From contig CP068257.2 of assembly GCA_009914755.4 (NCBI GenBank), positions 44,160,001 to 44,224,000 on the forward strand: a stretch of DNA of 64,000 nt. Reading direction: 5' to 3'. The first letter of the stretch is position 1. Every line of letters starts with the position of its first letter. Positions 1 to 64,000 of this stretch are shown here, one piece after another. Under the pieces are notes generated by a model, which was not told the origin of the DNA, did no database searches, and saw only the letters and a program-made list of their open reading frames with translations. Source of the DNA: the human T2T-CHM13v2.0 reference genome, Homo sapiens. The position numbers and the translations under genes are program-made.

Positions 1-40
1 CGACTGAGTGAGACTCCGTCTCAAAAAAAAAGAAAAAGAA
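1..40 (+). mobile_element. 3' end of an Alu SINE (…gagactccgtctcaaaaaaaa) truncated by the window edge
   Basis: Canonical Alu 3' terminus 'gagactccgtctc' followed by an A-rich tail at the first bases of the window. Confidence 0.8.
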
Positions 41-824
41 TAGTCTCTCAGGGGATCCAGTGGGGAAGCAGAGACCGGTGAGGAGGCTTCACCTGGACCC
101 AGGTGAGAGGTGGTCCCGAGGACGTCATGAGAGGGTCAGATTCAGGATCCGTTTTGAAGGTAGGACCTTCAAACAGAGTGGAGGAAGTACTTGTGGGACA
201 GGGGAGGTGAGGTGACTGCGGGGCTCTAGGCCCGATTAGCAGGAAGGACGAAGTTGTGTCCAGCACTTGCATCGAGGGCAGCCAAGGTGGGACGCCGTGC
301 CATTCAGGCAGAGCAGTGAGCACACAGTTGGATAGAGAGACCCAGGAGAGGTGGACTTGTGCCTGTGGACTTGTGCCTGATTGGTCCCTCCATGATGTTT
401 TATGCCGGAAATGGCATGGGTCATCCGGGGGCGTCTGTGGAGAGAAGAGGAGCAAGGACCCAGGCCTGGGGCGCCCCTGCCTTGGCAGGCTGGGATGCAG
501 TGGAGGAACAAGCAGAGTCTGAGCCTAAGTGGCCAGCGAGGGACCCAGGAGACGCAAAAGCTGAGGGCAGTGCCTCATCAGGAGAGGAGAGATAGTCTCA
601 ATCCTGTGGACAGGTGGGGTAAGGGGAGAGCCAGGAATGAGCCACCAGAGCTCACACAGGTCCTTGGGGGTCTTGAGCAGTTTTAGACTTGGCGGGCAAC
701 AAAAGCAAAAGTGGGGTGCTCTGGAGAGGGAGAAGGACAGCAGAGGGGCTGGGGCAGCAAGGTGGAGTTTTGAAGAGTTTTACTACAAAGGAAAAGAGAG
801 TAGTAGGGGGAAGGAAGCCAGTTT

Positions 825-1030
825 TGAGAGTGGAAGAAACAGTAGGTTGTTTCTGTGTAGGTCACAGCAACCAGCAGAGCTCTCACAAGGGCAGGAGAAC
901 CACTGGGGCAGCCTTGGGATGCCCAGGATGGGGGTGGGCTCAGTAGAGGGGCTGGCTGGCCCACCGAGGCCAGCATCTTGCAGTGGCGAAGGTGCAGAGA
1001 TGGTGGGGTCCATCCCAGGAAGCCCCTCAC
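825..1030 (+). repeat. Copy A of a ~205-bp low-copy direct repeat (partner at 2085-2290)
   Basis: Read directly. The sequence 'gaaacagtag(g/c)ttgt(t/c)tctgtg(t/c)aggt(c/g)(a/g)cagcaacc(a/c)gcagagct…ggggcagccttgggatgcc…ggctggcccaccgaggccagc…gaagcccctc' recurs with ~85% identity. The track ORFs 637..1122 and 2070..2306 share the peptide ESGRNS.L.LCR.QQPAEL.QGQEN.WGSLGMP, which reflects this repeat. Confidence 0.8.
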
Positions 1031-2084
1031 AACAAGGCTGTGTTGGTCGTCAGCCCAGCGTGGGAAGGGGGAGTTTTGAAGACAGGAATCGGTATGAGAT
1101 ATGCATATTTATATGTTTTTGATGTACGATAAAAGGCAGTTTCATATGGGTCAGTGTAAGGTTTGTGCGGTAGAATTTGGAAGGCTGGGAGCATGGCCAG
1201 CCCAGGGAGTGAGTGTGGTCACTGGTGTGTGTGGCCTGCCTGTGGTCTGGTCTGGTGTACACTGAGTCGTTTGTGTTCTCCAGTTGTGTGCAGCTCCAGA
1301 ATCTAGGCACGGAATTGACAGAGAGTGAGACTTTAATAGGGTGTGGCTTTTGTCAAGCAAGGACAAGGAACCAAGCGGGTAGCCAGACACAAAGGCAGAG
1401 AGGAGACGATGGTCTCGCGGCGTGATCTGGGCTAGGGAAGGAGAGAAGCTCGCGAGGGAGGTGTGCAACAGCCGGAAGGCAGGTGGCCGCCAACAACTTT
1501 CTTTTTCCAGTTGGTGGCAGTCATAAGTTAATTTCTGTCGAAGTAGAATACAACTAAGAAAAAATTTTAAAATACAACTACCTCTTCAGCTTAGAGAATA
1601 GTACTACTTGGTTTCCCTGGTAACTGCCAACCGCTTGACTGACTGCACAGCAAGTGTTAGGTCGTGGCACAGGGTAATTACAGACAACAGAGAAATTGCA
1701 GGGTAAGGCTTAAATAATCCTAAAGCAACTATGTAGTTAGGTCCTGCTCCTGAAAGCAAGGATGCAGTTCATTTCCAGCCCTGAGCTGCACTCAGGAGCT
1801 GGGCCTCATGCCCAGTCCCCATCCTTAGGGCAGTGCCCGCCCTCAGGCTGACAGCCTTTCCTTTCCTTGCTCCAGTCGCCTGGGTGTGAGTCCTGCTTCT
1901 CCCATTTTCTCTGTGCTGGGACCTCAAGGCAAGCCGACTGCAAGCCCACCTGGCCCAGGCCACTGCAGGGCCACCCTTCGCAGGGCCAGGCTGTGAAGCA
2001 GTTGGAGGCGAGGCCCGGGGCTCCAGGCTACTGTGTTGAGATTAATCTTACCAACTAGAACTTTAAAAATTGTGTTTCCAGCCT

Positions 2085-2290
2085 TTATTTGAAAGTGGGA
2101 GAAACAGTAGCTTGTCTCTGTGCAGGTGGCAGCAACCCGCAGAGCTGCGGCAAGGGCAAGAGAACCGCTGGGGCAGCCTTGGGATGCCAGGAGGGGCGGG
2201 CTCAGTGGAGGGTCTGGCTGGCCCACCGAGGCCAGCGTCTGGCAGTGATGAAGGTGCAGAGAAGGTGGGGGCCCTCCCAGGAAGCCCCTC
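2085..2290 (+). repeat. Copy B of the ~205-bp direct repeat (partner at 825-1030)
   Basis: Same alignment as above. The copies are in direct orientation ~1.26 kb apart. Confidence 0.8.
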
Positions 2291-4125
2291 TGGGATAAGA
2301 GGTTAGCTTATCTATTGTCTGTGGAAAGAAAACTTAAATAGAGTTTTCTTTTTTAAAAAAGACAGCACAAGTCAGTCTTCTGGTGATTGTAACAGGATGG
2401 TCACCTGAGAACAGTCATCTACTGACACCCTGAACCAGAATCTCCAGAAAAGACAGAAATTTTGAAACAGCAGCAACAACAGAAATTCATGATGTGCTGG
2501 GAGACAGGGATGACTGCAGTCAGAGGACCAGATGTCTTGATTGATTATTAAGAGAGAGAAACAGGCGATGTTTGTGGAATCACATCACCACAGAAGACAT
2601 GCAGACAGGCCTAATGCAGAGAAGAGTGGAAGTTAGGACGCTCAGCGCAGATTAATGGACTCAGGGAGTTGGAGAGGGCTGGCTGGCAGCACTTACTCAG
2701 AGGAGCAGAGCCAGGTATCCCCCTCAAACCCCCCGGCTTTGGGCCCAGGCAGTCAGAAGTTGTGTCGGGGCCAGCCACCAACTCCAGTGAGGGACAGGGA
2801 GCCACTTCCAGGAGATGAAACATTGTCACATGCAGTCCAAAGACACCCCTCCTTCTCCCTGCTGCAACACCCGAGGCTGACCAAAGTAGACAGGAACAGT
2901 ATCCAGGATGAGCAAACCAAGCCTCTCTAAAGCAAAACTGCCAACAAGCTGGGAACCACAGCACGCTGGAGGGAAACCAGCAGCAGGAGAAAGCAGCAGC
3001 AAGCACAGCAGAAAGAAGACGTGGGGCCGCCTTCCGGACGGAGACTCGGTCAGACACACGGCTCCTTCAAAGGGAGTGCCAAAGGCCTTGAAGAGTAGAC
3101 GGTCAAAGTGGCACAGCCAGGAAAGCAGGACTCACAGAATGGGCAGCATGAAGAGTTGCATAGCCACGGACTATTGAGAACGCAGACCCAGAACTGTTAC
3201 CGCACTCAGACGTCAAAAACCGAGAGCTATTCCCGAGCACAGACCGAGGACCAGCGAGTCCAGGACTCGCTGATGCAGAGCTCCAGGACTGACAGGCGGG
3301 GAGAGCGAGAGGAAAAGCTGAGGCCAAGCGCGATGCTGAGAAGCTCCATATTCTGTTTAACAGGAGTCTGAGGACCAGGAAAGAGAGAATATTGAGGGGA
3401 AGATAATGGAGACATCCTAGAAGATCGTCTCCCCGAGCACAGAGCGCATCACAGGACTGACCAGTATTGAGTGGGCGCGGGGAAAACATGGCTGCCAGGA
3501 CCTGTGAGGACCGAGTTTCAGATACTGTGGACAGCGGAGACTCCACAGGGGCTCTGCAGGAGGAGACGGGAGGCGATAGCCCCTGCAAAGCTCTGGCTGG
3601 TGATTGGCATCAGACTTCTCAATGAGAAACTGTACTCTAGATTTAATTAGAACAGTATCTTCAAAATACTCGGGAAAAATGATTTCAAACCTGGAATTGT
3701 AGACACAGACAGACTAGAATTCAAATTGAAGGGCAAAGGAAAAGTGTCTTCAGATAGTGAAGGACTCAGAGGTTACCAGCCTCATCCCTAATACCCTGAC
3801 AAAACTAAAAAAAAGACAACTATCTATGAAAGAAAACAAGTTTTGATTCCACAAATAATGGAGAGGAAAGCATCCAGTGTAACATGTACTAGTCTAAATC
3901 ACTGTTGGTGTATATTGGTATGCAAATTAAAATACTATTTGAAATAAAAATCTCAAGCATATGTATCTGTATAATGATGAGAAGGAGAAAAATGAAAGCT
4001 TACTAAACTTCAGGGTTTTTTTCAGGGGGAATTTATAGATGCTACTCACGCCCGTAGTATAGAAATGAAGGCTTAAATGGATTAATGATTTACAAGGAAC
4101 CATTGTAAATGATTTACAAGGAACC

Positions 4126-4303
4126 CTGGCTCTACAGAAAATTTACAAATTAGCTGGATGTAGTGGTGCGTGCATGTAGTCCCAGCTACTCCAGAGGCTG
4201 AGGTGGGATTATCGCTTGAGCCGAGGAGTTTGGGGCTATAGCAAGCCAAGACCGTGCCTCTGCACTCCAGCCCAGGTGACAGAATGAGACCCCACCTCTA
4301 AAA
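4126..4303 (+). mobile_element. 5'-truncated Alu (middle A-rich linker plus right arm), no long A-tail
   Basis: 'ctctacagaaaatttacaaattagctggatgtagtggtgcgtgc…gtcccagctactccagaggctgaggtgggattatcgcttgagcc…ctgcactccagcccaggtgacagaatgagacccc' matches the Alu right monomer. Confidence 0.8.
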
Positions 4304-4530
4304 TTAAGTAAATAGGAGCTCCCTGAGGAATAGGGACAGATGCATGACTTCACATCTTGAACAGGAAAATTTTCAGAACGAAGAAAACCTCATCAATTCA
4401 CCAAAAGGTGGAGTAGAATGGAAAACATTTGAAATCATAGAAAATATATAAGGCAAGACATTAATTCAAATATGAGGTTAGATTTCTCTATTAAAAGGCA
4501 GACCTCAGATTGTCTTAAAAATGACCCAGA

Positions 4531-4879
<349 letters not shown>

Positions 4880-5169
4880 CTAGAAAGCAGACCAGCAACG
4901 ACATTTTCGTGAAAAAGATGAAAGGCATTAAATGGGACAAAGATACTTCACGTTTATAATCCTCTAAGAAGATACGATCATTGTGAACTTTTATGTACAT
5001 AATTACATAGCTGTGAAATTTATGTAGAAAGAAATTCTAAGAATAAGAGATGGATTAATTCAGTACCATAATGGGAAATTTCAATTGACAAATCAAAGGG
5101 ACCAGAATGTCCGTATGTTTACGAGGAATTTGAATAGCATTCATAACCCACTCTCTTTTTGGAAGGGGA

Positions 5170-5250
5170 CACAGAGGACACTTGTCTTCTTCTTTTTCTT
5201 TTTTTTTTTTTCCCCTTTCCTTTCTTTTCTTTACCTTCTCTCTCTCTCTC
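5170..5250. repeat. Pyrimidine-rich simple repeat: poly-T, (CT)n and (TTTC)n-like
   Basis: 'tcttcttctttttctttttttttttttcccctttcctttcttttctttaccttctctctctctctcc'. Confidence 0.85.
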
Positions 5251-6999
5251 CAGGACCATTCACAAATATCTCTGCCATGTATTTGATTTTATAGAAAATC
5301 TTAATTTTCAAAAGCAGAAATCATAAAGTGCAGTAAAAGTGGAAAAAAACACAAAATGATAGCCAAAAGTAACCCAGGCGTCATTATATACTTGGGAATT
5401 TTGGAATGCCTTTAAATAAAGCATACTGATTAAAAAGTAATGAAAGTGAGAGAATGTTGCACGTCAAACATGAGGGATGCCACAAAAGCAATTCTCAGAA
5501 GAAAATGTCAGAAAACCAGAAACATTTACAATGAATGAACTGGCCATATGACTCTAAAGGTTAGAGAAAGACTTAAAACCAATTCAAGATAAAGTAGGAA
5601 AAATGAATGAAGATAAAATAGAGGTTAATACAGTAGAGCATGGAAACTTATTGCTTGGTGCAATAAATTCTGAAAAAGAATCAATAAAATACTTAAACTG
5701 TTAGCCACTTCGATCAAGAAAGAGAAGGTGTGAAACCTTAAAACTTGGGAAACAGGAAAATAGATACCACTGCAGGTAGGAAGCTGTTAACACTCTAAGA
5801 GACTGCTGTTTACAGCCTCTGTGCAAAGAAATTTGGAAATCTAAGTGAACAGTTTTCTACAAAGATGTAAATCAACGAAACTGCCTCAATGTATGTAATG
5901 AGTCTGAAAAGACCCGTAATTGTGAGAGTGATTGAAAACGCCAGTCAGAGGGCTGCACTCTCACACCACCTGACGATCCCCTCTGCAGGTGGGTTTCAGC
6001 ATGTCCCAAAGGGAGGGTCATGTGTGAGGTCTATAAACCATGCTGGTGTACAGAAACAACAAAACTTCTCCAAGTCATCTGATGAGCTCAGCAATATTGT
6101 CATGTAGAAATTGTGCAAGAATTGTTAAAAAAAAATCTATAGGTAACTGTACCCTCAGAAAACAGATGTGCAATCATAAGTAAAGTGTTAGAAAATTAAA
6201 TCCAACCTGCACTTAGTTTTAACTGTTTTTATTTTCATTTAGGAAGAGCTTTTTACAATTTGGTTTGGAGGTTTTGCTGTGTCTCCTGCCTCAGTTTCCT
6301 CTTTGGGATGCTGTTCACATGTGTTTGCACTTCCTTGTCTGTCTTCTGTATGTATCACTTCTCTTGAATTCTTTTCATTGCTTTTTTAAAAATTTTTTAA
6401 AGTTTCCATTTTTTGTCTGTTGTGTTTATTTGGTCTTTTTGTGTCTTCTAATTTCATCTTTATTTTTGAAATATTTTTCTTTCTATTCCCACATATTTTC
6501 TAGTTCTGTGACCTCAGTTGTTTAGTTTTTCTAATTCTGATTTGTATTTTTTCACCTTTTGCACCATTAATGCCTTTTAGGCAATTAAAAAATACTTGAT
6601 TATGGTTTTTGTCTTTTTTGTTAGCATGTTTTTATGGTGTGTTTATTGTCAGTAAAGATGTTATTTAGTTTCTTATTTTCTTTTGTCTTTTAAAAAACTT
6701 TGTATGGGGTTTGAATTGTGTGAAATTTGTTTCCCAAACCTCTTAGAATGGAAGCATGATTTATAATAGCATTTCTAATTACATAGCTCTTGAAGGCCCT
6801 CTTGTGTTATTTTTATATAAAGTTTAAATACGAGGGCTTAATCAATGAATTTGTAATGTGTCTGGGGACAGGCCATGGAGAATCAGCAGAGAATTAGGTG
6901 GTAATACTGGCTCAGTGCTCATGTTCTGATTTTGATCATTGCACTGTGGTTATCTGGATGTTGTTTTGGGGAAACACATGGTACAGTATTTGGGGTGAA

Positions 7000-9900
7000 A
7001 GAGCGTGGTGTATGGGCCTACAGAGATAGTAAATATGTGGATGGACAGATGTATGGATCCGTAGAGAAAGTGAATGTGAATGCTAGATGGATGGATGCAT
7101 GAATCCATAAAGAAAGTGAATGTGTGCATGGATGGATGAATGCATGGATGGACGAATGCATGGATCCACAGAGAGTGAATGCGTGGATGGACGAGTGCAT
7201 AGGTCCATAGAGAGAGTGAATGCATGGATGGACAAGTGCATGGATCCACAGAGAGTGAATGCATGGATAGTTGAGTGCGTGGATCTGTAGAGAGAGTGAA
7301 TGCATGGATGGACGAGTGCATGGATCCACAGAGAGTGAATGCATGGATAGACGAGTGCATGGATCCATAGAGAGAGTGTAATGCATGGATAGATGAGTGC
7401 ATGGATCCGTAGAGACTGAATGCATGGATGGACAGATGCATGGATCCATAGAGAGAGTGATTGTGTGCATGGATGGATGAATGCATGGATGGATGAATGC
7501 ATGAATCCACAGAGAGTGAATGCATGGATGGATAAGTGCATGGATCCATAGGGAGAGTGAATGCATAGATGGACGAGTGCATGGATCCACAGAGAGTGAA
7601 TGCATGGATGGACGAGTGCGTGGATCCATAGAGAGAGTGAATGCGTGGATAGACTGGATAGATGAGTGCATGGATCCATAGAGAGAGTGAATGCATGGAT
7701 AGACCAGTGCATGGATCCATAGAGAGAGTGAATGCATGGATGGACGAGTGCATGGATCCATAGAGTGAATGCATGGATGGACAAGTGCACAGATCCATAG
7801 AGGGAGTGAGTGCATGGATGGACGAATGCATGGATCCATAGGGAGAGTGAATGCATTGATAGATGAGTGCATGGATCCATAGAGTGAATGCATGGATGGA
7901 CAAGTGCACAGATCCATAGAGGGAGTGAGTGCATGGATGGACGAATGCATGGATCCATAGGGAGAGTGAATGCATTGATAGACGAGTGCATGGATCCATA
8001 GAGTGAATGCATGGATGGACAAGTGCATGGATCCATACAGAGTGAATGCATGGATGGACGAGTGCATGGATCCATAGAGAGAGTGAATGCATGGATGGAC
8101 GAGTGCATGGATCTGTAGAGAGAATGAATGCATGGATGGACGAGTTCATGGGTCCATAGAGTGAATGCTTGAATGGACAAGTGCATGGATCCATAGAGAG
8201 AGTGAATGCATGGATGGACGAGTGCATGGATCCGTAGACAGAGCGAATGCACGGATGGACAGATGCATGGATCCATAGAGTGATTGTGTGCATGGATGGA
8301 TGAATGCATGGATGGATGAATGCATGAATCCACAGAGAGTGAATGCATGGATGGATGAGTGCATGGATCCATAGAGAGAGTGAATACATGGATAGACTGG
8401 ATAGACGAGTGCATGGATCTACAGAGAGTGAATGCATGGATGGACGAGTGCATGGATCTGTAGAGAGAGTGAATGCATGGATGGATGAGTGCATGGATCC
8501 ATAGAGTGAGTGCATGGATGGACGAGTGCACAGATCCATAGAGAGAGTGAATGCATGGATGGACGAGTGCATGGATCCATAGAGAGAGTGAATGCATTGA
8601 TAGACGAGTGCATGGATCCGTAGAGAGAGTGAATGCATGGATGGACGAGTGCATGGATCCATAGAGTGAATACATGGATGGACGAGTGCATGGATCCATA
8701 GACAGAGTGAATGCATGGATGGACGAGTGCATGGATCTGTGGAGAGAGTGAATGCATGGATGGACAAGTTCATGGGTCCATAGAGTGAATGCTTGAATGG
8801 ACGAGTGCATGGATCCATAGAGAGAGTGAATGCATGGATAGATGAGTGCAAGGATCCATAGAGAGAGTGGATGCATGGATAGATGAGTGCATGGATCCAT
8901 AGAGACTGAATGCATGGATGGACAGATGCATGGATCCATAGAGAGAGTGATTGTGTGCATGAATGGATGAATGCATGGATGGATGAATGCATGAATCCAC
9001 AGAGAGTGAATGCATGGATGGATGAGTGCATGGATCCACAGAGAGTAAATGCATGGATAGACGAGTGCATGGATCCATAGAGACTGAATGTGTGGATGGA
9101 CAGATGCATGGATCCATAGAGAGAGTGATTGTGTGCATGGATGGATGAATGCATGAGTCCACAGAGAGTGAATGCATGGATGGATGAGTGCATGGATCCA
9201 TAGAGAGAGTGAATGCATGGATAGACTGGATAGACGAGTGCATGGATCCACAGAGAGTGAATGCATGGATGGATGAGTGCATGAATCTGTAGAGAGAATT
9301 AATGCATGGATGGATGAGAGCATGGATCCATAGAGAGTGAATGCATGGATGGACGAGTGCATGGATTCATAGAGAGAGTGAATGCATGGATAGACTGGAT
9401 AGACAAGCGCATGGATCCGTAGAGAGAGTGAATGCATGGATGGACGAGTGCATGGATCCGTAGAGAGAGCGAATGCATGGATGGATGAGTGCATGGATCC
9501 ATAGAGAGTGAATGCATGGATGGACGAGTGCATGGATCCATAGAGAGAGTGAATGCATGGATAGACTGGATAGACAAGTGCATGGATCTGTAGAGAGAGT
9601 GAATGCATGGATGGGCGAGTGCACGGATCCATAGAGTGAATGCATGGATGGACGAGTCATAGAGAGAATGAATGCATGCATGGAGGAATGCATGGATCTG
9701 TAGAGAGTGAATGCATACATGGATGAATGCATGGATCCATAGAGTGAATGCATGGATGGACGAGTGCATGGATCCATAGACAGAGTGAATGCATGGATGG
9801 ACGAGTGCATGGATCCTTAGAGAGAGTGAATGCATGGATGGCCAGATGCATGTATCCATAGAGAGTGAATGCATGGATGGACGAATGCATGGATCCATCA

Positions 9901-12165
9901 ACAGAGTGTACGGATGGATGAATGCATGGATCAATAGAGAGAGTGAATGTGTGAATGGATGAATGCATAGATTCATAGAGAGAATGAATGCATGCATGGA
10001 GGAATGCATGGATCTGTAGAGAGAGTGAATGCGTACATGGATGAATGCATGGATCCGTAGAGTGAATGTGTGAATGGATGAATGCATAGATTCATAGAGA
10101 GAATGAATGCATGCATGGAGGAATGCATGGATCTGTAGAGAGTGAATGCATACATGGATGAATGCATGGATCCATAGAGTGAATGCATGGATGGACGAGT
10201 GCATGGATCCATAGAGAGTGAATGCATGGATGGATGAGTGCATGGATCCATAGAGAGAGTGAATGCATGGATGGACGAGTGCATGGATCCATAGAGAGAG
10301 TGAATGCATTGATAGACGAGTGCATGGATCCGTAGAGAGAGTGAATGCATGGATGGATGACTGCATGGATCCATAGAGACTGAATGCATGGATGGACGAG
10401 TGCATGGATCCTTAGAGAGAGTGAATGCATGGATGGACAGATGCATGTATCCATAGAGAGTGAATGCAGGTATGGACAAATGCATGGATCCATCAACAGA
10501 GTGTATGGATGGATGAATGCATGGATCCATAGAGAGAGTGAATGGATGCATACATGGATGAATGCATGGATCTGTAGAGAGAGTGAATGCATGGATGGAT
10601 GAATGCATGGATCCATAGAGAGAGTGAATGGATGCATACATGGATGAATGCATGGATCTGTAGAGAGAGTGAATGCATGGATGGATGAATGCATGGATCT
10701 ATAGAGAGAGTGAATGGATGCGTACATGGATGAATGCATGGATCCATAGAGAGAGTGAATGGATGTGCATGTGGATGAATGCATGGATCCTTAGAGAGAG
10801 TGAATACGTGGATGGACAGATGCATGTATCCATAGAGAGTGAATGCATGGATGGACGAATGCATGGATCCATAGAGAGAGTGAATGCATGGATGGATGAG
10901 TGCATGGATCCATAGAGAGAGTGAATGGATGCCTACATGGATGAATGCATGGATCCATAGAGAGAGTGAATGGATGTGTACATGGATGAACGCATGGATC
11001 TGTAGAGAGAGTGAATGGATGCGTACATGGATGAATGCATGGATCCGTAGAGAGAGTGAATGGATGTGCATGTGGATGAATGCATGGATCCTTAGAGAGA
11101 GTGAATACGTGGATGGACAGATGCATGTATCCATAGAGAGTGAATGCATGGATGGACGAATGCATGGATCCATAGAGAGAGTGAATGCATGGATGGATGA
11201 ATGCATGGATCCATAGAGAGAGTGAATGGATGTGTACATGGATGAATGCATGGATCCATAGAGAGAGTGAATGGATGCGTACATGGATGAATGCATGGAT
11301 CCATAGAGTGAATGTATGCGTACATGGATGAATGCATGGATCCATAGAGAGAGTGAATGGATGTGTACATGGATGAATGCATGGATCCGTAGAGAGAGTG
11401 AATGGATGGGTACATGGATGAATGCATGGATCCGTAGAGAGAGTGAATGGATGCGTACATGGATGAATGCATGGATCTGTAGAGAGAGTGAATGCATGGA
11501 TGGATGAATGCATGGATCCATAGAGAGAGTGAATGGATGCGTACATGGATGAATGCATGGATCCATAGAGAGAGTGAATGGATGTGTACATGGATGAATG
11601 CATGGATCCATAGAGAGAGCGAATGGATGTGTACATGGATGAATGCATGGATCCATAGAGAGAGTGAATGGATGTGTACATGGATGAATGCATGGATCTG
11701 TAGAGAGAGTGAATGGATGTGTACATGGATGAATGCATGGATCCATAGAGAGAGTGAATGGATGTGTACATGGATGAATGCATGGATCTGTAGAGAGAGT
11801 GAATGCGTACATGGATGAATACATGGATCCGTAGAGAGAGTGAATGGATGTGTACATGGATGAATGCATGGATCTGTAGAGAGAGTGAATGCGTACATGG
11901 ATGAATGCATGGATCCATAGAGTGAATGGATGTGTACATGGATGAATGCATGGATCTGTAGAGAGAGTGAATGCGTACATGGATGAATGCATGGATCCAT
12001 AGAGAGAGTGAATGGATGTGTACATGGATGAATGCATGGATCTGTAGAGAGGGTGAATGCGTACATGGATGAATGCATGGATCCATAGAGAGAGTGAATG
12101 GATGTGTACATGGTTGAATGCGTGGATCTGTAGAGAGAGTGAAAGTGTGCATGGACGAATTCATG
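7000..12165. repeat. Compound minisatellite (VNTR-like), ~5.2 kb, ~120 units. A 41-bp unit family (GAATGCATGGATGGACGAGTGCATGGATCCATAGAGAGAGT) spans ~7000-10500 and a 45-bp unit family (GTGAATGGATGTGTACATGGATGAATGCATGGATCCATAGAGAGA) spans ~10500-12165
   Basis: Read directly. There is head-to-tail repetition with a GGATCC (BamHI) or GGATCT site in nearly every unit. Interspersed variant units carry a 'ggatagactggatagac' insertion or 'gcatgcatggaggaatgc'. The minus strand has no stop codons in any frame for kilobases, which produces the 747, 849, 514 and 457-aa artefact ORFs (MHSSIHAFTLSMDPCTRPS…). Confidence 0.95.
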
Positions 12166-13792
12166 ACACACAGATGGGCCGGAATATAAGTAATTGGATA
12201 AATGAGGTAAAGGATATGTAGATGTTCTTTTTAATGCTTGTACACTTTTTTCAAGGTTTGAAATTATATCACAATAACAAGTTGTCCGATGAGTACAGTA
12301 GTCCCCCTTTGTCCACAGTTTCACTTTCTGTGATTTCAGTCACCCATGGTACAGTATAGTGAGATATCTTGAGAGAGAGAGACCATATTTACATAACTTT
12401 TATTATGGCATATTGATAAAATTGTTCTGTTTTATTATTAATCTTCCTCTGTACCTAATTTATACATTAAAATTTATCATAGGACAGTTTATAACAGGGT
12501 TTGGTATAGTCCATGGTTCCAGGTAGCCACTGAGAGTCTTGGAACGTACCCCTCTTGGATAAGGGGGGAGGGCTGCAGAATGAATTCTTCAGCCTTCTCC
12601 TCAGAACAGATCTTCTGCAAGACTTTGGCAGATGATGCTGTGACCCCGGTGTCACAGGCCAGGTGGACGGCCAGGCCAAGGTATCCGTGCCTGGTCCTGA
12701 GGGGCCAGGCACGCGTCCACGGCAGGGCCACCCAGAGCCTGGGGTGCTGGGAACTGGGCTTTGTTTTAGTTTCTCAAATGCTTTTCTCAAACTGGAATTT
12801 TAATTACAACAAAATTAATGCCGCAGAATATGATTAAAAAATAATGAGCTGAGAACAAGCAGCCTCTTGAGGTGATGTCCCTGTGGCTGAGCCCAGGAGG
12901 CCTTGATGCGGGCAGAGGCTGTGCTAGCTTCACCAGGTTGGCACCGGGCTCTCCAATGCCTGGTTGCTGGTGGCTTGGACAGCTGTCGGGGAGGGTCCTC
13001 TCAGCTCCCGCGCCCTCTGCCCACAGCTTGTTCTCTCACTGTGAGAACCACCCAGTGATGGTTCTTGTGCTGTTCTCTCTTCATGAATCATGGCCTGGCT
13101 TCCGTGCAGCTGCCTTTTTGGAGGAGGCTGCAGGAGCACAGAGTAATGGCTGCAGGTGGGGCCTTCCAGAGGCACAGGCTGAGGGGCCAGGCAGCAGTTC
13201 CTCTCTTGCAGCTTTTTCTTGGGAGCACCGGGCCAAGCCAGAGGCTCCTGGCAGATCCACCCACAGAGACAGCAGGTCCAGGTCAGGGCTACCCCTCGCA
13301 CAGCCCAGCAGGATGTGGGAGCAAGCCTGTGCGCCCTGAGCCAGGCCTTCTGTGAAGTGCAGATGATGTCGCCTTTGTAGACAAAGGAAGAGACCTTGGA
13401 ACCTGAGGGTAAATGGAGAGGCTCTTTACCAGCACTGAACTCTGAGCCCAACTGGCTCCAAACAGGCGTGTTGTGGGCGTGTCCTGAGGTGTGTGCCTGA
13501 CCTGACCCTGAGGCCCCCTCCCTGCCATGCCTCTAACCCACCCAACACCACCAGCCTTGCTGGTGCCTCCTGCCCTGCCCTCTGCTCTCAGCTGCCTGCC
13601 CTGGTCACCTGCCACCCCTTCGTGCTGGGCCCTTGGGCCAAGCACCGCATGCAGCCTGGTGCACACCTGTGCCCTCCTGAGCCTGGGTGAGGTGGCCCTC
13701 CCACCTGGGCCATGTGCCTCACTATGCCTAGGCCACAGCCCGGGAGGGAGGATGTCTTTCCCTGACCTCGTTTGTGTGGCCCTGGTGCCCAA

Positions 13793-13955
13793 TGACTGAC
13801 TTTCCTTCTGCTCCCAGCCCTGCATCCTCCTGGGAGATGGGGTGTTTGAGCATGGGGTTCCCGCCTCCTCCTCCAAGTGACTTTCCTTCTGCTCCCAGCC
13901 CTGCATCCTCCCAGGAGATGGGGTGCCTGAGCATGGGGTTCCCGCCTCCTCCAGG
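13793..13955. repeat. Tandem duplication, ~82-bp unit ×2
   Basis: 'tgactttccttctgctcccagccctgcatcctcc(t/c)(g/a)ggagatggggtg(tt/cc)tgagcatggggttcccgcctcctcc' occurs twice back to back. The track ORF 13774..14085 shows the duplicated peptide DFPSAPSPASS.EMGCLSMGFPPPP. Confidence 0.85.
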
Positions 13956-14535
13956 ACTTGTTGCCCGTTCTGCGTGGCCACCCGTTCTTGCCAGCATGCC
14001 CACTCGCTCTGACCTTGGAACGTGCTCTGCTATGGCCACTCTCCAACTCTGGCAATGGCACCAGCCATCATTCTATCACCTGTGACTTCCCCACTCACCC
14101 GTCCTGTCGTGCCACCTGCAGCACCCACAGCCTGGCTCTCACTGCCACTGCGTCCTGTGGGAGAAGGTCACATCCACTTCCCTGTGTGGATGGGGGTGTC
14201 ATGAGGACCCTGGAGTGTTCTGATGGCCAGCCTTGTGGGGACCCTGGCTGCTAGCCTTGCCTTAGCTGCTCCTCTGTCCCCACTCACAGCCCCGGTGGCC
14301 AGTCTGTCTGAGTCCTGCCCTTGTCTACCCACCTCCTACAAGACAGCCAGTGTCTGGGCTGGCCCCTCCCTGCTGGCTGCAGGGCCCCTGGGTGCACAAG
14401 GAGCTGCAGAGGAGCAGATGGCGGCAGCTGAGGCAGCCACAGGGACAGGGCCACAGACACACTCAGGTTCCATGGCCTTGGTACATTTGCTCTTCTTGAC
14501 ATGGGTTTCAGAGAGGGGCCACCATGCCATGCCCA

Positions 14536-14615
14536 CAGCGTCTGGCCAGGTGCTGGTCACTGACCCATCTTCACAGCATCTGGCCAGGTGCTGGTCACTG
14601 ACCCGCCTTCACAGC
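14536..14615. repeat. Tandem duplication, ~40-bp unit ×2
   Basis: 'cagc(g/a)tctggccaggtgctggtcactgaccc(at/gc)cttcacagc' occurs twice consecutively. Confidence 0.8.
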
Positions 14616-15395
14616 CGCACTTGTGACATACCTGATTCAGTAGATCCTCCTGGATGCACTCTGCTTATATGCCTTTTGCTCATTTTCTGCCTTTAGCTGC
14701 AGTATTCTTTGGAAGGAATTCTGGGCAGTATGTGCTGTTCAGATCCTGTCACTGCATTTGCTAATTTGTTGCATTAGCAAGTATTTGGCTTGTGCATGCA
14801 AGACAAGGTTAAATAATCCAGTGTGGAAATAGAAAAACAGTATGTGGAGATCCAAACCCATATAATTACTCCCCATGATCTACTCAGTTTAATCAGATTC
14901 TGCAGGTTAATCATGTTTGTGATCTCATGGTGCACATCCCTCCCGAACATCTCAGCGTCATCAGTGGAGCCGCTCGGTTGTCCTGTGACACTGACTGTCC
15001 CTCTGTGGCTCTCGGGGTCTCCCCTCCTCTTCCTTGAGGGCATCGTCATGATTCAGCAGTGACTTCTGGGCTGGGTGGTTAGCGGGGCTCCCTCCTTTAC
15101 CCTCAGACCCCTTGGATGCCATCCTGGGCAGAGGCCTTGGCCCAGTGCAAGCTCTTTCTGCCCACATTCTCCTGGTAGCGGCTCTGCAGCTGGGCGCTGT
15201 TTCTGCCCTGTCATGCAAGTGGGCTGGGTGCAGAGGCTCACAGCTGGGTGCTGGGGCTGGGGGTGAGCTAGCTGTCCGGCCCCTGCGTCAGCACCACCCC
15301 TTGCTGTGTTCCTGAAGCGTCCTGTCTTCCATGGTCAGGATGCTCTTTCAAGACAGCCCTGATGGCATCACCTCCCTTCACTCGCCTCTTCTTAG

Positions 15396-15440
15396 CTTGT
15401 TCATTAAAAACAATTGTACTTACTGAGTGCCTACGTTGTC
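15396..15440 (-). mobile_element. Possible MIR-family SINE fragment
   Basis: 'tacttactgagtgcctacgttgtcctgtgcccgggctg' resembles the MIR core region 'cttactgagcgcttactatgtgccaggcactg'. The match is short and degraded. Confidence 0.3.
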
Positions 15441-16357
15441 CTGTGCCCGGGCTGCCCAAGGTGGTGTGAGTGTCAGGGCACGTGGCCCAGAGGGCTCTGC
15501 AGAGACGGCTCTGAGAGCAAAAGTGAGCCATGCTGGAGAAGGGACAGGAGCCCCTGGGAGACGTAAGAGATGGGGACAGGCTGACGGAGGAGGAGGACCG
15601 GGCTGGGGGAGGATGGTGGGGCTCTAAGCAGGGCAGGAGGTCAGATTGTGTGTTTGGGATGTTCCTCTCCTTCATGGGGAGGAGAGGCCCTGAGGGAGGC
15701 AGGAGCAGGAGGGGCATCGTGTCCCCAAGGACCCCAGGCAGGGCCTCCAGGGCTGGTGCTGGGAGGAGGCAGGGATGGGAAGGGTCCCCGAGGGCCCTGA
15801 GCAGGGCTAACCCTAGGGAAACCACACACAGGCCACGGAGGGAAAAGCTTTTAACCCTTGTCGTGTATAAACGACTCACTAGGTCTTGGTGCATTTTTCA
15901 TTGATACTCATATATTTACTGTTGAATCTCTTTGAGTTCTTTTTAATGATTTTTCTTGTTTTCAATAAAAAATAACATTTCCCGTCTGCATTGTACAGTC
16001 ATAATTTGAAAACAAAAATTGTTTTGTTGTGCAAACACTTGTTCTGATTCTTTATCTATTCGTTGGAAGTCAGTCACAAAGCAACTTGAGAAAACAGCCT
16101 GTCTCTGCCTCCAGCCTGGTGTGCCTGCAGCTGTGTGGGTGCGTCCCCTCCTCACTTTCTCAGCAGAGGCAGAGGCTACAGTCTGAGTGGCAGAGCCCAC
16201 CTTTCTGCTGGGGGTAGTGGCCACGCAAGGGTATTGGTGTGTTTTTTGCACATGCAGCTGGCCATGCTTTAAAATAAGCAGATTGACCTTTGTTTACCTT
16301 TCACCCCCAGAATGGTTTGGTCAATGACAGCAGCCATTTTTATTGTTTTTATTGTTT

Positions 16358-16490
16358 CTTTTCTGTGGTGGTGAAGGTGGCATCCCCTCCTAGCAGCTGC
16401 ACACTGGGGTGGTCCTGAGGAAAGGAGGGCGAGAGCAGAGCTTGGGGGCGGGCCATGAGGGGAAGTCCAGGCCTCTCCACCCAAGGATGA
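16358..16490 (+). repeat. Copy 1 of a ~130-bp low-copy module (partner at 18718-18935)
   Basis: 'ttctgtggtggtgaaggtggcatcccctcctagcagctgcacactggggtggtcctgaggaaaggagggcgagagcagagcttgggggcgggccatgaggggaagtccaggcctctccacccaagga' recurs 2.3 kb downstream. The track ORFs 16269..16502 and 18577..18924 share 'SSALALLSSGP'. Confidence 0.85.
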
Positions 16491-18717
16491 CCCTTTCTCC
16501 AAGAATCCTGCAGTCTGTTGTTAGGTCGGGAAAAAGCCGTGGTGGTTTTATACTGCCAGTGCCGGGAGCTTTCCCATGAAGTTTAAATGCAAACAGGACA
16601 CTGAGGGCAGGAAGGTGTGCTGAGCTGCCCTGCACAGTGCTTGGCTCTGATGCCCACCCCAGGGTCCCTGGGCACTGCCAAGCTGGGCATGAACCTGGGG
16701 TAACCCAGAGGAACCTGGAGCAGTATGGGCTCCAAGAGGCCCCTGAGCTTCTCCAGGACCCAGATGGTGACAGCCTGGAACATGGCTTCCCCGTGGCCTC
16801 GCTGCCATAGTCAGGCCTCGGGAGGTGACCCTGTGCCAGGGCACCGGATGGCCCAGGTCCTGCTGGGGTGGGCTGCTGAGTCCCTTCCCATGAATGTTGT
16901 TACTGTGCTGTATCTCACTTGTGCCCTCGCTGAGACGAAGGACGCCTAGACCTTAGTGCAGGTGCCTTGGGGGCGTCCTGGCACTGAACATCCTTGAGAC
17001 ATCTGTGGTGCTTCTCTTCCTCATCTGTGGTGTTGTGGGCCTCCAGGGGAGGTGGCTGTCTGCCTGGAACAGGAGGCCCAGCCCACAGGTGCCCACTGCC
17101 TGCTGCCGCGCCTCCCTCTCTGCTGCCCGCGTGGCTGTAGTGTTTTTTACCCCATTGCTGTTTCGCTTGGCACCTACACGTTGGTTCCCTCCTGTGCACC
17201 GGGCTTTGTGCTGCAGGCTCTGGCGTGTTCACAGTACTCCTTTGGAGGGATTCTGTTTTTAGAATTAGTGGTACAATATCTTGTCATCTTGGTAACTTAT
17301 TATTAATAAAAATGGTATAAAATGTTTTGCCTCCTAGTGCCCACACCATCCATGTAGATTATATTGATTTACTCCAGCTATTTGAAAGGCTTTGAGGTGG
17401 TGTACAATATCAAACCATGTGAAACAGCACGATTAACTGGCAAAACCGAAAGCCATGGAAATGAGCCGGGGAGCTTACTGAAGATCCTAGTCTTGGGGGA
17501 GATGTTTGGTGAAAATGTGTGCATTTGCTTATGAAAGACTTGTATTTATTCTGCACCCCCCTGACCCTGAGTGTCCCTTGGTCCATTGCCTGGGCTCTGT
17601 TGTCCTTACCAGGACTGCTGCTTCCCCAGTCCCTGCTGTCCTGCTGATGTGTCCACGCACCAGGCATTCGGCTCCTGAAATCACAGTGACTTTCAGGAGT
17701 CACTTGGGTTGCAGTGTTGGCCAGTTTTAGCCACATGAAGATAGTTTCTGAAACCTCCTGTGTGTGAATGACGGTTTTCACCTTGGGCCTGTCCTTCTGC
17801 TGCCACCACAAGCAGGAGGGGTGGGAAGGAAGGATTGCCCCCGAGAGAGGCAGCACAGGAAGGCCAGGCCGTGTTCCTGGGAGTCAGGCTTACCAGCTCA
17901 GAGCTGGGCATGGTTGAAATTCTAACCCTGCCGTGGCAGGCCCTGTGCTTTTGTGAAATGGGCCTCACGGGAGGGTGTCAGTGACGTAGATAAAGGCTTC
18001 CCACTGCCTGGATGCTGTGACCGCCTGATCCCGTGGTGATGGCACAGCCCTGCTGTGGGGAGAGCCGTGCAGCCCCAGGCCGTGTGTGGGAAGGCCTGTG
18101 CCACTCTGGGCATCGTCATCTTGGGCCATGGCTACCACATATGGCGCTTCCTAGCCGGGCACTATGCCACAGCCACACCCCTGTGGCCTGGCCCCCATGG
18201 CAGGGTCTAAGGCTGTTCCCCGGAAGCCTACCTTCTATAGGAAGAGGCATTCTTGTGTGACTCTCTGGTCATTTGCTTGGGGGAGCTGAAAACCCCCCAG
18301 GTGGTGTCTGGGGGGGAAAGTAATTGGAAGATTATGGGTGGGTGTGACTGGTAACAAGCAGGGGTTTGGCACCCCCCTTGCCCACCTGCCCTGTGTGCTG
18401 GGCCGTGCGGAGGTGGCCATGGGCAGCCCTTCCTTCTGGAGCCCCCTGTCTTCCCTTATCCACTGCCTCAAGGTTCCCACCAGCAGAGTGGGGCCACCTG
18501 GGTTGGTGCCAACGAGGTGCTCAGAGGCCTTGTGGGCAGTGTGGCAGAACGGCACATACAGGTGCCTAAAATCGAGCTAGGGGACCTTGAAGATAATGCT
18601 TCCTGTCTGCTTTTGTGTCAACAGTTGGGGCAAGCACATTTTCACAGGGAGGGTGTGACTGGAAGGACCAGCCGTTGCTGCTGGCAGCTCATCCCTGCAC
18701 CTGAGCTTGCAGGCATG

Positions 18718-18935
18718 CTCCTGTCTTTCTGTGGTGGTAAAGGTGACATCCCCTCCTAGCAGCTGCACACTGGAGTGGTCCTGAGGAAAGCGCGCTCCTG
18801 TCTTTCTGTGGCAGCGAAAGTGGCATTCCCTCCTAGCACCTGCACACTCGGATGGTCCTGAGGAAAGGAGGGCGAGAGCAGAGCTGGGGGGGCGGGCCAT
18901 GAGGGGAAGTCCAGGCCTCTCCACCCAGGAGTCTG
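18718..18935 (+). repeat. Copy 2 of the module, here with its first ~70 bp tandemly doubled
   Basis: 'ctcctgtctttctgtgg(tggt/cagc)(a/g)aaggtg(a/g)cat(c/t)ccctcctagca(g/c)ctgcacact(gga/cgga)tggtcctgaggaaag' appears twice. It is followed by '…gagggcgagagcagagctgggggggcgggccatgaggggaagtccaggcctctccacccagga', which matches 16420-16490. Confidence 0.85.
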
Positions 18936-20042
18936 TGAGGTTCCCATTGCATGAGAAGATGGAGGAGCCTCCTTGTGCTGCTGTGTCTCAGCATTAGAGA
19001 GGGCGGTCCACACGAATGTCATGTTGGGATGTTTTTTCTTCAGCTTCTGAGTCATTGCTGCCTCCAGGGTTATCACTGGGCAGAGAGCAGGTGTGATGTG
19101 TCTGAGGACCAGCAGCTCTGCACAGAGTGTGGAAGACCCCAGCAAAGCCACCCGGCTGCAGAATCGCAGAATCACCCTCGTGGCAGGCTTGGTGCGGACA
19201 AGTGGCTGTACTCCCGTGCTGGATGGAACGGCGGCCTTTCCGCCCTTTGGCCAAGTGCATGCAGAGACTCGAGCAGGGTGGGAGCTGAGGGCTGCTGCCA
19301 GCTACCCCTCACTGCACAGAAAGGGAAGTGGAGGTGAGGCCAGGAGATGTGTTCTTCCTGGAGTACAGGGCCAAGTCCTCCTTTCTTCTCAGATCCACTG
19401 GCACATAACCGCACCCTGGCTCAATGTGGCCCTGGATGCCTTCAGAACAATATGGCCAATGCAGTCCTCCTACTTTTCTCTGTCCCCTTTTCTTATCTCG
19501 TATTTTTACTCTAGAATTATGCTGGGAAAATAAGGCTTGAAGTTCTCTCATTTGTGTAGCACTTTGCAAATTACAGAGTACTTTTCACAACCTTGAAAGG
19601 TGGGTATTTCATCGTTCTTTTTTAGAATGAGGAGCTGAGTCATGGGGACCAGCCAGGGCCTCTCTAGTGAAGAGTCCTCCACAAAGCAGACCCCAAAGGG
19701 CCAGGGACCCAGGCCGCAGAGTCCCCACACCCCACGGAACATCTCTTTGGGGCCAAGGAGCAGCCTGCATTCAGAATTCCACTTCTGGTCCCCTCACCCA
19801 GAGCACTGAGGCACTGGGCTCTGCCCTCTCCAGATGCCGGCCTCCCTGCCTTGCTCTTGTTCTTTCTCATCAGATGCTCCGAGCTCCTTGTCATTGGCTC
19901 CTGTATGCAGCACTCACTCTCTGTGGACACTGCACACTCCAGGATTTAGAAAAACCCTTGTGGCTTTTCATGAATTTTATATTTGTGTTGCATTGCCCAT
20001 TTTCCTTTCAAGAAAGTCAGCTTTAAAACAAAACTGATTTCT

Positions 20043-22183
<2,141 letters not shown>

Positions 22184-23201
22184 GTGATTTCTAAGAGCGC
22201 TTTTCATTTGTGACTTTCTGCCTGTATCATTTCACAATTATATAAATATTGGACGACTTATTGTAGTAATTATCTTTCTGCATTTCCATCTCTATCTAGA
22301 ATTTATTTCGATGACTCTATACATCAGGGTTCAGTTAGGAAAACCATTTCCACTCCACGCATTTAAAGAGAGCATGTTGAGTACAGAGAGTTGATTAGAA
22401 AGGTGATGTAGGGCTGAGGAGTACGGGAGATAAAGAGGGGGTGTGCGAGCAAGAGGAGGAAGGGGCTCACTGGGGCTGGAGTTGCTGGTGGTTCTGGGCT
22501 GGGGCCTGTCAGCCTGGGCCGGCTGCTGCGTGGGGAGCACAATTGTGCTCGGCTCTGGATCCACGTGGAGGAGCTGATCTGAGCAGGGCTTGACTCTCCT
22601 AAAAGGAGCTGCCCCGCTTCCCCCCTGCCACTGCCACTACAGCAGCTGCTAAGTGCGGCAGATGCCAGCAGCTGCTATGCTGCGATCCGGGTCGGGGGAA
22701 GGCCCTCTGTCCTGCTGCCTCTTCCCTGCATCATCTCCCATCAGAGACCCTCACAGGAAGCCAACTGATGAGGTTTGGGGGGCAGAATTCTAGGGGGTCC
22801 TAAGGCTTCTGCTCTCTGGTGTACAAGCCTTGCATACACACATCCTCTTGAGAGTGAGTGGGACCTGCTGGTAAGGTGGGACATCACCCCTGTGATTATG
22901 CCATGTTACTTGGCCAAGGGGTTTTGCAGATGGTATCAGGGTTTCTAACTAGTTGACTCTGAAGGATCAAGCACATCAATAATCAGGGTGATGTCACTGG
23001 AAAGCAAATTTTAGCCTAATAGAAAAAAGATTTATTGTGAAGTTTTATGCACAGTATTGAATTTTGTCAAATGCATTTTTCTGCATCTATTGAAATAATA
23101 ATTTACTGCCTTATCATGTTAATATGGTAAATTACATATTGCCAGATTTTGCAATATATAACCAATTTTGCATTCCTGGTGTAAACCCTACTTGGTCGTG
23201 A

Positions 23202-23566
<365 letters not shown>

Positions 23567-24179
23567 AATTTTTGGACTTTTTTCACTAATATTTTGGTAA
23601 TGATTTTTTATAGCTATGGTCATGAGAGACACTTTCATTTTTCTCATCTCTGTGTCAGATTTTAAAACCAGAGTTATGCTTGGTTTACGCACTGACTTTG
23701 GAATTATTCCCTCTTCCCTGTTTTCTGAAAGGGTTTGTGTAAGATTGGTGTTGTTATGTCTCTATGTGTTTGACAGAATTTGCCGGTGCCTTGAGTCTTC
23801 TTGTCGGGAAGGTATTTGACAACAACTTTCATTTTTTAGTTTCTATAGAGATATTCAAATTTCCTTTTACAGTTTGTATCAATTTTGGAAGTTGTAGTTT
23901 TAAAATGGCCCCACTTCATCTAAACTGATACATATGTTGTTGTGAAGTTGGTCATCATAATAATCTCACATTATCATTTTAATATCTACCGGATCAGTAC
24001 TGACAACTTGTCTTTCATATCTTTTGTGATTTTTGTTTTCTTTTTCTCTTGGTCTAGGTGTTTTTCCATTTTTTTGTATTTTTATATTAACCTTCTTTTC
24101 TTTATTTTGTTTACTGTTTGTTCGCTGTGCTTTCATCAGTCTCCATTCCTATTTGTTATTTCCTGCTGCATTTGCTACA

Positions 24180-24600
24180 TGTGGCCACCTTCCAACATCA
24201 CCACAGACTCCATGGCTTACAGCACAAGCTCATCACCTTTCAGTTCTGCTGATGAGAGCCCCGACAGCAGGAGGCCCCACTGGGCTCTCCGCAGCAGTGC
24301 TGCATCCCTTCTGGAGGCTCACGGGGAGGACTCACCTCCTTGCCTCTTCCAGATTCTAGAAGTGCTCCCGTTCATCTGCTCCTGAGTCCTCCTCCACCTG
24401 CTGTGTCAGCCACAGGACCCAGTTTGGAAAGATTCTCCACTTTTAAGAACTCAAGTGATTAGAGTGGCCCCACCTGGATAATCCAGGATAATCTCGCCAT
24501 TGCAAGGCCTGTGACCTTCATCACATCTGCACAGTCCCTTTGCCACAGAAACAGCAAACACATTTAGGACTGTTACATCTTCTTGATAAACTGACCCTTT
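24180..24600. mobile_element. Degraded LTR-like interspersed repeat, possibly MaLR/MLT-type
   Basis: It contains the motif 'gtggccccacctggataatccaggataatctc…tcacatctgcacagtccctttgccacag', which I recognise from MaLR-type LTR consensus sequences. The assignment is from memory only. Confidence 0.35.
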
Positions 24601-25390
24601 TTTATTGTGAAACATTTCCCTTTCTACCTGCTAATATTCATTGTCCTTACACCAGCTTTGTCTGGTATTGAGACATGTTGGCTTGCTAGGATCAGTATTT
24701 GCATGCCATATTTTTTCTCATTGTTTTACTTTTAACTGTCTGTGCCTTTGTATTTAAAGTGTTTCTCTAAAAGTAGCACGTGCTTTGAGTCGTGCTTTTG
24801 TTATCTTGTCTGGCAGTACATTTTTAACTGGAGTGTTAAATCTGTTTACACCTATTGTAATAACTGATTTGGTTGAGTTTATTCTTCCTTCTTCTTATAT
24901 GTTTTTTAATTGTCCCTCTCTTCTTTTATAGCTTTTCCTTTTCCTGCCTTAATATTTATCAGTTATTCCTTAGAATTTCATTTTATTTCCTCTTTATCTT
25001 TTAGCTCTGCTTTGTATTTTTGTTGTTTTAAAAATTTTAATATACAATTTTATCATTGTTCACTCAAACTTATATTACACCTTTTCACATTTACTATGAG
25101 GACCTTACAACAATATACTTCCATTTAACTGCTCCTTTTTGGGGAGGTCGTGTTGCCATATAATTAACTTCTGCACATGCTATCATAAGCCAGAAGGTAT
25201 CTGGTACAGGTCTCAGTCAATTTAGAGGTTTATTTTGCTAAGGTTAAAGACCATGGGCTATGACACAGCCTCGAGAGGTCCTGAGAACATGTGCCCAAAG
25301 TGTGGGTTTTATACTGTTTTCTGTTTTTGACACTCTGTACTCTTTCTCACGGATCTGAGTTTCCATCTGGCATCATTTTCTTCAGTCTGA

Positions 25391-25692
<302 letters not shown>

Positions 25693-26318
25693 TGTGAACA
25701 TTTTTTGTAGTGCAGTTCTGCTAGGTATGAATTCTCTCCATTTTTATTGATTGATAATTTTGATGATGTCTTTATTTTGCCTTCATTTTGAAATTCTCTC
25801 TAAAATTTTAGGTTAGAGGTTTTGGGATTTTTTGCCCATATGTAATATGTCATTCCTTTGCCTCTGGCTTCCACTGTTTTTGATGAGAGGTCATTCCTTA
25901 CCCTGTTCATTCTCTTTGTGCAATGTATTTTTTTCCTATTGCTTTGAAAATTTTCTCTGTCTCTGATTTTCAGCAGTTTGACTAGAATGTGTGTGTATAT
26001 GGTTTTCTTCTCTTCTGTTTTTTTATGGGAGTTTGTTGAGCATCTTTATATGTGTGATTGACACTAGCCATCAAATTTAGAAAATGGTTAGCCATCATAT
26101 TTAACTTTTTCCCATTTCAGTCTTTCTTCTCTTCTGGGACTCCAGTTAAACATATTTTAGACCACTCACTATTGTCACGCAGGTCTCTCAGGTTCTGTTG
26201 TTTTATTTTTAAGCTTTTTTTTATCTATCTGTGCGTAGTTTGAATAGCGTCTGTTGATCTGTAGTTCCCTGGTTGCTTTGTATGCAGTATGTGTTCTGCT
26301 GCTAAGTCCATCCAGTGA

Positions 26319-26770
<452 letters not shown>

Positions 26771-26920
26771 TAATAGCTCCTTTAAAAGTACCTGCCCAAT
26801 AACCCCAATGTGTCTGCCATCTCTTTATTTTTATGGACTAAATTTGTTTTCTGATATTGGACCATGTTTTTCTGCATCTACATATGTGCAGTATTTTTTG
26901 TTTGTATGATGTTCGTTGGA

Positions 26921-27205
26921 TAGTCGTGCATCGCTTAATGACAGGGACACATGCTGAGAAATGTGTTGTTAGGCAATTTCCTCCCTGTGTGAACATCATG
27001 GTGTGGACTTACACAAACCTAGCTGGTGCAGCCCACTACACACCTAGGCTGTATGGTACAGCCTATTGGTCTTAGGCTACAAAGCTGTGTAGTGCATGAC
27101 TGTGCTGAATACTGTACGCAGTTGTGACACAGTGGCAATTGTGTGTTTAAACACTTCGAAACATAGAAAAGGTGAAGTAAAAATACAGTATAAAACATAA
27201 AGAAT
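26921..27205 (+). mobile_element. Non-autonomous DNA-transposon fragment (TcMar/Tigger-like MITE; family not assigned) with one terminal inverted repeat end present
   Basis: 'agtcgtgcatcgcttaatgacagggacacatgctgagaaatgtgttgttaggcaatttcc…cttacacaaacctagctggtgcagcccactacacacctaggctgtatggtacagcctattggtcttaggctacaaagctgtg…aaacatagaaaaggtgaagtaaaaatacagtat' matches a common human DNA-transposon consensus that I recall as 'cagtcatgcgtcgcttaacgacgg…gttctgagaaatgcgtcgttaggc…cacaaacctagatggtatagcctact…'. Confidence 0.65.
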
Positions 27206-27225
27206 GGCACACCTGGGTAGGGCAT

Positions 27226-28790
27226 TTATGAATGGAGCTGGCAGGACTGGAGGTTGCTCTGGGTGAGTGAGTGGTGGGTGAGTGGTGAGTGAGCTAGTGA
27301 GTGGTGAGTGGTGAGTGAGCTGGTGAGTGGTGAGCTAGTGAGTGGTGAGTGAGTGGTGAATAGTGAGTAGTGAGTGGTGGGTGAGTGGTGAGTGATGAGT
27401 GGTAAGTGGTGAGTGAGTGGTGAGTGGTGACTGAGTGATGAGTGGTGAGTGGTGAGTGGTGAGTGATGAGTGGTGAGTGAGTGATGAGTGGTGAGTGAGT
27501 GGTGAGTGATGAGTGATGAGTGGTGAGTGGTGAGTGATGAGTGGTGAGTGAGTGATGAGTGGTGAGTGGTGAGTGATGAGTGGTGAGTGGTGAGTGAGTG
27601 GTGAGTGGTGAGTGATGAGTGGTGAGTGAGTGGTGAGTGATGAGTGGTGAGTGATGAGTGAGTGGTGAGTGGTGAGTGAGTGGTGAGTGATGAGTGAGTG
27701 GTGAGTGGTGAGTGGTGAGTGATGAGTGGTGAGTGAGTGGTGAGTGGTGAGTGAGTGGTGAGTGGTGAGTGAGTGGTGAGTGATGAGTGAGTGGTGAGTG
27801 ATGAGTGGTGACTGGTGAGTGAGTGGTGAGTGATGAGTGGTGAGTGAGTGGTGAGTGAGTGGTGAGTGATGAGTGAGTGGTGAGTAGTGAGTGATGAGTG
27901 GTGAGTGAGTGGTGAGTGGTGAGTGATGAGTGAGTGGTGAGTGAGTGGTGAGTGGTGAGTGAGTGGTGAGTGATGAGTGAGTGGTGAGTGAGTGATGAGT
28001 GGTGAGTGGTGAGTGGTGAGTGAGTGATGAGTGATGGGTGAGTGGTGAGTGATGAGTGAGTGGTGAGTGAGTGGTGAGTGGTGAGTGAGTGGTGAGTGAT
28101 GAGTGAGTGGTGAGTAGTGAGTGATGAGTGGTGAGTGGTGAGTGAGTGGTGAGTGGTGAGTGGTGAGTGAGTGGTGAGTGATGAGTGAGTGGTGAGTGAG
28201 TGGTGAGTGAGTGGTGAGTAGTGAGTGATGAGTGGTGAGTGGTGAGTGAGTGGTGAGTGGTGAGTGAGTGATGAGTGAGTGGTGAGTGATGAGTGGTGAG
28301 TGGTGAGTGATGAGTGAGTGGTGAGTGAGTGGTGAGTGGTGAGTGAGTGGTGAGTGATGAGTGAGTGGTGAGTGGTGAGTCAGTGGTGAGTGGTGAGTGA
28401 GTGATGAGTGATGGGTGAGTGGTGAGTGATGAGTGAGTGGTGAGTGAGTGGTGAGTGATGAGTGAGTGGTGAGTAGTGAGTGATGAGTGGTGAGTGGTGA
28501 GTGAGTGGTGAGTGGTGAGTGAGTGGTGAGTGGTGAGTGAGTGGTGAGTAGTGAGTGGTGAGTGGTGAGTGAGTGGTGAGTGGTGAGTGAGTGATGAGTG
28601 AGTGGTGAGTGATGAGTGGTGAGTGGTGAGTGAGTGGTGAGTGGTGAGTGAGTGGTGAGTGGTGAGTGAGTGGTGAGTGGTGAGTCAGTGGTGAGTGGTG
28701 AGTGGTGAGTGAGTGGTAAGTGGTGAGTGAGTGGTGAGTGGTGGGTGAGTGAGTGATGAGTGAATCTGAAGGCCAGGACATTACTGTGCA
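27226..28790. repeat. Minisatellite of (GTGAGTG[G/A]T)-type units, ~1.56 kb, with a GGTGAGT / GTGAGTGAT / GAGTGAGTG higher-order pattern
   Basis: Read directly: the array 'gagtggtgagtgagtgatgagtggtgagtggtgagtgatgagtg…' runs uninterrupted. The 526-aa track ORF 27226..28806 (…HHSPLTHHSLTTHSPL…) is its stop-free minus-strand translation. Confidence 0.95.
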
Positions 28791-29036
28791 CTGCTGTAGA
28801 CTTCATAAGTACTGTACACTTGGGATATGCTAAATTTATGATATAACAAAATTTATTTCTTCAATAATAAATTAACCTTAGCTTACTCTAACTTTTTTGC
28901 TTTATAAACCTTTAGATTTATTTTTTAACTTTTGACTCTTTTGTAATAACACTTAGCTTAAAACACAAACACATTGTATGCAGCTACGCCAAAATATTTT
29001 CTTTATGTTTTTATAAGAATTTTTCATGTTTAAGAT

Positions 29037-29150
29037 CCCCTTCCCCTTCCCCCTCCCCGTCCCCTGCCCCTCCCCTCCCTCTCCCTCCTCCCCTTCCCCC
29101 TCCCCTCCCCTCCCCTCCCCTCCCCTCCCCTCCCCTCCCCTCCCCTTTTG
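29037..29150. repeat. (CCCCT)n / (CCCCTCCCCT)n simple repeat; the opposite strand is (AGGGG)n
   Basis: 'ccccttccccctccccgtcccctgcccctcccctccctctccctcctccccttccccctcccctcccctcccctcccctcccctcccctcccctcccc'. A short (CA)7 follows at 29163-29176. Confidence 0.95.
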
Positions 29151-30487
29151 TTAAAAACTGAGACACACACACACACTTTAGCCTAGGCCTGCACAGGGTC
29201 AGAATCGTGCATGCCACTGTCTTCCACCTCCACGCCTTGTCCCGCTGGAAGGTCCTCAGGGGCAGTAACAGGCGTGGAGCTGTCCTCTGCTGTGATCACA
29301 GTGCCTGCTTCTTGACACCTCCTGAGAGACCTGACTGAGGCTGTTCTATGTTAACTTTTTTTTTTTTTAATAAATAGAAGGAGTACACTAGAATAATGGT
29401 AAAAATATAGTATAGTAAATACACAAACCAGTAACACCATCGTTTATTATCATCGTCAGGTATTACTATTGTAAGTAATTGTACGAGTTACGCTCTGATG
29501 TGACTGGCAGGGCAGCAGGTGAGTTTACACCAGTATCACCACAGGCGTGGGGGGAGCCAGCTGCACTCCTTCCTAAGGAGGCCACAGCGTTGCAGGGTGA
29601 TGGGACTTTTCAGCTCCATTCTAATTTTAAGGGACGGCTGTGGTATATGGCACGTCTGTTGTTGCCTGAAATGCCGTTGTGTGGCACGTGACTATATATG
29701 CTACGCTGTTAAGAATTTGGGGTGTTGTGTTTGTTGTTTTTGGTTTTTATTTCTGCAGGCATCTAATTTACCGAAACTTCATGTCATGGCTCGGTCGAAC
29801 TTTGTCAAGGAAAGTCTTCACTATCCCTTCCTCTAGAACTTAACGTTGTCCTCCTCCTAAGGTGTAGCCTTTCATGGGTCTCAAGTGAACACCCTGGATG
29901 CTGAGTGAGGGGCCTCCACTGTGGCTGTGAGCAGTCCCCGCCTCGTGGTACCACATGACATTTAGCGTGTCTGTTCACCTCATACTCCCCAGTAGTTCTG
30001 TCTCTCTCTGCCATTCCTCATGGAGTCCTTGCGTGCACAGCATAGTATTTGGCCAACATCTTCCTGCAGTTTGGGGGCCCCGTCTCCTCTTAGCTCTTGC
30101 CTCTGCTGTCCCCATCTCCCATATTCCAGCTGCTGCCGCAGCCCCCATGCTTGCCTTTTGTCCTCAGCCCCCCAGCGAGGCAGCAGCTTGTGTGTGTGCT
30201 GCACTGCCGTGAGCAGCAACTTGACAGTGGACGCAGCTAGAAAGCAGCCGGCGAGGAGCTCAGCGTGTGTCTCCGCCGGGTGAAAGATCACAGTCCTGCA
30301 CCCTGCTGTGCAATGCTCGAACACACTTGCTTCTTATTTCTGTCCAATTCTTAAGGTTTTTACTGTGGGATCATAAGTCCTTACTCCTTCATGGTTGGAA
30401 TCAAAATCTAAAACCTTGTGGTTTCCATTTTCAGTTGATGATATCCTTATGAACTCAGGATTTATTTCACTTTTGAAAAGTTAATAG

Positions 30488-30933
<446 letters not shown>

Positions 30934-31039
30934 TGGTTCATTGTTATTCACGGATGGTCATAGTTTGCATTGGGGCTCACTGTGTTGAACACAGGTTTTG
31001 ACAAGTGTCCAGTGACACGTGTCCCTGTCATTACTGTGT

Positions 31040-31925
31040 CATACAGAAGAGCTCCACTGCCCCCATGCGCTTCACGTACTCACTCCTCCCGTCCCTGAAG
31101 CCCCTGGCAACCACTCATGTTTTTATTGTCACTATAGTTTTGCCATTTGCAGAATGTTTTGTAAGAAACTGCCACAGTTTTGTAAGAAACTGCCAAACTA
31201 CCTTCCCAAGTGGTTGCATCACTTTGCAAACTAAAAACTCTCTAACCGTGAGATCTATTAGTCATGCTCCTTGGTATTTACTCAAAGGATTTGAAAACTT
31301 CAGCCTACACAACAACCTGCACACAGATGTTTATAGCAGCTTTGTTTATCATTGCCAACACTTGGAAGCAACCAAGACATCCTTTAGTAGGCAAATGAAT
31401 ACACCAGTGGTGCATCCAGACAGTGGAATATGATTCAGCACTACAAAGAAATGAGCTGTCAAACCATGAAGTGATGCGGAGGAACCTTGAATGCGTGTTA
31501 CTTAGTGAAAGAGGCCAGCCTGAAAAGGCTGCATGCTATACGATTCCAACTATATGACATTCTGGAAAAGACAAAACTATAAAAATAGTATAAAGATCAG
31601 TGGTTGCCAAGAGTTGGGTGGAGAGATGGATGTGTAGGTGGATCACAGAGTACTTTTACTACAGGGAAAATACTCCGGGTGATGCTGTAATGGTGGATGC
31701 GTGTCATTACACATTTGCCCAAACCACAGAGTACAGCACCGAGCGTGAGCCCTGCTGTGAACTCTGGACCTGGGGGGTGGTGATGTGCCCACATGGGTTT
31801 GGTTGTGACTCATGTACTGCTCTGGTGGCGGGCTGTGGGGGATGGGCCGTGGGGGATGGGGGTATATAGGAAATCTCTGTGTTTTGTGCTCAGTTTGCTG
31901 CTCTAAAAAATAAAACCTAAACAAA
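31040..31925 (+). mobile_element. 3' fragment of an old L1 (L1M/L1P-type): ORF2 C-terminal coding remnant plus 3'UTR
   Basis: '…gtttatagcagctttgtttatcattgccaacacttggaagcaaccaagacatcc…caaatgaatacaccagtggtgcatccagacagtggaatatgattcagcactacaaagaaatgagctgtcaaaccatgaag…gattccaactatatgacattctggaaaagacaaaactat…gatcagtggttgccaagagttggg…tggtggcgggctgtgggggatgg…ggtatataggaaatctctgtgttttgtgctcagtttgctgctctaaaaaataaaacctaaac' is collinear with the 3' ends of older mammalian L1 families. An 18-bp internal duplication 'ttttgtaagaaactgcca' ×2 lies at 31160-31196. Confidence 0.85.
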
Positions 31926-33972
31926 GCAGTCGGAGTCCCTGAAGACTGTCCTGTGACAGAGCAGGAAGGGCTCCCTTAGCTCTGAGGGAAAGCGCTGGTT
32001 ATGTATTTGCTCTTCTCCCAAGAACACACAGTCTAATTTTGATCCTCTTTACAGACGGGATGAAGGGCATGTTCATCAAGTAAGCGGATGCAGGTGCAGA
32101 GACCACACCTGGCACGACACTGCCGTTGGGCACCCCAAGGCCGAGGCCGGCAGCCACTGTTGTCCCCAGAGTCCATCTGGTTTCTAGAGTGGAAAATGGA
32201 AAGGGGTCAAACCGCCCACGCAGCCCTGAAGTCCTTGATGGTAGTGTAGATTCTACAGTCTTCCCCAGGTGCTATCTTGGCTGAGGTGGGGAAGGCTCCT
32301 GGGGACTGTACTTGGCCTTTTCTGCCTTAATATCCTGCTCAAGGCCGGGGCCAGAGGGCTTGTCTGGCAGCTGCTGGGCGCCTCTGTCCAGTGCTGTACC
32401 AGAACGTCTAGCAGATGGGTGTGCGGGCACAGGGCCTCTGCCAGATGGACTCGGGCCAAGCTCCGTCTGTCATGTTAATTGTGGGTCCATGATGGTGTCT
32501 GAGTCCCCTGGAGTGGGCAGGAGCTCAGGCCCCAGACCCAGCCATTGTCTGAAGGTCCAGGGCCTGGCCACTCACTCTGCCCATCATGCTGTCACTCCAG
32601 GCAGTTACTCAGGCCCGCTGGGGAAGGTGGGGTGAATGTTTGCTCTACACCGCAGGACTGTTGCGGGTCTTCCCTGGAGACTGGGTCTCCGTTTCAGCCA
32701 CTGGCTCTGACCCATGGACCAGCTCAGACCTCATCTCCTCTGAAGGGAGTGGCGCTGGCCTTTTCCTGGCTCTCGGCTATGTGTGGGATGATGCTGGCCT
32801 TCTCCCGGCTGTCAGGTGTTTTTGGTGTGTCCATGTCAAGTGTATCCGCCCTGGGAACACCCAGTCCGGCTGCCATGGCAGTGGGCACCACGGGCCAGCA
32901 CACCTTTGCTGCCTGTGAGGTCGTTGCGCCTACCTGGCCCCATGGGCCCCATTTTATCTCGTCGCTTTGCTGTCTGGGAACTTTGTCACCCACGGATAGG
33001 AGTGCCAGGCCCAGGAGGATGTCACGCAGTGTTGGCACTTCAGCTTGGCTGCTGTTCTCCCGCAATCCTTGTGAGGGCCTGTGATGACCCAGGTCAGGAT
33101 AGGACAGGTGGCTTGGGTTCTGCGGGCCACACGGTCTGCAGTGTGCGTGGCCTTGACCTGGTGCTGGAAGGCAGCTGCAGACCACGAGTCAAGGAGGGGG
33201 TGAGACTGTGCTCCGGGGAAACGTGGATTGTGGATATGGGCAGCCAGCGGGGCCTGCAGACCCCTGGGTTAGAGCCAAGCCCCAGAGGCACCTTGGTTTC
33301 TGAGAAGCCAGAGGAGGGAGTTCCTGGGACCTGGGGGATGACCATGGACCTCTGCTGCCACCTCGTGGCAGGGCTGACGTATCTGAGCCACGTCCTTTTC
33401 TCCCGGTTTAGAAATATCCTGGTGGGAGGCGCTTTTTCATCCTTGCAGCAGACAGGCAGCTCTGTTGGCCACACGATCTGGGCTGTGTGCCCCGCCTTCA
33501 GCAGAGGCCCTCAGGACCCTGCGGGATACAGCCTCGAGAGGACAGAGCCTCAGACTCTGAAGGCCACAGCAGTGATAGCACACCTGTGTCTGAGGAGTGC
33601 GTTCTGAGAGGAGACCCGGCCCCTCGTCCTTGTCCATCCATGTGGCTTCTGCAAAGCACCCTTGTCTTGCAGAGCCAGCGAGCCTGGCGTTGTGACCTGG
33701 GCTAACTTGGTACCTTTTCTCTTTTTAGAGGCAGAATCCTTTCTTGAGAACAGCATCTTTCAACTCTTGACCTGCTCCCCCTTCCCGGTTCCCACTTTTT
33801 GCCTGGCAGGCTGGGAGGGACCCCCTCTCCTGTGCAGCCTCTCCCTAATCCTGGATTCCGCAGGGGCTCCAAGACCCTCAGGGTCGCCAGTGACTCCTGG
33901 GTCACACTGGCCCAGCACACACTGAGCTCCAGCCTGATGTCCAGCCCAGGAGGTCCTCAACTGAGGTCCAGT

Positions 33973-34210
33973 ACCCCCCTGCACCACGCTGTGGGCCCCG
34001 CACCCTCCCCCAACTCTTTTCTACAACACTCTTCCCCCTGCACCGTGCTGTGGGCCCCGCACCTTCCCCCAACTCTTTTCTAGAACACTCTTCCCCCTGC
34101 ACCACGCTGTGGGCCCTGTGCCTTCCCCTAACTCATTTCTAGAATACTCTTCCCTGCCTGCACCCTGCTGTGGGCCCCGCCCCCTCCCCTAACTCATTTC
34201 TAGAACTCTC
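33973..34210. repeat. Minisatellite, ~60-bp unit ×4
   Basis: 'c(a/c)ctcttcc(ccc/ctgcc)tgcacc(a/g/c)(c/t)gctgtgggcccc(g/t)(c/t)(a/g)cc(c/t)tccccc(a/t)aactc(t/a)tttctagaa' occurs four times in tandem. Confidence 0.85.
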
Positions 34211-35107
34211 TTCCTCACCTGTCTCCCTGGTTCTTGTTCTGGCTTCTCCACGGGACCCTCCTGTCCTCCCGTGTGATGCTGACTGCTCGTGACATGTTGC
34301 AGCCTGTCTCTGCTCCCTTCCCTGCTCTTGTCACTTCTTGCTGGTGCTCTGTGGCTGTCATGCAGACTGGGGTTGGGGTTCTGTTCCCTCTACTGTACTG
34401 GAGCTCCAGGTCATGGGAGGCAGCAGAGCCCAGCCCTGGCCCTTCGAGCTTCCGTCCTGCAAGCACCGGCAGTGTCAGGGAGGCACCGCCCAGGGGAGGC
34501 TCCTCCTTAGGGTGCATTGTCACTCGGCGTTTCCGACACCTGCTCTCATCATTTTCCTACCTTCTCTTTCCTGACAACTTAGATATTTATCAGACCCCAA
34601 AATCATGAGCCTTGAGAAATGATATTCCACATGCTCATCCTCTGGAGGACACCTGGAACTGAGCTTGCTTCCCTGCTCACCCTGGGAAGTGGTTTCACAA
34701 TGTCCCTCAACGTGTGACTATCACCCATAGCCTCCGGTATCTCTCTGTGTTCAGTGTGAGGCCATTTGCTCGTTTGACCCTTTTGAAGGTCAGGAGAAGC
34801 TGGCAGGACTCCTGCAGGCACAGGCACCGGCACCGTCATCCTGGGAGCCATCGGGGTCCTCAGCCCCCACTGCAGCCTGAGCCTTTCCTCTGGCCACACT
34901 GTCCATTTCTTTAGCTCCTCTTTTGCCTTTTCTGGGGCCTTCTCCGGTGTTCTGCGTTCTTTTAAATGTTTCATGGTTAAAACTGGACACATCCCCCAAG
35001 AAGCTATAAATCAACCATAGCAAGAACTGATCTCTTTCCAGGTGACTATAAAAATGATTTTTTAAAAATGGTTCTTTAAAAATTGTCAGTTAAGCAGATA
35101 ACAGACC

Positions 35108-35345
35108 CAAGACAGGGCCAGGAGAGTGAGGGGCGGATATGGCATGGGACAGGGTTAGGAGAGCAAGGGGTGGACCTGGCATGGGACAGGATTAGGAGAG
35201 CAAGGGGCGGACCCAGCACAGGATAGGGCCAGGAGAGCAAGGGGCGGACCCGGCATGGGACAGGGTTAGGAGAGTGAGGGGCGGACCCAGCAGGGGACAG
35301 GGTTAGGAGAGTGAGGGACAGGGTTAGGTGCACGAGGGGCAGACC
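35108..35345. repeat. Minisatellite, ~37-bp unit ×~6.5; each unit contains a GGGGCGG (GC-box-like) core and a CpG
   Basis: 'gacagggttaggagag(t/c)(g/a)aggggcggac(c/a)(c/t)(a/g)gca(t/c)(g/a)g' is repeated. The copies read …gaggggcggatatggcatgg / …aaggggtggacctggcatgg / …aaggggcggacccagcacag / …aaggggcggacccggcatgg / …gaggggcggacccagcagggg / …cgaggggcagacctggcacag. Confidence 0.9.
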
Positions 35346-36334
35346 TGGCACAGGACACACCCATCTTGGTTGTGAGTTTCTGACTCTTCTTGGTTTTGGT
35401 GACCTTGACTGTCCTGAGCAGGACTAATCAGGCATTTTTCAGGCTATCCCTCTGCTGGGATCTGTCTGATGCTTTTCTCATGGGTACAGGAAGGGGCTAT
35501 GAGTTTGAGGAGGAAGCCCCCAGAGGTGAAGTACCACTGTCACCCCATGGTATCGGGCACACCCTGTCACTGTGACTCACATGTGAGGCTGACCTGGGCC
35601 CTAGCGGGGGGTAAGGTCTTCCCCCTCCATGCTGTCCTCTTATAGGACATCGGTCTGTGCAACCTAAGGGTGAGATAAGATTGTAGTTTTATTCAACTCT
35701 TACTTTTAAAATTTTACAAGGACTCACATTGGCGTAGTGGGTGAGATTAGAATTAGACTTTTTAACTTTCTGGCCTAAAACTGATTGTACTGGCACCTTT
35801 TGTGAAATGACCTCTGCAGTCCCCATGACCCCTCAGGTCAGTCACCTCTGTTCCCTGCATGTCGTCCTCCCCAGCGCCCGCTGGCATGGCTGCTCTGCTG
35901 TGCCAGGAACACAGGGTTTCAGAGTTTCAGAAAACGTCGGCCTTAATTCCTTCAGGGGACCTTCCACACTGTGCAGCTCCAGGAGAAGTCCTGCTGGGGA
36001 TTCGGTTGAGGTGGTGTCTGGTCTCTTCATGAGTGGAAAGTGCAGCCGTTTAACCCCCTTGACCTCCCACCCCAGGCGTGGACTTTCCGCTGTGCAGATT
36101 CCCTTTCATGTCCCGCAGAACCACGCGTGTCCGTTCTTCTGAGAGTTTTTTCCTGGTCCTCACACAGTGTGTGGGCTTGGCATGGGCTGCGATCTTTGGC
36201 TCTGTGATTCACTGACTCACCCAAAGGGGTGGCCGACGGGTTCCTGCAGGGCAGCTGTGGCAATTCAGGGCCCATGGGCCTGGGTTCAGGGATGCTCCTC
36301 AAAGAGTGTGGCAAAGGACCCCAGGCAAAGTAGG

Positions 36335-36656
<322 letters not shown>

Positions 36657-38604
36657 TGTTTGTTTCTTTTAAATAAATGCTTCTCAATTTATAATGTGTC
36701 TTTAGTTGATTTCCAGCATCCTAAAGTGGCTATTTTTGATGGTTTCATCCCATTTGTCATTGTCTTGGGCAGGGGATGTGCTGAGCCCCTCACTCTGCCT
36801 CCTGGGAGTCCTGCCTCCTGCATCATTTCTCTCGGACACTCAGGACAAGTCTAAGGATCACATCACTGCCCTCAGGTGCAAGTCCCTTTCCAGAGCACAT
36901 GTGCTTTTAGAACACTCCGAGTTTTGCTGTGTTTTAGATCTCATTCCCTTCTTTTTCTACATTTGTTCCATTGTCTAACTAAGAGACTCAGGGCATCAGG
37001 CAAGTCATGTCAGAAAGGTTGGCTTTAGAAGCCACATCCCAGAATTCCTAAACTTAATCATGGAAGGAGGGGGCAGACTGACAACGCATTCCCTATGTCC
37101 TCTAAAGAGATTTCTCCCGTTGGGATTGCTTTATCCCCAGAGGTGTGCTGTAGAACCAGCCTGTGTTCACAGTAAATCTCTGCTTCCGCAACAGCGGTGA
37201 GCTCTCAGCCCTCCCTGCCCTGGTCTTGTCTCTAGGGCCTGTGGGTCTTTGTGGACTGATGGTGTGGGTGGGTTTCTGAGGGTCTGCATGGACTCATGGT
37301 GTGGATGGGTTTCTGAGGGTGTTGGTAGCAGTAACGGTTCCACATGATGAAACCCAGATGGCTGCTCCCCACTGTGCATCCACCCGGATTCACCCGCTGC
37401 TTTGCTGGCTGATGTCTACAAGGACATAGATGGCCTGCATCTGGCGGGGGCTGCAGGAAAGCTGGCAGGACATGGGGCCATTAGAAGAGGTGTGAGACTG
37501 TCATCAGCAGTAAAAAGTGGAACAGCCCAGGGAGCCCTCTTGTGAGTTTATGGCTTAAAGTCCAAGTACAACTTCGTTTGAAAGAAATGCCTTCCTCCTG
37601 AGAAAACATTGACAAGCCTGCAAGCCCTGCACCCTGCAGGTGGGCAGCTGCAGAGAAGGGGCACCCTGGTACCTGGCAGGGGGCCTCAGCCCTGGCCTGC
37701 ATACAGCAGGTGTCCCTGCATTGGCTCTGAGCTTGTGCCACACAGGAGGTAGCTGTGATGCCAAGCCCTTGCTCTGAGGTTCTAATTGCTGTGGTCTTGG
37801 TGGTTCAGGGATGTTTGCGAGCTCCTGAGTGACTCCGAAGTAAAAGCAAGGCTAGGTCACCACAGAATCTAGATGACATTCTCAGCGCCTTCCTGGGAGT
37901 AAGTGGCTGCCTCGGCCACTGCTGCCTGTCTGCATGGCTGCTCTGTGGAGCCTGGCCCTCCTCCCTGATCGTCATCTCTTAGGAAATGAGGCAAGGGAGA
38001 GTGTCCCCGCCGCCGTGGAGAGCCCAGGACCTGAGCGCTCAGCTGGCCCTCCTGTGTGACCCGTGTCCTGCCTGCCGCCCAGCACCCTTCTGTCTTGTCC
38101 CTCAACCCATGGCTGGTGATTTTGGGAGGGGTCTGCCACTCCTGGCGGCTCAACAGGCTCCTCCCTCCCAGTTGGCAGATCAGTGTCACCGTGGATGAGT
38201 TTCCTTCAGATTGTTTTTCTGTATTAGACGGAGGAAACCCTTTCTTATTTTTCAGGGCTCATATAGATCATTATTTCTTTTTGCATCTCAGTAGGAATTC
38301 TGCAATTCAGTAGGGAAATGCTGGAAACTGGGAGGAGGGAAGACTCCTCACTTTGTCTGGGGAGGGGAAGTTCTCTCAGGCAGGGCATCGAGGTTGCCCC
38401 AGCAGAGGTGGGGTTGGTGGTGGGACGTGGGGGCGCATGTGGAATCTTTCACAGGGAGGGATTCAGTGCATACAGTGACATGGAAATAAATCCAAATGAC
38501 TTTTTCCTTATTTTAACTATTAGTATTAAAATACATTTACTTCCAAGTTACTACCTATGAAAGAAAAAAATATATAACTAAAGAGGAAAGAAAAAAGCAG
38601 TGAG

Positions 38605-38893
<289 letters not shown>

Positions 38894-41800
38894 TTAAATA
38901 AAGCAGTGAGAATGAGACAAGTCCAGGTGTCATGTTACCTCAATGCATTTGAACGGTTCAACTTTCCTGTTAAAAGACAGGCACAAGAGCTGCTCTGATC
39001 CACATAACGCAGGTGAATGTGAGGATAACTACACTCAGTGAAAGAAGCTTGACATGAATGAGTCTAAACTCTGATTTCACGCATGCAAAATTCTAGGTGT
39101 GTGAAGTACTCTGTGGTGACGTGAAGCAGATGCGTGGCCTTCAGCTTTTAGGAGGATGGAGTCAGGGTGCCTTCCCTGTCCTCCCCACCAGGCATGACAA
39201 AGGTGCTGGGTATTTTATATAAAACATGCATAAAAGATTCTGAAAGGTGGGAAGAAGAAGGCCAGCCAGCCACATACCTCAGGACCCATGGGACGACATG
39301 GTGGTGAGTTCCCTGGGTCATTTGTTCCAGATGGGGCACTGGACAAGTCAGAAAACTGGAAACGCCAGTGGGTACAGGCAAAAAGCAAACAAGAAAATAA
39401 AATTCTAACAAACTCTGTTCTCTCTAACCAGAGGAGGAGGAAAGGGGCAGCCTAGCCGGACAGAACAAAACGTGCTCTGCCTTGGCCAGACCTCCCCAAA
39501 ACTGTGGCCACAGCCTCCCCCGAGTCAGGAAAGGCCAAGTGGAGAGTTGAGGCTTCTGCTTGTACCCACCCGTGTCAAGGTGCTCCAGTCCACACCATGG
39601 GGGCATCAAGGAGGCTGACAGGGACACGTACTCCCAGCTGAGCCAGGGAGCATCAGGGAGGCTGATGGGGACATGTACTCCCAGCTGAGCCAGGCTCTCA
39701 AGAGCGCTCCCCACTCCCGCGTCCCTGGGGACCACACGGGGACTGGAGCTCCCTACCTGCTCAGGATCTCCTTCCCATTTGGGCATCAGCTGAGGGACAA
39801 GGAGCCCTTCCCATCTGGGCATCAGCTGAGGCCAGGGGCGGAACCTAGATGCCTCTTCTAACCTGGCGGCAATGAGGCAGCACACCTCTGCCCCCGCTGC
39901 GATGGTGTCGGAGGAGGCCGGTGAAAATGAGATAAAAGAAGATCTGGACATGATCATCACGTCACATCACATGGCCAGGTTTCAACTGCAGGTCCTCACA
40001 CACGCCAAGAACCAGGAAGACTCCAGTTCAGCTGACAAAAGGCAATCGACAGACACCAACACCAACACCCAGATGACATGGGCACCGAAGTTACCCAACA
40101 GGGCTTTTAAAAAAGACATCATAAAGATGCTTCAGTGAGCCGTCACCAGCTCTACACAGTGAGGAAGTGGAAAGTCTCAGCCAAGCGAAGACGGAGGGCC
40201 AACCAAGTCGAGGTTTCAGAACTGAAAGTACAGCCACCAGAATTTAGAAATTCACATTGTACACTGTGATGTATGCAGTTTTATGTACATCAGTTACATC
40301 TCAGCCAAGCTGTTAATAAGCAGAACTCAGGGTCCCAGGGAAGTCCAAGGACTCACTCTTCATGAGACCTCAATTAAAAGACCCAGAAAGTTTAAAATGA
40401 AAGAGATGGAGGAGTTGCCAGATTCATACCAACAGGAGAAAGAAAATTTGGAACTAACCTGGCCAGGAAAGTGGGCTGAGACTTTGTGCTGCTGGTGCTG
40501 CTGTCTGGGAAGGAGGCAGAGCAGCTCTGAGGGGCTTGGGGAGGCTGTAGTAATGAAAGGTCCTCAGATGCCAGTGGCTGATACATAGACAAGTTTATTT
40601 CCTGTTCACCTGTGTCAGCTGTGGCTCTTGTCTTCAACCCCTTCCCAAGCAACTAGTGCAGTCCCCATCTGGAGTGTCGCTGGTGTTGGAGCAGAGCAGT
40701 GAGAGCACAGACAACCACCCGCAGGACGGGAGTTATTCTTCCCACAAGAGACGCCAACTGGCCAAGACTTCAGGGGGTGGGAAGTGTAGGCCTCTCCCAG
40801 GGACAGGCAGTGAATATGCATGAGCAGTAATTCAGTCACCATCATTTGCCCTTCTGGTCACAAATATTTGCTTCCCAGCTTTCCCCATGCAAAATAAACC
40901 CTACCCAAGGAAGATGGCCCCAAAGTCTGGTCCCTTCATGGCACCAGGCTTAATGCCCAGACTCTTAATACGGTGAGTTACTCTCGCTCTGGATCTGCCC
41001 CCTCGTGCTCTGGAAACCTGAGCCGAGAAGCTGCCCACTGCCCTCCCACCCCAGTATACATGGGTGGGATCAGTTCGCAACAACTTGAACCAGCCGCACT
41101 TTCCAGTGGAGCTGAAATGGGAAATGCTGGGCACTCCTGCAGCCCAGCCCTGCTGAAAGTCTGCTGGGCACATGCAGGAGCCTCCCCGCAGGCTGGGAGT
41201 CCCTCCCGTCCTCCATCCCTGTCATTCCTGTATCCTCTGGAGCAGGTGCCGGCATTTCCATGAAAGGCGGATGGTAAATACTCAGGCTGGGTGGGCTCTG
41301 TGCTGTGTGTCCGTTGTGTGCAACTCAAAGGTGCCTGCTCGGCTTTCCTCCTTGGCCACAGGGAAGTGGGCCTGGGAGAGTGTGTGTCCCTGGAGGCAGA
41401 GTGGCCTCTCCGCCCCGCAGCCCGTCGCACGCTTGACTTCTGGTCCCTCAGGAGGCAGCCTGCTCTGAGTACCCACGGTCATGCCCAGGCTCCTTTGGGG
41501 GCTGGATGGAGGAGCTCCACCTCTGTCCCCGTGCCCCCTAGCAGCTCTGCCCAACTGGAAGCCTTGTGCCAGCGGTGTGGACAGAAGGTGTTGTGTCTGA
41601 CTTGTGTCTTCCCACATTTCACAGGTCGAACTTACCAGGTGAAGCTGGATTACTTCCCGGCCTCCTTATAATGGAAAGAGCCAGTGTAGGAGCTGGGACA
41701 GGGATGGAAGGGCCATTGGCCGAGTTTGAGATGGCATTTCACAACTCCAGGGTGCCACGGTTTCACAACTCCAGAGCAGGGGTATAAGCCTGTCCTCTGC

Positions 41801-43789
41801 TGCTCTGGGCCAGGGCTCTGGATGGGCCCCACGTGGTGGGGGCCTTCAGATTCTCTGAGATTCAAAGCTCTTTGGAGAGAGGACACTTTGCTGGGGAGAA
41901 GGTGCGTGGTCCATTTCTCCAGGAGTCCGTGGCTTCTGCAATTGTGAGCTGCTGTCCTCATCGAACACCCTCAGCACACTGGCATAGCTCCCTGCACAGG
42001 GAGCCCGGGACCAGGCAGAGGGTGCTGGGCAGAACCCCTTCCCGCTGGGCCTCTCTTTGGCATTCCTCCTCTCTCTCCTCGGCATTCCTTCTCTGGGCCT
42101 GGCTTTAGAGTGTCCCAGTGTCTCTTGCAGTGTTTTCTGAACATTTTGTGGCCTAGCGGTACCGGGACGGTTCTTTTAGACACTCGTAAGAAGCCAAGCC
42201 ACAGGAAGCTACTTTCCTTGTGCAAATCCTGGGTTACTGGGTTTCCTCACCCCAGACCCCACCTGAAGAGCAAAGTTCTGAAGGACAAGTGGCTGTTAAT
42301 GCCGTGCAGCTGGCTACACCCGGTGCGAAGGGAATCCCCGCTGTTCCTCCACAGGCTGCCCAGGCACCCTGCAGGGCCCTCCCCACCTGCCCCCCAGGCT
42401 CATACATTTGTCCCACTTGAAGCGGGGAGGCCTGGTTCCCCTGACATTCTGCTGCCAGGAAGATGCAGCTCTAGGGCAGTGCAGGCATGTTCTTCAAGTG
42501 GGCCCTCATCCTGGCAATCTCACCATGCCATGGCAACTGCCAGTAACCTCAGCTTTCACCCACCAGCCTGAGACCAGCTTCTGCTGCCCTGCTGCGATCG
42601 CTGTGGTCTCCACCTTAGTTTGGGGCCTGCCTGCTCAGCAGGGTAGTGGCCTCCCTGGGCCTCCAAGAGCCATGTTTCCCTAGGCAAGTAGGAGGCTGTG
42701 GCCCCAAGGGGATGGAGGAAGCCTTCCCCTGACCCTTTTGGGGGCATGCAGTACATGTGGGCCCTGCAACCCTAGACCAGTCTCCAGGCAGGGCAAATGG
42801 CCCCTCTGTGCCCCATAGCCTCGTCCTAACATACGTGCAAATGTGCACTGTGGAGACCACTCCTGCCCCTACCCTGGGAGCCTGAGCCCCACCAACGGCA
42901 CTGGCTCTGCAGGGAGCCCCTCTTTCCTGCACAGTGCAGGCATCTCCTCTTAGGCCGCTCCTCTGAGCCCCTCCATGGGAGGATCGTGAACACATAGCCT
43001 TTCAGAGGCCTCTATAATGCGCCGAGCAGTTGTGTCACTGAACGTGAAGAGGAGACCTGCCAGACTATGGACAGCAGGCTCGCTGGGAGAGCAGGGTGGA
43101 GTGAGGCCACTGACGCGGGAGCCCTGCTGTGGGGGGTGTGTGCGCATGCTCAGCACAGCCTAGGGCAGGGCTTCTAGTGCAGGCAGCGCAGCACCTGGCT
43201 CTGGAGGCCAGTGAAGGGAGGGAAGAAAGCCTGGACCAGGAGGACACCAAGGACTGCCCCTGGGACAGCAGCCGCCCCTTTCCACCCCTTCCCCACTGCC
43301 TGGGTTGGTGAAATGGTAGAAGCTCTTCTCTAATTAAATGCTCATCCTTACGTAAATCATAGCTTTAATAAATTAATCAATGGTTTGGGAATTGGGTATA
43401 CGAACATTTATAAGCCAGTATTATGATGCCGAAAATGTTTCATGATGAGGCCTTCCCAGAAAGGCGGGGAATCGAGAGTGACGTAGTCACCCTCCACCTT
43501 TGTCCCTGCTGTCTATGAAGAAGGAGTGCTGTGCCCTCTGCCCTCCTCTCCCGGGCTCTTGGCAGCTTCCCGGCCGGCAGCAGTCCCCACGCTGCCCAGG
43601 CGGAGCAGCCCCTCTGCCCCCCACTCTGGAGCTGAAGCCAGTTTTCTCAACGAGTGTCTCTGGAGTCTGTCCTGCCCTCCTGCTGGCTTGTTCTTCTCTC
43701 CTGGCCTCAAGGAAAGGCCTCCTGACTTGCCTCCCTGCAGCTGGCTCTGCTCCGAGGGCCCTGATCACAGGCTCACTGAGGTGTCTGTC

Positions 43790-44038
43790 CAGGCCATGAG
43801 GCTGGCTAGCTCCAGGCAGATCCTCCGCTCACTCCTCGGGGCGGCGCCGGCTGTCTCTACAAAAAAATATAAAAATTAGCTGGGTGTGTGGCATGCGCCT
43901 GTAATCCAAACTACCTAGCAGGCTGAGGTGGGAGGATCGCTTGAGCCCAGGAGGTGCAGGTTGGAGTGAGCCAAGATCACGCCACTGCTGTCCAGCCAGG
44001 GCAACAGAGTTAGATGCTGTCTCAAAAAAAAAAAAAAA
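43790..44038 (+). mobile_element. Alu with internal deletions in the left arm; right arm and poly-A intact
   Basis: '…ctgtctctacaaaaaaatataaaaattagctgggtgtgtggcatgcgcctgtaatccaaactacctagcaggctgaggtgggaggatcgcttgagcccaggaggtgcaggttggagtgagccaagatcacgccactgctgtccagccagggcaacagagttagatgctgtctcaaaaaaaaaaaaaaaa'. Confidence 0.8.
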
Positions 44039-44219
44039 ATCAAAACTGATAAACAACTTAGGGAATTAATGGAAGAAAACATGAAAATTTGATGTGCATA
44101 TAGATGGTGAGGTCTGTTGTTGAAAGTTTGGTTCTCAGCAGGATTTTCTAAAGAATTTCATAGCTTTTCAACCTGAATTGTGCTGTATTCCATACACTGG
44201 AAAGCACTGCACTGGTCAT

Positions 44220-45325
<1,106 letters not shown>

Positions 45326-45690
45326 TATTAGTTCGTTTTCACACTGCTATAAAGACATACCCAAGATTGGGTAATTTATAAAGGAAAGAGGTTTAATTGA
45401 CTCATAGTTCCACATGGCTGGGGAGGCCTCAGGAAACTTAGAATCATGACAGAAGCCAAAGGGGAAGCAAGCACCTTCTTCACAAGGCGGCAGGAGAGAG
45501 AAGTGTGGGCGAAGGAGGAACTTGCCAGACAAAACCATCAGATCTCGTGAGAACTCGCTATCATGAGAACGGTATGGTGGAAACTGCCCCCATGATCCAA
45601 TCACCTCCCGCCAGGTCCCTCAACACGTGGGGATTGTGGGAATTACAATTCAAGATGAGATTTGGGTGGAGACACAGCCAAACCATATCA
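45326..45690 (-). mobile_element. THE1/MST-type MaLR LTR (~365 bp), minus strand
   Basis: The reverse complement begins 'tgatatggtttggctgtgtctccacccaaatctcatcttgaattgtaattcccacaatccccacgtgttgagggacctggcgggaggtgattggatcatggg…' and ends '…tttataaattacccaatcttgggtatgtctttatagcagtgtgaaaacgaactaataca'. This is the hallmark THE1/MaLR LTR consensus start and end. Confidence 0.85.
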
Positions 45691-47569
45691 GCAGCCAGCG
45701 AGGCTCTCTGTGGGCAGCTGTGGGCACACCCAAGGGAAGGAGTGGGCACCCCCATCCAGCAGACGGAGACACGGCCTCAGGCCATGGGCAGGCAGGAGAT
45801 ACCCCCACCTCGCGGTTATTAAATAACTATGTTACATAGTAACTGTGGGGCAGTAGGGCTTTCATTCATCAATATGTAGCATTTTTATGTTCACAGTTTT
45901 GGACTTTGCTTGCGGGTTACTTAATGCCATCAGATGGAAAGCTGAGAGAAAGCCTGTGGCCCCCCAGGCATCTCTGTAAAGAAGGCAATGCCAAGCTGAG
46001 GGTTGCTTCCCAGGCCTCACAACAGCACAACCTTAGAACCTAAAAAATCCAGCATGCTACTTGTGCATGCCAGGCTCAGAACTTTCCCACGTTGGCCCCT
46101 GGCAGCTTATTCACAAAGACTGTCTGGTTCCAGCCAACTGCCGAGGTGCTGCCCATGTCAGGAGAGTGGGTGGAGGAGGGGAGAAGGGCTTCTCAGGACA
46201 GAGGGTGTTTCTGCTTCACCAGGATTCCAGACACGGGCCACCCCCCTGAGCACGACTGGATGGTGCCCAGGCCTAGTGTATGCGCCCATGAATGTGAGTG
46301 GCCAGTGCCAGTGGCAGAGGCCAGGCCTAAGGGGCTAAGAGCTCTGGAAGGATTGTCTGTTTCTGGGCAGACCACAGGTGGCTGCTGTGGCCCCATGCAG
46401 GGCAGGGTCACGGAGGGACCACCTTGCTGGGAGGAGCTTGCAGTCCTGCCTGCCTGGGCAGGAGCTCAGGGAACACCTGACTCCCTTTTAAAGTCATAAA
46501 ATCATATTTGAATATGAAATCTTCTGTTTTTTTAAATGTTGGAAACAAATTTGGACCATGTTGGCGATTGACTCACCTGTGCTTGTCACCACCTCTGAGG
46601 ATGGCGTGGATGTTATCTGGTCACCAGAAGGAAAGCCAAGCACAGGGAAGGCTGGGGGCTGAGCCAGGACATGTCCTGGGTAGGGAAGGGAGGAGCTGGG
46701 CTGGCCAGCACCCCCACAGGCTGAGACTGCCACCGATTCACGAGTCCACGGGGCCCAGGAGTCTGGGTCTACGTGGAAGTTGTCAAGGGCCCAGACTCCA
46801 AGCAAGGCCAGGCCAAGCAGGCCTCTCAGGAAGATGCCGCACAGTGCCTGGAGCCCGGCTGGCAGCTTCTTTTCCTGGCAGTGTCGTGTCCTGTCACCAG
46901 CCGTCAGAGCGCCCTCCGACCAGGGCGCGTGTTAGAGCAGGGACTGGAAGTTGTGAATGAATGACTAAATGCTTTCCTAGAGGCTGACCGAAATTTGTGA
47001 TTAGCTAGGATGTCCATTTCCAAGGCACAGCATGTGCTGTGACTGTCTAGGGGTGGCGTCCCCATGCAGCTTGTGCTTTGGGAGGGGCCAGCTGCCTCCT
47101 CGCCACTGCCCAGCATAGCTTGTCCCCGTGCCCGCCAAAGAGGTCCTCGTGCTGGCCTCACAACAGAAGACGGCCACAGCCCTGCTCTCCCCAGGCCACC
47201 ACGTCCACGAGTGCTGCACTGTGAGGGTGCAGCCCAGCGCCTCAGAGGCAGCAGCACCTGTGAGATGGCGTGCAGATGGAAGTAGGCCAATAGACTCCAA
47301 AGGAAGCACCACTGAAAAATCAGAGGCGTCTCTCAGAGGGGGCCCACGAGGGAGGTGGTATGAAAGGTTTTTAAAAGGACAAAGCAGACTTCGGAGCTGC
47401 CTCTAGAGGAGAGCAGCAGGTGAGTTCCGAGTTCACCTGGCACGCTTTTCGGCAGAGCCCAGGAATGCCCACTTCTGAGCGCTGAGTGCACAACCCAGCT
47501 CGGGAGGCCTGCGGCAGCAGGAATGGGGAGGCACCGTGAGTCCCTCAAAGCGCTGCTGGAAATGTCACT

Positions 47570-47670
47570 CTGCGCGGTGTCCACCCGTGCTCGGGGTGGG
47601 CAGCGCCACTGAATGACGCGGGCAGCTTGGGAGGCCGGTTCGCGAACGCCGCAGCAGCCTCTGCTGACAC
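47570..47670. other. Short CpG-dense patch (~13 CpG in 100 bp); too small to qualify as a CpG island by itself
   Basis: 'gcgcggtgtccacccgtgctcggggtgggcagcgccactgaatgacgcgggcagcttgggaggccggttcgcgaacgccgcagcagcc'. Confidence 0.5.
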
Positions 47671-50600
47671 GGGGGCTGCTCCCCACTCACAGAGCCACAG
47701 GTTCCTGTGGGTTCATTTATGAGGATGTAGGAATCATAGGAGTTAGGTACATCTTTTCCTGAGGTGAGAGCCAGATGAGGGGAGCCAAGACAGAGAATAG
47801 CCCACGTCTGCCCTGGGCCCCGGGGGCGGGGCCTACACAGGCTCCCAGGAGTGTGGGTGGGGCCTGTTTAAACTTCATGCCCCGGGACCTGCCTGGGAGC
47901 CTCCTGCACAAGACTCGCCCCACTCCGGAGGCTTAGCAGCACCGGAGCTGCTCTGTGGCCTGTTGGCAGAGAGGAGTCTGGTGCTCCTGTGCACGGGGGT
48001 CACAGCAAAGCCAAGTGGCCGTAGCACCTTTAACACTGGCCCCGGGTCTCTACACCTCCCTGCCGGCCGTCAGCTCCCGGCCGCAGCCGGCACTGACCTG
48101 GAGCACCTTAAGGAGCCCCTCTGCAAGTCCCTGTGCATCTGAGAGGTCAGAGAGGCAGAAACACAGTTCCAGGGTTCAAACCTAATATGCCTCAGCATTC
48201 TGGGCACTCACATGGTGTGCTGGGCCTGGCCTGCCACATGGCCCCTGCGTGAGGAAGACAGAGCCTGGGCGTGGCCCCACATCCCTGTGAGCTGCCCATG
48301 GGCCTGGACCCTGGCTCTGGCAGACTAAGCTGCATAGCAGATCAGCTTCTCCTGAGCCATTTTCATCCAGGCCACACCTGCCAGCTTGGGCCAGGGACAG
48401 GCAGACCCTGGGCCCAGGGTCTTGAGCTTGACCCGCAGGAGGTCTGGGCCTTATGCCCTGGGGAGAGGAGAGCGCAGAAAGCCAGTGTCACGGCAGCCCC
48501 AGGGGAACAGGCCCCAGGCCTGGCGGGGTCTGGATCTCAGTTCCACAGGGGAAGCTGTGGCCGCAGGCATGGTAACCTCACCAAACAAAAAGCTGCCCAT
48601 CTTTCAGAATATGAGCAAGAAGTTTGTGAGTCCTTGATCACCAGAGGGGCAACGTGGGGCCCGAGATGACAAGGAGTCCAGGCCACCCACAGTAGCTCCT
48701 CCTTCAGCCTTACAGAGGGGCTGCCTGGTCTGCTTTCCTGGCCGTGGGTTGCCCCTCTCTGGGGGCCGATGTCAGCAGACCTGTGGGGGATACAAACAGA
48801 AGGAACCTTGGACCCCTTCCTGGTACCTCCTTACTCATCTGATTCAAACCCTCCCAATTCTGCCTCCAAAGTGGACCCTGACTCTCCCCAGTCCTTACCG
48901 TCCAGTCTCCAAGACCAGTCCACCCAGGGAGCGGCCAGAAGACAGCCCACCTGCGCCAGGCCTGTGTGTGCCTTTCCTGGCATCTGGAATGGGGTTTGGT
49001 GCTTGCTGCCTGTAGCCAGGCCTGCTGGTCATGCCTTCCTGCCCTGCTGGGCCTCATCTCCGTGACAACGTCTTGGCCTTCCTGCCATCCTTTGTAAGTG
49101 CTGCCTGGTCTGGGATCACGTGTGCCGGCTCCTCTGCTTGCAGTACTTGGCTGCACTTCCCAGTATATTCGTTAAAATGTTGTGACATGAGAATTAGCAT
49201 ATGACACGTACGTAACGTGAGCTGCGGAGCATAGCTTTCTCATGAACAGCCGTGACCCCAGGACCAGGCTAAGCGAGATGACCCATGCTGCCGTGGGTGC
49301 TTCCTCTTCTTTACCGTGATCCTGCATTTTGTTTTCTCATCTCTTCTCTTTAAAATAATTTTATTTTATTACACATGATTGCTTGTTTCTGAACTCTTAG
49401 AAAGTGACATCAGTCCCTACATAGACTTCCCAAACCTGTTCTGTTTAGTCACACACAAGGTGTCTTAGGTTGGTATGTGTTTCTGGGCAGAGCTGCAGTT
49501 TGTGTGCCCGGCTGCATAGTGTTCCAGTGTGTGAATAGGCATCATTTATTTGTTTTTCCAGCAGGGTCATGCGGCTCGCTTGCCATTGTGAGTGATGCTT
49601 CCGTGGACATTCCTGTGTGTTTCTTTTGGTGCACACATGAGGTGTTTTTGGTTTAAGGAAGTGGAATTGCTGCATCATAAAGTCTGTGAAAGGTGAACTT
49701 TCAGGAACTTTCAGGACCATGTCAGTTTTTGTTTCAAAGCGCGGGTACCAATTCCCATCCCCCAGCAGCGTGTTAGCGCCACGGATGATCTACAGTCCAC
49801 CAACATTCTGAATGTTTGCCAATGCAGTGAATGTAAATAACGTTTCACTGTGGTCTGTATCTCCCGTTCCACATGCTCTTGTGCTGTGACTTTGATGCAC
49901 CTCCCGCCAGGGAGGGGATCGTGACCCTCCCTTTAATCTGGGCAGGCATGTGCCTCCAGCGGAAATGATGTTATGTGACATCTGTGTGCAAGCCACAGGC
50001 AGCAGCACAGCGCTGCAGAGCTCCCAGGATGCTGGCTCTTGGAGCCTAGGGATGGCGCTGTGAGAACAGGCCACGGCGCCCTAGCTTCAGGTTATAGGGC
50101 ATGGCTACGTGCCTGTGGAAATTCTCCTGCGGGCGGTTTCATGTCGAAGGCCTACCTGTAGCCCTGGGTTGTCTGCCTCTTGGGGGTAGCGGCTGTGTGG
50201 AATGCCTGCGTTCTGGATTTGGCTGGCTGCCTCCTCTGGCATGGTGCAGAGCCCACCTGCAACCCCATATTTGCCCTGGTAGGTCTGAGGTGCGATTCCA
50301 CTCAGATTTATTTTTCCTGTGAGGCGAGCGAGCTTCCTAGGTGGCACTGCACGTTGCACCGCATGGCATGATGAGGCGTGTGGTCTGGCCGCTCCTTCAC
50401 TGGTGCTGAGACTGAGGATTGAGCTTAGGGGGTCAGCCTGATCCGCCACTGCTGGGTTCCCCACCAGCCTTGCAGCTTGCTGTCAATATTCATTGATGGT
50501 CATTGCCTGGATGCAGTACACATTAGGGGCTGCAGAACGGTGATTTTCTAATTGTGTTGTTCTTTCTGTACTTATTAGTTGGGATTCATCTATGTGGAAT

Positions 50601-52263
50601 AACGTTTGCCTCATCCACTAGGGCTGTTTGGTTACCTAAACTATGGTTCATGCCAGAAAGACAGGATAGATGCTTCATTCTTTGCACTCAGTTGTTCTCA
50701 CTGCGATGAGTTGGTTTCTGGAAGCCCCAGTGTTGTCCTGTGAGTTTGTGTCTTTCCCTGCTTTTCTCTCCCTGTGAAGCATCATTGTTAACTGGTGGAT
50801 GTTATACACACAGTGGAGTTTGGCCAGTGCAGCTGCCATTTCTTTACTCAAACTGTTCTGTAGTTTTTGGGCTCCCCTCGCTTTCTGATGTAACCACATC
50901 AGTCTTGGATGGCTTTATTGCCTTCTGTCGTATGTGTTCCCACCTTACCTTTTATATTTTCTTCCACAGACCACCTGGAATCAAACTCTTTTGGGAGACC
51001 TGTTTTTGTTCTAATAATAATAATAATAATACTATTTGGGAAGTAGTATTTAGAGACCACAGCGTGAGTATTAGGAGTGCTTATTGCAATTGGGTTGTCA
51101 TTGATTTTTTATAATTTAGTGAACAGAAATAAGAAATGTTTGTAATTTTAAAAGAAGAGAAAATTAAGATAAATATTTCTAAATCATATTTAAGATTACA
51201 TTATTTTAACTTAAAAATTTAAAACTTATACTAGTTTTTCTTTTCTCTCATCATTACCATGATTACTTATTTGTTTTAGCCTAAGTAAATATATAACAGG
51301 TTTGGAGAATAATACCAATATTATGATTAATGACTAAATTTAGAGCAATATATTTCTTTGCACTTTTTTCTGTCTGTATAATATATTCCCTTGAGGATAT
51401 GCAGTCAGATTCCTGTGTTTTAAGGTCAGTGCCTACAGTCCTTCTCTCTGTGGTTATAGCTTCAACTGAAATTCCTGCATTTGATTATGTAAAATACAAA
51501 CATTTACATGATTCTAAAGTCAAAATTATTGCAAGGGCTATTCACAAAAGTCTCACTTTCCTCCCTTTCTCTCCATTCAGTTCCCTTCCTTCTCCTGTAA
51601 GTAGCTTTTAAGTTTTTTAATCTTTCCATTTTTTCTTTTCGAAAACATGAACAAATGTGTGCATACATGAATTCTTCAACTTAGTAAACTTTTCCTCCAT
51701 GTTCATATTTCTTTTCACTTTTAGGAAGGTTTGTATTTTTTTTCTTGGCTTTATATTATCACTCTCTATATAATTCACATAAACCCCTCTTTTTACATAA
51801 TTTCTATTGACTTACTGTTATAAGCAGTATTAAAATTAGCCAGAAGTCTCTTCTTCCTCCTCTCCCACTCCTAATTTTTGTTTGTTCTCCCACCTCTTCC
51901 TCCCATTTCATTAGTGTATTAACTTTATTTTAAGCACATTTAATGGTTACATATTATCCTGTCACCCTTAACTCCATCATTTAGTCCTAGTTCAGTAGTT
52001 AAATGTGTTTGACACTTACCACCATACCTTATGACAAAGCTTCTCCAATTATTTCGTGGTTGGCCCAACCCCATTTTATATTATGTTCTTCAGGATGGGC
52101 TCATCAGAAAAATATTTCCTGTGTTCTTGTGGAGTCATATCTTTTTATCTGTAGCCTTCACAGGAGAAAGGTAATTTGGCTTCATAAAATCCTTGGTTCA
52201 CATTTTTCTCTTTAGTATCTTAAATATGTTGCTTTACGCCATGGTGATTCTGACTGTGTATAG

Positions 52264-52598
<335 letters not shown>

Positions 52599-52784
52599 CC
52601 TGTGTCTTAGTTTTCAACCAAAAGTTTAAAAATAAAAGTATAACAATTTTAAGAATAGAAAGAAGCTTATAAAATAAAGATATAAAGAAAATATTTTGTG
52701 GTGCTGTACAATTTGTGTGTGTGTGTTTTAAGCTAAGTACTATAAAAAAATTTAAAAGTTTATAGAGTAAAAATGTTACAGTAG

Positions 52785-53110
<326 letters not shown>

Positions 53111-53304
53111 TTATTGAAGAAAGAAAAATATTTTCATAAAATTAGGATAACTTAAGTGTACAGTATCTCTAAAGTCTACAGTAGTCATCCTGTCCCAAGC
53201 CTTCATATTTACTCACCACTCACTCATGGACTCACCAGAGCAACTTCCAGTCCTGTGAGCTCCATTCATAATAAGTGCCCTAGACAGGTGTGCCATTTTA
53301 TTAT

Positions 53305-53817
<513 letters not shown>

Positions 53818-56800
53818 TCTCCCCACGCTCTTGGAAGATGCAGCAGGAATCGCGGTTGTATGTATGTTGGATCTCTTTTGCCTGTCTTTTTGTCTGTCAT
53901 GTTCTCCTGAACCTTTTTTACCTCTCTTTCTGTTTAATTATTTTCATTCTCTTCTTTCTGTTTTATTCCTGTGCCTTCTGTGATGTCTCCTTACTCTTAC
54001 ATTTCTTCTACTTTTCATTTCTGAAAAAAAAAAATCTAGTTGGTTCGTGAGTTCTGTCAATAGTAAAATGTCTTCCTGTTTTCTTGCCATTCCACTTCTG
54101 AGATGTTCTAATACTATTTTAAATTATGTTCTTCTAAAATGATGGTTATTTTCTTAATTTTTAGTTCAGTTTCACATATTACGCTATGAGTTTCGTTTTC
54201 TTTGTGTCCATAGTTTTTTGGTATATTTTCATTATCTGCTAGTGTGTTATTTATCATACTTTTACTTCTTTTTGGTAGTGTTCTCATACGGGATTTGATC
54301 ATAATTCTTTGTGTCCCATTTTTAAATAAGAGTCTTCCTGGACTATTAGGAGAAAGTTTTCTGTAGAGGAATTGGGAATGAGCCAAAGTAGCATTCCTAG
54401 CCTCAACAACCAAGAGGTCTCTCTGTTATTACGGTGAAATATGTTTGAGGCCTGTGTGTGTGGACACTTCTGTCTCTAGAAATCACTTCCAACTCAGGAG
54501 GGCTCCCTTCCCTGACTCTGTTGTCTAGAGACGCACAGCCTCTCACTCTCCACGCTGAGCTGTTTGTTGCCTTCAATCACTGCCCTTTGTCACCAGTATG
54601 TGCTGGGGCTCACCTCCTCTGGATCTCTCTTTCTCTAGCACTTTCAATACAAAAATACCTCGTGTTCCAGGCTAGCTGAATTTGTGTTTTGCTTTGGGCA
54701 GTTTTCTTCCAGGCGATTCTCTGTGCAGAAGTGAATCTTCATTGTGTATTTCTGAGATACTTGAGGACTTAGGCCCTTCAGTATGGCTTAAATTTCCAGT
54801 GAACTCCTTAATAGTTCTTTTTTGTTGTGTTGTGTTGTGTTTTCTTGTTGCTTTCCTGGAACTTGGAGACTACAAGTACGATTTGGAGTTTCTCCATTTG
54901 CTCTCAGGATATTCACCTAGATTCCCACTTGGTGTGAGAAATCATAAATTCAATTGCTTTAATTGTTGTAGGGATATTGAGATTGTCTGTTTCATTTTTT
55001 ATTTTGTTTGTTTGTTTGTTTGTTCGTTCTCCATATCGCCTACTTATTTGTTCAGGCTTTTTTAGAAACTTGGTTTGAGCCTGTCTATAAAAAGCTCAGT
55101 GAAGCTGCTTTAAAATCCTGGTAAGGGAATTCTAGCATCTCTGTTATCTCAGTGTTGGCCTCTGTTGATTTTCTTTTGTCTTTCATGTTGAGGTATGCCT
55201 AATGTTTGGCACGACACATAATTTTTGTTTGTGTCCTGGAAGTATAGGTTATTATGTTATGATAGTCTGAATCTTACATCAATCTTCTGTTTCGGCCTCT
55301 GTTGACACCATGGGGAAGGGATGTCTTGTTACCAGCAAGCTAGGGTGGAGATCCAGGCTCCTCCCTGGATCCTGGGGACACCACCGGTGGGGAGAAGGGT
55401 GCTTGGTACTGCTGGGTGGGAGTGGAAGCCGAGGCTCTCAGCTCAGCCCCTCTGACCGGGCAGGGTGCTGTGTGTGTCCTGTCCTGTGCATGGAGCAGGG
55501 CAGGTATTCTCAAATGCTTTCTGACCTAATAGGTTCCTCCTTTCCCATTCCTTTCCCTAGAGAGAATTTTCTTGAGACTGTTTTTTTCCAGTGTGTATCC
55601 TTTGGCATTTTTCAGTTGCTTTTCCAGTGCCCTGTCTGAAATATAGAGGAGGAAGCACAAACAAAATGAACAAACAAATAAGAAACCCAAAGAATAGCGA
55701 ACTCACCGCTGTGTCATTCTCCAAATCCCAAGGGCCCAGCCAGCCCCCTTCTTCCCTCCAGCTTTCAGGGTTCTCTTCTGTTTGTTCCACATGTAATGTC
55801 CAGAGTTGTTGGCTGTGCTCAGCAGGAAGAATAGGGAGAGAGGTGTCTATTCCATCCTGTCCAGAACCAGAAGGCATGGCTTCCTTTACGTGACTACTAT
55901 CCCCTGTGCCTTCGCAGTTGTTTTTCTTGATTAATCTCATCAGAGGGTTGTATATTATTTAGACTTTAAGAACCAAATTTTATATTTACTGATCTTCTCA
56001 GTTGCCTTTGTTTCTTTGCTTAACTTCTGAACTTTTCTTTATTATTACCTTTCCACTTTCTGTGGATACTTTCTGTTCTTTTTCTAACTTTTTAAATGGG
56101 ATTCGTGACTCACTAATTTTGTGTTTCTTTACTCCTTTTAAAAGCTATAAACTTTACTGTGAGTTCTGTTGCAGCTGTTTGCTACAAATTTTGGCATGCA
56201 ATAATTTTATTATTGTTGAGGTCTGTTTTCTGATCTCATCTATTTCTTATCTGGAAACATTTAAAAAGTGTTTTGTCCAAGGGAATTGTAAAGTTATCTT
56301 TTGCTAATGATATTTAATTGCCTACTGAGTAGGAGATATGTTCTGTGGACTCCATGTTTTCAACATTTGTTGAAACCTGCAATATGAACTAAAACGTTAT
56401 CAATTTTTGTTTTGTTCTCTGAGAGCCTTAGGAGAATGTGTTACCTCTGCTTGTCAGGTACAGGGTTTTATATACACACAGACACACATACGCACTATCA
56501 TGTTGTTTGTGCTGTTAATATATTCTGCATCTTTATTACTTTTGTGGGGTATACTTGTGTGAACTGTAAAGGAGAGAGGTATGTTGGCATCTCCCACCAG
56601 TTGGGCGATTTGGGGCCTGTGACCTCTGACCTCACTGCTCCTTCTTGTAGCATTCTTCCTCCATTAATGCTCGTCTCTCTCCTTGACCTTCTTTCAGTCT
56701 TTCTTCTCAGTGTTTCTACCCAAAATTGCAGGCCCCAGCTCCAGCAGTCTGGTTGCGGACAAGGCCGTGCTTGTTTTTCATTGGGCTGGTCTGTCCAGCT

Positions 56801-57410
56801 CCAAGGCTGCCCTTTGAGCCGGACGATTGACCCACTGCATTAGGAAATGCTTTGCCGTCTTGGTGAGAGCCCCACTTTAGGGAGGTCTTGCACACTGCTG
56901 CATGGAGCATAGACACGTTGGGTGGGAGGTGCCCCAGCACCTAAGGACTCTTATGATTGGGTGGCAGGGGTGGGTGGTGCTGCCCTGCCCTCCAGAGCCC
57001 TTCACATGGTCCAGATGTCACCCAGCGCAAGGTGAGGGAGCCCTGGGGTCACATTCTCCACCCTCCCTCCAGCATTGTTGCAGCCGCAGGACACCTGCCA
57101 GGGTAGAATTCAGCGTGGCTGGAGGATTTTGTGTGGCAGAAGTAATGGAGATGGTAGGCAGGCTGGTCTCCCCGCTCCTCTGTGAGCACTGTGTGTTGGT
57201 GCTCCCTGCCAATGGTGCTCCCCGCGGCATGGTTCCACGCGCACCACAAGGGCAGCGTGGCTTCCTCATCTTAGATGTGACAGAATGGAGATAGTTCTGG
57301 GTGTTAGCCCACAAAAGTGGCAACGTTAGGGTCCAAACTCTGGTACATATGAAACCATGGTTCTTCTTTCTTCCTCTCCAGGCAGATTCATAAGAAGAAG
57401 ACTGGGTCTG

Positions 57411-57565
57411 AGTTTATATACATATATATAAAGTTATATATAAACTTCATATACGTATATAAAGTTATAACTTTATATACGTATATGAAGTTTATATACG
57501 TATATAAAGTTTATATATATGCTTTATTTATATATATAGTTTACATATATATATGCTTTATTTAA
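57411..57565. repeat. AT-rich quasi-palindromic repeat block that contains a perfect 62-bp palindrome at 57437-57498
   Basis: I verified by hand that the left arm 57437-57467 'tatataaacttcatatacgtatataaagtta' equals the reverse complement of the right arm 57468-57498 'taactttatatacgtatatgaagtttatata'. Flanking sequence is made of related TATATACGTATATAAAGTT-type motifs. Confidence 0.9.
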
Positions 57566-57967
57566 GGTTGAACAAAATTTTGCATTCATCAGAAGCTTCC
57601 TTTTATGAATTCTTAGACTTTTTTACTGGGTACCCCAGAGATTTAAGGTATCAGCTTGAATATCTTCTAAACTGTTCTCCCTAAAAGGACCATACCTGGA
57701 TTCTCAAGGAGTCCACCTCCGGAGGGGTCACTGACAGTTCTGCTCTCTTATGCCTTTTGTTCATCTTAACCAGCCTTGGTTAGCAAGGGGCACCTGCCAC
57801 CAGATGATCTCTTACCAAGTCATGGTTTCCTGTCTGAAGCGGTTTCCCTGATGCTGAGAGGCATGAGGAGAATGTTACAGAGAGACAGCATGCTGCCTTG
57901 TGATTGTCTGAGGTTTGAAACCTTCTGGTGAAGCTGAAACCATTTCTTAAGAGCCTGGCTAATGCTG

Positions 57968-58368
57968 TGAGCTGCTTAAGCACCCGTGTGCACATGTGTG
58001 TAAGTGTGTGCCTTTGCCATGTGTATGCATGTGAGCTGCTTAAGCACCTGTGTCCACACGTGTGAGTGTGTGCCTTCACCTGTGTATGTGTGTGTGTGAG
58101 CTGCTTAAGCACCCGCGTGTACATGTTTGTGAGTGTGTGCCTTTGCTGTGTGTATGCATGTGTGTGAGCTGCTTAAGCACCCGTGTGCACACGTGTGAGT
58201 GTGTGCCTTTGCCGTGTGTATGCATGTGTGTGAACTGCTTAAGCACCCGTGTGCACATGTGTGAGTGTGTGCCTTTGCCATGTGCATGCATGTGTGTGAG
58301 CTGCTTAAGCACCCGTTTGCACATGTATGTGAGTGTGTGCCTTTGCCATGTGTATGCATGTGTGTAGT
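57968..58368. repeat. Minisatellite, ~62-64-bp unit ×~6.5 (GAGCTGCTTAAGCACCCGTGTGCACATGTGTGAGTGTGTGCCTTTGCCATGTGTATGCATGTGTGT)
   Basis: Read directly. Successive units differ by a few substitutions (cacatgtg / cacacgtg; ccatgtg / ctgtgtg / ccgtgtg). The track ORFs 58050..58367 and 58076..58423 are its periodic translations. Confidence 0.9.
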
Positions 58369-61300
58369 TTGCAGCTGAGTGCACTGCTTTTGTCTGGACT
58401 GTGCCCAGGAGGGAATGTGACACCCTTGGGGTCCTTGCCTTTGAAGCTGATCTGTTGTGGCAGCCAGTTCAGCATGTTCAGCAAGATGTTAAAGCCATTG
58501 CTCTGCTGTTACTCCCGGGGTCTCACAGCCAGAGCAGGCCAGAGGTGAGGAAGGGGATCCCATGCCTCCTTCATCTCCTCTGTCTCCTTGCCTTCCTAAA
58601 CAGCTGTGTTTCCCACTGAAAAGGGAGCTGCAGAGCATTTCCACGTGGAGATTCCATCTCGTTTGTATCCAGCTCCATCAGGGGCCTGCTCTCAGGCTCC
58701 CCTGGGCGTGTGCGTGAGGTTGGAAGAGGCGGGTCACTGCAGGAATGTGTCGTTCTGTCATGTCACTCTCTCGATGTCTGGTCTCATGGGGTTCCTTACC
58801 AATTTAGGGACTTGTTAGGGAGATATCTAGAACTATATTGATAGATATACATCATGAACCAGTTCCCCTTAGGTGTTTCTAAAATGATATAAATTACCAA
58901 GGAAATAGCCTTTGGTTAAAGTTCATTATTTTCTGGTCTTGCATTGTTAGCATAGACTGCTGTCTGCTGTCTGTGCCATTTCTATTTCATGTAACTTACT
59001 GAGGTTTTCTTTGTGCCCTAATACAAGCTAGTTTTTTGTTTGTTTTTTTTTTTTAACGAATGTTTCAAGTATGTTTAAGAAGAAAGTATAATCTCTATTA
59101 TTGGAGTACAAAGTTTGATGTAATGTCCCTAAGACCTACCTCCTGTTACTAGCTCTCTGTCATGCTGAGTTATTTTTGACCCCTTACCTTGCCATGGCTG
59201 ACAGTCATGTGTTAATGATTGCTGTTCTTAGGTTTCTGTTTCTTTCCCCAACATCTATAGTTTCTGCATTATAAAGCCAGCTTCCGTGTTTGGGGTTCTA
59301 GCAGATTCTTAACTCATATGGCTTCACCGCGCACTGGGTCCTCCGGCATCAAGAAGTGCCCTTCTTGGTCTTGCTTCCTGCTTTGAGGTGAGGCTGGACC
59401 TTGTCCCACAGGGAGATTGCAATCCCTGCTCTTCAGCCTGGTGCGCTGGCCTCACGTGCTTCTGCTCATTCCTTGACACTGAGCCTTTTCAAATCACTTG
59501 GCAATTGTCATGTCTCTTGTGTAAAGCAGAGCTGGCTTTGTGAGCCAAGTGGAAATTTTTCACAGGGCCAAAACCATTTACATTTACTCATGTGTTGCTA
59601 GGACCAGTATGTCCAGTCCCAACTGCCACATAACTTGCTCCTGTATTTAATGTGTGTGTTGTGTTTTATTTATTGTGCATCTTTTTATTTTTTACATGTG
59701 GTTTGTGTCTTTGCTTTTTTTTTCTGTTGTTTTTGGCATTTAGGAAGGTCTGTGTTTTGTTCTGCTGGCTACTGTTATAAATAACACCTCTCATTGCACC
59801 CTTAGTCCCTTGTTTCTTCCTCTGACCTCTTTATTTTGGCTTGTCTGGTGGGATTCTTTTCTCCCACCTATTTTTCATGCTTCAGTCTATGAGCTTATTC
59901 TACATTCCTTTTTTTCTGATTCATCTACCTCTGATTTATTTGCTGTATTTTTACTTTTGCAGAACAGCATGCTTCCCGATAAGAAGCTGTTTCACACCCC
60001 ACCTCCATCCTTACCCTCACTTTCTCTTTTAGTCTGTGCTCAACAGATTTGTTATTTTTGTTTATGTCAAATTTCCCAGTGGTCTCTTGGCTTGAGGAAG
60101 ATTCTTTTGTAGTGGGTTTGGGCCTGGAAACACAGTGTTCATTGAGTTCTTAGCTATTTAAAACTATTTCTCTAGAGCTTTAATTTTGAAGGACAGTTTG
60201 GCTGACATAAAATCCTTTGGTCACACTTTATTTTTACTTGAGTTTATGAAAATAATTGCTCCACTGTTCACTTACCTTGTACATTGCAGTCAGGAAGTCC
60301 GATCCCCATCTGATTTTCTTCCCTTTGTGAATAAGCTGGTCTTTTTGCCTGGAGTCCCAAAGAATTTTCTCTCAGTTGTAATCATTACTGGGGAGTGCCT
60401 TCAGGGCCACCGTTCTGGGTCAGTTTGTTCAAGTACATGATGAGCCTTTCAACTTGTCGATTATTTTTTTCCTAAGAACATTTCTAGGATTTTAAGTATT
60501 AGGTCTGTTTCGTAGTTTTGCTTTTCTGTTTTGGGAACTCCAGTCTTTGTTTCTTGGGTCTTTGTTGGCCTGGGCTCTGTATCTGGCAGCTTCTCTGCGC
60601 GTCTCTCACCTCTTGGTCAGCCTCATGTTCTCTTTGATGTTCTCAGTCCTCCTGCAGTGTTCCTTATGCAGTCATTACCAGTAGAGGGTGTCCAGGTGGC
60701 ATCTCGAACAAAGGATTGGACAAAACGCACAAACAAAGCAAGGAAAGCAAAAGCAGGGATTTATTGAGAACGAAAGTACACGCCATGGTGTGGGATCAGC
60801 CTGACCATCGGGACTCAGGAGCTTACAGAATTTTCTGGGGTTTCGATACTCTAGAGGTTTCCCCTGGTTACTTGGCGAATATTCTATGAAAATGAAGAGA
60901 ATGAAGTGAAGTCAGAGTCATTTACTCAGAATGCACCCTACTGTAAATGGAGAGGATGCTACTTGGAGTGTGTGGTCTGTATAAATGGAGAGGATGCATA
61001 TGAAGTTACAAAGGGTAAATGCCGTGAACGGAGAGGGTGAAGTGCAGTTGCAAAGCTGTTCACATCCCTGTCATTGCTGAGGAGCTTTCATTTGATTTAG
61101 TTCTAGGGAGTCAGCCTGGATGGATCAGCCTTCTGTTCCCTGCCTCCTTCTGTTGTCCTGCCTCACACTCAGCTGAATCTCTCTCTTTTGGTACCTTGTA
61201 ACTTAGTCTCATTTCTAGGCTAATTGTGTCATTCTCTTTCATTTCTGTCCTGGGTTAAATTAATTCTCATTTCACAGTTTCTTGTTTTAACTGTACATTT

Positions 61301-61747
61301 GTGTTCCTGGTGTTTTTAGTGTTTCATTTCTGTTTCTCAGCTTTTACTCATTTTGCTTTGGACTGCAGCGCTGGGTGGGAGTTCTCAGTTCCATTAGCTG
61401 AAGAAGTTTTAGTGCCCACACCCCGTTTTCCTCTCTCAGAGCCATGAAGGACTTCAGGAGTGTCTGCGACTTGGAGAACATCATTTACCCAAAGGGATTT
61501 TGCATGCCTTTTTTCTATTTATTTTAAAAGCACTTGGATTTTCCTGCACTAGCAGTAACAGGTGTTTCTAGCTGGGAATGGACATGCCAAGGGACACAGG
61601 TGGTTTACCAGGTTTCTTTGTCCAATAGCATCCTTTTTTGTTGGTCAGCAAAAATGTATGTTCTTTTTAGAAAAAAACTGAATGGTGCATTTGGAGATGG
61701 ATTAAATCTGTGTCTTCTTATGCCTTGCTATGCTTTTATTTCTGTAG

Positions 61748-62227
<480 letters not shown>

Positions 62228-63845
62228 TAAATTAATATATAATTTAATAAATATTGTTTTAAAATCAGTGTAGATATAAGGAAATACGTAAGTAAGTGCA
62301 ATTTTATCAAAACATTTCATGTAGACGTCTCACTTGTGAAGTGGAAGCCTGCCTTTGGGTTGAGTCACCTCATTTGGGGTGTTGGGGGGAAGAGCCCCAG
62401 GGGGGAGCGCTTGCTGGCACTCTGTCTCCACACTCACACTGTGCCTTGTACTCGAATGCTGAAGAGGTGTTGACTGCTGTGTTGAAGGCAAGAGGCAGTT
62501 CCGTTGAAGCCCAGTGCTGGCGGAGAGGCCCTGCACTGGTGCGCTCACACAGCCCTGTGTTTTTGTGTTTTAGGTCGGTAGGCTCCACGACAAAAGTCAA
62601 CCCTTCTGTAAATCACCTGCTGTGGTTATGATGCTCTGAGTTCAATACGTCTGAACCTTTGCTGTCTATGGATCTGCTCTAAACCTTATAGCCTGCTTAT
62701 GGGGGAAGGTGAGTTACTGTCTTTTGTTTCCATGTTTGTTTGTTTACCAAGAGTGTATATAACAAAGTCAGACTTACCCTTGACAAATGAAATCTGTTTG
62801 AAGTGACACAGTGCTGTATTTCACCCTGCTTCAGTCCACAATGTGCCCTGAAGACTATTCTGTATATGACTTTGGGAAATTGGGGATCCCTGCTTTTGAT
62901 AGCAGTGAGCTGGTTGTGGTTGAACACCTTTGGGTCCAGTGCCAGGCCAGGTGGTTCTCGCACAGCCTTCCAGCTCTCCCCTGGAGCCAGCCCCGAGAAG
63001 CCAAGGAGGCACAGGTTTCAGGAATGAAGGACAAGAAGGCTGTGCTGGGGGCTGAAGATCGTCCTGAGGTGTTTGGAAAGAGTAGGTAATGAGAGCATCA
63101 GGAGTGGGGGTGCTGTTTTGGTGGTCTGGTGATACCCTGCAGACATTAGTGCCGTGGCTTGAGCTGCTACCATGAACTTCTGTTGATACAATTGCAAGGA
63201 ACGTTGGATGAATGAGCAGTTGTGTTTGGAGCTTTTAACATATCCCTTCAAGAAGTAGGTCACCAAAAAATAAACGGGAGTATTAATATCTCAAGCAATA
63301 TAATAAATAAGTTTGAGCTGTTAGGTATATTTTGAACTCTACATGTTACTTTCTAAGCATACAGAGAGCATGTACAGTACTAGGATGTGTACAGGTGAAG
63401 TCTGTCTGTAACATAGGGATGTATGTGTACAGGTGAAATCTGTCTATAACACAGCATGTGGAGAGCATAAGGCAATTATACTGGAAATTAATAGTAAAGG
63501 AATAGCTTACATAAATAATATGCTATAAAAAACTCTTGTTAGAAATAAAATCATAAAAGAAATAAAAGAACTTTAGGGCTGAGTGATTATGAGGCAGTAT
63601 ATGTCCAAATTAGCATGACACAGCTAAAGCAGTGCTTAGAAGGACATTTGTAGCTATAAACACGTGTTAAGAAACATGAAAAATTAACTCAAGAGGCTGA
63701 AAAAAGAGCAAGAGAGAAAGCCCAAGGATCCATAAGGCAGAAATCAGTGAAATAGAGAGCACAGAAAAACAGAAAATTCACAGTCCTGAAAGCTGTTTTG
63801 TGTTTTAGAGTCAATAGTTAGATCTTTGGTTAAAGAAAGTGGAAG

Positions 63846-64000
63846 GGCCGGGCGTGGTGGCTCACGCCTGTAATCCCAGCACTTTGGGAGGCCGAGGTGG
63901 GTAGATCAAGAGGTCAGGAGTTTGAGACCAGCCTGGCCAACATGGTGAAACCCTGTCTGTACTAAAATACAAAAATTAGCCAGGTGTGGTGGTGTGTGCC
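63846..64000 (+). mobile_element. Alu (plus strand) truncated by the window end
   Basis: 'ggccgggcgtggtggctcacgcctgtaatcccagcactttgggaggccgaggtgggtagatcaagaggtcaggagtttgagaccagcctggccaacatggtgaaaccctgtctgtactaaaatacaaaaattagccaggtgtggtgg'. Confidence 0.95.

What the first reader, a model, noticed from the sequence alone, without database searches (positions are those of the whole stretch)
7000..12165. 5.2-kb compound minisatellite with two unit families, periodic BamHI sites and a kilobase-scale stop-free minus strand
The array is large, ~120 units. It switches from a 41-bp unit (…TGCATGGATGGACGAGTGCATGGATCCATAGAGAGAGTGAA…) to a 45-bp unit (…TGGATGTGTACATGGATGAATGCATGGATCCATAGAGAGAGTGAA…) near 10500, and blocks of variant units lie between (ggatagactggatagac insertions, 9650-10150). 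Arrays of this size and internal heterogeneity in human DNA are usually hypervariable VNTRs. They expand and contract by unequal exchange and are often subtelomeric. The unit length is not a multiple of three and the minus strand lacks stop codons in all three frames. If the array were transcribed and translated, it would give an unusually long low-complexity H/S/I/M-rich product; I regard that as an artefact, not a gene. The GAATG- and GGATG-rich composition is reminiscent of pericentromeric satellites but is not pentameric.
Basis: seen in the sequence. Interest (0 to 1): 0.6.

Follow-up and report, generated by a model that had tools for sequence, protein, structure and literature searches.

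The report
Ordinary non-coding primate minisatellite array
This is a real 5.1-kb head-to-tail array of about 122 copies of a 41/45-bp unit in Alu-bearing primate DNA, an ordinary non-coding minisatellite (VNTR-type repeat) whose long "open reading frames" are a by-product of its base composition.

Summary
The array is real. It runs from about 6995 to 12172 and holds about 122 head-to-tail units, all on the + strand, with no copy elsewhere in the window. There is a 41-bp family (37/39/41-bp variants) and a 45-bp family that first appears at 10539.

- The GGATAGACTGGATAGA insertions lie at 7647-9574, not 9650-10150.
- The minus strand is not stop-free. It has 18 stop trinucleotides, and the longest open run is 857 codons.
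- 45 and 39 are multiples of three.
- In addition, only 81 of 122 units keep the BamHI site.

The internal anatomy fits a methylated, non-coding minisatellite that evolves by slippage and unequal exchange:
- 4-base sub-periodicity and 2- and 4-base length changes between units.
- Multi-unit block duplications at 98-100% identity.
- Degenerate edges and a more homogeneous 3' end.
- Half of all unit differences are CpG transitions.

The minus-strand ORFs are an artefact. The consensus units contain no stop trinucleotide on that strand, which is also true of 14-27% of shuffled units. Unit lengths ignore the reading frame, and there are no protein or Pfam matches.

It is not HSat2/3, not an SVA VNTR and not a Jeffreys-core or G4 minisatellite. 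Haplotype variability, chromosomal locus and species could not be tested, because the reachable collections returned no matching DNA. Interest is low.

The parts
6995..7175 (+). Degenerate 5' edge units (proto-units, 46-59 bp)
   Evidence: The sequence was read directly. These units have the lowest tiling scores (14-26). Mean pairwise identity is 0.66, against 0.80-0.90 inside the array.
7176..9635 (+). 41-bp family domain. Consensus TGAATGCATGGATGGACGAGTGCATGGATCCRTAGAGAGAG, with 37/39/41-bp variants that differ in the (AG)n tail. It also holds 48-50-bp variants carrying GGATAGACTGGATAGA and recurring 59-bp variants.
   Evidence: Unit tiling. Insertion variants at 7647, 8390, 9219, 9388 and 9559. 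A 119-bp (41+41+37) block is duplicated, 7746-7908 against 7865-8027, at 99.4% identity. Long-range blocks 7381-7548 and 8871-9038 match at 98.2%.
9636..10538 (+). Transition domain. 41-bp units are mixed with the first units that carry the GYRTACATGGATGAATG half-unit (at 9708, 10026 and 10143), the likely precursor of the 45-bp unit.
   Evidence: Unit tiling. A perfect 124-bp duplicate, 9657-9780 against 10092-10215. A further duplicate, 9786-9949 against 10381-10544.
10539..11222 (+). Interleaved 45/41-bp domain. 45-bp consensus TGAATGGATGYRTACATGGATGAATGCATGGATCYRTAGAGAGAG.
   Evidence: Unit tiling. A seven-unit block is duplicated and extends into the next domain: 10691-10990 against 10992-11291, 300 bp at 98% identity.
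11223..12139 (+). 45-bp domain, the most homogeneous part of the array. It ends in four copies of an 86-bp (41+45) higher-order unit at 11800-12139.
   Evidence: Autocorrelation peaks at lag 45 (0.771) and lag 86 (0.717). TRF period 86 at 85% matches. Mean pairwise unit identity 0.90.
12140..12172 (+). Degenerate terminal partial unit (TGAAAGTGTGCATGGACGAATTCATGACACACAGATGG)
   Evidence: Read directly from the sequence.
7083..9632 (-). Longest listed minus-strand ORF (849 aa; S, H, L and I are the commonest residues). It is a compositional artefact, not a gene. Similar ORFs are open in all three minus frames along the array.
   Evidence: ORF list. No protein homologue at E<=0.001. No Pfam family. 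The consensus units have no stop trinucleotide on this strand.

Best explanation
The feature is a non-coding minisatellite (VNTR-class tandem repeat) lying between interspersed repeats in Alu-bearing primate DNA. It has no demonstrated function. What can be explained is how it arose and how it changes.

1. A short motif rich in TGGA/GGAT became a unit of about 41 bp. The unit consists of two related 15-base halves (GAATGCATGGATGGA and GAGTGCATGGATCCA) plus an (AG)n tail.
2. Replication slippage changes unit length in steps of 2 and 4 bases. This gives the 37/39/41-bp variants through the (AG)n tail. A 4-base GATG/GGAT gain turned a variant 41-bp unit into the 45-bp unit.
3. Unequal sister-chromatid or homologue exchange, or gene conversion, duplicates blocks of 2 to 7 or more units. 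This builds local higher-order repeats of 86, 119 and 301 bp and spreads variants. The 3' end has been homogenised most recently, while the edges decay.
4. The array is methylated in the germ line, so its two CpGs per unit decay to TpG/CpA. This accounts for about half of all unit differences and about half of the lost BamHI sites.
5. The long minus-strand ORFs exist only because one stop-free unit was copied about 120 times.

Steps 2-4 are inferred from footprints in one haplotype. No mutation or polymorphism was observed directly.
For: - Tandem head-to-tail structure on one strand only.
- 4-base sub-periodicity: lag 4 at 0.573, lag 8 at 0.496 and lag 12 at 0.448, against a random expectation of 0.283. 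The two half-units share 12 of 15 bases.
- Unit length classes 37/39/41/45 differ by 2 or 4 bases.
- Multi-unit duplicates at 96-100% identity, at lags of 45 to 1712 bp.
- Homogeneity gradient: mean pairwise unit identity of 0.66 at the 5' edge, 0.80-0.82 through the middle, 0.85 and then 0.90 at the 3' end.
- CpG decay. At GGATC(NN)TAG the states are CA 55, TG 17, CG 11 and others 8. At GGA(NN)A they are TG 55, CG 36 and CA 7.
- 96 of 186 differences from a CpG-restored consensus are CpG transitions. Transitions outnumber transversions 160 to 26.
- 20 of the 41 units without a BamHI site read GGATCT.
- Non-coding: only 44 of 122 units have a length divisible by three, close to the one-third expected by chance. 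All three minus frames are similarly open.
- Both consensus units have zero stop trinucleotides on the minus strand. So do 27% (41-bp) and 14% (45-bp) of composition-matched shuffled units on at least one strand.
- No protein homologue and no Pfam hit. No Rfam family in the window.
- A second purine-skewed array in the same window, (GTGAGTG)n, shows the same artefact with a 526-aa ORF.
- The literature describes this class and these mechanisms (PMC8327921; PMC7767330).
Against: - No second haplotype or orthologue could be obtained, so copy-number variability, which is the defining property of a VNTR, is untested.
- The counts of CpG transitions count units, not independent events, because variant units are copied.
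- The CpG-restored consensus is my own inference: CG is the only state that is one step away from both CA and TG.
- Methylation is inferred, not measured.
- A regulatory or structural role is not excluded.
- The array has 56 copies of the 10-base palindrome ATGGATCCAT. Single strands of the 45-bp domain fold somewhat better than shuffles, with z of -3.5 and -3.7. These features could matter for instability or for protein binding.
Confidence: 0.9

Rival explanations
1. The array is a diverged block of pericentromeric satellite (HSat2/HSat3, the (GGAAT)n/(CATTC)n family), as its GAATG- and GGATG-rich look suggests.
For: GAATG occurs 168 times and GGATG 150 times in the array.
Against: - There is no pentameric periodicity. 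Lag 5 gives 0.174, below the random expectation of 0.283, while lag 4 gives 0.573.
- The diagnostic GGAAT occurs 3 times and ATTCC 0 times.
- The array is only 5 kb and sits among Alus, L1 fragments and non-repeated sequence.
Confidence: 0.02
2. The array is the internal VNTR of a transposable element, such as an SVA or another element with internal tandem repeats, expanded in place.
For: - SVA VNTR units are about 35-50 bp (a 41-bp average at the C2 locus is stated in the abstract of PMC2119228).
- Another array in this window, (GTGAGTG)n, does sit inside a dispersed element that has an array-less paralogue in the window.
Against: - No (CCCTCT)n hexamer repeat anywhere in the window.
- The flanks show no duplication and no element-like termini around the array.
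- The unit is C-poor (579 C against 1753 G) and about 45% G+C, whereas the SVA VNTR is G+C-rich (from my own knowledge).
- There is no other copy of the unit in 64 kb.
Confidence: 0.05
3. The minus strand encodes a real repetitive protein rich in H, S, L and I, or the array is a coding-exon VNTR.
For: - Open frames of up to 857 codons.
- 18 stop trinucleotides observed on the minus strand, against 165 expected from base composition.
Against: - The stop depletion is inherited from a single stop-free unit, a property shared by 14-27% of shuffled units.
- All three frames are open, rather than one.
- Unit lengths shift the frame at nearly two-thirds of unit junctions.
- No homologue among 5.8 billion clustered proteins, no Pfam family, and the exact ORF is not on record.
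Confidence: 0.01
4. The array is a functional cis element: a tandem battery of binding sites (for example the ATGGATCCAT palindrome) or a methylation-sensitive regulatory VNTR that affects nearby genes.
For: - 56 exact copies of the 10-base palindrome and 136 copies of ATGCAT.
- The titles and abstracts of the VNTR papers listed tie VNTR variation to gene expression.
Against: - No evidence in the sequence beyond the repetition itself.
- The palindrome is eroded by CpG decay without apparent constraint: 41 of 122 units have lost the BamHI core.
- No clear gene, and only one weak CpG-island-like window, was found in 64 kb.
Confidence: 0.05

Closest known systems
Human/primate minisatellites (VNTRs) as catalogued from long-read assemblies. 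More than 55,000 are reported in the human genome, with examples in WDR7, CACNA1C and SLC6A3 (PMC8327921).
   Same: - Unit of 10-100 bp in a head-to-tail array.
- Internal variant units.
- Block duplications and deletions as the main source of change.
- Non-coding setting in a minisatellite-rich region with many G+C-rich stretches.
   Different: - No named locus could be matched.
- At about 5.1 kb and about 122 copies the array seems large for the class to me, but I did not compare it with published size distributions.
- Copy-number polymorphism was not testable here.
Classical Jeffreys-core and G-quadruplex minisatellites (MS1, MS32, CEB1, CEB25)
   Same: Same size class of unit and array, and a strand asymmetry with a G-rich strand (GC skew about 0.5).
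   Different: - No GGGCAGGANG core in the array, even allowing one mismatch.
- Only 10 GGG runs in 5.1 kb, so canonical G4 formation is not expected.
- No PRDM9 13-mer within 4 kb.
Human satellites 2 and 3 ((GGAAT)n-derived)
   Same: Superficial richness in GAATG and GGATG.
   Different: The sub-period is 4 bases, not 5. GGAAT is virtually absent. The array is small and embedded among interspersed repeats.
Higher-order repeat organisation of satellite DNA (for example alpha satellite)
   Same: Local higher-order units (86 bp = 45+41; 119 bp = 41+41+37; 301 bp = 7 units) and degenerate array edges, as expected from unequal crossing-over (PMC7767330).
   Different: The higher-order units are short-range and few in copy number (2-4), not chromosome-wide, and the monomer is 41-45 bp.

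Membership tests
Minisatellite / VNTR | Repeat unit of roughly 10-100 bp | tested here: met
   Units of 41 and 45 bp, with variants from 33 to 59 bp. The definition is taken from PMC7767330.
Minisatellite / VNTR | Uninterrupted head-to-tail tandem array at a single locus | tested here: met
   122 contiguous units. All 95 core matches are on the + strand within 7050-12141, with none elsewhere in the window.
Minisatellite / VNTR | Copy number varies between individuals or haplotypes | not testable with these tools
   No other copy of the locus was reachable. The metagenome, prokaryotic-genome, protein and exact-ORF look-ups all returned nothing. Only indirect footprints of duplication are available.
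Human satellite 2/3 | Derivation from (GGAAT)n/(CATTC)n pentamers with 5-base periodicity | tested here: not met
   Lag 5 autocorrelation is 0.174 against 0.573 at lag 4. GGAAT occurs 3 times and ATTCC 0 times.
SVA retrotransposon VNTR | VNTR flanked by a (CCCTCT)n hexamer and Alu-like region on one side and SINE-R plus poly(A) on the other | tested here: not met
   No CCCTCT hexamer repeat in the window. Reading the flanks shows no such modules next to the array. The SINE-R consensus itself was not searched.
Jeffreys-core / G4 hypermutable minisatellites | GGGCAGGANG-like core, or G-runs able to form quadruplexes | tested here: not met
   No core match inside 7000-12165 with up to 1 mismatch. 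GGG occurs only 10 times.
Protein-coding tandem repeat | Unit lengths that preserve the frame, a single open frame, and detectable homologues or domains | tested here: not met
   44 of 122 unit lengths are divisible by three. Three frames are open. No homologues and no Pfam family.
Subtelomeric repeat region | Location within about 500 kb of a telomere, with TAR1 or interstitial TTAGGG nearby | tested here: inconclusive
   No TTAGGG dimer in the window. The window does hold many other minisatellites and many G+C-rich stretches. The chromosomal position is unknown.

The most novel reading that the evidence does not exclude
The array could be a lineage-specific, strongly length-polymorphic VNTR whose 41-45-bp units each carry a palindromic site (ATGGATCCAT, flanked by ATGCAT). 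In that reading it acts as a methylation-sensitive multi-site platform for a DNA-binding protein and influences chromatin or expression of neighbouring genes. Nothing in the sequence argues for this beyond the repetition itself, and the sites decay freely by CpG transitions.
Probability: 0.04. Interest if true: 0.4.

Novelty: already known. Interest (0 to 1): 0.08.

Why it matters
It matters little. Minisatellite arrays with internal variant units and local higher-order structure are a well-described class in primate genomes. This one shows the textbook footprints of that class: slippage, unequal exchange and CpG decay. The practical lessons are these:
- Kilobase ORFs on the pyrimidine-rich strand of a skewed tandem repeat should not be read as genes. 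The same window gives a second example at 27226-28806.
- Irregular restriction-site ladders in such arrays are explained by CpG decay.

If the locus turned out to be highly polymorphic, it could serve as a marker or as a candidate expression-associated VNTR. That would still be a member of a known kind.

Tried and rejected
- **Finding other copies or haplotypes.**
  - A protein search with the 849-aa ORF gave no hits.
  - Exact-ORF look-ups for two ORFs found nothing.
  - Two metagenome scans and one prokaryotic-genome scan with unit cores gave 0 hits.
  - These scans returned no matching DNA, so polymorphism and orthology could not be examined.
- **Literature.**
  - Full-text search for 16-base unit fragments on both strands gave 0 papers.
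  - Three VNTR catalogue papers have no supplements held as text.
  - A search for 41-bp minisatellites surfaced only the SVA VNTR in C2, which does not fit.
- **Identifying the locus through coding exons.**
  - I ranked 772 repeat-masked stop-to-stop ORFs with a human codon-usage score.
  - All scores were low. The best cluster, at 2890-3622, appeared on reading to be an old L1.
  - I decided against a pasted search of about 17,000 residues, because Alu- and L1-derived ORFs would swamp it and the answer would not change the verdict.
- **A flank direct repeat or target-site duplication around the array.** Nothing significant was found. The best match was 15 of 16 bases at E = 0.18.
- **BLAST self-alignment for block duplicates.** It failed because of HSP merging. 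I replaced it with an ungapped diagonal scan.
- **Strong secondary structure.** Folding energies are modest, with z of -1.2 to -3.7, and there are no long inverted repeats.
- **RNA families.** No Rfam family was found in the window.
Full report
**Observation**

The array exists and is far beyond chance.
- Tandem Repeats Finder reports a period-41 array at 7478-12165 (113.6 copies, 79% matches, score 3527). Alternative rows have period 80 (7137-12104) and period 86 (9914-12165, 85% matches).
- A dynamic-programming tiling against two consensus units gives 122 units between 7025 and 12139. 83 are closer to the 41-bp consensus and 39 are closer to the 45-bp consensus. Unit lengths are 41 (53 units), 45 (23), 39 (17) and 37 (13), with a few of 33-59 bp.
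- Degenerate proto-units extend the array to about 6995 on the left and 12172 on the right.
- A 23-base core (TGCATGGATCCATAGAGAGAGTG) matches 95 times with up to 3 mismatches, against 0 expected. Every match is on the + strand and inside 7050-12141.
- The array is therefore uniformly head-to-tail and has no relative elsewhere in the 64 kb (see also the self-comparison).

Right:
- The size, the estimate of about 120 units and the two unit families.
- The first 45-bp unit at 10539.
- The concentration of BamHI sites: 81 of the window's 88 are in the array.
- Open frames of kilobase scale on the minus strand.

Wrong or imprecise:
- The GGATAGACTGGATAGA insertion units are at 7647, 8390, 9219, 9388 and 9559, not at 9650-10150.
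- The minus strand is not stop-free. It has 12, 4 and 4 stops in the three frames over 7000-12165, or 18 stop trinucleotides in the array.
- 45 and 39 are multiples of three.
- Only 81 of 122 units retain GGATCC. BamHI spacings are monomers (37-50 bp, 48 intervals), dimers (78-108 bp, 26), trimers (117-131 bp, 5) and one interval of 160 bp.

**Host and surroundings**

- The window is primate DNA. A 23-base Alu core matches 16 times against 0 expected.
- An L1 ORF2 fragment is readable at 21562-21975.
- From my own knowledge of these repeats, not from a database test, 2700-6150 reads like an old L1 and 12296-12575 reads like a Tigger-type MITE with terminal inverted repeats.
- No Rfam family reaches its threshold in the window.
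- I found no convincing coding exon. All codon-usage scores of 772 masked ORFs were low, and the best cluster lies in the L1-like stretch.
- Only one weak CpG-island-like window exists, at 3001-3500.
- There are no TTAGGG repeats, and no PRDM9 13-mer closer than 16368.
- The window holds many other tandem arrays and many stretches of 55-62% G+C. That is typical of minisatellite-rich, often subtelomeric, primate DNA, but the chromosomal position is unknown.

**Anatomy**

- The 41-bp consensus is TGAATGCATGGATGGACGAGTGCATGGATCCRTAGAGAGAG.
- It consists of two related halves, GAATGCATGGATGGA and GAGTGCATGGATCCA (12 of 15 bases identical), followed by an (AG)n tail. The length of that tail gives the 37/39/41-bp classes.
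- The whole array has a strong 4-base sub-period. Autocorrelation is 0.573 at lag 4, 0.496 at lag 8 and 0.448 at lag 12, against a random expectation of 0.283. It is only 0.174 at lag 5. The array is built on TGGA/GGAT-type tetranucleotides, not on pentamers.
- The 45-bp consensus is TGAATGGATGYRTACATGGATGAATGCATGGATCYRTAGAGAGAG.
- Units with the same altered half but without the extra four bases (TGAATGCRTACATGGATGAATG...) appear earlier, at 9708, 10026 and 10143. They appear again in the 86-bp higher-order repeat at 11800-12139. The 45-bp unit is therefore most simply a 4-base (GATG/GGAT) slippage gain in a variant 41-bp unit. This is an inference.

**Evidence for block-wise turnover**

An ungapped diagonal scan finds multi-unit duplicates:

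| Copy A | Copy B | Length | Identity | Lag |
|---|---|---|---|---|
| 10691-10990 | 10992-11291 | 300 bp | 98% | 301 (seven units) |
| 7746-7908 | 7865-8027 | 163 bp | 99.4% | 119 (three units) |
| 9657-9780 | 10092-10215 | 124 bp | 100% | 435 |
| 7381-7548 | 8871-9038 | 168 bp | 98.2% | 1490 |
| 8533-8666 | 10245-10378 | 134 bp | 98.5% | 1712 |

- Mean pairwise unit identity rises from 0.66 at the 5' edge, through 0.80-0.82 in the middle, to 0.85 and then 0.90 at the 3' end.
- Degenerate edges with a homogenised interior or end are what unequal exchange and conversion produce in tandem arrays. This is established knowledge, reviewed in PMC7767330. Course et al. (PMC8327921) attribute differences between VNTR alleles mainly to internal duplications and deletions.

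**Evidence for CpG decay**

- At the position inside and just after the BamHI site, the states are CCA 55, CTG 17, CCG 11 and others 8.
- At GGA(NN)A the states are TG 55, CG 36 and CA 7.
- At GATG(NN)TAC the states are TG 12, CG 5 and CA 2, plus CG 5 and CA 2 in the short form.
- In each case CG is the only state that is one step away from both other common states.
- Against a consensus with CG restored, 96 of 186 differences in full-length units are CpG transitions, although CpGs occupy only 4 of the 41-45 positions. Transitions outnumber transversions 160 to 26.
- Of the 41 units without a BamHI site, 20 read GGATCT.
- These counts are of units, not independent events, because variants are copied. 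The pattern is that of a germ-line-methylated, unconstrained sequence.

**The open reading frames**

- The consensus units contain none of TTA, CTA or TCA, so the minus strand of a perfect array has no stop in any frame.
- This is not unusual. 27% of composition-matched shuffles of the 41-bp unit, and 14% of shuffles of the 45-bp unit, have at least one strand free of stop trinucleotides.
- The apparent depletion (18 observed against 165 expected from base composition) is one chance property copied about 120 times.
- All three frames are comparably open and give nearly the same S/H/L/I-rich composition.
- Only 44 of 122 units have a length divisible by three.
- A search of 5.8 billion protein clusters found nothing at E <= 0.001. 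The exact ORF is not on record. Pfam finds nothing.
- The (GTGAGTG)n array at 27267-28762 produces the same kind of 526-aa ORF. It even gives a spurious Pfam 'Cementoin' score with no individually significant stretch.

**Other structural checks**

- Single-strand DNA folding of three-unit segments is modest: z of -1.2 and -2.0 in the 41-bp domain, and -3.5 and -3.7 in the 45-bp domain.
- The array holds 56 copies of the 10-base palindrome ATGGATCCAT and 136 copies of ATGCAT. It has only 10 GGG runs and no CCC.
- There are no long inverted repeats.
- Small hairpins could assist slippage, but nothing points to a strong non-B structure or to canonical G-quadruplexes.

**Comparison with known kinds**

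- The array meets the structural definition of a minisatellite: a 10-100-bp unit in a single-locus tandem array.
- The defining population property, variable copy number, could not be tested.
- It fails the tests for HSat2/3, because there is no pentameric period and GGAAT occurs only 3 times.
- It fails the test for an SVA VNTR, because there is no hexamer repeat and no SVA modules next to the array.
- It fails the test for Jeffreys-core or G4 minisatellites, because there is no core match and few G-runs.
- It fails the test for coding repeats.
- I could not match it to a named locus. Sequence fragments occur in no searchable paper, and no catalogue supplement was available.

**Verdict**

This is an ordinary, non-coding primate minisatellite with local higher-order structure. 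Its features are explained by slippage, unequal exchange or conversion, and CpG decay.

I rate the kind as already known. I could not confirm that this particular locus is individually catalogued, and I note that openly. Since the window looks like assembled primate genome sequence, any standard tandem-repeat annotation would already flag it.

Interest is low. The most novel reading left open is a functional multi-site regulatory VNTR. I put that at about 4%.

Noticed in passing
window 27267-28762 (ORF 27226-28806, minus strand): A second large array, (GTGAGTG)n with period 7/18/25, runs for 1.5 kb with GC skew of about 0.8. It yields a 526-aa S/H/T/L-rich minus-strand ORF. That ORF scores 59 bits against Pfam Cementoin (PF10511) with no individually significant stretch, which is a low-complexity false positive.
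   Followed up: partly
window 26954-27268 and 28746-29014 versus 52674-53784: The two flanks of the (GTGAGTG)n array have an inverted paralogue (76-85% identity) at 52674-53784. In the paralogue the flank-equivalent points abut (53226 and 53230) and an Alu is inserted (52768-53090). The array therefore appears to have expanded inside one copy of a dispersed element, and the other copy looks like an 'empty' state.
   Followed up: partly
window 12296-12575: About 130 bp to the right of the array there is a short element with inverted ends (cagtagtccccctt...gtccacag / ...cttggataaggggggagggctg) and an internal (GA)n stretch. From memory it resembles a Tigger-type MITE. This was not checked against a repeat library.
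   Followed up: no
window 2700-6150: A purine-rich + strand stretch reads like an old L1 (5' region, ORF1 and the start of ORF2). It accounts for the best 'coding-like' ORFs and for the only CpG-island-like window, at 3001-3500.
   Followed up: partly
window 823-1028 and 2088-2290; 16360-16487 and 18726-18930: There are local dispersed duplicates: 206 bp at 87% identity about 1.3 kb apart, and 129 bp at 91% identity about 2.4 kb apart. The second pair overlaps a 77-bp x2 tandem repeat.
   Followed up: no
window 13797-13952, 33975-34214, 35111-35311, 39599-39694, 57966-58365, 29036-29146, 23210-23261: Many further small arrays: 81 bp x1.9, 59 bp x4, 37 bp x5.4, 47 bp x2, 66/134 bp x6/3, (TCCCC)20 and (TG)26. 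The window as a whole is unusually rich in minisatellites.
   Followed up: no
whole window: The Jeffreys-core-like motif GGGCAGGANG (up to 1 mismatch) occurs 44 times against 23 +/- 5 expected. None of the matches is in the focal array. The excess probably reflects the composition of the G+C-rich flanks.
   Followed up: no
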